A stretch of 64,000 nt of DNA from a virus, in IMG/VR virus record IMGVR_UViG_3300023184_000093, positions 1-64,000 of that record. The stretch is one strand, 5' to 3'. A model generated the notes under the pieces. That model made no database searches and had not been told where the DNA came from. It worked only from the letters and a program-made list of their open reading frames with translations. Of this stretch, positions 1 through 64,000 are shown one piece after another (position 1 is the first letter of the stretch; the number at the start of each line of letters is the position of its first letter). Position numbers and translations under genes: made by a program.

Positions 1-1880
1 CTGGTTCAACAGGTACGCAGGGAGAGATTGGTTTCACCGGTAGCACAGGTACGCAGGGTGTAACTGGTTATACAGGTAGTACAGGTACTCAGGGAGAGAT
101 AGGTTTCACTGGTTCAACAGGTACTCAGGGCGAGATTGGTTTTACTGGTTCAACAGGTACTCAGGGCGAGATAGGTTTCACTGGTTCAACAGGTACTCAG
201 GGCGAGATAGGTTTCACTGGTTCAACAGGTACGCAGGGAGAGATTGGTTTCACCGGTAGCACAGGTACGCAGGGTGTAACTGGTTATACAGGTAGTACAG
301 GTACTCAGGGAGAGATAGGTTTCACTGGTTCAACAGGTACTCAGGGCGAGATTGGTTTTACTGGTTCAACAGGTACTCAGGGCGAGATTGGTTTTACTGG
401 TTCAACAGGTACTCAGGGCGAGATAGGTTTCACTGGTAGTACTGGTACTCAGGGCGAGATAGGTTTCACTGGTTCAACAGGTACTCAGGGCGAGATAGGT
501 TTCACTGGTAGTACTGGTACTCAGGGCGAGATAGGTTTCACTGGTAGTACTGGTACTCAGGGAGAGATAGGTTTCACTGGTAGTACAGGTACTCAGGGAG
601 AGATTGGCTTCACTGGTAGTACAGGTACGCAAGGTGTTACTGGATTTACTGGTTCAACCGGCACGCAGGGTGAGATTGGTTTCACTGGTTCAACCGGCAC
701 GCAGGGTGAGATTGGTTTCACTGGTTCAACAGGTACGCAAGGTTATACTGGTTTTACTGGTAGTCAAGGAGATAAAGGCGACCAGGGATTACAAGGTACT
801 ACTGGTACCCAAGGACCACGTGGCTATACAGGTGAGCAAGGTATTAGTGTCACTTTAATAGGAAGTACAGCAACTGTTGGTGGTCTTCCTGCAATAGGTA
901 ACCCAGGTGACGGATGGATTGTTGATGCAGATGGTGATCTGTATTTTTGGAATACTATTACATCTACATGGAATAATGTAGGTCAAATTGTTGGGCCACA
1001 GGGAGCAGAAGGTCTTCAAGGAAACATGGGACCACAAGGCCCTCAAGGTAATACAGGTACTCAAGGTATAATTGGTTTCACTGGTTCAACTGGTACTCAA
1101 GGTGTAACTGGATTTACTGGTAGTACAGGTACTCAGGGCGAGATTGGTTTTACTGGTAGTACTGGTACCCAGGGTATAACTGGTTATACAGGTAGTACTG
1201 GTACTCAAGGTGAGATTGGATTTACTGGTTCAACAGGTACACAAGGTATAACTGGTTATACAGGTAGTACAGGTACTCAGGGAGAGATAGGTTTTACCGG
1301 TTCAACAGGTACCCAGGGTATAACTGGTTATACAGGTAGTACAGGTACGCAAGGTGAGATTGGTTATACTGGTTCAACAGGTACTCAGGGTATAATAGGC
1401 TATACTGGTTCAGCTAGTACAGAAACTGGTTATACAGGTAGTGTTGGTTATACTGGTAGTACTGGCACGCAAGGCGAAATTGGTTTCACTGGTTCAACAG
1501 GTACCCAAGGTGAGATTGGATTTACAGGTAGTACAGGTACTCAGGGTATAATAGGCTATACTGGTTCGGCTAGTACAGAAACTGGTTATACAGGTAGTGT
1601 TGGTTATACTGGTTCAACAGGCACGCAAGGTATTACTGGATTTACTGGTTCAACTGGTACTCAGGGTGAGATTGGTTATACTGGTTCAACAGGCACGCAA
1701 GGTATTACTGGATTTACTGGTTCAACTGGCACACAAGGCGAAATTGGTTTCACTGGTTCAACTGGCACACAAGGTGAAATTGGTTTCACTGGTTCAACAG
1801 GTACTCAGGGTATTACTGGTTATACTGGTAGCCAAGGTGATCGCGGATGGACTGGTAGTATTGGTTATACAGGTAGTGCT
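1..1880 (+). repeat. 36-nt coding tandem repeat (GFTGSTGTQGEI unit), interrupted at about 840-1000
   Basis: The unit actggttcaacaggtactcagggcgagataggtttc occurs about 20 times in 1-740 and again, more degenerately, in 1050-1880. Confidence 0.95.
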
Positions 1881-2927
1881 GTAATAGGACTAAAAACTGA
1901 CACAACTGGCACAGTAACACTTAGTACAGGATTTAAATTTATTCCTGAAACCGATAAATTACAAGATTTAGGTTCTCCTGATAAACGATTTGGAACACTT
2001 TATCTAGCAGGAAACACTATTGATTTAGGTGGAACTACTTTATCAACTGCTCCAAGTGGTGGATTAGTAATAAACACATTAGTAATAGGAACCACACTTA
2101 CTAATGCTGTTATAACTTCTACCGGAAGTAACTTAGTAGTATTAGCAGATACAATTGAAACTGGTAATATTTCATCAACAGGAACAATTACAGCTACTAA
2201 TATAATAGTATATGGAACAACATCAGCAACATCAACTATTACTGGTTCTCTTGTTGTTGGTGGTGGTGTTGGTATTGGTGGTGATTTATATGTTGGTGGT
2301 GAAATAGTCGCACAAAAATTAACAATACAATATACCACAGTAACAACTACAATAGTAGAAACTGATGACATAATAAAAACAAATAATACAACTACTTCAA
2401 TTTCAACTTCTACAGGAGCGTTAATAATTGCTGGTGGTGCTGGGTTTGGCGGAGACTTAAATGTAGGTGGTTACATTAGATTAGGTACTACAACCACTGG
2501 TGTTACTATTAGTGTTGACGCTCAAAATAATATACGATTTACTTCAATTAATGGTACTATTTTAAATGGGTATACTGGTAGTACAGGTACGCAAGGCGGA
2601 TCTGGATTCACTGGTTCAGCAGGTACGCAAGGTGTACAAGGTTTAACCGGCAGTCAGGGTACACTAGGCAGACAAGGTACATACGGAATACAAGGTGTAC
2701 AAGGTTTAATTGGCAGTCAGGGTATACAAGGCGTACAAGGCCTGGGCATACAAGGCAGACAAGGTGTTCAGGGATTTGGTATACAAGGTGCTACGGGTAT
2801 ACAAGGTATAAAAGGCGAACCAGGAACCGGCGGCAGCGGTGGCGGTGGCAGCTATAATCTAGATGGCGGATATCCAAACACAAATTATGGTGGAATTTCC
2901 AGTTTGGACGGCGGCGGCGTAACTTGA
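3..2927 (+). CDS. Collagen-like (Gly-X-Y) tail fibre protein, 5'-truncated by the window edge
   Basis: Frame 3 is open from position 3 into the listed ORF 1026..2927. It has long GFTGSTGTQGEI repeats, a GALVVxGGVGIGG fibre motif and a C-terminal LDGG..LDGG motif. Confidence 0.85.
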   Translation, partial: GSTGTQGEIGFTGSTGTQGVTGYTGSTGTQGEIGFTGSTGTQGEIGFTGSTGTQGEIGFTGSTGTQGEIGFTGSTGTQGEIGFTGSTGTQGVTGYTGSTGTQGEIGFTGSTGTQGEIGFTGSTGTQGEIGFTGSTGTQGEIGFTGSTGTQGEIGFTGSTGTQGEIGFTGSTGTQGEIGFTGSTGTQGEIGFTGSTGTQGEIGFTGSTGTQGVTGFTGSTGTQGEIGFTGSTGTQGEIGFTGSTGTQGYTGFTGSQGDKGDQGLQGTTGTQGPRGYTGEQGISVTLIGSTATVGGLPAIGNPGDGWIVDADGDLYFWNTITSTWNNVGQIVGPQGAEGLQGNMGPQGPQGNTGTQGIIGFTGSTGTQGVTGFTGSTGTQGEIGFTGSTGTQGITGYTGSTGTQGEIGFTGSTGTQGITGYTGSTGTQGEIGFTGSTGTQGITGYTGSTGTQGEIGYTGSTGTQGIIGYTGSASTETGYTGSVGYTGSTGTQGEIGFTGSTGTQGEIGFTGSTGTQGIIGYTGSASTETGYTGSVGYTGSTGTQGITGFTGSTGTQGEIGYTGSTGTQGITGFTGSTGTQGEIGFTGSTGTQGEIGFTGSTGTQGITGYTGSQGDRGWTGSIGYTGSAVIGLKTDTTGTVTLSTGFKFIPETDKLQDLGSPDKRFGTLYLAGNTIDLGGTTLSTAPSGGLVINTLVIGTTLTNAVITSTGSNLVVLADTIETGNISSTGTITATNIIVYGTTSATSTITGSLVVGGGVGIGGDLYVGGEIVAQKLTIQYTTVTTTIVETDDIIKTNNTTTSISTSTGALIIAGGAGFGGDLNVGGYIRLGTTTTGVTISVDAQNNIRFTSINGTILNGYTGSTGTQGGSGFTGSAGTQGVQGLTGSQGTLGRQGTYGIQGVQGLIGSQGIQGVQGLGIQGRQGVQGFGIQGATGIQGIKGEPGTGGSGGGGSYNLDGGYPNTNYGGISSLDGGGVT

Positions 2928-2959
2928 TAAATACCTCTGAGCAGCTATAAAAGGTAAAA

Positions 2960-5900
2960 ATGGCAGTACAAATTCAATTTAGACGAGGAACGGCTTTCGA
3001 ATGGCATTCCGTTAATCCCAAACTCGCTGAAGCAGAAATGGGGATTGAAACCGATACCAATTTGTTTAAAATTGGAGACGGTATAAACTTTTGGGATGAC
3101 TTAGACTACGGCGGTATTCGCGGTTATACTGGTTCTGCAAGCACATCTACATTAAGCATGGCTGTTTCTAATGTTATCTACGTTAGTAAAAGCGGTAATG
3201 ACTTAAATGATGGACGTACATTAGCTAGTACAAAACTTACTATCGCGTCAGCAGTAGCGTCAGCTAGTACAGGTACTACTATTTTTGTTAAAAGCGGCGA
3301 TTATATTGAAAATACTCCTATTACAGTACCGGATTTTGTGTCAATTGTTGGTGATAATTTAAGATCTGTAACTGTTAGATCCACTACCTCCACTAACGAT
3401 ATATTCTATGTTAATAACGGTGTATATATTGCACATATGACATTTAAAGATCATGAAGCACCCGCAGCAGCAATATCATTTCCACTAGATGGCAGCGCAG
3501 GAGTTATATCAACAAGCCCATATGTACAAAACTGTACAAGTATGACCACGGATGGCACAGGTATGCGGGTTGATGGCAATTTAGCTCTAGGTACAAAGAG
3601 TATGGTTGTTGACGCATTTACACAATACAACCAGGGCGGTATAGGCATACATATGTTAAACAGCGGTTATACACAGCTAGTTTCTGTGTTTACCATTTGC
3701 TGTGATAAAGGCTTCTTGTGCGAATCGGGTGGATTTTGTTCTATTACAAATAGTAATAGTAGTTTTGGTAATTATGCATTATATGCAGACGGTGTAAGTG
3801 CGGTAAAATATACAGGTAATGTCAACGGTGATACTAATGGCAGAACATTTGTTATAGATAATTTAAGTACTAAACCTAGTATCGGCGATGCTATAAGTTT
3901 TGGGGACGGTAATTTTTATACTATTGCTGATAGTACATCATTTAAAACAGGTAATACTACTATAATATATCCTATTATTTCTGGAGAAGATGCAGGATTA
4001 AGAAATGCCAGACAAACTATTTTAAACGATAAATCTAAATTACAAGTTCAAACAATTAATCATATTCTAAAAATATTTCCAGGATTTGATTTTAATCAAT
4101 TTAAATGTAGTAGAGATGTAGGTACTATTTTAGATAGTGTATGCTACGATATGGTATTAGATACAAATTATCAAAGTATTTTGGCAGGAACAAGTTATTA
4201 TAGAGCAGCATCTTCTACAGTAGTTACCACACAATTGACTGAAACATTAAATGCTGTAACTTTCTTAAAAAATAAAGTTTTAGAATTATTAACTCCTGCT
4301 ACAACTGCCTATACTCGTATATCTAATCTATTTGATATAATATTAGATATTATGGAAAATGGATTAGGAGTTACACCTGCGTTTGCATTTAATCCTTCAT
4401 CAACATCTACAATATATGCTCAAAATGCTGTGCTTCAATTACAAGCCAATAAGAATTTTATTGCAGAGGAAACAGTAGCCTATGTAAGTGGATTTACTTA
4501 TAATACTGCCACTTGTTATAGAGATACTGGACTCATTGTTGATAGTATAGCATTTGATCTATTTTATGGTGGAACAAGTCAAAGTGTATTTGCAGGATTA
4601 CAATATTGGAGTCAGAATGGTTACGTTGGAGATATTCTTAATGAATTAACAACTACTACCGCTGCTATAGCTTATGTTAGGGACCAGGTTAGTGCAATTG
4701 CTAATACCCACGGTGGAACTACTCCACGTGATATAGTAATTGATAATTTTAATACAATTATAGATATTTTAAATACAGGTACAACAGGTGTTACAGATCG
4801 TATTGTTCCTAATGGGGTTGCATCCGTTGATACTGATATAAATTCTGCTTATATATCTATACTGGATGCTAAAGTCACTATACAAAATGATACAATTAAT
4901 TGGATAACAACAAACTATCCAGATTTTACTTATACTACTTCCACATGCTATAGAGATGTTGGATACATAATTGACAGCGTAGCATTTGACCTTCTACATG
5001 GAGGCAATAGACAAAGTATAATGAGTGGAGTTTATTATTATGGTTATAATACAAATTCTACTGCTACTGTTATTGCCAACGAAATTCCTCAAACTACTGC
5101 TGCATATAATTTTATAAAAAATATATCAGAAAAAATAATTACAAGTACAATAATAACAGCTACTTATCAAACTGTAGTAAGTCAATACCTATCAGCTTCT
5201 GTTGGAACTACTGCAGAAGCTCGTTTGATACATCAAAAAATATCTACTATAACAAATATTATTAATAATGGTCCAAGTGTTGCTCCACCACATGTACCAA
5301 TTGGATTAATTCCTAACAGCAATAGTAATTTCCAACATGCATTTGAATTATTATTGAATAATAGAGCATTCATACAGGCAGAAACTGTAGCATTTATTAA
5401 TACTAGCTATGTAGGAGTAGTATATAGCACAGCTACATGTAAACGAGATGTTGGATATATAATTGATGCTGTTAGTTATGACGTACTGTATGGTGGTAAT
5501 AGTCAAATCGCTGTAGCCGCTGATTCTTATTATGATGGTGCAGTATTTAGAATAGCCAATAGTGAAAAATTAGCCACAATTGCTGCTTATGAATTCATTA
5601 AAAGCATAGTTGACGATGTTATATTAAAAAATACTATAACTCCATTACAATTAGCAGTGGGACAAGATACTAGCAATGCCGTAGGTGATCAAACAACTTC
5701 TGATAATGCTCAAGCATTAATTGAAATAGTTGCTAATATTGTAGAAAATGCATATTCTAGCACAGTTACTTTACAACAGACATTGTCTACTATTGTTGAT
5801 GATAATACACCAGTAACATTCCAACAATATAGTTTAATTCAAAGTTCTGCACATAATTTTGAATGGATTGGTGCTGGTACAAATATAAATGCTGCATTAC

Positions 5901-6109
5901 CTTACCTAGGAGGAGAACCTATTACAGAAAATCAAGCTGTAGCGATTAATGGGGGCAAAGTATATTTTACAGGTACAGATCAAAAAGGAGATTTCAGAAT
6001 TGGTAATGACCTAGTTATAAATAACAACATAGGAACAATATCCGGAAGGACATTTACCAAAAGTCTGTTTGCGGTAATGACACCGTATATATTAGCAATT
6101 GGGGCATAA
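2960..6109 (+). CDS. Tail fibre/baseplate-associated protein with Mtd_N-like N-terminus, beta-helix region and repeated C.RD.G.I.D module
   Basis: N-terminal MAVQIQFRRGTA..W...NP.LA..E.G.ETDT..FKIGDG; VIYVSKSGND..DG motif; four C[SYK]RD[VT]G.I.D...[YF]D repeats typical of large T4-like phage structural proteins. Confidence 0.75.
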   Translation: MAVQIQFRRGTAFEWHSVNPKLAEAEMGIETDTNLFKIGDGINFWDDLDYGGIRGYTGSASTSTLSMAVSNVIYVSKSGNDLNDGRTLASTKLTIASAVASASTGTTIFVKSGDYIENTPITVPDFVSIVGDNLRSVTVRSTTSTNDIFYVNNGVYIAHMTFKDHEAPAAAISFPLDGSAGVISTSPYVQNCTSMTTDGTGMRVDGNLALGTKSMVVDAFTQYNQGGIGIHMLNSGYTQLVSVFTICCDKGFLCESGGFCSITNSNSSFGNYALYADGVSAVKYTGNVNGDTNGRTFVIDNLSTKPSIGDAISFGDGNFYTIADSTSFKTGNTTIIYPIISGEDAGLRNARQTILNDKSKLQVQTINHILKIFPGFDFNQFKCSRDVGTILDSVCYDMVLDTNYQSILAGTSYYRAASSTVVTTQLTETLNAVTFLKNKVLELLTPATTAYTRISNLFDIILDIMENGLGVTPAFAFNPSSTSTIYAQNAVLQLQANKNFIAEETVAYVSGFTYNTATCYRDTGLIVDSIAFDLFYGGTSQSVFAGLQYWSQNGYVGDILNELTTTTAAIAYVRDQVSAIANTHGGTTPRDIVIDNFNTIIDILNTGTTGVTDRIVPNGVASVDTDINSAYISILDAKVTIQNDTINWITTNYPDFTYTTSTCYRDVGYIIDSVAFDLLHGGNRQSIMSGVYYYGYNTNSTATVIANEIPQTTAAYNFIKNISEKIITSTIITATYQTVVSQYLSASVGTTAEARLIHQKISTITNIINNGPSVAPPHVPIGLIPNSNSNFQHAFELLLNNRAFIQAETVAFINTSYVGVVYSTATCKRDVGYIIDAVSYDVLYGGNSQIAVAADSYYDGAVFRIANSEKLATIAAYEFIKSIVDDVILKNTITPLQLAVGQDTSNAVGDQTTSDNAQALIEIVANIVENAYSSTVTLQQTLSTIVDDNTPVTFQQYSLIQSSAHNFEWIGAGTNINAALPYLGGEPITENQAVAINGGKVYFTGTDQKGDFRIGNDLVINNNIGTISGRTFTKSLFAVMTPYILAIGA

Positions 6110-6112
6110 AAT

Positions 6113-6454
6113 ATGGCAACCGCAACACTACCTTTAAATTCGTTTAAAACAAAAGCATTTGAATTAACTACAGTTACTCAAACAATCTATGAAACACCTG
6201 CTAATGTTACTACTATTGTATTAGGGGCACAAGCTACCAACATTGGAGGAATACCAGTTACTGTAAAGTTTACTTTGGTAAAAAATGCCACCGACTTTGT
6301 TATGCTCAAAGATTTTGAAATTCCAGTTAATGACGCATGTGAAGTTACAACAGGCAAATTAGTAATCGAATCTGGAGCAAGTATTACCGCTAGTGCTGGT
6401 GCAAATAATAGTGTTAATCTAGTTTTAAGCATATTAGAAACCAGCAATGAGTAA
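6113..6454 (+). CDS. Small virion structural protein
   Basis: 113 aa, beta-rich, ends in SILE; overlaps the start of the next gene. Confidence 0.6.
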   Translation: MATATLPLNSFKTKAFELTTVTQTIYETPANVTTIVLGAQATNIGGIPVTVKFTLVKNATDFVMLKDFEIPVNDACEVTTGKLVIESGASITASAGANNSVNLVLSILETSNE

Positions 6455-9400
6455 AAGTAGATTATTCAGCGGTAAGATAAAGAAATTAACCGGTGGTAAT
6501 CTCTCCGTTGATCGCTATGAATATTTAGATATAAGTCAAGCTGAACCAGATCTTGGATTACCATTTAATAATGGACAATTATTAGTTGGATATACCGATG
6601 GTGTAAGAATTTGGTCTAATACAATAACTAATGCTACTTTGGTTGGTGTTAATACTGTTACTGGAACACTGTTAATAACTACAGTAACAAATTCAATATC
6701 AACAGATACAGGTGCATTAATAGTAGAAGGCGGTGTTGGGATTGGTGGTGATCTATATGTTGGCGGATCTGTAACTGCTGGGTCATTTATTGGATCATTC
6801 ACTGGACTTGCAACTACCTCTACACTTGCAGAATTTGCCAATACTGCTACTTATGCTCTAAATTTCAACACAGGTACTTTGGTAGCCAATGCAGTTAGTG
6901 CTACAACATCTAACTTTGCTACTACAAGTGGTTTTGCGTTAAGTTTCAATACAGCAACATTAGTAGCACATGCAGTCTTAGCTGATACAGCTACAACATC
7001 TAACTTTGCAACTACAAGTGGATTTGCATTAAGTTTCAACACAAGCACTTTAGTATCTAATGCAGTTAGTGCTACAACATCTAACTTTGCAACTACTTCT
7101 GGTTTTGCGTTAAGTTTCAATACAGGTACTTTGGTAGCCAATGCAGTTAGTGCTACAACATCTAACTTTGCAACTACTTCTAGTTTTGCATTAAGTTTCA
7201 ACACAAGCACTTTAGTATCCAATGCAGTTAGTGCTACAACTTCTAACTTTGCTACTACAAGTGGATTTGCGTTAAGTTTCAATACAGGTACTTTAGTAGC
7301 TAATGCAGTACAAGCATCTTCTAGCACATATGCCGATGTTGCAGGAACTTCCTTAACTTTAAGTAGTGGAACATATACAATTGTTAATACAACAATATCA
7401 TTATCAACTACTACCGGTGCGTTGGTAGTAAACGGTGGTGTTGGTATTGGTGGTAATTTATATGTTGGTGGTGAAATAGTTGCACAAAAATTAACTATTG
7501 AATATACAACAATTACTACTACGCTGATTAAAACAGATGATATAATTCAAACATCTAATACTACTAATGCAACTACTTCAACTGATAGCGGTGCGTTAAA
7601 AATTGCAGGCGGTGCTAGTATTGGCATAGATTTATGGGTAGGCGGTGACGTATTTACTCAAGGTCAGAAAGTAATTACTACTGCTACTGTTAATGATTAT
7701 GCATCTAAAACTATTATTACAGCTGGTACAGATACTGCAATAAGCACTAGCACTGGTAATATTACAATTTGGAATACTAGCACTTTAGAAAGTGTAACCG
7801 GTAGAGGTAATACAACCAGCCATGCTATCAGGATCAATAATACTCTTACCAGCACATCTTCATTCTCTGACAATGCATTATATGTAGCAGGTGGTATTGG
7901 TGGTAATAGTGGATTTAATATCAATGGTGATGGATACTTACATGGCAATTTAAATGTTAGTGGTTATATCACCGGTACTAACATAACGTTAAATGTATTA
8001 TCTGCTAATAGTGCTACATTCTACGGTGATGTTACAGGTAGTGGTGCATTGTATGCGGGTGTGCTTGGTTATACTCCATTTGCACAAACGATGGCCCAAT
8101 TCACCGGTGATCTTAATGATTACATGGAAATTAATGTACAAAATATTAATCCAGGTAATTGGGCAAGTACAGATATTGTAGCAAGTGCGGATAATGTTAC
8201 TGAATCTAGTGCATTTATTGATATGGGTATTACCAGCAGTGGATGGGACGGAACTGCTCCTAATACGTTTGCAGATAATTTAGGACCCAATGATGGATAT
8301 TTGTTAGTTGGTGATAGTGAGTTTCCAACAGTTGGACATTTAGTAATTGGTACATTATCATCCGAAACTACTGTTAAAATTGTAGTAGCCGGTACTAACT
8401 CTAATTATGTTACTGCTATTTTCAATACTGCAACTACCCAATCAATATCAACAACTACAGGTGCATTAGTAGTACGTGGTGGTTTAGGTGTTGGTGGTGC
8501 AATCAATGCAATGAATACCAGCTATGTTGCTGGTTCAAGAATTTTAACTGCGGTTGATTTAGAAACAATTACACATACTGCTACATACATCACCAACAAT
8601 CCAGGCAGTGTATTTGGATTGGCTACAATTGCTAATACTACAACAGTTTATGGAACTTATGACTTTGGTAGTGTAAGTGATATTTGGACATTCAACGACT
8701 ATAATACTGGAACAAACACTGGCTATTATAGTATTCACGATGCGGCTACACAGCCTGCTCATATTGTTTATGTTGGTTTTAATGGTATTACAGATTTCAA
8801 TCGTATTGTATTGAATATTAACTATACACAAGCATCTGGACATACACAGGATATTGATTTATATAACTATACTCAAAGTCAATGGGATACATTTACTACC
8901 TATTCTGGATCTACCGGCTGGTTTGAATTTATTCTTGGCACAATTGATTCAGCACCATATATTTCCGGTGGTAAGGTTAGTCTTAGAATTTATCACGTTA
9001 GTTTTGGTAATATTAATCATAGAACCTGGATTGACTATGTTGCCTTAGAAAAGAGTAGTCAAGGTGGGCAGGGTCCTAGAGGTGCTACTGGAGCAACTGG
9101 TGCTCAGGGAGTGTTAGGATCACAAGGTATTCAAGGAACTTTTGGTACACAAGGTGTTCAAGGTACACAGGGTGTTCAGGGTCTAACCGGACAGCAAGGC
9201 GTACAAGGAGTTCAAGGTACACAAGGTGTTCAAGGTACACAAGGTGTTCAAGGTCTAACCGGACAACAAGGTGTTCAGGGTGTATTAGGACAACAAGGTG
9301 TTCAAGGTACACAAGGTGTTCAAGGTCTAACCGGACAGCAAGGCGTACAAGGCGTTTTAGGTCAACAAGGTACACAGGGTGTATTAGGAGAACAAGGTAC

Positions 9401-12400
9401 ACAGGGTGTATTAGGAGAACAAGGTGTTCAAGGTACACAGGGTGTTCAAGGTACACAGGGTGTATTAGGAGAACAAGGTACACAGGGTGTATTAGGAGAA
9501 CAAGGTGTTCAAGGTACACAGGGTGTATTAGGACAACAAGGAGTTCAAGGTGTATTAGGACAACAAGGAGTTCAAGGTGTATTAGGACAACAAGGTACAC
9601 AGGGTGTATTAGGACAACAAGGAGTTCAAGGTGTATTAGGACAACAAGGAGTTCAAGGTGTATTAGGACAACAAGGTACACAGGGTGTATTAGGAGAACA
9701 AGGAGTTCAAGGTGTATTAGGACAACAAGGTACACAGGGTGTATTAGGAGAACAAGGTACACAGGGTGTATTAGGAGAACAAGGTGTTCAAGGTACACAG
9801 GGTGTTCAAGGTGTTACTGGTAGCTTTACTGGAACAACCGCATTAGTAGTTAATATTACAAATACTAGTTCTAGCACATCAACTACTACCGGTGCATTAG
9901 TTGTAGAAGGTGGTGCTGGCATTGGTGGTAATTTAAATGTTGGTGGCAATTTATATGTAATAGGTGTTCTTACCGCAAGTAATTTTGTTGGTACATTTAC
10001 AGGTTCTGTAAGCGGAACTGCCGATGCCGCAATTTATATCACCGGTGGTGGTCCAGGACAATTATTATTTCAAACTGCTACCAATTCTACAAAATTTGTT
10101 AGCACAGGTACTACTGGTGATATTTTAGTAAGTTACGGAACAAGTTCTCCTACATTCCAAAATACATTAACATTAGCCGGATCTGCACAATCGTCATCAA
10201 CAAATACAGGTGCATTACAAGTAGTAGGTGGAGCAGGTATCGGTGGTAATTTATATATTGGTGGTAATTTATATTCAGGCGATCAGCGTATTGTCGCTAC
10301 TACAATAACAGCAGGTACTGATACAGCAATTAGTAGTAGTACTGGTGCTATTACAATTTGGAATACTAGTACATTACAAACAATTACTAATAGAGGAAAT
10401 TCTACTACTAATGCGATATTAATTACTAATACCACAAATACAACATCTACCAATACTGGTGCATTAACTGTTGGTGGTAGTGTTGGTGTTGGCGGTAATT
10501 TAAATGTTGCAAACAAATTAAAAATTGGTGCAAATTTAAATGAGACTTTATTACCTAATGTACCTCTACAGGTCACTGGTAATGTAAATGATTATTTACA
10601 AGTCAATATACAAAATCTTAACTCAAGCACTTTTGCTAGTACAGATCTAGTATTAACTTCTAATAAAGGCACCAATAGTAATTATTATGTAAATCTTGGT
10701 ATTAATAGCGAAAATTATGCAACACCAGATTTTGGAATAACAAATTCCAACGATGGCTACCTTATTAATAAAGGTGGAAATTTAGTTATCGCTACAGCCA
10801 ATACTGGAAAAACTATTGAATTCTGGACAGATGGTACTGTATTGCCTGGATCAACTCCTGATTTTGGAGCCACTACTGGTACACATATAATGAGTATGGG
10901 TACTGAAGGTGTTAAGATTTATAATACCACTTCATCTATAAGTTCTACAACTGGAGCACTACAAGTATTAGGTGGAGTCGGAATTCAAGGCGATCTACAT
11001 GTCGGCGGCCAAATTACTATTTTTGGAACAATACTTATAAATGGTTCAGAACAAGGATTAGGATGGACGGGTAGTGTAGGTTATACTGGTAGTAGAGCAT
11101 ATACAGGTAGTCAAGGTTATACAGGTAGTGCAGGTGATACAGGCCCTCAAGGAAATCGAGGTTATACAGGTTCAACAGGTACACAAGGACAAATAGGCTA
11201 TACAGGTAGTCTAGGTAATCAAGGACCTCAGGGTCAACAAGGTATACAAGGTAATCAAGGTGATATTGGATTTACCGGTAGCCGTAGTACAGAAACTGGA
11301 TATACAGGTAGTTTGGGATACTCAGGTAGTCAAGGCCCAGCAGGTACCAGTGTTGTAATTAAAGGTAGTACATCAACATATACATCTTTACCGGGATATC
11401 AAACACCACCAACACCAATGACTTATGCAGGAACTGCTGGTGACGGATATATAACACAAGATAATGGTTATTTAAATGTTTGGGATGGCAGTTTATGGAT
11501 TCCGGTTGGACAGTTTGTTGGCTATGCTGGTAGTTTTGGATATACTGGTAGTGCTGGATATACTGGTAGTCAGGGGTATACTGGTAGTCAAGGGTATACT
11601 GGTAGTCAAGGTTATACAGGTAGTGCTGGATATGTTGGTAGTGCTAGTACTGCTACTGGTTATACAGGTAGTATTGGATATACTGGTAGTCGAGGCGACA
11701 AAGGCGAAAGCTCTTATACATATTCTGCATTTCCACCAGCAGATCCAGTAGTAGGCGATCGTTGGTTTAATACTACCTATGGTATTGAACTTGTATATAC
11801 ACAAGACGCTGATAGTTATCAATGGATAGAAATATCTGCTAGTGGATATGTTGGACAATTTGGTTTTACTGGTAGTCAAGGTAGCACAGGTACCAGCGTT
11901 ATCATTAAAGGAACTACTTCAACATATACTTTATTGCCAGGTTATCCAAGTAGCTATACAGGTTTATTTAATGACACATATGTTGCCACCGATTCAGGAC
12001 ATATGTGGGTATGGAATGGTACAACATGGTTAGATGTTGGAAATATTATTGGATATACAGGAAGCCAAGGTGTACAAGGTCCAGAAGGTCCAGTCGGCGA
12101 TACAGGTGTACAAGGTAATAAAGGATATACAGGTAGTCAAGGTATAAAAGGTGATACTGGTAATACAGGGTATTGGGGTAGTAGAGGGTATACAGGTAGT
12201 GAAGGTATAAAAAGTGGATTACGATTCTATTTTGATGCAACCTCAAGTAATCCAGGTACAACACTAAATGGTAGTATACGATATAACAATACCGTTACTA
12301 CATCAACAACTGAGTTATATATTAGTACCACTGATGTAACTGGATCAAATATTTCTAATTGGTTGGCACAGTTTATACCTACAAGTAATTCTGGTTCACC

Positions 12401-13634
12401 TAAAGGTCAATTAACAATTAATTATGGATTGAGCATTAGTACATTTACTAATGTATTCAATGTACTAACTGCAACAAATAATACCACATATTATACAGTA
12501 AGTGTTGGATATGTTATTGGAGATAATACCACAGTTGGATCACTTTATAATTTAGATCCATTAAGTGTAAATTACATAAGAACAGGTGATCTTGGATATA
12601 CAGGTAGTACTGGAACTGCTGCTCAAGTTCAACTTGGAACAGTTACTTATAGTGCTACTACAGCCACGGTTACTAATGCCGGTAATAATCAATTTGCTAT
12701 ATTTAATTTTGTACTACAAAGTGGTTATACTGGTAGTGCTGGAACTGGAACTGGTTACACAGGTAGTTTAGGTAATTTTAGCAGTGCAGTACAACAATTT
12801 AATACACAAACGTCAAACTATACTTTAGCATTAACTGATGCAGGTGCATTAATAAAATTAAACAGTACTAGCCCTATTGTACTAACAGTTCCGGCAGAAA
12901 GTTTAGTTAATTTCCCAATTGGAAGTAGATTAGATTTAGAACAACTGGGTACCGGTGGAGTTACTGTAGTTGGTGATTCTGGCGTTACCGTGATATCTAC
13001 AGATTACCCAATATTAAATTTACAATATAGTCTAGCTTCGCTGGTTAAAACTGATTCAAATGAATGGTTATTTGTTGCACCAACAGGCGGCTTGGGATAT
13101 TCTGGTAGTGTTGGATATACAGGTAGTTTTGGATACACAGGTAGTTTTGGATACACAGGTAGTATTGGTGGATTTAATGCTGTACAAACATTAAACATAC
13201 AAACTGGTACTACATACACAATTGCAGCAGCCGATGCTGGATATTTAATAGAAATAAACAATGCCGTTGGTGGTACAGTCATTGTTCCGCGTGATGTTGA
13301 TGTTGCGTTTGCTATTGGGCAACGTGTAGATATTTCTCAAATTGGAGCAGGCCCTGTGACAATTGTACCATATTCTGGTGCTGTTACCCTTCGTTATACT
13401 GATTATCCTATATTAAATCTTCCATATAGCATAGGAACATTAATAAAACTAGCTGCTAATGAATGGTCATGGATTGGTCCTGCTACTAGTGCCGTGGGAT
13501 ATAATGGTTCTGCTGGCCCAATGGGACCATCTGGTAATAACGGATTTGTTGGTAGTCGAGGTGATGTTGGTGCATCAGGTGTAAGTTCTTATTTCTCAGT
13601 CATAACCGGAGCGGCCGGGTGGTACTGGCAATAA
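6447..13634 (+). CDS. Long tail fibre protein (2395 aa) with collagen-like segments
   Basis: Repeated STTTGAL.V.GG.GIGG.L.VGG motifs, GVQGTQ and GYTGS collagen tracts, and two C-terminal YTLA..DAG.LI modules. Confidence 0.8.
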   Translation: MSKSRLFSGKIKKLTGGNLSVDRYEYLDISQAEPDLGLPFNNGQLLVGYTDGVRIWSNTITNATLVGVNTVTGTLLITTVTNSISTDTGALIVEGGVGIGGDLYVGGSVTAGSFIGSFTGLATTSTLAEFANTATYALNFNTGTLVANAVSATTSNFATTSGFALSFNTATLVAHAVLADTATTSNFATTSGFALSFNTSTLVSNAVSATTSNFATTSGFALSFNTGTLVANAVSATTSNFATTSSFALSFNTSTLVSNAVSATTSNFATTSGFALSFNTGTLVANAVQASSSTYADVAGTSLTLSSGTYTIVNTTISLSTTTGALVVNGGVGIGGNLYVGGEIVAQKLTIEYTTITTTLIKTDDIIQTSNTTNATTSTDSGALKIAGGASIGIDLWVGGDVFTQGQKVITTATVNDYASKTIITAGTDTAISTSTGNITIWNTSTLESVTGRGNTTSHAIRINNTLTSTSSFSDNALYVAGGIGGNSGFNINGDGYLHGNLNVSGYITGTNITLNVLSANSATFYGDVTGSGALYAGVLGYTPFAQTMAQFTGDLNDYMEINVQNINPGNWASTDIVASADNVTESSAFIDMGITSSGWDGTAPNTFADNLGPNDGYLLVGDSEFPTVGHLVIGTLSSETTVKIVVAGTNSNYVTAIFNTATTQSISTTTGALVVRGGLGVGGAINAMNTSYVAGSRILTAVDLETITHTATYITNNPGSVFGLATIANTTTVYGTYDFGSVSDIWTFNDYNTGTNTGYYSIHDAATQPAHIVYVGFNGITDFNRIVLNINYTQASGHTQDIDLYNYTQSQWDTFTTYSGSTGWFEFILGTIDSAPYISGGKVSLRIYHVSFGNINHRTWIDYVALEKSSQGGQGPRGATGATGAQGVLGSQGIQGTFGTQGVQGTQGVQGLTGQQGVQGVQGTQGVQGTQGVQGLTGQQGVQGVLGQQGVQGTQGVQGLTGQQGVQGVLGQQGTQGVLGEQGTQGVLGEQGVQGTQGVQGTQGVLGEQGTQGVLGEQGVQGTQGVLGQQGVQGVLGQQGVQGVLGQQGTQGVLGQQGVQGVLGQQGVQGVLGQQGTQGVLGEQGVQGVLGQQGTQGVLGEQGTQGVLGEQGVQGTQGVQGVTGSFTGTTALVVNITNTSSSTSTTTGALVVEGGAGIGGNLNVGGNLYVIGVLTASNFVGTFTGSVSGTADAAIYITGGGPGQLLFQTATNSTKFVSTGTTGDILVSYGTSSPTFQNTLTLAGSAQSSSTNTGALQVVGGAGIGGNLYIGGNLYSGDQRIVATTITAGTDTAISSSTGAITIWNTSTLQTITNRGNSTTNAILITNTTNTTSTNTGALTVGGSVGVGGNLNVANKLKIGANLNETLLPNVPLQVTGNVNDYLQVNIQNLNSSTFASTDLVLTSNKGTNSNYYVNLGINSENYATPDFGITNSNDGYLINKGGNLVIATANTGKTIEFWTDGTVLPGSTPDFGATTGTHIMSMGTEGVKIYNTTSSISSTTGALQVLGGVGIQGDLHVGGQITIFGTILINGSEQGLGWTGSVGYTGSRAYTGSQGYTGSAGDTGPQGNRGYTGSTGTQGQIGYTGSLGNQGPQGQQGIQGNQGDIGFTGSRSTETGYTGSLGYSGSQGPAGTSVVIKGSTSTYTSLPGYQTPPTPMTYAGTAGDGYITQDNGYLNVWDGSLWIPVGQFVGYAGSFGYTGSAGYTGSQGYTGSQGYTGSQGYTGSAGYVGSASTATGYTGSIGYTGSRGDKGESSYTYSAFPPADPVVGDRWFNTTYGIELVYTQDADSYQWIEISASGYVGQFGFTGSQGSTGTSVIIKGTTSTYTLLPGYPSSYTGLFNDTYVATDSGHMWVWNGTTWLDVGNIIGYTGSQGVQGPEGPVGDTGVQGNKGYTGSQGIKGDTGNTGYWGSRGYTGSEGIKSGLRFYFDATSSNPGTTLNGSIRYNNTVTTSTTELYISTTDVTGSNISNWLAQFIPTSNSGSPKGQLTINYGLSISTFTNVFNVLTATNNTTYYTVSVGYVIGDNTTVGSLYNLDPLSVNYIRTGDLGYTGSTGTAAQVQLGTVTYSATTATVTNAGNNQFAIFNFVLQSGYTGSAGTGTGYTGSLGNFSSAVQQFNTQTSNYTLALTDAGALIKLNSTSPIVLTVPAESLVNFPIGSRLDLEQLGTGGVTVVGDSGVTVISTDYPILNLQYSLASLVKTDSNEWLFVAPTGGLGYSGSVGYTGSFGYTGSFGYTGSIGGFNAVQTLNIQTGTTYTIAAADAGYLIEINNAVGGTVIVPRDVDVAFAIGQRVDISQIGAGPVTIVPYSGAVTLRYTDYPILNLPYSIGTLIKLAANEWSWIGPATSAVGYNGSAGPMGPSGNNGFVGSRGDVGASGVSSYFSVITGAAGWYWQ
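6855..7312 (+). repeat. 81-nt coding tandem repeat (27 aa, FNTGTLVANAVSATTSNFATTSGFALS), about 5.5 copies
   Basis: Visible directly in both DNA and translation. Confidence 0.9.
9100..9820 (+). repeat. Collagen-like GVQ/GTQ/GVL/GQQ coding repeat
   Basis: Repeated 9-nt units such as caaggtacacagggtgtattaggacaa. Confidence 0.95.
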
Positions 13635-13665
13635 ATACGTATAATTAATTTAAGGAATATTAAAA

Positions 13666-14436
13666 ATGGCTGGAAATTCATCCCCAATTTTTTCAAGAGT
13701 AGGAGATATACAGGGCGGTGTATTGATCGTTAACTCATCTACTAACTCTGCTATTGCAGACTTTGCAGGTACAGGAACTTTTGTTGTTCCAGTTTTTACA
13801 GCAGATCTTACCAACGGCGGATTTATACAAAGAATAAGATTTAAAGCAAGAGCAGACGGTGCTAACGTTGCTACTGTTGCTCGTATATGGATTAATGAAG
13901 GCACATTGAATCTCTCATCACCATTAATTGCTCCAACAACACTTACCGGAACTCCTTCTGCAACCGGTGGTACATTAACAACTGGTACGTTTTATGCCAA
14001 AGTACAGGCAATCGATCAATGGGGTGGATTAGGACCAATATCAGCTGAATCATCTGCGGTTAACGTATTAGCACCTGCAGGAACTGGATCAATTAGTTGG
14101 AACTGGACTCAGGTAACTGGTGCAGTTAGTTATCGTTTATATACTGGCCCAGTTGCCGGCGGCGAATATGTTTATTTTGCTTCAACAGTTAGTACATTTA
14201 CACAAACAGTTCCTATTATTTCATCGCAATTGGCCAATCCTGGTGACTATGTTGTTAATAATATGTTCTACGGTGAATTATCATTACCTGCAACTGCTGT
14301 TGCTCAAACAGCCGCTACAGTTGAACTTGATTATCCAATGAACTTGGCATTACCTCCAGGGTATAGAGTTATGGTAGGATTTGGTGGAGCGGTGGCCACA
14401 GGTTGGTATGTAACAGGTATAGGCGGAAAGTATTAA
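13666..14436 (+). CDS. Virion structural protein (tail region)
   Basis: 256 aa ORF with an AAGGA SD and an upstream TAAATA; ends in the LALPPGY...GGKY pattern seen in phage tail-region proteins. Confidence 0.6.
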   Translation: MAGNSSPIFSRVGDIQGGVLIVNSSTNSAIADFAGTGTFVVPVFTADLTNGGFIQRIRFKARADGANVATVARIWINEGTLNLSSPLIAPTTLTGTPSATGGTLTTGTFYAKVQAIDQWGGLGPISAESSAVNVLAPAGTGSISWNWTQVTGAVSYRLYTGPVAGGEYVYFASTVSTFTQTVPIISSQLANPGDYVVNNMFYGELSLPATAVAQTAATVELDYPMNLALPPGYRVMVGFGGAVATGWYVTGIGGKY

Positions 14437-14439
14437 TCT

Positions 14440-15414
14440 ATGTTAGATATAAGTCATCTTGCCGGTAATCCTAAGTATGATGTACAGGTATTTTATGCAA
14501 ACTCTCCTGTGGCAGGTGCAAACTGGGCTACTTGGGTTAAACCACGTGGCATTAACTTTGTACAATTTTTTGTATTATCAGGAGGATGTGGCGGAGGCAG
14601 TGGTACAGTAGGTGCGGCAAGTACAGCAGGCGGTGGTGCTGGTGGTCCTTCTGGATCGCAGGCCATTGTTACTTTTCCAGCGTGGGCAATACCAGATATA
14701 TTATACATCTCAGTGGGCAATGGTGGACTTGGTGGTGCAGCAGTTAATACAAACCCAGGCTTAGTTGGGGTAGCAGGTGTTGCTAGTCATGTTGCTATAT
14801 ATCCTGATACTGCTTTAACTGCACAAAATTTATTAATTAAAGTTAATGCCGGTGTGGTTGGTGCCGCCGCAGCTCTTGCTGTAGGTGGCACGGTTGGTAC
14901 TGCTGCTGCTATTACTCTAGTTTCCGCATCACCTTTAGCTGCTCTAGGAACATTTTATTCATCGGCTGTTCTTAGTCTTAACATTGCTGGGCTAACTGGT
15001 ACCGCAGGTGGTGCTGCTATTGCTGCTGCTGCTTTTTCATTAGGTACAACTGGTTTAATAGTTACACCCGGAACTGGTGGTGCTGGTCTTGGAGCAGCAG
15101 CTTCTGTTGGTCTTACCGGCGGCAATATTACCGGTGCTGGTATATTTCCTACATTACCGGGTGGTCTTGCTGGTGGCACAACAACTGCATCTGGTGGTGC
15201 TGGTTCTAATGGTATTCAACCGATACGTGGACTATGGTTCTTTTATGGTGGAACCGGTGGTGCCAGTTCTGGTGGTGCTGGTGGTAGTGGTGGCAGAGGC
15301 GGTGACGGTGCTTATGGCAGCGGCGGTGGCGGCGGCGGTGGTGCATTCACTGGTAATTTTAGTGGAGCAGGCGGCAAGGGCGGCGACGGTATAGTAGTTG
15401 CCACCAGCTGGTAA
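14440..15414 (+). CDS. Glycine-rich tail-associated protein
   Basis: TWVKPRG....V.SGG.GGG start and GG.GGDGIVV..SW end, typical of phage glycine-rich domains. Confidence 0.7.
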   Translation: MLDISHLAGNPKYDVQVFYANSPVAGANWATWVKPRGINFVQFFVLSGGCGGGSGTVGAASTAGGGAGGPSGSQAIVTFPAWAIPDILYISVGNGGLGGAAVNTNPGLVGVAGVASHVAIYPDTALTAQNLLIKVNAGVVGAAAALAVGGTVGTAAAITLVSASPLAALGTFYSSAVLSLNIAGLTGTAGGAAIAAAAFSLGTTGLIVTPGTGGAGLGAAASVGLTGGNITGAGIFPTLPGGLAGGTTTASGGAGSNGIQPIRGLWFFYGGTGGASSGGAGGSGGRGGDGAYGSGGGGGGGAFTGNFSGAGGKGGDGIVVATSW

Positions 15415-15484
15415 TTTTCAAAAATATTAATCATACTAAAATCTAGATTAATAAATATCAAATAATACACGCACGAGGTAAAAA

Positions 15485-15877
15485 ATGGGACATTTTGCAA
15501 AAGTAGATAACGGCATAGTAACACAGGTTATTGTAGCCGAACAAGACGTAATTAATACAGGTATGTTTGGTGATCCTAATTCTTGGATACAAACTAGCTA
15601 CAATACATTTGCTGGCAAGCATACATCAGGTGGAACACCACTAAGAAAAAATTATGCAGGAATTGGTTATGTATATGATTTAGAAAGAGATGCTTTCTAC
15701 GTTCAACAACCTTATCCAAGTTGGATTTTAAATGAAGATACTTGTGTATGGGAATCTCCTGTACCTATGCCTGATATAGTTGAAGGATTTAGTTATACAT
15801 GGGATGAAGCAACTGTATCATGGATATCTATTCCAATTCCTCAACCTTCTGAAGAACCTACTTTACCAGCTGAATAA
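15485..15877 (+). CDS. Conserved phage protein, probable tail fibre assembly/accessory protein
   Basis: MGHFAKV..GIVTQVIVA, RKNYAGIGY.YD..RDAF and QPYPSW.LNE.TC.WE.P.PMP motifs; GAGG SD; upstream TAAATA. Confidence 0.65.
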   Translation: MGHFAKVDNGIVTQVIVAEQDVINTGMFGDPNSWIQTSYNTFAGKHTSGGTPLRKNYAGIGYVYDLERDAFYVQQPYPSWILNEDTCVWESPVPMPDIVEGFSYTWDEATVSWISIPIPQPSEEPTLPAE

Positions 15878-15880
15878 GAA

Positions 15881-18800
15881 ATGACCTTAGATTTAGGTAT
15901 AATTCGTCGACAACGTTATTTTTCAACATCGACAGCAACACCCCTAACTACTAGTACCTATGCCCAAGGCGGAAATATAACGTCATATATCTATAATGGT
16001 ACAACTTATATTGCCCATATTTTTACAGTATCTGGTATATTTACAGTTACATCTGCAATATATCCTTTGGACATTTTAGCAGTAGCTGGTGGAGGGGGTG
16101 GTGCTAGTTCTGGAGTAAGTGCTGGTACTGGTGCAGGCGGCGGGGGTGCAGGCGGTGTTGCCACAACTGGAGTAGTTAATAACATCAATAGAATATATCC
16201 TAGCAGTTCATACATAGCAGTAACTACATCAACAATAGCTAATGCTGTAGGTGGTTGGGTTCCTAGTGTGTTTTCGGACTTTGTTGGAGGTACTGGAGGA
16301 TTTCACTTTACTTGGAGTGCTGTTCAACAAACGGGTGGTGGTGCAAGAACTATTCCTATACCTGAACAAGGCGGTGATAATAACACTGTTTTTCAAAGGT
16401 ATTATTTAGAATTAGCTATAACTGGTATTGGACCTGCTGATGTTGCTATTGGATTGATTAGAGATGGTGCTGTTAAGGACGGATATGCTAACATACCATA
16501 TGTAAACTTAAATGGTGGCACAGTTAATAACTGGACAGGTGTAGGAACTGCATTAGGAACATTTGTGCCCGGTGACACCCTTCAAATTGCATGGAGTGCT
16601 GCTGATCAACTTACTAGTTATCTAACATATTGGTGGGTGGGTAAAAATGGAACTTGGGCCAATGCTACACCTTGGGATGCGGCTAACGCTGGATACACTA
16701 CAGGAACATATCAAACAAGTGCTTTGAGATTAATTGTTATGAGTGCTGCTTCAGGTGGCGGTGCTGTCAGAGGTAGATTTAGATCAGGTAGCGAAAACTT
16801 ATATACCTCCCAAGCTATTAGTGCTGGTAATTATGGTACTACTATTACTAATCACTCTGCATATTATACAAGTTCGTTAGGATCAGGATATTTTTCAACA
16901 GGTACAACGTTTGGTGTTACAATAGGTGCTGGTGGAGTAAAAGGAGGAGGCCTCGTAGAAAATAATTTTGGAGCCAATGGCGGTGATACCGTAATTTATA
17001 ATGCAACTAATCCTTCATTTTTTTACTCTGCGTATTTTGCCAATAGTTATATAACAGTTACTAATCCTGTATTTGCGTTTGGCACCGACAATTTTACCAT
17101 AGAAACTTGGATATATCCAACTGCATCTTATGGACAAAGTGGTGGAAATTATGTTCATCCTATATTTAATTCTAGAAGTTTTTCAGGTACAGATGTTGCA
17201 AATGCTGGATTTATTGTTTATTTAGATTCCAATAATAAAGTTGGTGTATATACTAATGGGACTACTTATCTCACCACTGTTAATATTGTTGCAAATGCTG
17301 CGTGGAGTCATATAGCCGTTACAAGAAATAGTAACATAATCAATGTTTATATAAATGGTGTAAAAGATGCTAGTAGTTTTACAGCTAGTGCTACACAAAA
17401 TTTTACCAACAATCTCGTAATGATAGGATATGGTAATAATCAAACAAACATAGCTATTCCTCAATATCTACAAGGTTACCTTAGCAATTATCGTATAGTA
17501 AGAGGATTATCGGTATATACAAATAGTTTTACTCCACCTACAACTATTAGTTCAGCAACACAGTCTGCTGGTACAAATATCAATGCTATAACTACTCAAA
17601 CAGTATTACTAGCATTTAACACAGCTACTATTGGAGATATTTCCACACTTACTAATGTATTAACTCAAACATCCGGCACCATAACTGTGTCAACCTTTGC
17701 ACCATTTACCACATCGTCGGTGTTAATCAGAGCATTTGGTGGTGGTGGTGGTGGTGGTGGTACAGCTCCTGGATTTTATGGAAATGGACAAAATGGTGGA
17801 AGTGGCGGTGGTGCTCCTGGCTCCGGTGGTAGTAATGCATACATGATCGGCGGTGCAGGGTTTCCGGGACAAGGAAACCGTGGAGGTCATGGCGGCAATG
17901 CTCTAGGATGTGGTGGCGGCGGCTATGCATATATAGGTGGGCCAGCTTTAAATGGACTGCCAGGTGGATGGTCACCTGGCTTTAACGCCGCAGGCTACGG
18001 CGGCGCTGGCGGGTATTTTAATCATTCAGGTGTCGTGACAGCCTATGCTGGTGGGGGTGGTGGTGGGGCATGGAGTAGTAGTGGATATAATCCCGGTCTA
18101 GGTGGCATCGGTGGTGGTGGCAATGGAGCATATGTTGGAGCAGCACAAATTAATGCTACAGCGGGTACTGTTAATTCTGGTGGCGGTGGTGGTGGTGGCA
18201 ATTATTTAGCTACAAATTCTGCTGCCGCAGGTGGTAGTGGCATTGTTATATTTAGATACCCTACAAATATTCCTGATCCAGATCGTATTACACGACTTGG
18301 AATAACTGATCCGTATTTAAAAAATACAATATTATTATTGTCAGGACAAATTTCTAACACAGCTACAAATAATAGTATTATAGATAGTAGTAACAATTTT
18401 GCATCTTTTATTGTTTCAGCAACTAACACTATTTCACAAGGTGCATTTAGTCCATATGGATCACAATGGAGTACTTCTTTTAATGGTGTTACAGATTATA
18501 TATCATTTGTGTCAACAGTTACCACAGGTACAGCGTTTCAACAAAACGTGTTCTGGGGAGCAAATAAGAGTTTTACCATTGAGGCGTGGTTAAATCCAAA
18601 TGGACCTCAATTATCTAATACAGCCACTATTATTTTAGGTGATGCATCTCCTACAGGGTTAGGATTAGCATGGGGAGTAGGTTTAGATTCTTCTAATAAA
18701 CCAATGATGTATTGGAAAGATCCAGCTAATACTGGTAACTTTTTAACCGCAACAAATATTTTATCAACCGGTACCTGGACACATGTTTCTTGGATATCCA

Positions 18801-21193
18801 ATGCAGGTACACCTACAATATATATAAATGGAGTTTATCAACCAATTGTTGTATCTGGATCTAGCACACTAACAAATTCTACACAAACATTCGGGATAGT
18901 AGTAGGAGCGTACTTTAATAAATTCTATAATGGATCTATTAGTAATCTAAGAGTATCAACTAGTTCTGCTGTGTATTCTACCATTGGCATCTTTCCACCT
19001 ACTGTACCAGTAAATATATCAACTAGTACTATTTTATTAACTTGTAATACATATAGACATGCTGACAGCAGTATATCATCATTTGCCATTAGCACAGGAA
19101 CTACTACTAGTATACCAAAAATACAAAAATATTCTCCATTTACATTAGGATATCCTTATACACCAATATCCATAGGTGGTAGTGCTTTTTTTAATGGTAC
19201 CAGTGATTATCTGTTTTCAACTACTATTACAACTCCTTCAGTTGAATACTTAATAGTTGCTGGCGGCGGTGGTGGCGGTTCAGCAGACAATAGTGATGGT
19301 GGCGGCGGTGGTGGTGGTGCTGGTGGATTGTTAACTGTTGCTGGAGTTTTTGTACCCGCAGGAACACCAATTACTGTTACTGTGGGTGGTGGTGGTACTG
19401 GCCGTGCAAATAATTCTGGACTAGCAGGCAGTAATGGAACAGATTCGGTCTTTGGTAGCATAACTGCTACTGGCGGTGGTGGTGGCGGTGCCTTCGCAAC
19501 ACCAGGCGGCTCAGGCGGCTCAGGTGGCGGTGCCTTTGGTAGGGCTAGTCAATTGGGCGGTGCTGGCACATCAGGACAAGGATTTTTTGGAGCGAACTCA
19601 GGTGGCGGCGCTCTCGGCGGCGGGTGGGGCGGCACAGGTGGTGGTGGTGCAGGTGCGTCAAGTATTATAAATTCTAATGCTAATGGAACCGCAGGTGGTG
19701 CAGGCGTAGCATCTTTAATTACTGGAACATCTGTAACATATGCAGGTGGTGGCGGTGGTGGTAGTGGTGGTGGCGGTGCTGTTGGTGGGGCTGGTGGAAC
19801 AGGCGGCGGCGGAGCTGGTGGACGTAACACAGTCAATGCAGTTGCAGGAACAACTAACTCGGGTGGCGGTGGTGGTGGAAGTGGGGTAATCGCCAATGGT
19901 GCTAACGGCGGTTCTGGTATTGTTATTATTAGATACTCAGATAATTATCCTGTCGCAACAGCTACAGTTGGTTCACCTACATATACAGTGTCAGGTGGTT
20001 ATAGAATATATACATTTACAAGTAGTGGGTCAATAACGTTTGATAATGTTTTTGGGTTGCCGACAGCAGTTCCTTTACAACTTGATTCAGATTTTTCTAT
20101 TGACTGCTGGGTATATACTACAGCGACCACAGCTCAATGTATTTTTGATTTTGCCGGCAATAACGGCAATGCACTACGTCCAAATTCATTTGCATTGAAC
20201 ATGGCCGCAACGACTAGATTACTGTCATTCAGTTATAACAATACGATATCTCCTAATTCATCTACAGCTATTAATGTTAATACATGGAATCATATTGCTG
20301 TAACAAGGCAGGGTGGTGTTATGTCAATATATCAAAATGGTATTGCAACATTAATTACTAACACATCAACTAATTTTTCCAATGGACAACTAGTAATAGG
20401 CAGAAACGGCCCAACATCAGCGTCGTTTTTTAGTGGATATATATCAGATTTTAGAATAATAAAAGGTCGCTCAATATATAGCGGTAATTTTAATCCACCT
20501 GTTGCACCTTTAAAAGTTATAGATGCAACTAACAGTACATCACTGTTATTGAATTTTAGCAATGTTGGTATAACTGATTCTACAATGCAACATAATGTTC
20601 TTGTATTAAATTCTGCTACCATGTCATCTGCTGTTACAAAATATAATTCTAAAAGTATATATTTTTCAGGAGTAGCTGATTCTATATCAATCATACCAGT
20701 ATCTACTTCTAGTTATTCTTTAGGAACTCTTGATTTTACTGTAGATATGTGGGTATATGTTTTACCACAAACAATTTGGGCAGATAGACAAACTCTACAA
20801 TCGGCAACTATAAGAACAATTTTTGATATGAAATCACAAAATTTAGCCAATGCTGGGTTTGATATATTTTTAGGCACCACAGGTACTTTGAATGTTAGTA
20901 CATTAAACCTTGCTTATATAACAGGAACTACATTTATTAGTGTTAATACATGGAATCACATAGCATTGGTTAGACAATCAAATAGTTTTAGTTTATATTT
21001 AAATGGCATTCCTGAAGGACGTACCTATACTGGGGCCGTTCCTAGCTTTATCAATCCAATAGTACGTATAGGAACTGGTGCTCTAGCAACTGGATTTTTT
21101 AGTGGCTATATTGACGAATTACGTATTATCAAGGGAGTTGCAAGATATACTGCTCCATTCATTGTACCCCAGAAAGCTATTCCGGTTAAATAA
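15881..21193 (+). CDS. Glycine-rich / LamG (ConA-like lectin) multidomain tail fibre or adhesin (1770 aa)
   Basis: Two Gly-rich domains (VAGGGGG...GGSGIVI.RY) and four LamG-type units (FT[IV][ED].W...W.H.A..R......Y.NG...GY.S..RI). Confidence 0.8.
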   Translation: MTLDLGIIRRQRYFSTSTATPLTTSTYAQGGNITSYIYNGTTYIAHIFTVSGIFTVTSAIYPLDILAVAGGGGGASSGVSAGTGAGGGGAGGVATTGVVNNINRIYPSSSYIAVTTSTIANAVGGWVPSVFSDFVGGTGGFHFTWSAVQQTGGGARTIPIPEQGGDNNTVFQRYYLELAITGIGPADVAIGLIRDGAVKDGYANIPYVNLNGGTVNNWTGVGTALGTFVPGDTLQIAWSAADQLTSYLTYWWVGKNGTWANATPWDAANAGYTTGTYQTSALRLIVMSAASGGGAVRGRFRSGSENLYTSQAISAGNYGTTITNHSAYYTSSLGSGYFSTGTTFGVTIGAGGVKGGGLVENNFGANGGDTVIYNATNPSFFYSAYFANSYITVTNPVFAFGTDNFTIETWIYPTASYGQSGGNYVHPIFNSRSFSGTDVANAGFIVYLDSNNKVGVYTNGTTYLTTVNIVANAAWSHIAVTRNSNIINVYINGVKDASSFTASATQNFTNNLVMIGYGNNQTNIAIPQYLQGYLSNYRIVRGLSVYTNSFTPPTTISSATQSAGTNINAITTQTVLLAFNTATIGDISTLTNVLTQTSGTITVSTFAPFTTSSVLIRAFGGGGGGGGTAPGFYGNGQNGGSGGGAPGSGGSNAYMIGGAGFPGQGNRGGHGGNALGCGGGGYAYIGGPALNGLPGGWSPGFNAAGYGGAGGYFNHSGVVTAYAGGGGGGAWSSSGYNPGLGGIGGGGNGAYVGAAQINATAGTVNSGGGGGGGNYLATNSAAAGGSGIVIFRYPTNIPDPDRITRLGITDPYLKNTILLLSGQISNTATNNSIIDSSNNFASFIVSATNTISQGAFSPYGSQWSTSFNGVTDYISFVSTVTTGTAFQQNVFWGANKSFTIEAWLNPNGPQLSNTATIILGDASPTGLGLAWGVGLDSSNKPMMYWKDPANTGNFLTATNILSTGTWTHVSWISNAGTPTIYINGVYQPIVVSGSSTLTNSTQTFGIVVGAYFNKFYNGSISNLRVSTSSAVYSTIGIFPPTVPVNISTSTILLTCNTYRHADSSISSFAISTGTTTSIPKIQKYSPFTLGYPYTPISIGGSAFFNGTSDYLFSTTITTPSVEYLIVAGGGGGGSADNSDGGGGGGGAGGLLTVAGVFVPAGTPITVTVGGGGTGRANNSGLAGSNGTDSVFGSITATGGGGGGAFATPGGSGGSGGGAFGRASQLGGAGTSGQGFFGANSGGGALGGGWGGTGGGGAGASSIINSNANGTAGGAGVASLITGTSVTYAGGGGGGSGGGGAVGGAGGTGGGGAGGRNTVNAVAGTTNSGGGGGGSGVIANGANGGSGIVIIRYSDNYPVATATVGSPTYTVSGGYRIYTFTSSGSITFDNVFGLPTAVPLQLDSDFSIDCWVYTTATTAQCIFDFAGNNGNALRPNSFALNMAATTRLLSFSYNNTISPNSSTAINVNTWNHIAVTRQGGVMSIYQNGIATLITNTSTNFSNGQLVIGRNGPTSASFFSGYISDFRIIKGRSIYSGNFNPPVAPLKVIDATNSTSLLLNFSNVGITDSTMQHNVLVLNSATMSSAVTKYNSKSIYFSGVADSISIIPVSTSSYSLGTLDFTVDMWVYVLPQTIWADRQTLQSATIRTIFDMKSQNLANAGFDIFLGTTGTLNVSTLNLAYITGTTFISVNTWNHIALVRQSNSFSLYLNGIPEGRTYTGAVPSFINPIVRIGTGALATGFFSGYIDELRIIKGVARYTAPFIVPQKAIPVK

Positions 21194-21215
21194 GTGATAA
21201 TGAGAAATTTGAAAA

Positions 21216-24200
21216 ATGCCATATGATTTAGGGGTAATTAAAAGACAACGTAGAGAACCACCTGTTATTTCCACCAGTACCTATGGTGGAAATTTTGTGG
21301 GATTTTATTCTACAGGTATAGGTGATAATATTAATTATTATGCTGTCCATGTATTCACCTCATCGGGGCAATTCACCAAACCTAGTTATGTAACTACTAC
21401 CACTGCACAGGTATTGGTAGTTGCTGGTGGCGGCGGGGGTGGTCTTGCAGGTGGTATTAGTACTAGTCCCGGCGGTGGTGGCGGGGCTGGGGGTGTCATA
21501 AATTCTTCGACATATTCTATCACTGCCACATTAACTATATTAATTGGCGCCGGTGGGCCAGCGGCAGGAGGAGACGTCGACCCGGCAATAGGCACAGGAA
21601 GTGCTAGTACTGTAACTAATGGTGTTACCATACTTGTAGCATCAGGCGGCGGTCGCGGTGGCTATAATTATAGCACTGGAATAGATCCTCAGGCATCAGG
21701 TGGTGCAGGCGGTTCAGGAGGCGGCGGCTCCTATGCTGGATTTGGGCTCGGCGGAGCCAGCACCAGCACACAAGGTAATATTGGTGGTACTGGTAATGCA
21801 GGTTATACCGGTTCACCTCTTTATGCAGGTGGTGGAGGTGGGGCTGGTGCAGTTGGTGGTTCTGCAAATGCCAGTGCTTCGGGTCAAGGTGGATCAGGTA
21901 CGATTACCCTTATTACAGGATCTCCAATTTGGCTAGCAGGTGGAGGTGGCGGTGGTGCCAACGCAACTGGATACAACAACGGTAGTTATGGCGGTGGAGG
22001 CCCCGGTGGTACTACATCGGCGGTTGCTGGAGTAGCAGGAACAACTAACTCAGGTGGTGGTGGTGGTGGTGGCGGTGGTACTACCGGTGCTGGCGGATCA
22101 GGTGGTAGTGGTATTGTTATCATAAGCTATGCCATCCCTGCAAACTTATATCCAATAAATCAATCTGATCCATACTTTGGCAACAATTCCTTATTGTTAA
22201 ATTCTTTAGCTTTATTACCAGCAGCAAGTTTGAATAAAATTTCTAGCATAATTTCAGACCTTAGTTTAAATCAATATGCTGTGACTAATAATGGTTCACT
22301 AACTGGCAAATTAAATCCATTTGCCCCGGGGCCATATCATAGCCTTTATTTCAATGGCAATAATTTTATAAGTATAGCAACAATAAATGCAATGCCTGCA
22401 ACTACTACAGATTTTACCGTAGAGTTTTGGATGTATACAGTATCATCTGATAACATTACTAATCATTGGTTAATTGGAACAATTGTAACTAATGGATTTT
22501 ATGTTTTTCATCGCAATAATTATATTAATATTGGACAAGTTGGCGTAATTACATATACATCGCCAGCTGTATTTTCATTAAATCAGTGGACACATGTTGC
22601 TATTGTTAGAGCTAGTAATATTTTTTATATATATCAAAATGGAACTTCTGTTTTTACACAATCATGGAATCCAACATTAGTAGCTGGTGGAGTTTATATC
22701 GGTGGTGCTTCTAGTCAAAATGCATTCCATACAGGATATCTTTCAAATGTTAGAGTTGTATCATCTGTGGTGTATACAGGTAATTTTGCAATACCCACTG
22801 AACCATTGAGCACTGTACAAAATGCATCATCAAACAATATATCAGTAATTACAGCAGGTACTACGTTATTAACAGGTAGATTTGCCACAACTTCAACAAG
22901 TATAGTTGATTACAGTACTCTTACAAATTCCATGGTTAATTTTGGAGTCACTCCCAGTAGCTTAAATCCATTTAATAATTTAAATTCTTATAGTGTTAGT
23001 TTTAATAATAGTTCTTTAAGTGCAACAAAAACAAATGGTTGGGTATCAGGTAATTACACTGTAGAAGCATGGGTATATTTAAACACAGTTACTAATGCAT
23101 CGAATAGTATGTTGATAGCCGGAACATATGGTTATGGAAACATAATACCTTACATGTTCGGTTGGGAATTAACAATCAACAATTATTTAATAACACTTAA
23201 CTTTCAATCTGATACCACTGGTTATAACCCTATTAAAATAAAAACATTAGCCACCACTGCAATAAACACTGGTGGACAACTTCTTACAGATATTAGTTTA
23301 TATAATGCTCCTCTAAACATATCTTCCAACCTTTCTCAATCCCTAGAAAGTTGGATATTTCCAACAAATCCATTTAATAATAGATATGGTAGTTTTGCAA
23401 ATATGGCGATGTACAATTCTCTATATAACTTTAACTATGGCCCCGTTTCTCGTCCTAGAATGGACACCATACCGAGTTTCGATGGAGCCACCCGGACTTT
23501 TACACTCGAAGCATGGATATTTATGGACCCAAATTTGCCAGTTTTCAACCTTGCTGGACCTATTATTCAAGGTGTTGATTGGGCATTTGGTATTGGCAAC
23601 AACGGTACTGCATGTAAGTTACAATTTGTGTATAGAAGGTGGAACTCATCAAGTGCCACTAGAGACTTCTATCCATATCTTGAAGGTCCTAATAATAAGA
23701 GCATGACCAGCACAGCATCTGTACCAATAGGACAATGGGTACATGTAGCGTTTGTGAAGAATGTAAATCCTATCTACCCTAGTTTTTATATAAATGGAGT
23801 TCAAGAAATTAGTAACACCGGGTTCTATTATACCGGCGGCGACTATATGAACCCAGACAACACTTATGCTCAAGTTGGTGGTGTCGGGCTTCTTTCTTAT
23901 GTTACAACCGGTAATATTGGTACTACTGGATATTTGGATATGAATGCAAAATTGTTCGCTTTTATATCCAATGTTAGGTTAGTTCAAGGAGTAGCAGTAT
24001 ATACTGGTAATTTTACCGTACCTACTGATAATTTAACCATTACACAATCTAGCGGGACAAACATATCTGCTATTGTTTCTAACACTGCTACAACTCTTTT
24101 AACAGCAGTTACCACAGCCTCTATAACACAACAAGTATTTTCAACAAGCACTTGGTATCATGTTGCATTTACAAAATCATCAAATATTGTCTCACTATAT

Positions 24201-27200
24201 GTTAATGGCGTTGGTTATGCATCATTAACATTACCTGATTCTAATTTTCAAGAAAAAAACATATTACAAATTGGAAAATCATATTCCCCAAACAATATCT
24301 TCCTGGGCACCTTTTATGGAACTCCGTTATATGGGAATATCAGCAACTTTAGAATCGTTAATGGTACTGTGGTATATCCTGGAAACTTTACTGTACCTAA
24401 TGGACCATTACAATTAACACAGGTTGCCAACGCATATGGTGGAACCAATACCGCTGCCATTTCTAATGCAACCTCTGTTACTTTCTTAACAGCAAAATAT
24501 TATTCTTATGTGGGGCTACTTCTTGGATTTAATGACGCTGGATCAAATAATCTAGTTGTTACACCAACCGGTAATCCAGGACAAGGAACATTCAGTCCAT
24601 TTGGTAACAATTGGAGTATGTTGTTTAATGGTACCACTGATCATTTAAGCATACCTATTGCAAATTCATCTAATTCTGGTACATCATTTGCATTGGCGTT
24701 TAATAATAATAATTGGACTATAGAAACTTGGGCATATCTTACTGCAAATGCAGGTACTGCATATATTGCCGGTCAATATAATACCAGTAATTATTCTCCT
24801 TTGGGATTATATATTACTGGAAATAAACCCGCAGTTGGAGTATCAAATGCAGGTACATTATGGAATATTAACCCCACATCACCTAATGTATTATCAACAG
24901 GTACATGGAATCATATTGCCGCAGTACGTAATGGTGGTAGATATAGTCTTTATGTTAATGGAATAGAGCAAATATTTGCTGTTAGTTCAGTTCCCACAGT
25001 TGACAATAGTGTCAATGCTGGAGTATTAGTTGCAACTAATACAATTAATTCTGCACTAAATCCATTTGATCAAAGTATATATAATAGTTTATATTTTGAT
25101 GGTGGAAGTTATTTAAATTTATCAGCTAATGCAGGATACAACTTTGGTACTGGTGATTTTACCATAGAATGTTGGATATATCCATTAGCATATGTCGTTG
25201 GATCGGCAACTGCTTCGGAAATTATTGACCTTTGGTCAAATGCAAGCGGCAGTTTTATAGTTGGACAATGGCAGATACAAATTAGTGCCGCTGGTTTAAT
25301 TCAATTCCCATACGCTACTGGTGCTGCTGGTGCTGCAACGCTTACATCAATTGCAATCATAACATTAAACGCTTGGTCACATGTTGCTGTAGTTCGTTCA
25401 GGATCGGCTGTAGGCAATCTTAAAATATATTTAAATGGAGCTGTTGTTGCAACTAGTGCCGGAGCAGTGATACAAAATATAGGTAGTACCGGGGCAGGTT
25501 CAATTGGTAAACAAACCAATGTTGCAAGTATTCCTTATTGTTATAATGGTTACATATCAAATGTACGTATAGTTAAAGGACAGGCATTATATACTGCTTC
25601 ATTTGTGCCACCTGCCTCCTCAATAGGTGTTGTACAAGTCGGTGTAGCTGGTGGTGGACTGGCAACTTCTACTTCTACAAATACCACACAACTATTAGTT
25701 GGTAAATTTATCGATCAACGATATTTCTTTGATGATTATAGTTTAAACAATTTTACACTGACAAATAATGGAGGAGTTAGTGCTGCTACTTTATATCCAC
25801 CTATTAACTCAACTAGTACATTTAATAGTATGTACTTTAATGGTACAACACAATATCTAACAATCCCCAATGCTACGGCGATCACACTTAACACTGGTGA
25901 TTTTACTATAGAGGCATGGGTATATACTACAGTATTAAACGGACAAAATGGTATATTTGGTAAAAGAGAATTACTGCAATACTATGGTGTAATATTCCGT
26001 GTTCTTAATAGTACAAATAAACTGGTCATGCAAATTGCATCTGATACAGGTAATACATGGGCAATTGATGCTAATCTTGATTTTGGATTACCTGCATTAA
26101 CAATAAACACATGGTATCATGTGGCATTAGTAAGAAATGGTAGTTCTTTTAGAATATATCAAAATGGTGTAGGTGGAACAATCTATACCTATGCCGGCCT
26201 TATCGCACACAATACTGCACCTGGATATATTGGTAAATCAGACGGATCAGGTGGAGGACAATTTTGGAATGGATATATTTCTAACTTTAGAATTGTAAAA
26301 GGTGTTGCAGTATATACAAATAATTTCACAGTACCCACAGGACCATTAAACAATGCACAAGTTGCTAATCCATACGGAGGATTTAATACACAGGGCATCA
26401 ATAATAACGGCACAAGTATATTAATAGCAAAATCATCTTCCTTGATCAATGAAGGCAATGTTGCTGTAGACTATAGTATTGTTCCTAATTATATGACCAG
26501 TGCAGTCAGGCCTACAGTTAATAATTTCTTTCCACCTATTGGTTCAACTAGTACATATTATAATAGTTTATTTTTTGATGGTACTCAAAGTCTTACTCTG
26601 ACAGCACCACAAACTTCACTTTCGTTTGGTACCACTGGCGAATTTACCATAGAAATGTGGGTATATCCTACAGCTCTTGCACTCGATGGCATCGCAGCAG
26701 GTTTAATAGATGCAAGGGCAGGCCAAAGCGGGTCACCTTGGGCTCTTGATTTAACATTGTCTGGTGGTAATATGTACCTTCATATGACAGTGAACACTGG
26801 TGGTGGCCCTACGGGTGTTACTCCAATACCACTAAACAATTGGACACATATAGTTTTTACAAAACAAAACGGTGCAATAAAATATTATGTCAATGGTGCC
26901 TTAGATATTTCTAGTACTTCTAATGCTAATACATCTCCGTTAGATGCAGGAAGTGCTACTCAAGTAATAGGAAGAAATAACGAAAGTGGACGTTTTTTCA
27001 AAGGTTATATTTCTAACTTAAGAATAGTAAAAGGTCTAGCAGTTTATACAGGGCCATTTACTATACCTACTCGACCATTAACAATTACACAAACCGCCAA
27101 CCCCTACGGTGGTAGTAATGTACAGGCAATATCCACTGGTACCTACACATCGTTATTAACCATATTACCTGTTAACGTTAGTAATATAGTTGATTATAGT

Positions 27201-30200
27201 ACTAACACATCCGTGATAACCATAGGGTCAGGTACAGTTAGTTTAAGTACATTGGATCCATTCATTGCAAGTACTTATAATTTACATAGCGTTTATTTTA
27301 ATGGTAATAGTTCATTGTCTCTTACTTCTTCAAGGCTAGCACTAGGCAGTTTGTTGTTCAACGGTACCAGTCAGACTCTTACCTTTTCGGCACAAACTGC
27401 ACTTTCGTTTGGCACTGGAGATTTAACCATAGAAATGTGGGTTTATCCTACCTCGCTTGCACCTGATGGTATATATGCAGGGTTAATAGATGCAAGATCA
27501 GGATCTGGAAACACGTCGTGGAATGTTGGCTTATTTGTATCTGCAGGTAATATGTATGCTTACATGCAAATAATAGGAGCCACAGGAAATCCATCGGGTA
27601 CTACTATAATTCCATTAAATGCTTGGACACATATAGCCTGGACAAGACAAAGTTCTACATTTAAAATTTTTGTTAATGGTGTTGTTGATTATACTGCTAG
27701 TGAGACTCGTGCAATTGATGCCGGAGGTACTAGTCAAACAATAGGAAGACATAATGAAGCAGGTCGTTATTATCGTGGTTATATTTCTACCTTGAGAATT
27801 GTTAAAGGTACCGCAGTTTATACATCATCCTTTAATCCATTATTACAAGTAATTGGTAATATTGTTAACACATCATTGCTATTATTAGTTACTAGCGATG
27901 CCAATAAAATAATAGATTCAAGCAGCACTCCGGTTACATTAACTAATAATGGTGCTGTTTCTTTTAGTTCCGTGACGGTTCCGCCAGCCCCGCAATATTG
28001 GTTATATAGTGATCACACAGTAGAGTCATGGGTATATTTAAACTCGTCTACAATTACAACTAATAATATAACAAGTAATATGTTAATAGCCGGAACATAT
28101 GATGGTGCGACTACTACCGGCTGGGAATGGACAATCAATCCTTATGTGATGACACTTAATTATAGAAATTCTGGAGTAGTAATATCTTTTGGTACAAGTC
28201 AATTACCTATTCTTAGCCAGGTTATTGCAGACAGAGGTGGAATTGGTCTAAGTCCAACAAACACAGCGGTAACATTAAGTCCTGCAAGTCCTCTTTCTGA
28301 TGGTTATGGAAGTTTATATTTTAACGGTACAAATGCCCAAATAACAAACCCAAAAAATAGTGGATTCGATTATGGATCAGGAAGTTTTACTATTGAATCT
28401 TGGGTATACTATCTTGGCACAGTCGCCTCAACTACTATTATAGGTCATCAGGCTGGCCCAACTCCGGGAAGATCCTGGATGTTTACTATGCTAATTGCCG
28501 GCCACTTATATTTTGATTGGTCCTCAAATGGTAGTTATGGCACGCCCGGGTCTTTTGTTAGTTCTTCAACCGCTCCACTAAATCAATGGAATCATGTGGC
28601 ATTTGTGAGAAATGGTACAATTTACACATTTTATATAAATGGTGTTGCTGCTGGCTCGGGTTCCATGACTGCTGGGATAGCGTTTCCAAATTCAGGGTCA
28701 TTGGCCATTGGTTATACTGCAAATGAAACCACAAGCGGACAATCATTTTTTAAAGGGTATATATCTAACCTACGTGTAGTTAAAGGACTGGCAGTATATA
28801 CTGGTAATTTTACACCCACTGGGCGATTAACTTCTACACAAGTTGCCGGTACAAATATACAAGCAATATTAACTGCAAGTTATACCAGCATTTTATTGGC
28901 GGCAAATCCAGCAGTTTCTTCTCAAACATTTGCACTAAACACATGGCATCATGTAGTATTCACAAGACAAGGCACTACCTCTACAATGTATATTAATGGT
29001 GTTCAAACAACATCAACTGTGATCAGTGGATATACCGATCAATATACTCTCCGCCTTGGATACATAGGATTTACTAGCCCTACATCATCCTACCTAACAG
29101 GATATCTTAGTAACTTTAGAATAGTCAATGGTGTAGCGGTGTATACAGGAACAAACTTTCTTCCACCCACTGGTGTATTAACTTTACAACAACCAGCTAA
29201 CCCGTTTGGTGGAACAAATACTAATGCTATTACAGATACTAATAATATTAGAATTTCAACATTGGCATTTAGTGGTGTTACCATAACACCATATAATACC
29301 AATTCAAATATGTTGATAGGTAGAGCAGGATCTGGTATAACCAGCGTGTTTCCTGGATATCTATCTAATTTTAGAATAGTCAATGGTACCGCAGTGTATA
29401 CTGGTAATTTTACTGCACCTAGAGCACCATTATCATTACTTAAGAATACTAGTTTGTTAATTGCCGCTAGTAGCTGGTATGTAGATAAAAGTCCATATAA
29501 TTTTCAAATCAGCACTGGAACGGTGAGTAGTGTGCCTGCTATAACAAAATTCACACCTTACAAAATACCCGGTGAATATAATAGATCTATAGTTGGTGGT
29601 AGTATATATTTTAATACAACAACAGCAGCTGGACAGAATTTAAGTCTTGGTTCGCCTAGCTCATTGGCATTAGGTAGCGGAAATTATACAGTAGAATGTT
29701 GGATATATATTAATGCATATAATACATTAAACAGTGTTATTATAGATTGGCGTACTAATGCGGGCACCACTGCCGGTGTACCTGTATTATATCTATTAGC
29801 CAATGGAACTATACAATGGCAAAATACTGGCGGCACAGGTCTTTTAACTTCAGCTGTAACTTCACCTATCTCTGATCGTATAATATTGAATACATGGAAT
29901 CATATTGCCATGGTTAGATATAATTCAATGTTGTATATGTATATCAATGGTGTGGTTGTAGCCAATGTAGCAGATTCTACAGCATTAACAATTCAAACAC
30001 TTTTCATTAATAGTCCCATTACAGCCAGCAATCAAACATTGTTTGGTTATGTATCTAATGTTAGAATACTAGCAGGAACAGCTTTGTATGTACCAAGTAT
30101 AGTTGTTCCAACTACAACTTTAACAGTTCTTCCTGACACGGCGTTATTGGCATTAAAAACCAATGCAACTTTAATTAAAGATAATTCACAGAATAATTTT

Positions 30201-33200
30201 TTTATAGCAGACTCAACTAGTACAACAATTCAAAGAGTATTCACACCGTTTGGTGGTAGTGGTAGTGCATTTTTTGGTAATAGAAATACATTCTTAACTA
30301 TTAGTAGTAGTACAAATTCAGCGTTTGCATTGGGCACCAACGATTTTACTTTAGAAGCCTGGGTATATCAAACGGAACGTAATATATATTTTGGATCATT
30401 AATTGTTGGAGCACTTACCTATAATGTATCTCTTCTTTCTTCAGATTGGCATTGGATAATTGATCCTAGTGGATATCTAAATTTTCAGTCAGGGTATCCT
30501 GCAGTTTATAGTGCAACATCAAATGTTAAAGTTCCATTAAATGTGTGGACACATGTTTCGTTTGTAAGAAATTTTGGATCACCTTCTTTCTATATAAATG
30601 GAAAGAGTGCAGGTGGTTCTCTTTCAAATTCTACTAGAAATTCAGCAGCCGGTAGTTTATGGTGGGATAATGACGTTGATCTTTATAAAAATACGTCTGT
30701 ATATATTAGTACCTCAACCGTTTCAATGTATGATAATTATACCTCCGATGAATGGAGTTTCTTACATAACGGCCAGCAAGATTATACAATTGATCTTTGG
30801 GTTTATTCTAGTTCGTTGTGGGGTGGGTATGCATGGGACGACCCTCTCATCAACCCCTCGTCAACTTCTATTATCAATACTGGGCACTTATCAACGCCAA
30901 TAGGCTTATACATTACTGATTTTGGTGCAGTTAATTTAGCAACTAATTTTGCTCCTTATTATATGTTTACCGTACCTCCTGGACAAGCCCCAAATGATTT
31001 AGCCGGTACTTGGGGCACTAAAATAAGTGGATCACTTTGGTATGGAATTTCTAATGCCACTGAATATATTGGTGTTTACGCAGGTGCTGGATCTATTCAA
31101 CCAAATATATGGAATCATATAGCAGTAACATTTAAATCTAGCACCAAAGAAATAAAACTTTTTATAAATGGAAAAAATCAATCTGTAACTGTACATAGAA
31201 TGTTAACCAATGGAGCGACCGCTAGTGGAAGTTTTTCATATCCTACTGGTCCTTCGAAGTATACTTTAGGAGTAGGCGGCGCACCCTTCTCTGGATATAT
31301 GACAAATATACGTATAACTAAATCCATTGTATACACCACTGACTATACTATAGTAATACCTACACCTAATATTACTAATGCCATAACATTATTATTAGTT
31401 AATAGTAATGCCAATAAATTTTTAGATTCTAGTGATGGTAATAGGCCACTGCGTTTTGATACTACTGCCAACCCTATTATCTACAGCCCTACATTTAGTA
31501 ACAATGTACCATCTATTGTAGTTAATGCGGTAGGATCTACTTTAAGTTTGAATTTTAATGGCAGTTCATATCTAACAGTTCCTTCTAATCCAATATTTGC
31601 ATTTGGTACTGGAGATTTCACTGTTGAATGTTGGTGGTATCAAAGCGTGGCCAATACAGATCGAGGGTTTTTAAGCAGCATAGCAGCTACAACTGGCACA
31701 CCTGCCGTCGGTATACAATTAGCAGGCAACGGTGCATTTACTGGTTTGAATACAGGTGGATCATTTGACACATTCTCATGGACACTACCACTAAGTCAAT
31801 GGAATCATGTAGCCTTTGTTAGAATTAATGGAATAGCATATGCTTATGTAAATGGTGTGCTCGCATCATCTGGTCCTACTACCCTAGGTAATAATTTAGT
31901 TGGTTCTGGATTTGTTATAGGATGCTCATATACTAATAATTTTAGTTTTCTAGCAGTTGGTTATATTTCTAATGTGCGAGTAGTTAAAGGTCTAGGAGTA
32001 TATAACAATAACTTTATTAAACCAACTTCAACATTAACTAATATCACAAATACTGTATTATTATTAAATGTGAACTCATCCGGTAATTATCTAAAAGATG
32101 ATAGCACTACTAATTTTTCTCCTATTACAATTACAGGAAATGTAACTTATAATGCCAGCACACCGTTTAGTTCTGGTGGCAGTTTAGCTTTTGATCAGGG
32201 TGGAGCAGCATCACGCTTGACTTTACCTAGTTCCACAGCATTTAATTTAACTGGTAATTTTACATTAGAAGCATGGATATACCCTACATATTTACTATCA
32301 GGTGGCAATGGAATATTTGATGCCAGAGTTACTGGTGCATCTGCTCTACCGTGGGCTTGGTATGTTGACGGTCCTACTAAGGCACTAGCGTTTTTCAATG
32401 GAACATATTATATAGGTACTACTCCTATTACTACAAGTACCTGGACACATATTGCTGCCACAAGATCAGGTAGTAATTTTAGAATGTATGTTAATGGTAT
32501 TTTAGATTATACCGCTAGCATAACTGGTGCAATAAGCCCTGGATCTACAAGTGCAGTAGTTGGTATAAAAGATGATAATCTTATCAACTACAAACCAATT
32601 AATTATATTACTAATTTAAGAATAGTTAATGGTACAGCACTATATACTGGTACTTTTACGGTACCTACTCTCGAATTACAAACTACTCAGCAAGGAACAG
32701 GCACTTATATAAGTGCAATTTTTACCGCAAGTTATGTTTCGTTATTAACAGCACAACACTATGCTATAGCAGATATCAGCGTATTTAATAATTCTATAAC
32801 TAATAATAATGCAGTTAGTGTTTCTAACACAGTGAAACCAGCTCTTACTTTTGATCTAGCAAATGCTAATTTTATTAATACACAAAATATTAATATTGGA
32901 GGGCATGAAAATACTACAGCAACCGCGTTTAGAGGTTACATGAGTAATTTACATGTTGTAAAAGGTCAGGCCAAATATGGTAATGCTTTTAAAACACCTA
33001 CTACTGATTTTACCACACTTACTAATAGTGTATTATTAACAATGTTAAGTACAGATACTAGGTTTGTAGATTACTCAGCCAATGCATTTACTATAACTAA
33101 TACTTCTACATCATTACAAGGATTCTCACCATTTGATGTAAATTATAGTACATATTTTAATGGTACTAGTTATATAAGTATTGGTGACTCATTACCTCTT

Positions 33201-36200
33201 AATCTTTCATCTAGTACAAATTGGACCATAGAAACTTGGGTAAATCCATTAGGAAATTATAGTGTTAACAATAGTATATTATTTGCAAAACGTAATGCTA
33301 GTGCTGGAGCACCTCTTTACAATAGTTTGTATTTTAATGGAACTTCAAATCTAACAGTTACTTCATCAAATTCACCAGGATTTGTTGGTGCTGGTGAAGA
33401 CACTATTGAATGTTGGGTTAATTTTTCATCTTTTACACTTGGCTCTCGCCACGTAATTTTCCAAATTTATAACGGTAATTCAACTTATAACGGAACAAGT
33501 CTAACTTATAGACCCACAGATGGTAATACTGGTACGTTTATTGCTAGTATAGGGAATTCATCAGGGATTAATTCACAGGAGATCTATAGTAATACTGTTA
33601 TTGTAGTTACAAATAAATGGTACCATGTAGCTCTCCAAGCAAATAATCAAGGAGTCTACGCGACCCAAATTGTTCATTCATTGTATCTTAATGGAACTCC
33701 TATTATACTTTATGATTCTTTTGTATCCATCCAGCCCCCCAGTGATTTTTACAATCCGGATAGATCAGCAGATATAGTGCTATCTATAGGAGCAGCATTA
33801 TCAACATATGCAGGGACTGTCAACCTAATAGGTTACATATCAAACTTTAGAATAGTTAACGGTATAGCATTATATAACAGTTTAGTTGATAGGTTAAATG
33901 ACAGTGTTTACCCAATTAAAACAGTAAACAATGTCCCAGAAACTGGACATTTGACATATACAGGTAAGGTTAATATCCCCCTACTACCATTTGGTACCAC
34001 ACAACTTGCTAATCCTTCCGGGGGCATTAATACCCGGGCATTATCAACTTCAAGCTATACTACATTATTAGTAGGTAGATTCACAGGAGGTCTTGATTCT
34101 ATTGTTGACTATAGTGATTATAATTTATCTATAGTTAATAATTCTGTTGTGGTTTCTACACTTGCTAATAATCAAGTTGGAAGTTTATATTTTAATGGCA
34201 GTTCATATTTAACAGCACCAGTTGGAGCAAGTACATTTGGTACAGGTGATTTTACGGTTGAATGTTGGTTCTATAAAACAGCGGCCCTGAATAGCACATT
34301 ATTAAGCAATGTGCCAAGTGGTGTTGATATTAATTATTGGGCATTATCTACCTATGCTGATGGACATTGTCAATTTACAATAAGAGATGCTAGTCAAATA
34401 TTTGTTACTGGTAGTATAATCACTGCAATTAACACATGGGTTCATCTAGCGGTAACAAGAACATCTGGACTTGTTAAATTGTTTGTTAATGGTGTATTAG
34501 ATAATTCAGGGACTATTACTAAAACCGTTACTGCTAGAATAACTGTTATTGGGGCTTTCTTATATACTGGATATTTGTCGTATTTCCAAGGTTATATGTC
34601 TAATGTTAGAATAGTAACCGGTGCCGCAGTGTATACCACTGCATTTATTAAACCATATGCACCATTGAGCAATACACAAACTTCTAATACAAGTGGTCTT
34701 CCAAGTATAGCAATTCCATCTTTAAATTATAGTGCATCATTTGATGGAAGCACACAATATTTGTATGTTCCAACTACTACTGATATGGTGCTTGGTACTG
34801 GAGATTTTACTATAGAACTATGGGTATATTTGAATGCTGCACCGGCGTCTGGCAAAGTGTTTCTAATGTTAGATTTTAGACCTGCTCTTACACCTAGTAC
34901 AGCGGCCGGATATATTAACTTCTACGTTAGCCCAAGTTTACAAATTGGGGCAAATCTTGCTGCATTTTCTTATGGAGGTGGAACTGCATTGGCTCTTAGT
35001 ACCTGGTATCATGTAGCTTTGGTCAGACGAAATAGTAATTCAAATATATATATTAATGGATCGGCTATTGGAGGAGGAATTACTGATACAAATAATTATC
35101 TCGGTGCAACAAATAGACCAGTAATTGGCACAGATAGTAATTCTGTGTTAGCAGCTGGATATTCTTTAAATGGTTACATCTCTAACCTAAGAATAGTAAA
35201 AGGCATTAGTGCATACGCAGGTAACTTTACCAAGCCAACTAGTTCACTAACTCTTAGCCAGGTTCCATCGGGTAATATACTTAGAATTCCTGCAAGTTTG
35301 AATACATTAACTTATAAAATTTTCTCAATCACTGGAAACACTGGAAACAATGCAACAAATGGATATATAAAACTAGGGAATGGTAACATATACTTTAATT
35401 TATATGATATTTGGTCAGCAGAATGTTGGTTCTATTCCCCCACTGGTTCATCATTTGGTCAAATTATGGGAACACGGAGCAGCTTGAATGCTGGATATGC
35501 TGCTTTTCTCTTTGCAGAAGTTAATAATGTATTACAATTTTATTCTTCTTCTAACGCCTCTAGTTGGGATTTGTTTAATACGCCAGTTAATACTGTTGCA
35601 ACCATAACACCAAATACATGGCATCACATAGCGGTTAGTAGAACTACTACTACAATGTATGTTTATTATGATGGAACAGTATCACTTACACGTGACCTTA
35701 CAGGAATTGGATTTTCTGGATCTCAACATAACATTTATATGGGTGCAGGCGATTATTTAAACCAGGGCAGCGATAGTTGGACAGGATATATTGCTGATTT
35801 TAGATTTGTTACTGGTGAAACTCCGTATACTGGTACAAATTTTACTCCTCCTAGTATACCATTAGAAGCTACACAAGAAAAGTCTGGTCAAATTGGACCA
35901 ATTGTATTTACAACCTCAACACGTTTTTTAGTTGGCGGAACACTTCCAACTCCAGGCTACTCGCTTGGTCTAGGAGCACTAACTATTGCTGATCGTAGTT
36001 ATTATCAGAATCCTGAAGTAACACGATGGCCATCCTTTTTTCCAGGTTCTGTTGGTACCTCAGTAGCTGGTATATTAGGTGGAACTACTCCTGGATTCCC
36101 TACACTTACTCCAAATTATACTACTTTATTAACATTGCAATCACCAATTGTTGCAAATACTTCTAATAATAATGTTAGCATTGTTAATATAGGTACTGTT

Positions 36201-38048
36201 CTTACTACAACTAAAAATCCTTTTGGTGCAGCAGCAACTAGTTTGTTAACAGCAAATTTTGTTGATGAAAATATATCCATTGTTGATTCATCAGGAAATT
36301 CATTTGCTATTACTAATGTTGGTGGAGTTACTACTTCTACTGCATTAAATCCATTTGCAGCAGCATATGGATCGGCAACTGCATCTTATGAAGGATATTT
36401 AAATAGCGGTACAGGCTTTTTAGGATTCTTTGACGGAACAACTTACTCAACATCTACAACGGCATTAACTAGTGGTATATGGAGTCACGTTGCTTATACA
36501 TATGATGGTACCGCTATTCCACCTAGTGTTAATATCTACGTAAATGGCGTCCGTGTTCATCAAACTTCTACACTTTCAATTCAAGATAATCAGGAAACTT
36601 TATACATTGGTGGTGCTTCAGGTGTTATTGAACATTTTTATGGAAATATGAGTAATTTTAGAATAATTAAAGATTATTCATTATATCTTGGATCTTATTT
36701 TGGCGACATTCCTAAATCAATTTTAACCACAAATATTAATACTATTCCTTATCCAAATACATCTACTATTGCTAGCAGTGTATCATTATTAACATTACAA
36801 AGAGGTTCAATTAATGATAATTCAACCTATCAAAATACTGTGTCATTTGGTGGAACACCAACCACTGTATTAATCTCTCCATTTGGAAGTTCTACAATTA
36901 TAAGTACATATTTTAATAGTGGAACAAATTATTTGACTATATCTGCACAAAACGCTTTAAGTTTAGGTGTTGGTGATTTCACTGTAGAGGTATGGGTATA
37001 TCCAACAGCACCACAGAGTACACTAGCTGGATATTATTCGTCAATTCTTGATGCAAGAGCAAGTGTAGGAGGTATACCATGGATAGTTTCATTAATAACT
37101 ATTGCTGGTGGTGCTCTTAAAGCAATCTTTTATGATGGAACCCAACGTACAGCATCAACTACTGTGCCATTAGGAACTTGGACACATATAGCATGGACAA
37201 GAACAAATTCTATATTAAGAATATTTGTTAACGGTGTAGTAGATTATGTATTAACTAATCACACAATTAATCTATCTGCTGGTACAACTCAATATATAGG
37301 AAGACTGTATGATGGTAATCCTCATTGGTATCAAGGTTATATATCTAATTTAAGAGTAGTTAAAGGTACTTCATTATATACAGGAAACTTTGTTCCATCA
37401 CAAATACCTTTAACTTCAGTAGCAGGTACTTCAACTAATTTATTAACAAACTTTGTTGATACCAGAGCCTTTGATTATTCAGGTAATACAGTAATTAAAG
37501 CAAATACAAGTTCGGTGACTTTAGTAAATTCAGTGGCTAAAAATAATTTATATAGTATTGGATTTAATGGAAGTACTGATTTTATAACTGTTTCTAGCAG
37601 TACAGGATTTATTTACAACGCCAATGATTTTACTTGGGAACTGTGGGTATATCCTACAAGTCCAATTTGGGCTACCACCTCAACATACTTTATAGAACAT
37701 GGTATTAATGGTGGAAGTTTAAGATATGCCAACAATAAAGTTTTCTACTATAACATAAGTACGGCTACTTCTACCGCTAGTACCGTATTAAGTATTAGTT
37801 CATCTACATGGACACATATAGCAGTGGCTAGATCTAGTGGTCTTACATCCTTATTTGTCAATGGATCCTTTGTAGTTAACACTCCTGATTATTATAGTTA
37901 CAATACAGCAACAATTGTAACTATTGGAAATACCAGCACTGCTTCAAGAAACTATTTCCAAGGATATATAGAAGATTTACGTATTACTAAAGGTGTGGCA
38001 CGTTATTCATCAACTTTTGTACCACCTATAAAATTATCTAATAGATAA
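21216..38048 (+). CDS. Giant LamG/ConA-lectin repeat protein (5610 aa), probable receptor-binding fibre
   Basis: Single 16.8 kb ORF with an N-terminal Gly-rich domain. I count about 22 T.E.W-type LamG start motifs. Its N-terminus (DLG.I.RQR) is paralogous to 15881..21193. Confidence 0.85.
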   Translation: MPYDLGVIKRQRREPPVISTSTYGGNFVGFYSTGIGDNINYYAVHVFTSSGQFTKPSYVTTTTAQVLVVAGGGGGGLAGGISTSPGGGGGAGGVINSSTYSITATLTILIGAGGPAAGGDVDPAIGTGSASTVTNGVTILVASGGGRGGYNYSTGIDPQASGGAGGSGGGGSYAGFGLGGASTSTQGNIGGTGNAGYTGSPLYAGGGGGAGAVGGSANASASGQGGSGTITLITGSPIWLAGGGGGGANATGYNNGSYGGGGPGGTTSAVAGVAGTTNSGGGGGGGGGTTGAGGSGGSGIVIISYAIPANLYPINQSDPYFGNNSLLLNSLALLPAASLNKISSIISDLSLNQYAVTNNGSLTGKLNPFAPGPYHSLYFNGNNFISIATINAMPATTTDFTVEFWMYTVSSDNITNHWLIGTIVTNGFYVFHRNNYINIGQVGVITYTSPAVFSLNQWTHVAIVRASNIFYIYQNGTSVFTQSWNPTLVAGGVYIGGASSQNAFHTGYLSNVRVVSSVVYTGNFAIPTEPLSTVQNASSNNISVITAGTTLLTGRFATTSTSIVDYSTLTNSMVNFGVTPSSLNPFNNLNSYSVSFNNSSLSATKTNGWVSGNYTVEAWVYLNTVTNASNSMLIAGTYGYGNIIPYMFGWELTINNYLITLNFQSDTTGYNPIKIKTLATTAINTGGQLLTDISLYNAPLNISSNLSQSLESWIFPTNPFNNRYGSFANMAMYNSLYNFNYGPVSRPRMDTIPSFDGATRTFTLEAWIFMDPNLPVFNLAGPIIQGVDWAFGIGNNGTACKLQFVYRRWNSSSATRDFYPYLEGPNNKSMTSTASVPIGQWVHVAFVKNVNPIYPSFYINGVQEISNTGFYYTGGDYMNPDNTYAQVGGVGLLSYVTTGNIGTTGYLDMNAKLFAFISNVRLVQGVAVYTGNFTVPTDNLTITQSSGTNISAIVSNTATTLLTAVTTASITQQVFSTSTWYHVAFTKSSNIVSLYVNGVGYASLTLPDSNFQEKNILQIGKSYSPNNIFLGTFYGTPLYGNISNFRIVNGTVVYPGNFTVPNGPLQLTQVANAYGGTNTAAISNATSVTFLTAKYYSYVGLLLGFNDAGSNNLVVTPTGNPGQGTFSPFGNNWSMLFNGTTDHLSIPIANSSNSGTSFALAFNNNNWTIETWAYLTANAGTAYIAGQYNTSNYSPLGLYITGNKPAVGVSNAGTLWNINPTSPNVLSTGTWNHIAAVRNGGRYSLYVNGIEQIFAVSSVPTVDNSVNAGVLVATNTINSALNPFDQSIYNSLYFDGGSYLNLSANAGYNFGTGDFTIECWIYPLAYVVGSATASEIIDLWSNASGSFIVGQWQIQISAAGLIQFPYATGAAGAATLTSIAIITLNAWSHVAVVRSGSAVGNLKIYLNGAVVATSAGAVIQNIGSTGAGSIGKQTNVASIPYCYNGYISNVRIVKGQALYTASFVPPASSIGVVQVGVAGGGLATSTSTNTTQLLVGKFIDQRYFFDDYSLNNFTLTNNGGVSAATLYPPINSTSTFNSMYFNGTTQYLTIPNATAITLNTGDFTIEAWVYTTVLNGQNGIFGKRELLQYYGVIFRVLNSTNKLVMQIASDTGNTWAIDANLDFGLPALTINTWYHVALVRNGSSFRIYQNGVGGTIYTYAGLIAHNTAPGYIGKSDGSGGGQFWNGYISNFRIVKGVAVYTNNFTVPTGPLNNAQVANPYGGFNTQGINNNGTSILIAKSSSLINEGNVAVDYSIVPNYMTSAVRPTVNNFFPPIGSTSTYYNSLFFDGTQSLTLTAPQTSLSFGTTGEFTIEMWVYPTALALDGIAAGLIDARAGQSGSPWALDLTLSGGNMYLHMTVNTGGGPTGVTPIPLNNWTHIVFTKQNGAIKYYVNGALDISSTSNANTSPLDAGSATQVIGRNNESGRFFKGYISNLRIVKGLAVYTGPFTIPTRPLTITQTANPYGGSNVQAISTGTYTSLLTILPVNVSNIVDYSTNTSVITIGSGTVSLSTLDPFIASTYNLHSVYFNGNSSLSLTSSRLALGSLLFNGTSQTLTFSAQTALSFGTGDLTIEMWVYPTSLAPDGIYAGLIDARSGSGNTSWNVGLFVSAGNMYAYMQIIGATGNPSGTTIIPLNAWTHIAWTRQSSTFKIFVNGVVDYTASETRAIDAGGTSQTIGRHNEAGRYYRGYISTLRIVKGTAVYTSSFNPLLQVIGNIVNTSLLLLVTSDANKIIDSSSTPVTLTNNGAVSFSSVTVPPAPQYWLYSDHTVESWVYLNSSTITTNNITSNMLIAGTYDGATTTGWEWTINPYVMTLNYRNSGVVISFGTSQLPILSQVIADRGGIGLSPTNTAVTLSPASPLSDGYGSLYFNGTNAQITNPKNSGFDYGSGSFTIESWVYYLGTVASTTIIGHQAGPTPGRSWMFTMLIAGHLYFDWSSNGSYGTPGSFVSSSTAPLNQWNHVAFVRNGTIYTFYINGVAAGSGSMTAGIAFPNSGSLAIGYTANETTSGQSFFKGYISNLRVVKGLAVYTGNFTPTGRLTSTQVAGTNIQAILTASYTSILLAANPAVSSQTFALNTWHHVVFTRQGTTSTMYINGVQTTSTVISGYTDQYTLRLGYIGFTSPTSSYLTGYLSNFRIVNGVAVYTGTNFLPPTGVLTLQQPANPFGGTNTNAITDTNNIRISTLAFSGVTITPYNTNSNMLIGRAGSGITSVFPGYLSNFRIVNGTAVYTGNFTAPRAPLSLLKNTSLLIAASSWYVDKSPYNFQISTGTVSSVPAITKFTPYKIPGEYNRSIVGGSIYFNTTTAAGQNLSLGSPSSLALGSGNYTVECWIYINAYNTLNSVIIDWRTNAGTTAGVPVLYLLANGTIQWQNTGGTGLLTSAVTSPISDRIILNTWNHIAMVRYNSMLYMYINGVVVANVADSTALTIQTLFINSPITASNQTLFGYVSNVRILAGTALYVPSIVVPTTTLTVLPDTALLALKTNATLIKDNSQNNFFIADSTSTTIQRVFTPFGGSGSAFFGNRNTFLTISSSTNSAFALGTNDFTLEAWVYQTERNIYFGSLIVGALTYNVSLLSSDWHWIIDPSGYLNFQSGYPAVYSATSNVKVPLNVWTHVSFVRNFGSPSFYINGKSAGGSLSNSTRNSAAGSLWWDNDVDLYKNTSVYISTSTVSMYDNYTSDEWSFLHNGQQDYTIDLWVYSSSLWGGYAWDDPLINPSSTSIINTGHLSTPIGLYITDFGAVNLATNFAPYYMFTVPPGQAPNDLAGTWGTKISGSLWYGISNATEYIGVYAGAGSIQPNIWNHIAVTFKSSTKEIKLFINGKNQSVTVHRMLTNGATASGSFSYPTGPSKYTLGVGGAPFSGYMTNIRITKSIVYTTDYTIVIPTPNITNAITLLLVNSNANKFLDSSDGNRPLRFDTTANPIIYSPTFSNNVPSIVVNAVGSTLSLNFNGSSYLTVPSNPIFAFGTGDFTVECWWYQSVANTDRGFLSSIAATTGTPAVGIQLAGNGAFTGLNTGGSFDTFSWTLPLSQWNHVAFVRINGIAYAYVNGVLASSGPTTLGNNLVGSGFVIGCSYTNNFSFLAVGYISNVRVVKGLGVYNNNFIKPTSTLTNITNTVLLLNVNSSGNYLKDDSTTNFSPITITGNVTYNASTPFSSGGSLAFDQGGAASRLTLPSSTAFNLTGNFTLEAWIYPTYLLSGGNGIFDARVTGASALPWAWYVDGPTKALAFFNGTYYIGTTPITTSTWTHIAATRSGSNFRMYVNGILDYTASITGAISPGSTSAVVGIKDDNLINYKPINYITNLRIVNGTALYTGTFTVPTLELQTTQQGTGTYISAIFTASYVSLLTAQHYAIADISVFNNSITNNNAVSVSNTVKPALTFDLANANFINTQNINIGGHENTTATAFRGYMSNLHVVKGQAKYGNAFKTPTTDFTTLTNSVLLTMLSTDTRFVDYSANAFTITNTSTSLQGFSPFDVNYSTYFNGTSYISIGDSLPLNLSSSTNWTIETWVNPLGNYSVNNSILFAKRNASAGAPLYNSLYFNGTSNLTVTSSNSPGFVGAGEDTIECWVNFSSFTLGSRHVIFQIYNGNSTYNGTSLTYRPTDGNTGTFIASIGNSSGINSQEIYSNTVIVVTNKWYHVALQANNQGVYATQIVHSLYLNGTPIILYDSFVSIQPPSDFYNPDRSADIVLSIGAALSTYAGTVNLIGYISNFRIVNGIALYNSLVDRLNDSVYPIKTVNNVPETGHLTYTGKVNIPLLPFGTTQLANPSGGINTRALSTSSYTTLLVGRFTGGLDSIVDYSDYNLSIVNNSVVVSTLANNQVGSLYFNGSSYLTAPVGASTFGTGDFTVECWFYKTAALNSTLLSNVPSGVDINYWALSTYADGHCQFTIRDASQIFVTGSIITAINTWVHLAVTRTSGLVKLFVNGVLDNSGTITKTVTARITVIGAFLYTGYLSYFQGYMSNVRIVTGAAVYTTAFIKPYAPLSNTQTSNTSGLPSIAIPSLNYSASFDGSTQYLYVPTTTDMVLGTGDFTIELWVYLNAAPASGKVFLMLDFRPALTPSTAAGYINFYVSPSLQIGANLAAFSYGGGTALALSTWYHVALVRRNSNSNIYINGSAIGGGITDTNNYLGATNRPVIGTDSNSVLAAGYSLNGYISNLRIVKGISAYAGNFTKPTSSLTLSQVPSGNILRIPASLNTLTYKIFSITGNTGNNATNGYIKLGNGNIYFNLYDIWSAECWFYSPTGSSFGQIMGTRSSLNAGYAAFLFAEVNNVLQFYSSSNASSWDLFNTPVNTVATITPNTWHHIAVSRTTTTMYVYYDGTVSLTRDLTGIGFSGSQHNIYMGAGDYLNQGSDSWTGYIADFRFVTGETPYTGTNFTPPSIPLEATQEKSGQIGPIVFTTSTRFLVGGTLPTPGYSLGLGALTIADRSYYQNPEVTRWPSFFPGSVGTSVAGILGGTTPGFPTLTPNYTTLLTLQSPIVANTSNNNVSIVNIGTVLTTTKNPFGAAATSLLTANFVDENISIVDSSGNSFAITNVGGVTTSTALNPFAAAYGSATASYEGYLNSGTGFLGFFDGTTYSTSTTALTSGIWSHVAYTYDGTAIPPSVNIYVNGVRVHQTSTLSIQDNQETLYIGGASGVIEHFYGNMSNFRIIKDYSLYLGSYFGDIPKSILTTNINTIPYPNTSTIASSVSLLTLQRGSINDNSTYQNTVSFGGTPTTVLISPFGSSTIISTYFNSGTNYLTISAQNALSLGVGDFTVEVWVYPTAPQSTLAGYYSSILDARASVGGIPWIVSLITIAGGALKAIFYDGTQRTASTTVPLGTWTHIAWTRTNSILRIFVNGVVDYVLTNHTINLSAGTTQYIGRLYDGNPHWYQGYISNLRVVKGTSLYTGNFVPSQIPLTSVAGTSTNLLTNFVDTRAFDYSGNTVIKANTSSVTLVNSVAKNNLYSIGFNGSTDFITVSSSTGFIYNANDFTWELWVYPTSPIWATTSTYFIEHGINGGSLRYANNKVFYYNISTATSTASTVLSISSSTWTHIAVARSSGLTSLFVNGSFVVNTPDYYSYNTATIVTIGNTSTASRNYFQGYIEDLRITKGVARYSSTFVPPIKLSNR

Positions 38049-38069
38049 TTATACCGAATAAATATATAT

Positions 38070-38906
38070 ATGACAGCTATTAATTTTCCAACAACATCAA
38101 CTAACGGTACGGTTTTCTCATTTGGTGAAAGAACCTGGACTTGGGTGGGTAACGAAACTGGATTTTGGAAAGCCACAAGTACAACATTAGGTTATACAGG
38201 TAGTACAGGATACACAGGTAGTAGGGGTGTTCCTGGTCCTAGCGGATCTGCTACTAATCCTTGGTTTAGTACATCAACTAATTATACAGCAATAGATGGT
38301 GATAGAATCATATTGAATAACACTTATGAAGCGTTTAGTATAACATTACCTGCAATTGCCAGCATCGGTACATATATACAAATGACAGATGGTAATGATC
38401 TAAGTAATGGAAATCCAGTTACTGTACTAAGAAATGGTAATACTATAGAAGGTGCCGCTAACGATATAAGTTTAGATCTTAAAGGTAGTACATTTGAATT
38501 TGTATACAATGGTTCAACCTGGCAGGTTACTGCTACGGGTGGTCCAAAGGGTGCAATTGGATACACTGGCAGTGTTGGTGCTAATACTATCACACTACAA
38601 CAACCAGGAAATTTAGTAACGTTTGTCGGAACGGCTCGATGGTATGCTCCATTTGCTTGTAATGTAACATCTGTAAAACCCAGGGTTAGAATTGCACCTG
38701 ATGCTGTTGTTAGTATAAATTTATGTAAAAATGGATTCGCTATATCAAATATAAACATATCAACAGGGCAAACATCAGGTACAGCTGACACAACTGGTTA
38801 TGTACTAGCCTCAGGTGATTATTTAACTGTTAATGTTTTATCGGTAGGATCAACATCGTATCCGGGTGTTGATTTGTATGTACAATTACAATACCAACCG
38901 ATTTAA
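38070..38906 (+). CDS. Tail fibre/baseplate-type structural protein
   Basis: MTAINFP.....G..F start, short GYTGS tracts and an FSITLPA....G..I...D...NPVTV.RNG.TIEG module as in T4-like baseplate/fibre proteins. Confidence 0.65.
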   Translation: MTAINFPTTSTNGTVFSFGERTWTWVGNETGFWKATSTTLGYTGSTGYTGSRGVPGPSGSATNPWFSTSTNYTAIDGDRIILNNTYEAFSITLPAIASIGTYIQMTDGNDLSNGNPVTVLRNGNTIEGAANDISLDLKGSTFEFVYNGSTWQVTATGGPKGAIGYTGSVGANTITLQQPGNLVTFVGTARWYAPFACNVTSVKPRVRIAPDAVVSINLCKNGFAISNINISTGQTSGTADTTGYVLASGDYLTVNVLSVGSTSYPGVDLYVQLQYQPI

Positions 38907-38975
38907 TATTAAACTGGATTTTAGGCATAAATACAATAAAATTGCAGCATTGTCTGCGTATATAACGGAAAAATT

Positions 38976-41204
38976 ATGACAATTACAACCTCATCATACA
39001 CTACAAATAGTCTGAGAATTAATATCAGCAATGAAACATCATCAACAAACATTGTTCCTGCTATTCAACTAGGAATGATCAAAGGAGGATGGACACTCTA
39101 TGATATTACTACAGCTAGTATAACACCTGGAGCATTATATAGTCCTATTACAACTTTAGTTTATAGTGCTCCTAATGCAGATGGTGTGACAACCAAATAT
39201 ATAATCATACGTATTGATACTGTTAAATTAGTTATATACACATCAACCTGTGAATCATGGAATGCATCTACTCACGTTCCTACTAATGAAACGTGGACTG
39301 GAGGAGGGGTATTCCAACAAGGATATGATATTAAAGATAGTATTATCCTAGTATCTGCCACTCCACGTCATTGTGTAATTTGGACATTTATCAAGAGTGA
39401 ACCCGGTATATGGTCTGGTGTATTTGAATTTGAACGTGTGGCAAGTGAAGATGTTACCTCGGGTACTCCAGTACCTAATTGGGCATGGACAAATAGTTTG
39501 ATACTTGGTACTCCTTATGGACAACCTGATAATAATAGTGCTAGTCCTATTATGTTTGCTTTCCCAAGAACTGCGGACGGTGCTACTGGTGCTAGAGCAG
39601 CTCAGATTTATGCACCTGTGACTAATAGAGGAATGTATCCACCTAGTTACCCAACTGCTTCTCTAACTGTTGCCAATGATGTAAATCGTTTACATTTAGG
39701 TTCTTATGCTAACTCTTTGAGTTCTGGTACTGTGGTATATGGTTGGGATACACTTAAAACAGTAGTAAGTCCTATATCTGCAGATGCTATTACTAAGTTT
39801 ATGCCATTGGGTAGAGCTTATGATGTAGGCATTACTAAACCAATAGGTGGTGCATTAGACACTGTATTTGTTAATCTTGATAGCACAGGTGGGTGGCCGA
39901 ATGCATCAGGTCCAAGTACAGAATCTTTATTATTACCGTTAAATGGTGGATCTGAACAATCATGGACAGCAGTATATACCACTGGTACTACTAATTTCTA
40001 TGCATCTTTGCCTGCCGCTACTACTGCAACTAAAGTTCTTTCTATAGGTAATAATATATGGGTAAGTACAAATCAAGGAATTTATACATTTGATCAATCA
40101 TTAGGACAAGGTGCACCTATGACATTAAGGGTGCCTCATGCTACTAGTGGTGGTGTACTTGACATGGTATTTGATGGTGGTAGAGTTGTTTATGGTTCGT
40201 TAGCCACAGGAATTGTTGCAGTAGATACAGAAACGTTTACTACCTCTACAATTGCAACTATTACATCTGGTACATCTTATTTGAGTATTGATGGAAAATA
40301 TGTATATGGTGTGGCAAGAACAGCGTTATTTACTCATTTCTGTTTCTCCTTTAGCAGGGCTACTTTTTCAGCAGGTGTGTTTTCAAATTTTGTAACATCT
40401 GCTACATATATCACATCCAGTGCTACTTTTGCTGCCACTGGATTAGGCGTACCTGTTCCAGACTATCAAGGAAACGTATATGTTGCTAGTCAGGCAGGAA
40501 TAGCTACTGCTCAAAGTATGATAATAGGTAGATATAATGCTGACACCGGTGTAGGAACTTCAATTGTAAATCCTAAGTTTGCTGCATATTGGCCATCTGG
40601 TGTTACCATTGCACCATCAGATTCGCCCACTAGTTGGTATTTTGATTATACAGCAACTCCACCTAAACCATATCTTTTTGTCAGTGGTGCTTCTGCAACC
40701 AATGCACCTCTTGGTGGTGCAATCTATGAATTTACTGCAAATACTTTAACTACATCTTCATATTCTAACTGGACTGGAAATACTACCGGTGTAATTTGCA
40801 ATGCAAGTGCCGGTACAACAACACCAGGTGCCTATGATTATAGAGGTGATTTGAGTATAGTACCTGTAAGAGGTACGCTTATGGTTAGTCCTAAAAAAGT
40901 AGGAATACCTGCTGCAACTGGTTATACTGCTCGTATAATACCTAACCATCCGCAATCCAACAATTCTGCTGGTGCATTTTCACCAGGTCTATCATTATAC
41001 CTAACGGGACAATCCGCAGTGGGTATAATTACAAGTGCTATAGGATTTGGCGGTAGTATAAACACAAATGGAGTGAAATTATTCGGATCATATACTCAGA
41101 CTGGTGCCAGTGATAATCGTGTATATGTTGTATCTGGTTTACACAATGTTGCTTATACATCTGCCGGTTATGGTGGAATAGGTAAATTAATAGTCAAGGG
41201 ATAA
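38976..41204 (+). CDS. Virion structural protein, possible beta-propeller C-terminal half
   Basis: 742 aa Thr/Ser-rich ORF with upstream TAAATA (38928-38933). Confidence 0.55.
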   Translation: MTITTSSYTTNSLRINISNETSSTNIVPAIQLGMIKGGWTLYDITTASITPGALYSPITTLVYSAPNADGVTTKYIIIRIDTVKLVIYTSTCESWNASTHVPTNETWTGGGVFQQGYDIKDSIILVSATPRHCVIWTFIKSEPGIWSGVFEFERVASEDVTSGTPVPNWAWTNSLILGTPYGQPDNNSASPIMFAFPRTADGATGARAAQIYAPVTNRGMYPPSYPTASLTVANDVNRLHLGSYANSLSSGTVVYGWDTLKTVVSPISADAITKFMPLGRAYDVGITKPIGGALDTVFVNLDSTGGWPNASGPSTESLLLPLNGGSEQSWTAVYTTGTTNFYASLPAATTATKVLSIGNNIWVSTNQGIYTFDQSLGQGAPMTLRVPHATSGGVLDMVFDGGRVVYGSLATGIVAVDTETFTTSTIATITSGTSYLSIDGKYVYGVARTALFTHFCFSFSRATFSAGVFSNFVTSATYITSSATFAATGLGVPVPDYQGNVYVASQAGIATAQSMIIGRYNADTGVGTSIVNPKFAAYWPSGVTIAPSDSPTSWYFDYTATPPKPYLFVSGASATNAPLGGAIYEFTANTLTTSSYSNWTGNTTGVICNASAGTTTPGAYDYRGDLSIVPVRGTLMVSPKKVGIPAATGYTARIIPNHPQSNNSAGAFSPGLSLYLTGQSAVGIITSAIGFGGSINTNGVKLFGSYTQTGASDNRVYVVSGLHNVAYTSAGYGGIGKLIVKG

Positions 41205-41253
41205 TTTATTTGTGATATCCTTTTACCTCATTACATATAGTTAAGGATATCCA

Positions 41254-41940
41254 ATGGCTAATCGTTACTGGGTACTCGGCAGTGGAACATGGAACTTGAC
41301 CAATACTGTGAACTGGTCTTCTACATCTAGTTTTGCAGTAGGTGGTGCCACTGTTCCTACTCCTAATGACGATGTATATTTTGACATAGGTTCAAATGTT
41401 GGTACATCACCTTTTACAGTTACATTAGGAACAACAGCTACATGTGCAAGTCTTAATATAATTAGACTAGATGGGCAATTAACATTTAATCTAGGAACAT
41501 TGTATGCAAATACACTTACTATATATGGTAGTGTTAATATTGTTAATACAACATCTATATTTTACACTAGTGTGTCTCCTAGTTGGGGTCCCACAACATC
41601 GACTAATTTTACAGCAACTAATTTTATAAAACTTGGATTTACTGCTACTTCTATGGTAAGTATACCAATCGCTACCACAGTAGCTAAAATATCAGGATCT
41701 GCTAATTTAGGAGAAGTATTGGTATCTCCTATATTATCATCTGCATCAAGATTACCGTTAGGTTCTATCAATATAGGAGAATCACCATTAGTAATAAATG
41801 TAGCATCAACTAGTTTAAGTTTAGCATTTACTCCAAAATATTTCCCAACATTCCCTGATTTACCAATTACGGTAATAGAGAAATTTGGAATAACTTATTC
41901 TAACACAATAACACCAATACCTTATCAATTCTGGGGATAA
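41254..41940 (+). CDS. Tail-associated protein
   Basis: N-terminal RYWV.G.GTW....NWS.TS...GGA.VPT..DDVYFD motif of phage fibre/adhesin proteins; AAGGA SD. Confidence 0.6.
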   Translation: MANRYWVLGSGTWNLTNTVNWSSTSSFAVGGATVPTPNDDVYFDIGSNVGTSPFTVTLGTTATCASLNIIRLDGQLTFNLGTLYANTLTIYGSVNIVNTTSIFYTSVSPSWGPTTSTNFTATNFIKLGFTATSMVSIPIATTVAKISGSANLGEVLVSPILSSASRLPLGSINIGESPLVINVASTSLSLAFTPKYFPTFPDLPITVIEKFGITYSNTITPIPYQFWG

Positions 41941-41941
41941 T

Positions 41942-42220
41942 ATGGCAACAATAAGTATAAAAGATATTTTAGGATCAAACCTTGTAGGATATGTAGGTAG
42001 TCGTGGACCTGCGGGCGGCTATACTGGTAGTTTTGGATATACCGGTAGTCAGGGTGACCCAATGGGATGGACAGGTAGTAAGGGATATACAGGTAGTCGT
42101 GGACCTGCAGGCGGCTATACTGGTAGTAAAGGTGATCAAGGTGATCAAGGTTACATCGGATCATCCGGTGGTATATCAACAGGTAAAGCCATTGCTATGT
42201 CAATGATCTTCGGAGGATAA
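41942..42220 (+). CDS. Short collagen-like protein
   Basis: GYTGS triplets; C-terminal STGKAIAMSMIFGG. Confidence 0.7.
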   Translation: MATISIKDILGSNLVGYVGSRGPAGGYTGSFGYTGSQGDPMGWTGSKGYTGSRGPAGGYTGSKGDQGDQGYIGSSGGISTGKAIAMSMIFGG

Positions 42221-42221
42221 A

Positions 42222-42593
42222 ATGTCAGCACCAAATATTGTAAATGTATCGTCAATTATAGCAGGATATGTAGCTCAAGTACCTGCAAATATTATAGCAA
42301 ATGTATTGTTAAATAATTCACCAGGCAGTAATGCGGTTATAAAAGTAAATTCTTTAGTAATAACCAACGTAACAGATGGTGCAGTACCAACTACAGTATC
42401 TATCAATAATGCAGCCACTGGCTCTGGAACAAATTATAGAATAGCCTATAACATATATGTACCAGCCGGGGCCAGCTTGCAATTAGTAGATAAAGGAAAC
42501 TTTTTATATCTAACTGAAGATACAAGTATAATGATAACATCTGGTACAGCATCGGCATTAGAATATGTTGCTGTATATGAAACTATTAGCTAG
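42222..42593 (+). CDS. Small virion structural protein
   Basis: MSAPNIVNVSSI start and YE.IS end; GGAGG SD; same size class as 6113..6454. Confidence 0.65.
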   Translation: MSAPNIVNVSSIIAGYVAQVPANIIANVLLNNSPGSNAVIKVNSLVITNVTDGAVPTTVSINNAATGSGTNYRIAYNIYVPAGASLQLVDKGNFLYLTEDTSIMITSGTASALEYVAVYETIS

Positions 42594-42608
42594 TATATAA
42601 AATAGACC

Positions 42609-43505
42609 ATGTCTAAGTTTTATAAAAGACTTGTTCAACCGGGTCGACCAGATAGTCCTACAACAATTTCAGCTGGCGGATTTTGGACCATACGTGATCA
42701 ACGATTAGCCCGGGCTAGTGGAATATGGCCTGATGGTGTAATTCCTAATCTTAATTACCTTGTAGTTGGTGGAGGTGGTGCTGGTGGAGACTCGGTAAGT
42801 TTGCAGCGCGGCGGAGGTGGCGGGGCTGGTGGATTACTAAATGATACATTTACAGCATATAATGCTAACACATATACTATTACAATAGGTGCTGGTGGAA
42901 CTGCTGTTAATGATGGAAGTGGTAATAACGGTGGTAATTCAGTTCTATCTAATGGTAGTACTAACATCATCACTGCGTATGGCGGTGGTGGTGGCGGCTA
43001 CAGCCCCAATAATGGAAACAACGGAGCATCAGGTGGCGGCGGCGGAGAGGGAGGCAGCAGCGGCGGCGGCTATCATCTTGGTGGTAAAGGTGTGTATCCT
43101 GGATCAACTTATATAAATGCTCCAAGACAAGGTTATGATGGTGGTAATGCACAGAATAGCCCGTTTCAAGGTGGTGGTGGTGGTGGTGCTGGCGGACCAG
43201 GTGTAGGTTTGATTCGTGGTCCTGGATTATATATAAACATTGCAGACGGATCAACAATAGCAGGCACATTTGCTCAAGGAGCAGGCACCCTAGATGAGGT
43301 AATCACTGCAAATTCCGGTAACGGTGGACAAGGATCTCACTATAACTTTACTGGCGAAAATCATAATGGTCAAGATGGAGTGGTTATACTTTGGTGGTCT
43401 GCCTCTTACAACAAACCTAGTATCATTACAGGTACATATACCTATTCAAAACAGAATGGATACCATATATACAAATTCACCGGCAGCGGTTCAATAAAAT
43501 TCTAA
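42609..43505 (+). CDS. Glycine-rich tail-associated protein
   Basis: NYLVVGGGGAGG ... YHIYKFTGSGSIKF. Confidence 0.75.
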   Translation: MSKFYKRLVQPGRPDSPTTISAGGFWTIRDQRLARASGIWPDGVIPNLNYLVVGGGGAGGDSVSLQRGGGGGAGGLLNDTFTAYNANTYTITIGAGGTAVNDGSGNNGGNSVLSNGSTNIITAYGGGGGGYSPNNGNNGASGGGGGEGGSSGGGYHLGGKGVYPGSTYINAPRQGYDGGNAQNSPFQGGGGGGAGGPGVGLIRGPGLYINIADGSTIAGTFAQGAGTLDEVITANSGNGGQGSHYNFTGENHNGQDGVVILWWSASYNKPSIITGTYTYSKQNGYHIYKFTGSGSIKF

Positions 43506-43509
43506 TAAT

Positions 43510-44490
43510 ATGAGTAATAATCCTAGACATATAATCCAACGTTATTATGTTCCTGTTAGTCAATCCAACATATCTGGTGTTTGGTCAATGAGAGAAGAAA
43601 TGCAGGGAGCATTTGACGGTGTATGGTCGTCGAGCGGTGTAATCCCAATAATTAATTATTTGGCTATTGGTGGTGGCGGTTCAGGCGGTAACGGAACTAG
43701 AACTGGAACCATTTCCGGCGGTGGTGCCGGTGGTGCAGGTGGATTAATAGTTGGATCATTTGGGCCAACATATAAACAACCTAGCTCAATTTATGGATAT
43801 CCATTAACTATTACAGTAGGAGCAGGGGGGCAACCAATTCCTCGTATTGGTTCTACTCAAGCTGGAAATTCTGGTAATAATGGTAATGATACTACAATCT
43901 CTGGAGAATTTTTTGTGTTAGGAACACTAGTTGCCTATGGCGGCGGGACTGGTGGTGGTGGACAACAATATGCTGACGTCGGAACTACGGGAGCCTCTGG
44001 AGGATCGGGTGGTGGACAAGGCGGATACAGTACTGGCTCTAACCCTATACTTGCAGGAGCATCAACACAAGGCAGCTCAACATATGGTGGATATGGTAAT
44101 AGCGGTGGAAATTCTTCAGGTTTAGGTGGAGCAGCCGGTGGTGGTGCAGGCTCATCCGCAGCAGGGCAAACCGCTGGTGATGGATTATTCGTTAATGTAG
44201 CCAATGGATCTTCTTATTCTGCTATATATGGTAGAGGAGGGGCTCCTGCTTCGGATAGATTAAACGTTGCCGGCTCTGCTCAGGGATATGGTAGTGGTGG
44301 TAATGGCGGATTTTCTGATTACACTAATCCTTCAAATCAAGGTGGGTCTGGACAAAACGGTAGGGTTATATTTTGGTACGATAGTGGTTTCCCTCTAGCA
44401 TCTTCTGTAACAGGATCCTATACATATACTTTAGAAAAAGGATTCAGAATATATGTATTTGATTATCCCGGCGGCACCATATCATTTTAA
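43510..44490 (+). CDS. Glycine-rich tail-associated protein (paralog of previous gene)
   Basis: SGVWS.RE......W, NYLAIGGGGSGG ... FRIYVF..PGGTISF. Confidence 0.75.
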   Translation: MSNNPRHIIQRYYVPVSQSNISGVWSMREEMQGAFDGVWSSSGVIPIINYLAIGGGGSGGNGTRTGTISGGGAGGAGGLIVGSFGPTYKQPSSIYGYPLTITVGAGGQPIPRIGSTQAGNSGNNGNDTTISGEFFVLGTLVAYGGGTGGGGQQYADVGTTGASGGSGGGQGGYSTGSNPILAGASTQGSSTYGGYGNSGGNSSGLGGAAGGGAGSSAAGQTAGDGLFVNVANGSSYSAIYGRGGAPASDRLNVAGSAQGYGSGGNGGFSDYTNPSNQGGSGQNGRVIFWYDSGFPLASSVTGSYTYTLEKGFRIYVFDYPGGTISF

Positions 44491-44501
44491 TATCAAGATC
44501 T

Positions 44502-44529
44502 TTGACATTACATTCATTTAGTGTATAAT
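44502..44529 (+). promoter_or_regulatory. Sigma70-type promoter for the glycosyltransferase
   Basis: TTGACA (44502-07), 16-nt spacer, TATAAT (44524-29). Confidence 0.75.
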
Positions 44530-44540
44530 TAATAGCATAT

Positions 44541-47500
44541 ATGAAACTTGCTATTATAGATATTATTGGTATACCCTACGATGGTAATACTATAGACCGT
44601 CAAGGGCTTGGTGGTAGTGAAAGTGCTGTTACACTTATAGCACGAGAATTAGCACAAATTGGATTTACTGTTACAGTATTTAATAATTGTGGTATGGATC
44701 ACGCAAAACCTGGAAACTATAACGGAGTTGAATATAAACCATTAATTGAATTGGCTAATGATCATGTTTTTGATATTGTTATTAGTTCACGTACAGTAAT
44801 ACCATTTACTGATCCTAAAGACTATGACAAATTAGGAGATAATAGAGCAAATCCATTCTATAGCATGAATTTGTATGATAGGATATTGTCCAAAGCAACA
44901 ATGCGTATATTATGGATGCATGATACATTTTGTCTAGGTGATAACATCATTGAGGAACTTACAGTTGCTGATCGTATAACTGATATATTCACTCTCAGCG
45001 ATTTCCACTTAACCTATGTTGCAAATTGTAATCACGGCCGCAGACGCAATTTTGAAGTACTAAAACGTAAGATGTTTATCACACGTAATGGTGCTAGAAA
45101 TTATAAAAAAGAAGTTGATATCAAAGCCAAGGATCATAACTTATTTGTATATAATGCTAGTGTGACTAAGGGTATGATTCCATTAGTAAATCATATTTGG
45201 CCTAAGGTAAAGGCTATGATACCCAGTGCTAGATTAAAAGTCATAGGTGGCTATTATAGATTCAGTGAAAGTTCAGCACCCGATCAGCAAGAAAAAGATT
45301 GGCGTCGAATGGCAGCTGATCCAGGCAATTTAGAACTTGGCATTGAATATACTGGAGTTATTTCACAAAAAGAAATTGCCGATATATTAACTTCTGCTAG
45401 TTTTATGATTTACCCGGCGGCATTTCCTGAAACATTTGGTATATCATCATTGGAGAGCTTATTATATAACACTCCTGTGATCACTTGTAGATTTGGTGCA
45501 TTGGAAGAAATTGCATTAGAAGGTGCTTGTTATCATATAGATTATTCTATAGAACCTAACGGATTGTTTCCCGATATTAATAGTCCCGAACAAGTTAATA
45601 AATTTGTAGAAATGACTATAAAAGCATATCATAATCGATATCTGCATCAACAAAAACAATACTACTGTAATATTGTTAAAGATATTGCAGGCTGGGATAC
45701 TGTGGCTCTACAGTGGAAACAATTTATAGCCCATAAGTTAGGAAAATATCTATCTAGAGATAGCTATCGTCGAGTTTCAAAGATTAATCATAGAGTACAC
45801 AAAATATGGAATCGTAGATTTACTAATGTTATAGAATTGGAAAACTATAAATCAGGTAATGAACAAAAGATAGTAGTTATTAGTCCTTTCTATAATTGTG
45901 CTGAATATATTTCTCGTTGTGTGACTAGTGTGGCCACACAAGATTATGATAATTATGAACACATTTTAATAGATGATGCTAGTACAGATAATAGTCTAGA
46001 AGTCATCATAGAAACATTAAGGCCGATGCCTGCAGATATTAGAAATAAGTTCACAGTTATTTCAAATAAAGAGAATTTAGGGGCAGTTAGGAATCAAATA
46101 CAAAATATTAGATCAATGATCAAAGATGATGCTATTATTATGTTATTAGATGGTGATGATAGCCTTGTTAATGACAATACTATATTTTCTTATTATAATT
46201 CTATCTATGATGGAACTACTGAATTTACTTATGGTTCCTGTTGGAGCATGGTTGATAATATTCCATTAATCAGCCAACCATATCCTGAAGAAATTAAACA
46301 AAATCGATTATACAGAAACTATCATTTTAATTGGATATTACCTTATACACATTTACGTACATTTAAAAAATTATTGTTAGATAAAATCGATGACAGTAAA
46401 TTTAAAGATAGTAATGGTAATTGGTATAGAGCAGGCGGAGACGGAAGTGTATTTTATGCATTAATAGAAACAGCAGATCCAGATCGAGTAAAATGCATAA
46501 CAGATATAGTTTATAATTATAATGATGCAAGTCCATTAAATGATTATAAAGTTAATGCAGAAGAACAAAATAAAAATGCAAGAGAGATAGTAAACAATAT
46601 GATTCAACCAAAAAAAAAGATACTTATAGCAATTCCTACAGCTAAGAACATTGAACCAGATACATTTAAAAGCATATATGATCTTATTGTACCTGATGGA
46701 TATGAAACAATGTTTCAATTTTTCTATGGATACAATATAGATCAAGTACGCAATTTAATTGCAGATTGGGTAATAAATGGATTTGATTACTTGTTTTCAG
46801 TAGATAGTGACATTGCATTTCCTCCAGATACATTAGCTAAATTATTATCCCACGATAAAGATGTAATAAGTGGTTTGTATATACAACGTAAACCGGGACA
46901 ACATATATTAGAAATATATGAACACACTCCAACCGGCGGTGTTGCTAATATGCCTTATGGAAAATTAAAAGGCAGATCATTGTTAGAGGTAGCGGGTTGT
47001 GGATTTGGTTGTGCATTGGTTAAATCAGAAGTATTTAGATCTATAGGATATCCTCAATTTAAATATCATAGTGCAATTAGTCATAATAATACAGTATCCG
47101 AAGATGTAGATTTTTGTACCAAAGCTAGAGACAAAGGTTTTAAGATTTGGGCAGATCCTACTATATTATGTAGACATATTGGAAGTTTTACATTTAATAT
47201 AGATACTAATATACCTGCTATTGACACACATTCAACTGTAGTTGATATTAAACAATTTTTAAGAGAATTACGCGAACCATATCCATTCCCACCAGCACAT
47301 ATAGATTACTTGATTAAATTAAAAGATCAAGGAATAGAGCCAAAAGTTGTTTATGATATAGGTGCGTGTGTATTGCATTGGACTGATAGAGTAAGAAAAA
47401 TTTGGCCAGATGCAGAAGTTATAGCATTTGAAGCAGCAGATGTACATGAGTTCTTATATCAAGAAGCGGGTGTAAAATACTTCATAGGTGTACTAAGTGA

Positions 47501-47912
47501 CCAAAGTGGTAAAGAAGTTAATTTCTATCAAAACAATGAAGCACCCGGCGGCAATAGTTATTATAGAGAAAATCCTGATATTCAACCAGCAGCGGCAACA
47601 CTATACAGTGACAATTATATTAGAAAACTTAAAACTATTACACTTGATGCTGTTGTTAGTCTTAATAAGTATCCGCCACCTGATTTGATTAAAATGGATA
47701 TTCAAGGTGCTGAATTAGATGTGCTTAAAGGTGCTCAAGAAACTATTAAAACTGCCAAACATATTATATTAGAATTACAAATAGTAGAATATAACAAAGG
47801 TGCTCCGTTAAAAGATACTGTGATTGCTTATATGGATTCAATAGGCTATGACTGTTTAGGACTTTTTAGCAACAACGGTCCCGACGGCGACTATCATTTC
47901 GTGCGTAGATAA
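44541..47912 (+). CDS. Multidomain glycosyltransferase (GT4-like + GT2 + GT2-like) fused to an FkbM-family methyltransferase
   Basis: GGSE and ETFGISSLESL (GT-B/GT4); VISPFYN...IDDASTD...LLDGDD (GT2); ILIAIP...DYLFSVDSD...SEDVDFC (GT-A); VYDIGAC...IKMDIQGAELDVLKGA (FkbM). Confidence 0.85.
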   Translation: MKLAIIDIIGIPYDGNTIDRQGLGGSESAVTLIARELAQIGFTVTVFNNCGMDHAKPGNYNGVEYKPLIELANDHVFDIVISSRTVIPFTDPKDYDKLGDNRANPFYSMNLYDRILSKATMRILWMHDTFCLGDNIIEELTVADRITDIFTLSDFHLTYVANCNHGRRRNFEVLKRKMFITRNGARNYKKEVDIKAKDHNLFVYNASVTKGMIPLVNHIWPKVKAMIPSARLKVIGGYYRFSESSAPDQQEKDWRRMAADPGNLELGIEYTGVISQKEIADILTSASFMIYPAAFPETFGISSLESLLYNTPVITCRFGALEEIALEGACYHIDYSIEPNGLFPDINSPEQVNKFVEMTIKAYHNRYLHQQKQYYCNIVKDIAGWDTVALQWKQFIAHKLGKYLSRDSYRRVSKINHRVHKIWNRRFTNVIELENYKSGNEQKIVVISPFYNCAEYISRCVTSVATQDYDNYEHILIDDASTDNSLEVIIETLRPMPADIRNKFTVISNKENLGAVRNQIQNIRSMIKDDAIIMLLDGDDSLVNDNTIFSYYNSIYDGTTEFTYGSCWSMVDNIPLISQPYPEEIKQNRLYRNYHFNWILPYTHLRTFKKLLLDKIDDSKFKDSNGNWYRAGGDGSVFYALIETADPDRVKCITDIVYNYNDASPLNDYKVNAEEQNKNAREIVNNMIQPKKKILIAIPTAKNIEPDTFKSIYDLIVPDGYETMFQFFYGYNIDQVRNLIADWVINGFDYLFSVDSDIAFPPDTLAKLLSHDKDVISGLYIQRKPGQHILEIYEHTPTGGVANMPYGKLKGRSLLEVAGCGFGCALVKSEVFRSIGYPQFKYHSAISHNNTVSEDVDFCTKARDKGFKIWADPTILCRHIGSFTFNIDTNIPAIDTHSTVVDIKQFLRELREPYPFPPAHIDYLIKLKDQGIEPKVVYDIGACVLHWTDRVRKIWPDAEVIAFEAADVHEFLYQEAGVKYFIGVLSDQSGKEVNFYQNNEAPGGNSYYRENPDIQPAAATLYSDNYIRKLKTITLDAVVSLNKYPPPDLIKMDIQGAELDVLKGAQETIKTAKHIILELQIVEYNKGAPLKDTVIAYMDSIGYDCLGLFSNNGPDGDYHFVRR

Positions 47913-47943
47913 CATAAATATTGGTAGTTAATTAAGGACTACC

Positions 47944-48765
47944 ATGAAAAAACTACTAACTATTGCCTTGCTATTTGTAGCAGGATTAGCTCAAGCCTGG
48001 GACCAACGTGCCCCATTACAACCAGGTGCATGTCAAGTACATAGCCCATATGGATTTGCTGCCACACAAAGAGCAGCACAACCAATTTGCCGCGAAGCTT
48101 ACCTAGTCGCATATGATGCTCCTGTTAAGATTCCTGTATATGTAGCATATACATTATTGCCACAAAATGCACTAGGATGCTGGCCACGCACAAATGCGTT
48201 TGTATCAGATCAAAGTGTACAGGGAGGTGCTCGACCGGATGATTATGCTGGTACAGGCTACGACAAAGGTCATATGAGTCCTGATGGCGACTTATCTTGG
48301 TCACAACAGGTTGAATATGAAAGTTTTTTAATGACTAATATGGTACCTCAGAGAGGATCACTTAACAGAGGTATATGGAAACTACTTGAAACCAGCGTTC
48401 GTGGATGGGCAGTTCAATTGAATCAACCATTTACTATCTATGTTGGCGGAATTTACAACAACGGAGATAAACGTATTGGCAACGGTGTTATTGTTCCTCA
48501 TGCTTATTATAAAATTGTTATTAATAATCAAACTAGACAAGTAGCAGGATGGTTGTTCCCGCATGTTGAACCTTACCCAAACTTAGGTAATGACCTAACT
48601 GTTTTCCGTAAACCAATTGCTGATATTATGCAAGAAGCAGGAGTCAAATATGCTTTCCCCGCAGGAGCAATCGAACTACAACCAGGACAAGAATGGCCTA
48701 TGAATTTTGGACAACTTACAGCGGCTAAGAAACAAAAATGTGGAGCAAATGCTTCAGCTGATTAA
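47944..48765 (+). CDS. DNA/RNA non-specific endonuclease (NucA/Serratia type) with signal peptide
   Basis: GYDKGH and TNMVPQ...LNRG.W..LE motifs; N-terminal MKKLLTIALLFVAGLAQA signal peptide. Confidence 0.85.
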   Translation: MKKLLTIALLFVAGLAQAWDQRAPLQPGACQVHSPYGFAATQRAAQPICREAYLVAYDAPVKIPVYVAYTLLPQNALGCWPRTNAFVSDQSVQGGARPDDYAGTGYDKGHMSPDGDLSWSQQVEYESFLMTNMVPQRGSLNRGIWKLLETSVRGWAVQLNQPFTIYVGGIYNNGDKRIGNGVIVPHAYYKIVINNQTRQVAGWLFPHVEPYPNLGNDLTVFRKPIADIMQEAGVKYAFPAGAIELQPGQEWPMNFGQLTAAKKQKCGANASAD

Positions 48766-49406
48766 GTCTTAGTTTTACAATTATTTCCGTGCCAGCGAGT
48801 ATAGTTATTAACACTTATAGTTTTAGAACAATACTCACACACTTTTTTTAACTGCGAAGTATGCCTGCCCTCATCTAATTGTTTTCTCATTATAGATCCC
48901 CCAATTAGATTATGTGTTCCGGCATCTATTCTTGCTTGGTTAGACGCGGGTCCTAAAAAATTATGTGTTTTATTTTCTAATCTTTTTAAGTTAGATTCAC
49001 GTTGAATTTTTCCACCTTGAAAATTATGTGTACCATTAGCTATTTTTTTGTTATTAACTATAGAAGCAGCCTCAACTCCTTTACGTTGAACATTAGGATC
49101 TAAAAAAGGATGTGTTCCGTCTGCTAACTTTTTATAAGCAACTTTCCTTGCTATCTCTGATAATTCTTCTGAAGATAGTTTCATACGAACAGCTATAGCA
49201 TAACAAGCACCATAATCGCCCTGAGAACAATGAACATCGTAGTGTTCTTGTATAGTAATACCTGTTAAGTTAGCAGGATCGTGATTACTATGATTGCCGT
49301 CTATATGATGGATTTCATAACTTCGTCCTTCACTATCTTTAGGGATAGGACCGTTATGTTCTTGATAGATCTTTCTGTACCTAGCAGTACCACAATAAAT
49401 ACACAT
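48762..49406 (-). CDS. Free-standing HNH (homing) endonuclease
   Basis: YEIHHIDGNHSN.DP.NL......EH...H; five GTH[NP]F-like repeats; C-terminal CxxC...H...C. Confidence 0.85.
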   Translation of the reverse strand: MCIYCGTARYRKIYQEHNGPIPKDSEGRSYEIHHIDGNHSNHDPANLTGITIQEHYDVHCSQGDYGACYAIAVRMKLSSEELSEIARKVAYKKLADGTHPFLDPNVQRKGVEAASIVNNKKIANGTHNFQGGKIQRESNLKRLENKTHNFLGPASNQARIDAGTHNLIGGSIMRKQLDEGRHTSQLKKVCEYCSKTISVNNYTRWHGNNCKTKT

Positions 49407-49474
49407 TGCTGATGCTCCTTCAAAGCGTTAGAGTAGTTGGATATTTCCAGTATCGCGAACTACAACTTTATTTA
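49396..49474. ncRNA. 79-bp structured cassette at the HNH gene start, copy A (candidate leader/antisense RNA)
   Basis: 36/38 identity with 63907-63944 over 49427-49464; two hairpins; bounded by TAAATA and TATTTA. Confidence 0.65.
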
Positions 49475-49484
49475 GTTAAATACT

Positions 49485-49577
49485 ATGAATGAAACTACAA
49501 ACAATCCAAATGAATATCCAGTCTATCCAGAAGATGATGGCACAGATCGTCCAAGAAATCCTTACAGCCCTGTATGA
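49485..49577 (+). CDS. Micro-ORF, 30 aa (MNETTNNPNEYPVYPEDDGTDRPRNPYSPV)
   Basis: Translated by hand; follows TAAATA at 49477-82; no SD. Confidence 0.35.
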   Translation: MNETTNNPNEYPVYPEDDGTDRPRNPYSPV

Positions 49578-49629
49578 AGCACTAGCAAGAGTAGGATGCG
49601 GATTAGCAGGACTCCCTTACCCACCTTAG
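49534..49629 (+). CDS. Micro-ORF, 31 aa (MMAQIVQEILTALYEALARVGCGLAGLPYPP)
   Basis: Translated by hand; overlaps the previous ORF in another frame; amphipathic-helix-like. Confidence 0.35.
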   Translation: MMAQIVQEILTALYEALARVGCGLAGLPYPP

Positions 49630-49709
49630 GGCACGTTAGTCGTCACGGTTATAGGCGTCCGCGCAATTGAACTTCCAGGCGTACTTGGAGCCAGATAAAG
49701 TAACTGGCA
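49617..49709. ncRNA. Candidate structured non-coding RNA
   Basis: About 54% GC over 49621-49700 (my count) in an AT-rich genome; hairpins TCCAGG-cgta-CTTGGA and GCCAG-n9-CTGGC. Confidence 0.4.
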
Positions 49710-49721
49710 CTAAATAATACT

Positions 49722-50126
49722 ATGAAGATTACTGAGTTACTAGTTGAAGGTAGAGAATCTCGAGCAACATTTGTTGACATGTTCAAGAAGTTTCTTCCCT
49801 TGGCTATGGAAATATTAGAAATAGATAGACTACCTAAAATGAACTTTGAATCTGAAATAGATTCAGGTGGCCAGCCAAGTTTTGGTATGTATGTCAATGA
49901 TGAAAAAACCCTACATGTTGCTATTCTAAATCGTCATCCAGTAGATATTTTACGTACAGTAGCACATGAATTAGTTCATTTTAGACAAGATATGCGTAAT
50001 GAACTTAATGATAATAGTGGTGAGACAGGATCACCTGAAGAAAATCAAGCACACGAGATTGCCGGTGTTATTATGCGTCACTTCAATAAACAACATCCGC
50101 AATTCTTACGTAGCCAGCCAATCTAA
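49722..50126 (+). CDS. Zincin-like metallopeptidase-domain protein, possibly a head-packaged internal protein
   Basis: LRTVAHELVH (HExxH) with downstream ENQA; N-terminal MKITELLVE; TAAATA 5 nt upstream of ATG. Confidence 0.7.
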   Translation: MKITELLVEGRESRATFVDMFKKFLPLAMEILEIDRLPKMNFESEIDSGGQPSFGMYVNDEKTLHVAILNRHPVDILRTVAHELVHFRQDMRNELNDNSGETGSPEENQAHEIAGVIMRHFNKQHPQFLRSQPI

Positions 50127-50134
50127 ACGGTCGT

Positions 50135-50164
50135 AAAAAAGCCCCGATCTAATGCCGGGGCTTC
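50135..50164. terminator. Intrinsic terminator between convergent genes
   Basis: aaaaaaGCCCCG-atctaatgc-CGGGGCtt; U-tract on the minus strand. Confidence 0.75.
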
Positions 50165-50193
50165 TGGACTACGTCCTATATATTTTTATTATA

Positions 50194-50469
50194 TTATTTT
50201 TTAGATGCAGTAGTACTACTAGCATTAACAAATGAATACATTTTTTCTGCTGTCTCTAGAACTTTATCTAGTCCTGGAAAAGTTGGCATTGCCACTGTAC
50301 TAACGATTTGACCAGTCTTCTCGTCACGAGTAGCAGTCATTTCCCATCCTTGGAATTTAGCATGGAAATCGTCTTGTACTAGACTTTTAGCCATTCCGAG
50401 AATGTCTGTACGGATTTCGTAACCGTTCTTGTTGAATTTTACTTCAGGTGCTTTAATTGTGTTTGACAT
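50194..50469 (-). CDS. Conserved small phage protein
   Basis: 91 aa with NGYEIR.DIL.MAK ... P....VLE.AEKMY.FV; AAGGAG SD. Confidence 0.7.
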   Translation of the reverse strand: MSNTIKAPEVKFNKNGYEIRTDILGMAKSLVQDDFHAKFQGWEMTATRDEKTGQIVSTVAMPTFPGLDKVLETAEKMYSFVNASSTTASKK

Positions 50470-50494
50470 AATTTTCTCCTTGTGTGTGTATGTC

Positions 50495-50776
50495 TTAGGC
50501 AGTAGCCCTCTTGCTACGTGTAGCCTTAGCCTCGGCTACTTCTTCATTCTTAGGAAACAACTTGTCAGAGATTGAATCCATGGAATATTTTGCGAGTTCA
50601 GTAAAGTTGTGTGCCAACATTTTAGCAAACTGTGTCTGAGCATCGATGTATTCGTGTGCTGCCTTGTTCAGTGTGGGATCAGTAATGATCTTGTCTGTTA
50701 GGCCTCGCTTGGTTTCTTGGAACGCTTCGATATGTGCGTCAAGTGTTAGATATGGTGCGAACATTTTATTAAACAT
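50495..50776 (-). CDS. Phasin-like small helical protein
   Basis: 93 aa amphipathic helical protein (IEAFQ..K ... YIDAQTQFAK); AAGGA SD; TATAAATA upstream. The family call is by resemblance only. Confidence 0.5.
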   Translation of the reverse strand: MFNKMFAPYLTLDAHIEAFQETKRGLTDKIITDPTLNKAAHEYIDAQTQFAKMLAHNFTELAKYSMDSISDKLFPKNEEVAEAKATRSKRATA

Positions 50777-50822
50777 TTTTATTTCCTTGTGTATGTGTCT
50801 AGCAGTAATTGTACTGCATTGT

Positions 50823-50830
50823 TATTTATA
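50823..50830 (-). promoter_or_regulatory. T4-type late promoter TATAAATA
   Basis: Exact TATAAATA on the minus strand, followed by hairpin GCAGTA-caat-TACTGC (50802-50817) and then the phasin-like gene. Confidence 0.6.
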
Positions 50831-50918
50831 TTACAATTGTTATGAGTGTTTTAGTTTTAAAACGCTCAGGATAATTTAACCGTTCCCACTCCTCATCGGA
50901 GACAGGCCACCAGTACAT
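50826..50918 (-). CDS. Micro-ORF, 30 aa (MYWWPVSDEEWERLNYPERFKTKTLITIVI)
   Basis: Start overlaps the upstream stop (TAATG), suggesting translational coupling. Confidence 0.45.
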   Translation of the reverse strand: MYWWPVSDEEWERLNYPERFKTKTLITIVI

Positions 50919-51052
50919 TAGATCCAGCCCTTAAATTCTTCCATCATAATACGCTTGGCACCGGCATGATCACCACGCTGTGCTAGATGTGTAGCAGCAC
51001 GGGCCTTGCCCATGTCACCTAAAAAGTTATAGATTGATTTTATGATTTTCAT
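50918..51052 (-). CDS. Small protein, 44 aa (MKIIKSIYNFLGDMGKARAATHLAQRGDHAGAKRIMMEEFKGWI)
   Basis: Translated by hand; AAGGA SD inside the upstream gene; tight operon spacing. Confidence 0.65.
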   Translation of the reverse strand: MKIIKSIYNFLGDMGKARAATHLAQRGDHAGAKRIMMEEFKGWI

Positions 51053-51054
51053 GA

Positions 51055-51228
51055 TTACCAGTTCCTTCCTGCTTGTTGCATGTCAAATTGACGAGTAAGA
51101 CGATCCACATCACATGCATTTTGTGGTGCATGACACATAATGTATGCTTCTAATGCTGATCCGTAAGTTTGTGGCTTATTAAAATTCTGAAACATCTTGT
51201 GGAAGTATTCAGCTAGTTGGGTTAACAT
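51055..51228 (-). CDS. Small protein, 57 aa, DUF3563-like
   Basis: MLTQLAEYFHKMFQNFNKPQTYGSALEAYIMCHAPQNACDVDRLTRQFDMQQAGRNW; AGGAG SD; LEAY.......DVDRL.R pattern recalls betaproteobacterial DUF3563. Confidence 0.6.
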   Translation of the reverse strand: MLTQLAEYFHKMFQNFNKPQTYGSALEAYIMCHAPQNACDVDRLTRQFDMQQAGRNW

Positions 51229-51379
51229 ATTTTTCTCCTGTTGTTAAAATATTGTAGCGACTCAGTAGTTCTACTAATATACTTATCTATTTTATGCTGC
51301 AACCGCACAATTTACAAGTCTTTATTTTTCCAAACATCTATGTTACAATCTACTAAATATCAATAACAAGGATAACATC

Positions 51380-51679
51380 TTGAAAAAAGCAACTCGTAGT
51401 CTATTAGAAGAACTTAATTCCATATCGGAAAAGAAAAACAGTGAAGCCATAATTGAAGCTAGGGCTACACATGTTATTGACAGTGCAATCAATCTATTAG
51501 CACTTATTAAGGAAAACTTCTCCACAGAAGATGCTTATGAATTAGAACGTAGACTAATTAATAGCATTAAAGGCGGTGATCCTGCCAAATTTACCCGTAG
51601 TATACGTAGGTTAAGAGATAACAAAGAAACCGCTAAACATTTAATTGTTATAGAAGGTGATGTTAAAAACGACGATTAA
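51380..51679 (+). CDS. Conserved hypothetical phage protein
   Basis: TTG start with AAGGA SD and TAAATA (51354-59); TRSLLEELN...LERRLINSIK..DP.KF.R. Confidence 0.7.
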   Translation: MKKATRSLLEELNSISEKKNSEAIIEARATHVIDSAINLLALIKENFSTEDAYELERRLINSIKGGDPAKFTRSIRRLRDNKETAKHLIVIEGDVKNDD

Positions 51680-51769
51680 TAAACCATTTGGTTAATTTTT
51701 TTCTAATTGAGATAAATAAAAACATAAAGAGTTCCATGGGGGAGCTCAAACAAATTAGGAGATTTTAAA

Positions 51770-52171
51770 ATGGCAACAATTAATAGAGTTCACGGCCAAA
51801 CTAGTGCCGGAGCATTTTTTGGTTATACACCAATGGCAGTTAGAGTTAATTACTCTGGTAAATTTACAGCTGATAGCGTTAACGGTACAACAGGCGCAAT
51901 TACAGACGGTGGTTATACAATTGCACGTAGAGTAATTCAAACATTTGGTAGCATTGTATGGTTAGGTGCTCGTACTGATGACGACTACATTTTTGTAATC
52001 GTTGATCAACCAACTTTCAACACAGGTGATGGTACTGGTGGTCAAGGTGCAACAACTGGCTTTGGTGCTTTAAAAACAGCATTGCAAGCAGCATTAGGCG
52101 GAACTACTTCCTCATACACAACTGTATCTGGAACATCTATCACCAATCAAGGTGCATTCACATTAGCTTAA
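51770..52171 (+). CDS. Probable abundant virion protein (head decoration-like)
   Basis: Own TAAATA, strong AGGAG SD and its own terminator. Confidence 0.6.
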   Translation: MATINRVHGQTSAGAFFGYTPMAVRVNYSGKFTADSVNGTTGAITDGGYTIARRVIQTFGSIVWLGARTDDDYIFVIVDQPTFNTGDGTGGQGATTGFGALKTALQAALGGTTSSYTTVSGTSITNQGAFTLA

Positions 52172-52186
52172 TATCTAATTAAGTGA

Positions 52187-52218
52187 GAAGAAAGGGAGTT
52201 TCGAACTCCCTTTTTCTT
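52187..52218 (+). terminator. Intrinsic terminator
   Basis: AAAGGGAGT-ttcga-ACTCCCTTT followed by a T-rich run. Confidence 0.85.
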
Positions 52219-52258
52219 TGAGTAAATTTACTAAATATAAACATTGAGGAGATAGAAA

Positions 52259-52672
52259 ATGGTAGGAATAACAAAAACACATGAGACATTAGTTGCACCA
52301 GCGTATAAGAATGGTGTAACATTACAATTTGTAACTATCTCATTTCCAAATGTAGATTTAACAGCAAAATTAGGAAGAGTAAACGGTGTACAAAGCCCAG
52401 TGGTGCAAGCACTAGATGCTATTGCTCAACTAGCCAGTATTGAAATTATTGGTACTCCAAGATATGCTACTACTACAACATTGAGTATTGCTTGTGCAGC
52501 ATTAGGTGGTGCATTTGGTACAGCAGACTATGATGGTGATCATGATGTTGAAACATTTTCGGTTGCTTGCCAACAAGCAATAGTTGCAATTGCTACTAGC
52601 ACAGGATCGTTACAAGGGTATGATAATACTAATACTACAGTAGCAGCAGAAATACGCGGTGTTGCTCTTTAA
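52259..52672 (+). CDS. Probable abundant virion protein, similar in size and composition to 51770..52171
   Basis: Own TAAATA (52232-37), GAGGAG SD and its own terminator. Confidence 0.6.
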   Translation: MVGITKTHETLVAPAYKNGVTLQFVTISFPNVDLTAKLGRVNGVQSPVVQALDAIAQLASIEIIGTPRYATTTTLSIACAALGGAFGTADYDGDHDVETFSVACQQAIVAIATSTGSLQGYDNTNTTVAAEIRGVAL

Positions 52673-52691
52673 AATTAATTAAAGAATAAAG

Positions 52692-52718
52692 AAGGAAGTT
52701 TTTTAACTTCCTTTTTTT
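52692..52718 (+). terminator. Intrinsic terminator
   Basis: AAGGAAGTT-tttt-AACTTCCTT followed by a T-run. Confidence 0.8.
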
Positions 52719-52747
52719 ACGACATAAATATATTATATAGGTATATT

Positions 52748-53173
52748 ATGCAAACCATTGAAATAAAAACTTTAATAGATATAACAAACACCAATGTGTC
52801 TCGTCCCAACCAAGGCACACAACTTGAAATGGATCAACATAGAAACTTTACAACACTAAAACAATGTGCAGAACTTAGATCAATTATTTCTTATGATTTT
52901 TCACCTGAGCTGCAAGTAATAGATGTTAAAGATTTAGGATTTGGTTCTAAGTATAAAGGCAAACATGCTGTGTGGACTTTTAGATTTAGTCCTGATAGAT
53001 CAGGAGCCTATGCTAACGATGATAATGATATAGGATGTTTACTTGAAGATGTACATGGAGTTCCGGTTGTTGAAAAGTTAACTGAAACGATAAATATCGA
53101 GAAGGCCATTTTCGAACTAATAGATGCGTCTTCCAAGAATACAGTCATCAAGGCAATTAAAGGCACAATTTAG
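52748..53173 (+). CDS. Conserved hypothetical phage protein
   Basis: TLIDIT.T...Q..NF.TL.Q...LR; upstream TAAATA (52725-30). Confidence 0.7.
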   Translation: MQTIEIKTLIDITNTNVSRPNQGTQLEMDQHRNFTTLKQCAELRSIISYDFSPELQVIDVKDLGFGSKYKGKHAVWTFRFSPDRSGAYANDDNDIGCLLEDVHGVPVVEKLTETINIEKAIFELIDASSKNTVIKAIKGTI

Positions 53174-53216
53174 GCAATAAGTTGGAAATTCGTAAACCCT
53201 AAAGGAGAGTCCAGAG

Positions 53217-53537
53217 ATGGCCCGTGAAGCACTTGCTACCGTTCCCGAACGTGTTAGCGTATTAGAAACAAAAGTAGATAATATTGAAGAAAAGATTGAT
53301 GATCTTAAAGTAGATGTCAAGGAAATGCACGATTGTCTTGATAAGACACGTGATAGTATTATGGAACAACTTTCTGTAATGCATAAGGCCAATGTCGATC
53401 AACATAGTGATATGGCTGGTAAGATTAAAGCCCTTGAACAATTTAAAACAAAATGGGTTTATCTTAGTGCAGGAGCATTAGCAGCAGTAGGATGGATTAC
53501 AGGACATGCTGAAACATTACTAGGCATTTTAAAATAA
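53217..53537 (+). CDS. Coiled-coil protein with a C-terminal transmembrane segment (holin/XhlA-like architecture)
   Basis: Heptad ERVSVLETKVDNIEEKIDDLK followed by hydrophobic WVYLSAGALAAVGWI; AAGGAG SD. Confidence 0.55.
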   Translation: MAREALATVPERVSVLETKVDNIEEKIDDLKVDVKEMHDCLDKTRDSIMEQLSVMHKANVDQHSDMAGKIKALEQFKTKWVYLSAGALAAVGWITGHAETLLGILK

Positions 53538-53538
53538 T

Positions 53539-53901
53539 ATGCGTATATTGGAATTATTAGAAGCGGTACCAGTTGGGTCGAGTACACAACCAGCACCAGC
53601 ACCTGGAACAACTCCGCCAGCCGCACCTGCACCTGGAACACCACCAGCTACACCAGCACCTGGAGTACCTCCTACAGCACCAGCAACTGGAGCACCTCCG
53701 CCAGCCGCACCTGCACCTGGAACACCACCAGCTGCACCAGCAACTGGAGCACCTCCTACAGCACCTGCACCTAATCCTGCACTACAGCAAGGTATGAAAG
53801 ATACCATGACAGATCTTGACAAAATTGCAGCACAGATTGTAGCACTCAAACAACAACAACAGCAGATGCAGCAGCAAATGCAACAACCACCAAAAGTATG
53901 A
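53539..53901 (+). CDS. Pro/Ala-rich, Gln-tailed low-complexity protein, possibly an internal head protein
   Basis: MRILELLE start; [16 protein letters not shown] direct repeats. Confidence 0.65.
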
Positions 53902-54110
53902 AAATAGGTCAGTTATTATCAGGGATGCACATTGTTCTCACCAATGAAGAACAATCTTTTGTCCATAGACATAAAGATAATGTATCTATTACCAGTTTGG
54001 ATGAGCACGATTTATGGCTTGCTCAAAACCTTGTCCGCAAGGGAATTTACTCGATAAGTAAAGATAACCGAACAATGGTAAAAAAATTAGATGAAACAAC
54101 AACTACCTAA
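53898..54110 (+). CDS. Hypothetical protein
   Basis: 70 aa, coupled to its neighbours; LTNEE..F...LA.NLVRKG. Confidence 0.65.
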   Translation: MKIGQLLSGMHIVLTNEEQSFVHRHKDNVSITSLDEHDLWLAQNLVRKGIYSISKDNRTMVKKLDETTTT

Positions 54111-54564
54111 TGATGTTTATTCTGCAATAGAAAAACTCAGCAAAGACGCTAAATCAAAATTATTACAGCAAGGTGTAGTAGTGCCTATAAGAGGCAAAGA
54201 TGGTGTCATTAATGTAGGAAACTACGCAATTAAACGAAAAAAAGATGGGTTTTATTGCATTTTAGACTTTGAAAAAGAAGTAATTCTAGATAGAATTAAT
54301 CTTCCACAAACAGCAGCAGTAATAGCTAATAGACTAGCATTAGGCAAATATATTGATGATGTGGTTGTTGATGCTGATACAGGCTACGGATATTCATTGT
54401 TTAATGAAGAACTACATACTAAATTAGCTGACAAGAATATAAAAACTAAGATGATAGATCGTGCTGATGTTATGTATACTAAAGCTAAAATAGATAGGTA
54501 TAAGAAGGAACAACACCTGAAAACCGTAATGAGAAGTTTTAATAAACTTATGCAATTTAGCTAA
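54091..54564 (+). CDS. Hypothetical protein
   Basis: 157 aa ORF in the operon. Confidence 0.65.
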   Translation: MKQQLPNDVYSAIEKLSKDAKSKLLQQGVVVPIRGKDGVINVGNYAIKRKKDGFYCILDFEKEVILDRINLPQTAAVIANRLALGKYIDDVVVDADTGYGYSLFNEELHTKLADKNIKTKMIDRADVMYTKAKIDRYKKEQHLKTVMRSFNKLMQFS

Positions 54565-54594
54565 ATAATATTATCAATCTTTCCGGGATTAACT

Positions 54595-55953
54595 ATGAAA
54601 ACAAGTGATTTTAACTCTCCGCTAACAAGTGCCAAACTAAACGAAAACATGAACAAGATGTTCGGTGTACGAGTTAAGTTGGAAAACTATTCAAGAGAAC
54701 AGCTAGAAGATATGCGTAACAAATTACGCACCCGCGTTTTCCAACAAGAGGGTTCAGCAGGCATTAATGATTTGCTAACCAACGAAACATATCAAAAAGA
54801 CAAGGCCATGTTGGACTTGCTAAACACAAGGATTAAAGAAATGCTAGGCGAAGACATCAAAAAACTACGTGACAAAATGGATCAATTAAGCGAAGCTAAA
54901 AAAGGATCCAAGGGTACAATGGCTAACAAAGACTACGACAACGACGGCAGAATTGAAACAGGTAAAGCTGAAGTCATGGGTAGCCGTATGAAGGCTGCTG
55001 CTAAGGCCGGCAAACCATTCAAGGAAGCACAGGGGGACGATGCAAAAGCTCGTGTTGCTCAACAGCAGGCAGATCGAGATGATCCAATGAGCCCTAACTT
55101 TAAAGATACCAACAAAAAACCTAGTAGTGTTCGCCGAGTCCAAGGTACAAGCTATGGTAATCAAGCTCAAGAGAAAGAGAAAGACAAAGAGCTTGAAGAA
55201 GGCAAATCATGTTCAAAAGGTCATACTAAAATGACCAAAGGATGTAAAGAGTGTGCTGGTATGTATGAAGCCAAGAAATCTAAGCCAGATACAAATAACA
55301 ACAACATCCCTGACTATGCTGAAGATGGTAAAGGGCCAAACGATACAAAGAAAAAAGGTGCAGCACCTAAGAAAGGTGTAAACCCTTTTGCTAAAAAGAA
55401 AGTTAAAGAAGCCTTTAATTCCTTTAAGCACAACGTTCAATTTGTTAATGAAAGTTTAGGCTATCTATTACAAGAAGATGAAGAAGGTAAGGCTAAGGCC
55501 ATTACCGCAGCAGGTGATATGGTCAATGACTTTACCAGTTGGATGCAACGTGTTGGCCAATATCAAACTAAAACTATGATTGAATTAGCGGATGCTATCA
55601 AAGCAGACTTTGGAGCACAAGAAGCAGAAGCATTCAAAGCCACAGTTGGACCAGCATTGTCTGCTACACTTGAGACACTAACTCAACAACGTGAAGCAGT
55701 AAGTGCAGCAGTAGCAACATTGGCAGGCGAAGCTACACCTGACGCAGCAATGGGCATGGAACCAGAAATGCCTCCAGAGCCGGGTATGGATATCGGTGCT
55801 CCTGATGCAATGAATCCAGAACCAGCCGGTGATGAATTTGGTGGAGCGGATGCAGCAGCAGGTGCAGGAACAACCGGACGTGAAATGCGTGAAAGCAAGT
55901 TTGCTCGCAAATTGGCCGAATCACATAACATCATGGCTTCATTGGCAAAGTAA
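54595..55953 (+). CDS. Probable prohead core/scaffold-like protein
   Basis: Charged, low-complexity protein with many hydrophobic-X-E sites (LNE, LSE, LEE, VKE, VNE, LQE, MRE, LAE); upstream TAAATA. Confidence 0.5.
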   Translation: MKTSDFNSPLTSAKLNENMNKMFGVRVKLENYSREQLEDMRNKLRTRVFQQEGSAGINDLLTNETYQKDKAMLDLLNTRIKEMLGEDIKKLRDKMDQLSEAKKGSKGTMANKDYDNDGRIETGKAEVMGSRMKAAAKAGKPFKEAQGDDAKARVAQQQADRDDPMSPNFKDTNKKPSSVRRVQGTSYGNQAQEKEKDKELEEGKSCSKGHTKMTKGCKECAGMYEAKKSKPDTNNNNIPDYAEDGKGPNDTKKKGAAPKKGVNPFAKKKVKEAFNSFKHNVQFVNESLGYLLQEDEEGKAKAITAAGDMVNDFTSWMQRVGQYQTKTMIELADAIKADFGAQEAEAFKATVGPALSATLETLTQQREAVSAAVATLAGEATPDAAMGMEPEMPPEPGMDIGAPDAMNPEPAGDEFGGADAAAGAGTTGREMRESKFARKLAESHNIMASLAK

Positions 55954-56310
55954 ATGAAATTATTTGAAGTAGATCTTGGATCCGCAAGCGACATTCTGAG
56001 GATTCTACAAAGTAACGCTAACAAGCCAGGTTCTGCAGGAACAGGTCGGTCTTTGACTGTGCCTTTTACTGCAATGATTAATCTGTTAGATCGATTTGAT
56101 TTGGGTATTAGTACCATAGACGGTATACGTAAATGGGTCGAAACAGTTCCTGGCGCTAAAGCAGTTATTGACAGTGTGTTGGATGACGGATCTGTTATAG
56201 TTAAAACCGCAGCACAAAATCCCAATAAAGATAAAGCACAACAAGCAGGCGGTGCAAGTCCTGCAATTGATGCCATGGCATCTAAAAATGCCAAAACTAT
56301 AACCAAATAG
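55954..56310 (+). CDS. Hypothetical protein, possibly an internal head protein
   Basis: MKLFEV start; abuts the upstream stop. Confidence 0.65.
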   Translation: MKLFEVDLGSASDILRILQSNANKPGSAGTGRSLTVPFTAMINLLDRFDLGISTIDGIRKWVETVPGAKAVIDSVLDDGSVIVKTAAQNPNKDKAQQAGGASPAIDAMASKNAKTITK

Positions 56311-56339
56311 TTGCTATACTGATTGTCAAGTGTTATAAT
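56311..56339 (+). promoter_or_regulatory. Sigma70-type promoter with extended -10
   Basis: TTGCTA, 17-nt spacer, TATAAT with TG at -15/-14. Confidence 0.65.
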
Positions 56340-56348
56340 TAACACTAT

Positions 56349-57047
56349 ATGACAACAACTTACAATCCACCGCCTTTCGTTGAAAGATTTCAATATAAAA
56401 ATTGTGTACAGATCAATGATCCAATAACTCGAAAAAGAGTATACCGAACTCCAGACGGAGAAAAACTACCTAGCGTAACTACTATCTTAGGTGCTACTAA
56501 AGATCAAACGCATCTTAATGCATGGCGAGATCGTATCGGACACGATAAAGCACAACAAATTACCACAGAGGCAGCAGGGGTTGGTACTGCAATGCATGCC
56601 AATTTGGAACGTTTCTTAATTGGAGAACAACGTCAACCAGGGAGCAATCCAGTGCATGTACAGGCTAACAAAATGGCCGACATCATTATTGAAAACGGTC
56701 TTAGTAAAATGAGTGAAGTTTGGGCTATGGAACAAAGTCTTTACTTTCCTGGATTGTACAGCGGTACTACTGACTTGATCGGTATACACGAAGGTGAGCC
56801 GGCAGTTTGCGATCACAAACAAACTAATAAGCCTAAAAAGCTAGAATGGGTCGATGACTACTACATACAATTGATGGCGTATATACTAGCACATAATGAA
56901 GTATATGGAACTAATATACGTAAAGGTGTTATATTCATGTGTAGTAGAGATTTACAATATCAACAATTTACACTAGAACCTAAAGACTTTAACAAATGGC
57001 AAGACGCTTGGTTGAATAAAGTTGAAGAATATTATAAAATAATTTAA
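56349..57047 (+). CDS. PD-(D/E)XK exonuclease (Cas4/RecB/MGME1-like phage exonuclease)
   Basis: LPSVTTIL, GT.MH..LE, E..L....YSGTTD.......DHK and QL.AY motifs. Confidence 0.85.
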   Translation: MTTTYNPPPFVERFQYKNCVQINDPITRKRVYRTPDGEKLPSVTTILGATKDQTHLNAWRDRIGHDKAQQITTEAAGVGTAMHANLERFLIGEQRQPGSNPVHVQANKMADIIIENGLSKMSEVWAMEQSLYFPGLYSGTTDLIGIHEGEPAVCDHKQTNKPKKLEWVDDYYIQLMAYILAHNEVYGTNIRKGVIFMCSRDLQYQQFTLEPKDFNKWQDAWLNKVEEYYKII

Positions 57048-57058
57048 AGGAAATAATA

Positions 57059-57610
57059 ATGAAAACACATAGAACTCATTTCTATCATAAAATACAAGGG
57101 TGGCCAAATCAGCTACCACAAATTTATGCAGAAGCAGTAAAAATTGCCCCACAGTCGGGCGCACATTTTGTAGAAATTGGATGTTGGAAAGGAGCCAGTG
57201 CATCGGCAATGTGTGTAGAAATAATTAACAGTGGAAAAGAAATTAAATTTGATTGCGTAGATACATGGGGCGGAAGTGCAGATGACTCTACACCTATTGT
57301 ACATGATGATTCAGTTTATAATGAATTTTTAACAAATTTAGAATCTGTTACTGGTTATTTTAATCCTATAAGAATGCTTAGTACAGAAGCAGCAAACCTT
57401 TATCAAGATGAGAGTTTGGATTTTATATGTATTGATGCTTCGCATGATTACGAAAATGTAAAAGCAGATATATTAGCCTGGTTACCTAAATTGAAGTCTG
57501 GTGGGATACTTGCAGGGGATGATTATCCATATCCCGGAGTTGCAAAAGCAGTTCAAGAAATTTGTCCAGGTTATACTGGACAAATTGGCTGGTGGTGGAC
57601 AAAACCCTGA
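57059..57610 (+). CDS. Class I SAM-dependent methyltransferase (Methyltransf_24-like)
   Basis: VEIGCWKG.S, VDTW.GS and DFI.IDASHDYE.V..DI..W.P.LK.GG...GDDY motifs. Confidence 0.85.
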   Translation: MKTHRTHFYHKIQGWPNQLPQIYAEAVKIAPQSGAHFVEIGCWKGASASAMCVEIINSGKEIKFDCVDTWGGSADDSTPIVHDDSVYNEFLTNLESVTGYFNPIRMLSTEAANLYQDESLDFICIDASHDYENVKADILAWLPKLKSGGILAGDDYPYPGVAKAVQEICPGYTGQIGWWWTKP

Positions 57611-57660
57611 AAATTAACTAGCCCTTTCATGATAAATATCTCATAACGAGGGATATTATT

Positions 57661-59343
57661 ATGGCTGTGGTTGAAATTTCAAAAATTCAAGTACGTAGAG
57701 GACAAGAAAATCAAACTGGTATACCAGCATTAGCCGGTGGAGAATTTGGTTGGGCAGCCGATACTGAGCATTTATACATTGGCCTAAGAAGAGATGACGG
57801 CGGTGCTAGAGATGCTAATGTTAGAATTCTAACTGAAAATGATTTAATAGTATCAAATCTTTTTGATTCATCTATTGCGGCTAATTATACCTATCGTAAT
57901 GATACCGACCCTCCTATTACTGCTCATCCAACCACGGGTATTGCATTTGTAAGAGATATTAATAGAAAAATAGATGACTTTGTTAGTATTAGAGATTTTG
58001 GTATAATTGGGCAGGGTGGTGCTATTATTGAATCAGAATTGATTCAGGCTGCTATAGATCATTTATTTCTTGATCCATTAAAAAGTACCACATATTTTGG
58101 AACATATACTGCTAAGGTATTATATTTTCCAGCAGGTGTTTACAATATAGATCAACCTATACTTGTTCCAGGTTATACAACTATAGTAGGTGATGGAATT
58201 GGTAAAACTATTATTAATTTAAAAGCTACCAATAGTTCCGCTATTCAAACAATAGATGCAGATAAAAATGATATCTATACAAACAGGGTAACATTTGATA
58301 CAGGCAATATGTCCTCAGGACCTTCGCAGCCTAATTATCTGCATGTACAAGGATTAACTATACAGTATAGTACAGATATTGGTGTAGCTAATTGTTTACC
58401 TTTAGTAAGTTTAGATTGTTCTGAAAATGCTACGTTTAGAGATGTTAAATTTGCAGGCAATCATTATATAGGTGATAACATAGATGCAGGACACAGTGCT
58501 ATTACCATTAGAGGATATGCCGGTGCTGAAAATTTAACAGTATCATCTAATAATACATTAATTGATAACTGTGAATTTGATGGATTTTATCATTGTGTAA
58601 TATCAAATTTTGATATTGTAAATCCTGTTATACAAAATTCTCAGTTATATAATTCTGTAAGAGGAATTACATTCAATGATGAAGTCAACCCCGAGGCAAC
58701 AACTGGCCCTCGCGGTGCTCGTATCTTGAATAATAGATTTGTAAAAATTAATCAACAAGCTATATATGTTGGAGATAGTGCCAACGGTTATACTTCTGAT
58801 AATGTTATTATGAATAATCGTTTTTACAATGTAGGTAATCTTAACTATGGTAGAACTAGTACAACTGGTACCTCTGTGATTACATTAGGTAACGGTGATG
58901 TAAGCATGAACAATTGGTTTGATAGACAAGAATATCAAAATACAAAGTTTGGAGATACTCTGATTAATTATGTACCGCTTATTAGTGGTCCTGCTGTTGT
59001 TAATAATTTAGCAGTTAAAACTGCTTTTATAGATGCAGGGGCATCTACTATAATTAGATTACCCATAACTAAATTATCACAAAATTTAACTGTTAATTAT
59101 AAGTTAACTCAAGGTATTCCAGGAGCATATACTATTGATAGAATTGGAAAACTTAATATATATCTACAGCCAGGCGATACTCCAAATGATACCAATATTT
59201 TAGATGAATATACTTACATTGCTGGGGAAGGTGATATTCGATGGAGTGTGATAGTTGTTGCTGCACGTGCCTATTACGAACTAAGTATATTAACTTTGCT
59301 TAACGATCTTACACTAGAATTTCAAACTAACCTAATGATCTAA
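57661..59343 (+). CDS. Tail/baseplate protein with Mtd_N-like N-terminus and pectate-lyase-like beta-helix
   Basis: ISKIQVRRG....P.LAGGEFGWA.D...LYIG; VSIRDFG..G.G......IQAAID; LYFPAG.Y. Confidence 0.75.
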   Translation: MAVVEISKIQVRRGQENQTGIPALAGGEFGWAADTEHLYIGLRRDDGGARDANVRILTENDLIVSNLFDSSIAANYTYRNDTDPPITAHPTTGIAFVRDINRKIDDFVSIRDFGIIGQGGAIIESELIQAAIDHLFLDPLKSTTYFGTYTAKVLYFPAGVYNIDQPILVPGYTTIVGDGIGKTIINLKATNSSAIQTIDADKNDIYTNRVTFDTGNMSSGPSQPNYLHVQGLTIQYSTDIGVANCLPLVSLDCSENATFRDVKFAGNHYIGDNIDAGHSAITIRGYAGAENLTVSSNNTLIDNCEFDGFYHCVISNFDIVNPVIQNSQLYNSVRGITFNDEVNPEATTGPRGARILNNRFVKINQQAIYVGDSANGYTSDNVIMNNRFYNVGNLNYGRTSTTGTSVITLGNGDVSMNNWFDRQEYQNTKFGDTLINYVPLISGPAVVNNLAVKTAFIDAGASTIIRLPITKLSQNLTVNYKLTQGIPGAYTIDRIGKLNIYLQPGDTPNDTNILDEYTYIAGEGDIRWSVIVVAARAYYELSILTLLNDLTLEFQTNLMI

Positions 59344-59346
59344 AAT

Positions 59347-59781
59347 ATGTTTAACCAACCTGTTGATGCAAGACTAACAGAATGGATTGAACATAGGCGA
59401 GACTTAGACCAGAGCACTGAGCCATTACAGGCAGTTTGGGATTTCTGGCAATCCGCTCCGTTCATTCCACACAATAGAAATATTGATCCTTATCATCAGA
59501 AAAGCTGGCCAACCCCTTGGGAAATTATTGAAACAAATAGATATGACGATTTTACCAAGGCACTAATGATAAGTTGGACATTGAAATTGACAAAAAAATA
59601 TCAAAATAGTAAGATAGAACTCAAAACCCTTGTTGACTCTAATCGTACAAAAGAGTATAATGTTGTATGTGTAGATGATGCTTGGGTATTAAACTATAAT
59701 GATAATGGACCTGTTTCCGTTAAAGAATTAGCTAGTGGATTTAAACTTGAAAATCTAATTGAAGTTATAGGTCCCAGGTAA
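59347..59781 (+). CDS. Conserved hypothetical phage protein
   Basis: RL..W...R and W...P......DP.....WPTPWE motifs. Confidence 0.7.
   Translation: MFNQPVDARLTEWIEHRRDLDQSTEPLQAVWDFWQSAPFIPHNRNIDPYHQKSWPTPWEIIETNRYDDFTKALMISWTLKLTKKYQNSKIELKTLVDSNRTKEYNVVCVDDAWVLNYNDNGPVSVKELASGFKLENLIEVIGPR
59633..59661 (+). promoter_or_regulatory. Sigma70-type promoter for nrdA, inside the upstream gene
   Basis: TTGACT, 17-nt spacer, TATAAT. Confidence 0.6.
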
Positions 59782-59811
59782 ATATCACCTAAGACATAAA
59801 AAGGTATAAGA

Positions 59812-62136
59812 ATGATAACAGTAGTAAAGCGTAATGGAAGCCGTGTATCCATGGACATAGAAAAGATTCAAAGACAAGTAGCATATTCTTGTAAGGGAAT
59901 CGACGGGGTTAGTCCTAGCATGATTGAAATTAAAGCTCAAATAGAACTACATGACGGGATGACCACAGAAACTATTGATCAATTATTGCTCAAAGCTATG
60001 GTAGACTTAGTCGACGAAACAGAAAATCCAGAAATTAATAATGTTAACTATCAATATGTAGCGGGTAGACAACGTGTGAGTATGCTACGTAAAGAAGTAT
60101 ATGGACAATACGACCCACCGGCTCTTTATGATATTGTAAAGAAAAATGTTGAGTTAGGTATGTATACTAAAGAATTACTAGAATGGTATACTAAAGAAGA
60201 ATGGGATATTATAGACTTATTCATCGACCATGACAAAGATGAAGGATACACATATGCGGCAATTGCTCAACTATGTGAAAAGTATCTAGTACAGAATCGT
60301 GCCACTGGACAAATATTCGAAACTCCTCAGGTACGTTATGCTGTGGCTTCTGCTACAGCATTCCATAATGAATCCAAGGAGGCTAGATTAAAATATGTCA
60401 AAGAATATTATGAATGTGCTAGTGCGGGTCACTTTACATTGGCTACACCTGTGCTTGCTGGCCTTGGTACTACTACTAAGCAGTTTAGTAGCTGTGTCCT
60501 TATCAGTAGCGATGATACTCTGGACAGCATCTTCGCTTCTGGTGAAATGATGGCCAAGTATGCTAGTAAACGTGCTGGCATTGGTTTAGAGATTGGACGC
60601 ATTCGCCCATTAGGTGCTCCTATTCGTAATGGCGAGATTAAACATACAGGTATGATACCTTTCTTAAAGAAATGGTTTGCTGACCTACGTAGTTGCAGCC
60701 AAGGTGGTATTCGCAATGCTAGCTGTACAGTAACATTTCCTGTTTGGCATTATCAATTTGAAGACCTTATTGTATTGAAAAACAATCAAGGCACAGAAGA
60801 AACCCGTGTACGTCAAATGGATTACAGCGTAGTAGTTAACAAGATGTTTTGGAATCGTTATAAGAATGGGCAAATGATGAGTTTGTTTGATCCACACGAT
60901 GTACCAGACCTGTACGAAGCCTACTATCGCAACAGCGAAGAATTTGAAAAACTATACCTAAATTATGAAAAACATCCGACAATTAAAAAGAAGAGCGTAT
61001 CGGCGGATGAAATATTCAAAAATGGCATCCTTAAGGAACGTACTGATACTGGGCGCATCTACCTTGTCAACATTGACAACGTTATCAACCAGGGGCCGTT
61101 TGATACCCAGCTTGACCCAATATATCAATCAAATCTATGCCAAGAAATACTTTTACCCACGAAGCCTTTCCAAAGAATTGAAGATCCAGAGGGACGCATT
61201 GCTCTTTGTACTCTTGGGTCCATAAATTGGGGTGCTTTCCGTAACCCACAAGAGATGCGTAAGGCTTGCAGAGTATTGGTTCGCAGTCTAAGCAATCTAT
61301 TAAATTATCAAGATTTCCTAAGCATACAGAGTAAGTTAGCCAACACGGATTTTGAACCTCTCGGCGTTGGCATTACAAACTTAGCCTACTGGCATGCACG
61401 TAAGAGTTTTAAATACGGAACACCAGAAGCATTAGCAGAAGTTAAACGTTGGATGGAACATCAAGCATATTACCTTACCGAAGCAAGTGTAGAACTAGCC
61501 CAAGAGCGTGGCCCATGTCTGCGTAGCGAATACACCTACTACGGTCGGGGAATATTCCCTTGGGAACGTAGAGCAGCAGGTGTTAATGAATTAACTGATT
61601 TCGCACCTAGCATAGACTGGGAACCATTGCGTGAACGTATGAAGAAATATGGTATACGCAATGCTACACTTATGGCAGTTGCTCCCGTTGAATCAAGTAG
61701 TGTTGTTCTAAACAGCACCAATGGTATTGAAATGCCCATGGAACTTATCAGCGTTAAAGAAAGCAAGGCAGGTTCATTTACACAGGTAGTTCCAGAATAC
61801 AAACGACTAAAGAACCGTTATCAACTAATGTGGGAACAAACCGACTGTGTTGACTACCTAAAGACATCGGCGGTATTGGCAGCATACATTGATCAAAGTC
61901 TAAGCACCAATACTTTCTATAGTCCACGACATTTTAAAGATGGAAAAGTGCCTGGTACATTGATTGCTAAAAATTTAATGTTAGCCTACAAGTGGGGCCT
62001 GAAGACCATATACTATAGCCTTCTGGATAAGGTAGGTAGTAAAAATGTATTAATGACCCAAAGTGATAGATTAGTAGCATTAGAACCTGTTACTATATAT
62101 AGTGACGACGAAGATTGCGAGGCATGTAAATTATGA
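59812..62136 (+). CDS. nrdA: Ribonucleoside-diphosphate reductase alpha subunit, class Ia
   Basis: N-terminal ATP cone (VVKRNG), FSSCVL, SNLCQEI, IALCTLG, KTIYY and C-terminal CEAC. Confidence 0.97.
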   Translation: MITVVKRNGSRVSMDIEKIQRQVAYSCKGIDGVSPSMIEIKAQIELHDGMTTETIDQLLLKAMVDLVDETENPEINNVNYQYVAGRQRVSMLRKEVYGQYDPPALYDIVKKNVELGMYTKELLEWYTKEEWDIIDLFIDHDKDEGYTYAAIAQLCEKYLVQNRATGQIFETPQVRYAVASATAFHNESKEARLKYVKEYYECASAGHFTLATPVLAGLGTTTKQFSSCVLISSDDTLDSIFASGEMMAKYASKRAGIGLEIGRIRPLGAPIRNGEIKHTGMIPFLKKWFADLRSCSQGGIRNASCTVTFPVWHYQFEDLIVLKNNQGTEETRVRQMDYSVVVNKMFWNRYKNGQMMSLFDPHDVPDLYEAYYRNSEEFEKLYLNYEKHPTIKKKSVSADEIFKNGILKERTDTGRIYLVNIDNVINQGPFDTQLDPIYQSNLCQEILLPTKPFQRIEDPEGRIALCTLGSINWGAFRNPQEMRKACRVLVRSLSNLLNYQDFLSIQSKLANTDFEPLGVGITNLAYWHARKSFKYGTPEALAEVKRWMEHQAYYLTEASVELAQERGPCLRSEYTYYGRGIFPWERRAAGVNELTDFAPSIDWEPLRERMKKYGIRNATLMAVAPVESSSVVLNSTNGIEMPMELISVKESKAGSFTQVVPEYKRLKNRYQLMWEQTDCVDYLKTSAVLAAYIDQSLSTNTFYSPRHFKDGKVPGTLIAKNLMLAYKWGLKTIYYSLLDKVGSKNVLMTQSDRLVALEPVTIYSDDEDCEACKL

Positions 62137-62276
62137 TAACAATTGGATTAATGGGTGTTGGTAGTGATAATACATTGTACACACCAAGTGGTAAAAAAAT
62201 ATGCCGTGTTCCCAAATGGATGGCATGGCGTATACAAAGCATCCAACATTGGATTGCAATAAGGACCTGGAAATGA
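62133..62276 (+). CDS. Small 47-aa protein between nrdA and nrdB
   Basis: [47 protein letters not shown]; ATGA overlaps with both nrdA and nrdB. Confidence 0.6.
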   Translation: MITIGLMGVGSDNTLYTPSGKKICRVPKWMAWRIQSIQHWIAIRTWK

Positions 62277-63373
62277 GCAAAGAACAATACAACTTGTTGA
62301 AACCAACAAACTATCTCAAACGTAAAATGTTTTTGGATCCTGCAGGTCCAGTTACAGTACAGCGTTTTGAAGAAGTCAAATATCAAAAATTACAAAAGTA
62401 CGAAGAGCTCGCCCGCGGATTCTTTTGGGTTCCAGAAGAAATTAGTCTTACTAAAGATAAGATGGATCACAAAGATGCCAGTGATGCTGTTAAACATATC
62501 TTCACTAGTAATCTATTAAGACAAACTGCATTGGATAGTATTCAAGGTCGAGCACCATTCCAAATCTTTGGACCAGTATCTAGTTTGCCCGAACTCGAAG
62601 CACTTGCATTGACATGGAGTTTTTTCGAAACCAGCATACACAGCAAATCATATAGTCACATTATTAGAAACATCTATAGTGTGCCCAAGGATGAATTCAA
62701 CAAGATCCACGACACTAAGGAAATTGTTGAAATGGCTGCTAACATAGGACGCCATTATGAAAATCTACACTTACTTAATTGCCGTAAAGAAATGGGTGAA
62801 GAAATTGATCTCCACACTCACAAGCGGGCAATTTGGTTGGCATTACATGCAAGCTATGCACTCGAGGCATTCCGCTTCATGGTATCATTCGCAACATCGT
62901 TGGCTATGGTCGAAAACAAAATCTACATCGGTAACGGAAACATCATTAGTCTCATCCTCCAAGACGAACTCCTCCATGCAGAATGGACCGCTTGGTTGAT
63001 CAACAATGTAGTCAAAGATGACTCAGACTTCGTTGTACTTGAAGAAGAATGTCGTGAAGAAGTATACGCAATGTATATGGAAGTTATTGCTGAAGAAAAG
63101 GCCTGGGCAGATTACTTGTTTAAGAAAGGACCAGTCATTGGTCTCAATGCTACTATTCTAAAAGACTTTGTAGACTATACAGCATTTATACGTTTAAAAG
63201 ACATTGGTATCAAGTATGCCGAAGAGCATCCACGTAGCAGTCCTATTCCATGGTTTAACAAACATGTTAACATTGGTAAGAAGCAAAGTGCATTACAGGA
63301 AACTGAAAGCACTAATTATGTTGTGGGAGTTATGAGTTCAGAAGTTAATCATTATGATCTTCCTGATTTGTAA
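62273..63373 (+). CDS. nrdB: Ribonucleoside-diphosphate reductase beta subunit, class Ia (likely start MSKEQY at 62273)
   Basis: [39 protein letters not shown] and C-terminal QETE.TNY; AAGGA SD at 62261. Confidence 0.95.
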
Positions 63374-63884
63374 TTACACTCCATCCTTTAACAGACTTTT
63401 GTCTATGAGCACCTTTAAATAATGAATGAACATTAATTTTACACAAATTGTATTTTGTGTAAAGTTCATTCTTAGTACAGTATTCAATAGTACCGCTTAC
63501 ATGACGAAACTTATGTAAACTATGATCGTACTGTCCATTGTTTTTGCCTTTTGTTTTGCTAGTGCGCCCCTTCATTTTTACTCGTTGTAATTCTTTCTGT
63601 CTTTCAGTTCTTATAAGTCCAGCACTACCCTCACCGCCGTCTGTTAAATTGCGCAATGTACCTGTTCCGTTATCTTTACGACCGTACCAACGAATCATTC
63701 GTCTTTCAAGTGCAAGCGCACCGAGATCTGTTAAGTTATGTTCAAGTATAATTATCTGAGATTTGTTTTTAGGAACAGAAATTACTTTTTGCTTTGAATA
63801 TGCTCGAAGCCCGTTGCCCTTACCAATGTAGTAAGGTGTGCCATCTAATCTTAGATAGGCGTAAACATAAAAGTGTAAATACAT
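63345..63884 (-). CDS. Free-standing GIY-YIG-family (homing) endonuclease
   Basis: [18 protein letters not shown]...R, LERRMI..YGR and L.N.TDGGEG motifs, then a basic DNA-binding tail. Confidence 0.85.
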
Positions 63885-63954
63885 TGCTGATAGTTCCTTA
63901 TAAACTGTTAGGGTAGTTGGATATGTCCAGTATCGCGAACTACACTTTTATTTA
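63876..63954. ncRNA. 79-bp structured cassette at the GIY-YIG gene start, copy B
   Basis: Homologous to 49396-49474, with compensatory changes in the SD hairpin. Confidence 0.65.
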
Positions 63955-63956
63955 TG

Positions 63957-63985
63957 TTGACTTTATCATTATCGACATATATACT
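63957..63985 (+). promoter_or_regulatory. Sigma70-type promoter for the next gene beyond the window
   Basis: TTGACT, 17-nt spacer, TATACT. Confidence 0.6.
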
Positions 63986-64000
63986 AATACTATAAAGATA

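Follow-up and report, generated by a model that had tools for sequence, protein, structure and literature searches.

What does a short cassette with two hairpins do at the start of two nuclease genes whose products show no similarity to each other (E 0.47)? Both genes lie on the minus strand of a 64-kb stretch of viral DNA (hereafter the window), and each begins with one copy of the cassette, a portable unit of ~70-80 bp (copy A, 49396-49474; copy B, 63876-63954). The selfish genes of T4-like phages are chiefly homing endonucleases, whose restraint has so far been explained by mRNA hairpins, promoter choice and autorepression. With modest confidence we propose that, at these genes, late promoters that face each other make the nuclease mRNA and a countertranscript covering its Shine-Dalgarno (SD) site and start codon, in the manner of IS10 RNA-OUT and IS200 art200; the transcription, the RNA length and the silencing are predicted from the sequence.

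The cassette, its genes and its carriers

The 31-nt pattern of hairpin 2 occurs exactly twice on the plus strand of the window, at the positions listed in Table 1 (0 expected, 100 shuffles), and copies A and B of this hairpin differ in a single loop base. The preliminary description of this DNA had placed the only substitution of hairpin 2 in its loop, had given the hairpin 1 sequences of both copies and had noted a plus-strand TAAATA within the first codons of both genes; all three observations were reproduced. Copy A as a whole scores 77.4 bits against the cassette model. Read in the plus-strand sense, the minus-strand box of copy B forms a U-rich tail 3' of hairpin 2. A tRNA search found none, and the GC-rich stretch at 49575-49720 folds no better than shuffles on either strand.

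Table 1. Positions of the nuclease genes, boxes and hairpins of cassette copies A and B in the 64-kb window.
Feature	Positions	Strand	Details
Nuclease gene A, HNH_3 type	48762..49406	-	214 aa; Pfam HNH_3, E 6.1e-10; phrog_12324 'intron-like DNA endonuclease', E 5e-44
Late-type box TAAATA (ATAAATA), copy A	49396..49401	+	in codons 2-4 of nuclease A
Hairpin 1, copy A	49409..49431	+	CUGAU-GCU-[CCUUCAA]-AGC-GUUAG; 8 pairs, loop CCUUCAA
Hairpin 2, copy A	49433..49463	+	
Late-type box TAAATA (CTAAATA), copy A	49469..49474	-	for nuclease A mRNA (putative)
Nuclease gene B, divergent GIY-YIG-type, homing-endonuclease-like	63345..63884	-	179 aa; phrog_15526 (function not known) and subfamily profile
Late-type box TAAATA (GTAAATA), copy B	63876..63881	+	in codons 2-3 of nuclease B; proposed countertranscript promoter
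Hairpin 1, copy B	63887..63911	+	CUGAU-AGUU-[CCUUAUA]-AACU-GUUAG; 9 pairs, 7-nt anti-Shine-Dalgarno loop CCUUAUA
Hairpin 2, copy B	63913..63943	+	6-pair outer stem, G-C pair, 5-pair inner stem closed by U.G, 5-nt loop
Late-type box TAAATA (ATAAATA), copy B	63949..63954	-	proposed nuclease B mRNA promoter
Sigma70-like promoter TTGACT-17-TATACT	63957..63985	+	toward next plus-strand gene, 3 nt past copy B

The sequence of nuclease B by itself has no Pfam match and no meaningful match among PDB sequences; the profile of its 32-member subfamily matches a PDB 'GIY-YIG domain-containing protein' (E 0.0012), and NUMOD3 is found in 12 of the 32 members and Pfam GIY-YIG, at E<=0.1, in 4. The gene families headed by the cassette are GIY-YIG, SegE-type, HNH, HNH_3 and DUF7487, with 21 protein subclusters from several nuclease families beginning with it. 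Four loci (L022, L032, L070 and L111) have the order nrdA-cassette-nuclease-nrdB, and there as well as in L063 the nuclease is co-oriented with its neighbours. Because 21 subclusters of several nuclease families share the cassette, and because the co-oriented loci keep both the inner box and the G.U pairs that form on the plus strand only (see below), the comparison indicates that the cassette goes with the nuclease and not with the neighbour genes. Intact cassettes (61-94 bits) stand before truncated nuclease frames in 8 distinct loci, and locus L081 has kept the right part of the cassette and lost the nuclease together with the left arm of hairpin 1.

An exact 19-mer scan detected the cassette in 113 IMG/VR stretches. 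The carriers are a clade of uncultured T4-like jumbo phages, in which the nucleases are free-standing homing-endonuclease genes; a complete relative of 322.5 kb has a Gp23 capsid protein of the T4 type (271.6 bits). In relative G001 the Gp23 gene lies directly 3' of another ORF, and an upstream late box is uninformative there. Cultured phage genomes gave no blastn match to 63300-64000 or to the cassette alone, and no Rfam 15 family reached its gathering score over the window or E<=1 over 49300-49900. Among genome contigs, 10 stretches carry the core, 9 of which match only model positions 33-55, as by chance; one full cassette (75 bits) lies on a contig of 6.1 kb that was binned to a Polynucleobacter-labelled MAG, which hints only weakly at the host, if at all. 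The pattern TAGAGN6GGATATNTCCAG was rejected, as its matches comprise 10 stretches that all lack the cassette, which points to chance, and the known loci are absent from them. Two RNA-library runs of one study (word shares 0.07 and 0.06) contain viral-metagenome Logan contigs of relatives, mostly less than 95% alike, which were compared over 47500-64000 and carry no strand, start or end information. Contig ends taken as a proxy for RNA ends gave no signal, with 7 of 118 core-bearing metagenome contig stretches ending within 130 nt, at scattered positions.

The strand that folds and the facing boxes

The proposal that the strand antisense to the nuclease folds better than the mRNA strand was borne out by RNAfold on both strands of both copies: the plus strand of copies A and B reached -17.1 and -16.9 kcal/mol (z -2.48 and -2.26), compared with -9.5 and -9.2 kcal/mol (z +0.19 and -0.50) on the nuclease strand. 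RNAalifold gave -21.2 kcal/mol for the plus and -6.0 kcal/mol for the minus strand, and single-sequence folds were better on the plus strand in 83 of 83 copies (means -16.1 versus -9.6 kcal/mol). In an alignment of these 83 copies to structure model R1, standard pairs make up 99.3% of the 1682 pair cells on the plus strand versus 84.3% on the nuclease strand. The plus-strand cells comprise 1415 Watson-Crick, 256 G.U, 3 A.C and 8 other pairs, and the columns that vary hold 91 G.U versus 3 A.C. Mutation bias as the source of the G.U excess was rejected, since the excess is found at fixed positions, beside full compensatory changes. Such compensatory changes occur at 14 of the 21 pairs, 6 of 9 in hairpin 1 and 8 of 12 in hairpin 2, so that the covariation first seen in the inner stem of hairpin 1 extends to both hairpins; the inner stem of hairpin 2 covaries in diverged copies, and its sequence and that of the loop vary freely. 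The observed pairing and covariation values were reached by 0 of 500 shuffles, a statistic that overstates independence because the alignment was fitted to the structure of the model and the copies are related. Together, the data argue that the conserved fold under selection is that of the strand antisense to the nuclease. The preliminary description had named loss of the G.U pairs and of the internal TAAATA in a wider alignment as evidence against it; both are kept across the 83 copies. The anti-SD sequence that it had reported in the loop of hairpin 1 is likewise general, as CUCC, UCCU or CCUU is present in the loop region of 81 of the 83 copies, and the loop measures 6-7 nt in 74 of them.

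The plus-strand box within the first nuclease codons (the inner box, TAA[AG]TA) is present in 79 of the 83 copies, at a distance of 5 nt (16 copies), 6 nt (56) or 7-9 nt (7) from the first paired base of hairpin 1. Relative to the start codon its offset takes the values 0 (27 copies), 1 (11) and 2 (38), and all three reading frames are thus represented; the start codon shifts in position between the inner box and hairpin 1, the two distances summing to 5-6 in 71 of 78 copies. The unpaired base preceding hairpin 1 is G in 81 of the 83 copies, the position at which a T4-type late promoter would start, and in T4 the late box is described as preceding the start site by roughly one turn of the helix (PMC2988020). 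On the nuclease strand, 81 of the 83 copies carry a box (ATAAATA in 52, CTAAATA in 20, GTAAATA in 9), which lies 5 nt beyond hairpin 2 in copies A and B and throughout the alignment. The inner box may be weak, because only 29 of the 83 copies match the full ATAAATA there, compared with 52 of 83 at the nuclease's own box. ATAAATA is the gene-upstream box of this phage: the window contains 12 plus-strand and 3 minus-strand sites, and 9 of the 12 precede, by no more than 60 nt, a plus-strand ORF that is 90 aa or longer. Of the two convergent late-type promoters put forward in the preliminary description, the motifs stand, facing each other at fixed spacing from the bases of the hairpins; that they act as promoters is a prediction.

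Proposed antisense control weighed against other explanations

The arrangement of boxes and hairpins suggests the following course of events. From the outer TAAATA box, on the nuclease strand, the nuclease mRNA would start at the base of hairpin 2, and from the inner box, on the opposite strand within the first nuclease codons, a countertranscript would start at the conserved G before hairpin 1. Over its first ~65 nt, the countertranscript would fold into two stable hairpins, fully complementary to the mRNA leader, the SD site (with the anti-SD in the loop of hairpin 1) and the start codon; pairing, probably loop to loop at first, would block ribosome binding and thereby keep the nuclease level low. 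Repression, any action in trans and the 3' end of the countertranscript, which may lie after hairpin 2 or further on, are likewise predicted features. Viewed as a terminator, hairpin 2 has 4 G-C pairs and a bulge and is followed by a conserved AC and three variable bases before UAUUUA; the 8 nt starting 2 nt past it contain 5-7 U in 78 of the 83 copies, and a consensus scan did not list it. Because hairpin 2 departs from the textbook form of an intrinsic terminator, the RNA need not be a discrete 70-nt species. Moreover, the flanking genes of most loci run along the structured strand of the cassette, so that read-through host transcripts would carry the same fold without a dedicated promoter, which speaks against a dedicated countertranscript.

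An improbable extension of antisense control is that the RNA acts in trans in mixed infections, silencing the cassette-headed nucleases of competitors, so that retaining the cassette would shield a phage from homing even once its own nuclease gene has decayed. Such shielding would fit the near identity of hairpin 2 in the window copies, which share it except for one loop base, the persistence of intact cassettes before truncated nuclease frames in the 8 distinct loci, and the diversification of the hairpins among nine copies of one genome, which is expected if specificity matters.

Among the other explanations, an unlikely one with several points in its favour is that the cassette serves the flanking phage genes as a terminator and insulator joined to an early promoter, similar to the PeSL composites: acting within the read-through transcript of these genes, the hairpins would terminate the upstream message, or stabilise it, once it has crossed the nuclease gene in antisense, and a sigma70 promoter downstream would restart transcription. 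Most nucleases indeed lie antisense between co-directional genes, with (+,+) flanks in 43 of 79 distinct loci according to a crude ORF call and at 10 of 10 cassettes of genomes G001 and G002, and the 9 copies of G002 are all on one strand. Hairpin 2 is followed by a U-rich tail, a sigma70-like promoter (at least 10 of 12 consensus positions, within ~60 nt) follows 30 of 82 cassettes compared with 2.1% of random 70-nt windows, and composites of a terminator and a promoter are described in T4-like phages (PMC4122927). However, 52 of the 82 cassettes have no such promoter behind them, and the five co-oriented loci keep the antisense-strand fold even though host transcripts there correspond to the nuclease sense. 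Such a composite also leaves unexplained why hairpin 1 spans the SD and the start codon, why the inner box lies 5-6 nt from hairpin 1 in all three frames and why the cassette travels with many nuclease families.

It is rather doubtful that the inner box is an outward late promoter that keeps the downstream phage gene expressed, with the hairpins as a stabilising 5' leader and any antisense effect incidental. The next plus-strand ORF usually begins a few tens of nt past the cassette, hairpin 2 has no tight U-tract, and T4 endonuclease genes are described as embedding promoters for downstream genes (PMC2988022). Yet the co-oriented loci, where the antisense of nrdA follows, have no plus-strand gene to drive and still keep the box and the fold, and neither an anti-SD loop nor the exact overlap with the nuclease start codon is needed in a leader.

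We consider it very unlikely that the fold acts at the DNA level rather than as RNA, either single-stranded or as a site bound by protein, for instance in the recombination or shuffling of nuclease units. DNA hairpins can accommodate G.T pairs, the cassette sits at the border of a mobile unit, and L081 keeps the right cassette part without the nuclease and the left arm of hairpin 1. Against this, we know of no mechanism by which a 5'-end hairpin of the gene would take part in HNH or GIY-YIG homing, the promoter boxes at start-site distance from the bases of both hairpins point to transcripts, and a sequence-specific protein site is hard to reconcile with the free variation of the inner stem and loop of hairpin 2.

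Finally, that the hairpins act on the nuclease mRNA and mask its ribosome-binding site (RBS), as in I-TevI, I-TevII, I-TevIII, segB and Aeh1 mobE, is a published mechanism for T-even homing endonucleases (PMC2988022), is also assumed for metagenomic endonuclease leaders with TATAAATA (PMC2677866) and could draw on inner Watson-Crick pairs that are possible on either strand, but we give it hardly any credence here: the 256 G.U cells become A.C mismatches on the mRNA strand and only 3 cells do the reverse, the mRNA strand folds no more stably than shuffled sequence (z +0.19 and -0.50; RNAalifold -6.0 versus -21.2 kcal/mol), the SD is largely in a loop on that strand, and the late box of the nuclease is upstream of both hairpins, so that late transcripts would not escape.

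If antisense control of the nucleases is true, phage homing genes would have gained a further level of regulation, of the IS10/IS200 kind, through a portable antisense-RNA module common to unrelated nuclease families. The cassette would then represent a new, abundant and unnamed RNA family; a single exact 19-mer already finds it in over 110 viral contigs. Counting G.U versus A.C pairs on each strand can overturn the default mRNA-leader reading of such hairpins, and the cassette model, with its two boxes, two hairpins and predicted start sites, is cleanly testable.

Comparison with known systems

The RBS-sequestering hairpins of T-even phages and Aeh1 resemble the cassette in gene class, phage superfamily, the presence of a late box and hairpins by the SD, and the restraint of a nuclease (PMC2988022). 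As described there, the mRNA itself carries the hairpin, which encloses the late promoter and thus lets late transcripts escape the mask (PMC2988022). In the cassette the opposite strand folds, neither hairpin contains the box, and a second box faces it. Among the 'fractured genes' of the GOS data, free-standing GIY-YIG and Vsr-like endonucleases have conserved hairpins with TATAAATA in their 5' UTRs (PMC2677866). Like the cassette, these metagenomic leaders recur in T4-like phage endonucleases of more than one family and combine hairpins, two conserved motifs complementary to each other and a late-promoter box; in the published account of them the hairpins are placed on the mRNA strand as a translational mask, with no antisense reading, and the likeness is one of description (PMC2677866). 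In cyanophage S-PM2, a T4-like phage, the antisense RNA CfrI was experimentally detected opposite a homing-endonuclease gene (PMC2984593). The RNA is ~225 nt long, spans the endonuclease gene and psbA and, going by its description, involves no portable 5' cassette; it is likened to the cassette by description only (PMC2984593). PeSL elements share with the cassette the principle of short conserved stem-loop modules with an adjacent promoter that recur at the borders of variable genes; they are described as single short stem-loops whose promoter is early (or middle) and which have no fixed link to the start codons of nucleases (PMC4122927). Compared with PeSLs as so described, the cassette has two covarying hairpins, late boxes on both strands and an overlap with the SD and AUG.

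In type I toxin-antitoxin systems, an antisense RNA silences the mRNA of a small toxic, usually membrane, peptide. The comparison with these systems drawn in the preliminary description proved loose, as the targets here are HNH and GIY-YIG nucleases of ~170-260 aa and no small toxic peptide is involved. In IS10/Tn10, the cis-encoded antisense RNA-OUT, made from a promoter that faces that of the enzyme, pairs with RNA-IN and restrains the DNA-cutting enzyme of the element; RNA-OUT is complementary to the translation-initiation region, blocks ribosome binding and can act in trans on other copies, a phenomenon known as multi-copy inhibition (PMC5006887). The logic proposed for the cassette is alike; there is no homology (Rfam, none), the boxes here are of the T4 late type rather than sigma70, and the cassette has two hairpins compared with the one described for IS10, its target is a homing endonuclease in a lytic phage and its antisense RNA is predicted. 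The art200 RNA of IS200 pairs by a kissing loop and inhibits 30S binding, in a geometry that is the one proposed for the cassette (PMC4513863). By that account the IS200 mRNA leader also folds to mask the SD, whereas the mRNA-strand fold of the cassette is weak; element and host differ, and there is no homology. IS10 RNA-OUT and IS200 art200 are thus closer analogues of the cassette than the type I toxin-antitoxin systems.

Nuclease genes headed by the cassette in the window

The parent IMG/VR virus record is 72,999 bp long with a CheckV completeness of 21%; in the window (its bases 1-64000) the plus strand carries nearly all of the long ORFs, and the minus-strand exceptions include the two nuclease ORFs. 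The same two-hairpin cassette lies directly 5' of the start codons of nuclease A and nuclease B, whose proteins are unrelated (E 0.47). A Pfam search with nuclease B alone gave no match. The profile of its subfamily (32 members) matched a PDB 'GIY-YIG domain-containing protein' at E 0.0012, and among the members NUMOD3 was detected in 12/32, Pfam GIY-YIG at E<=0.1 in 4/32 and the I-TevI DNA-binding domain in 1/32; from these weak matches we take nuclease B to be a divergent homing endonuclease of the GIY-YIG type.

Exactly two matches to the 31-nt hairpin-2 pattern turned up, with none expected by chance (100 shuffles), and a covariance model run over the 73-kb record recovered only these two copies, the next best match scoring 15.6 bits. 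In both copies the two hairpins, their G.U pairs and the TAAATA of the plus strand were as given in the preliminary description, and the pattern search bore out its claim that hairpin 2 differs by one loop base only. RNAfold likewise agreed that the plus strand folds better, giving -17.1 and -16.9 kcal/mol (z -2.48 and -2.26) for the two copies, versus -9.5 and -9.2 kcal/mol (z +0.19 and -0.50) on the nuclease strand.

Features of the cassette and its nuclease genes in the window
Feature	Position	Strand	Basis
Cassette copy A	49396-49474		heads nuclease A
Nuclease A ORF, 214 aa	48762-49406	-	Pfam HNH_3 E 6.1e-10; phrog_12324 'intron-like DNA endonuclease'
TAAATA, copy A	49396-49401	+	
Hairpin-2 pattern, copy A	49433-49463		pattern search
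Cassette copy B	63876-63954		heads nuclease B
Nuclease B ORF, 179 aa	63345-63884	-	ORF call; GIY-YIG signal via subfamily profile
TAAATA, copy B	63876-63881	+	
Hairpin-2 pattern, copy B	63913-63943		pattern search
Sigma70-like promoter behind copy B	63957-63985	+	TTGACT-17-TATACT; faces next gene

The nuclease B gene lies tail to tail with nrdB, which precedes it, with nrdA upstream; the ORF downstream we take, from reading its sequence, to be glutaredoxin-like. The 3' end of the nuclease B ORF overlaps nrdB (plus strand) by 29 nt (63345-63373), that of nuclease A overlaps tail to tail by 4 nt (48762-48765) an upstream plus-strand gene for a 273-aa nuclease-like protein, and tail-to-tail overlaps of -4 to -30 were seen again in many related loci. 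A contig of a relative (run X1, record 6) tracks nrdA-nrdB (window 62201-63373) to 63337 and continues with ~414 letters unlike the window; this relative seems to be without the nuclease B insertion or to have another in its place. Positions 49489-49720 of the window hold a 46-aa ORF with no visible SD and then a GC-rich stretch, with a predicted fold no more stable than those of shuffles; in the RNA-library runs, the contigs of relatives break within this interval (loose ends 49503, 49572, 49652).

Strand of the fold and the facing boxes

R1, a covariance model of the cassette built from 11 gapless copies and the two-hairpin structure, found 83 copies in 77 sources (alignment A4), including copies with a core unlike the search pattern. 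Standard pairs fill 99.3% of the 1682 pair cells of A4 versus 83.6% in shuffles, both-sided changes occur in 14/21 pairs, slid registers pair 26-52% and the observed measures were reached by 0/500 shuffles, counts that are not probabilities because A4 was fitted to R1 and the copies in it are related. Independent of model fit and kinship is the asymmetry between G.U and A.C: the cells comprise 1415 Watson-Crick, 256 G.U, 3 A.C and 8 other pairs, and removal of near-invariant columns left 91 G.U versus 3 A.C. Read on the nuclease strand, the helices pair in only 84.3% of cells. RNAalifold gave -21.2 kcal/mol for A4 versus -6.0 kcal/mol for its reverse complement, and single-sequence folds favored the plus strand in 83/83 copies of A4 and 69/69 unique variants of an earlier set. 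The inner stem of hairpin 2, which was fixed by the first search pattern, covaries in diverged copies (GAUAU/GUAUC, GAUG/CAUC, GACA/UGUC, GGAG/CUCC). Comparison of the copies thereby argues strongly that the fold lies on the strand antisense to the nuclease.

The window has 12 plus-strand and 3 minus-strand occurrences of ATAAATA, and given that 9/12 plus-strand sites lie <=60 nt in front of an ORF of >=90 aa on that strand, the motif behaves as a promoter box of this phage. It is similar to the TATA box of T4 late promoters, located roughly one helical turn ahead of the transcription start (PMC2988020). Beyond hairpin 2 by 5 nt, an outer box is carried on the nuclease strand in 81/83 copies (ATAAATA 52, CTAAATA 20, GTAAATA 9). 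An inner box, TAA[AG]TA, lies on the opposite strand in the first codons of the nuclease in 79/83 copies (GTAAATA 35, ATAAATA 29, ATAAGTA 11, TTAAATA 4), 5 nt from the first paired base of hairpin 1 in 16 copies, 6 nt in 56, 7 nt in 3, 8 nt in 3 and 9 nt in 1. Relative to the start codon the inner box is offset by 0 in 27 copies, 1 in 11 and 2 in 38, which rules out a conserved peptide motif. Shifts in this offset are balanced by the gap between codon and hairpin, so that the two add up to 5 or 6 in 71/78 copies. The unpaired base preceding hairpin 1 is G in 81/83 copies. Two boxes facing each other across the cassette are thus well supported by the alignment, and a T4-type spacing would place the starts of both transcripts at the bases of the outer hairpins. 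The wider alignment had been set beforehand as the refuting test, and the G.U pairs and the inner box came through it conserved.

Distribution of the cassette

Searching IMG/VR for exact matches to the 19-nt core gave 113 stretches; with the two window copies, the core lies 33-41 nt from the start codon of an opposite-strand ORF in 112 of 115 copies, the exceptions being loci L069 (10-aa frame), L081 (7-aa frame) and L093. Cassette-headed ORFs of at least 60 aa number 111, mostly 170-260 aa, and form 21 subclusters at >=45% identity; a Pfam scan of ten representatives gave HNH (3), SegE_GIY-YIG (2), GIY-YIG (1), NUMOD3 (1), DUF7487 (2) and no match (1). No cassette was found in cultured phage genomes, and a search of Rfam 15 matched it to no family. 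One cassette is carried by G001, a complete 322.5-kb relative with terminal repeats and a T4-type Gp23 capsid protein (271.6 bits), and nine, all on the same strand, by the 155-kb fragment G002 (L136, L138-L145). Since 6/11 frames detected by Pfam GIY-YIG or HNH in these two abut a cassette, it is common but not universal among nuclease genes. Each G002 cassette heads a nuclease gene antisense between co-directional genes, with hairpin sequences diversified among copies.

Shortened nuclease frames (10-110 aa) stand behind cassettes of 61-94 bits at L005, L024, L037, L069, L072, L093 and L100 (duplicates: L087, L042, L088), and the cassette seems to outlast the nuclease gene, at least for a while. 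Aligned with L031:1721-1791, L081:3179-3250 is without the nuclease gene and the hairpin-1 5' arm and retains the hairpin-1 3' arm, hairpin 2, the outer box and the promoter region further downstream; it resembles the scar of a nuclease-unit deletion that broke within the loop of hairpin 1. In the collection of prokaryote genomes, just one full cassette was seen (L154:4410-4479), on a 6.1-kb contig in the bin of a MAG labelled Polynucleobacter; as a pointer to the host this is weak at best.

Rival readings and known systems

The nucleases are mostly antisense between co-directional genes, with (+,+) flanks in 43/79 distinct loci (crude ORF call) and in 10/10 cassettes of G001 and G002, and a near-consensus sigma70-like promoter (>=10/12 positions) that faces the next gene directly follows 30/82 cassettes versus 2.1% of random windows. 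Cassette and following promoter resemble the arrangement of PeSL composites (PMC4122927), and this likeness, with the co-directional flanks, keeps alive two rivals, in which the cassette is a host-sense terminator and insulator or a promoter that points outward to serve the next gene. Evidence against both comes from L063 and from L022, L032, L070 and L111 (gene order nrdA-cassette-nuclease-nrdB-glutaredoxin): all neighbors there run in the direction of the nuclease, and yet the inner box is kept, as are the G.U pairs that form on the plus strand only. The published mechanism of T-even endonucleases, an RBS-masking mRNA hairpin with the late promoter inside (PMC2988022), does not match in two defining features, as the cassette has its fold on the other strand and the box outside both hairpins.

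The preliminary description had read the cassette as the source of a roughly 70-nt antisense RNA that could silence nuclease translation. This reading is supported in part: comparison of the copies backs the antisense-strand fold and the facing boxes well; the transcript itself, its termini and its action on the nuclease we infer from sequence. AC and three variable bases separate the hairpin-2 stem from UAUUUA, and the 8 nt that begin 2 nt past hairpin 2 include 5-7 U in 78/83 copies; hairpin 2 is only terminator-like, so the discrete 70-nt RNA stays putative.

The closest working analogues of such a cassette would be IS10 RNA-OUT, whose first 35 nt are the complement of the transposase initiation region and which mediates multi-copy inhibition (PMC5006887), and IS200 art200, in which kissing-loop pairing blocks 30S binding (PMC4513863). 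CfrI, an antisense RNA of ~225 nt, was detected opposite a homing-endonuclease gene in a T4-like cyanophage, its function being unknown (PMC2984593). For metagenomic free-standing endonucleases, Dassa et al. reported conserved 5' hairpins with TATAAATA, which they read on the mRNA strand (PMC2677866). Searches of a limited literature collection turned up no account of an antisense-RNA cassette common to homing endonucleases. Cis-antisense control is known, and if the antisense-RNA reading is true, it is applied here to phage homing endonucleases.
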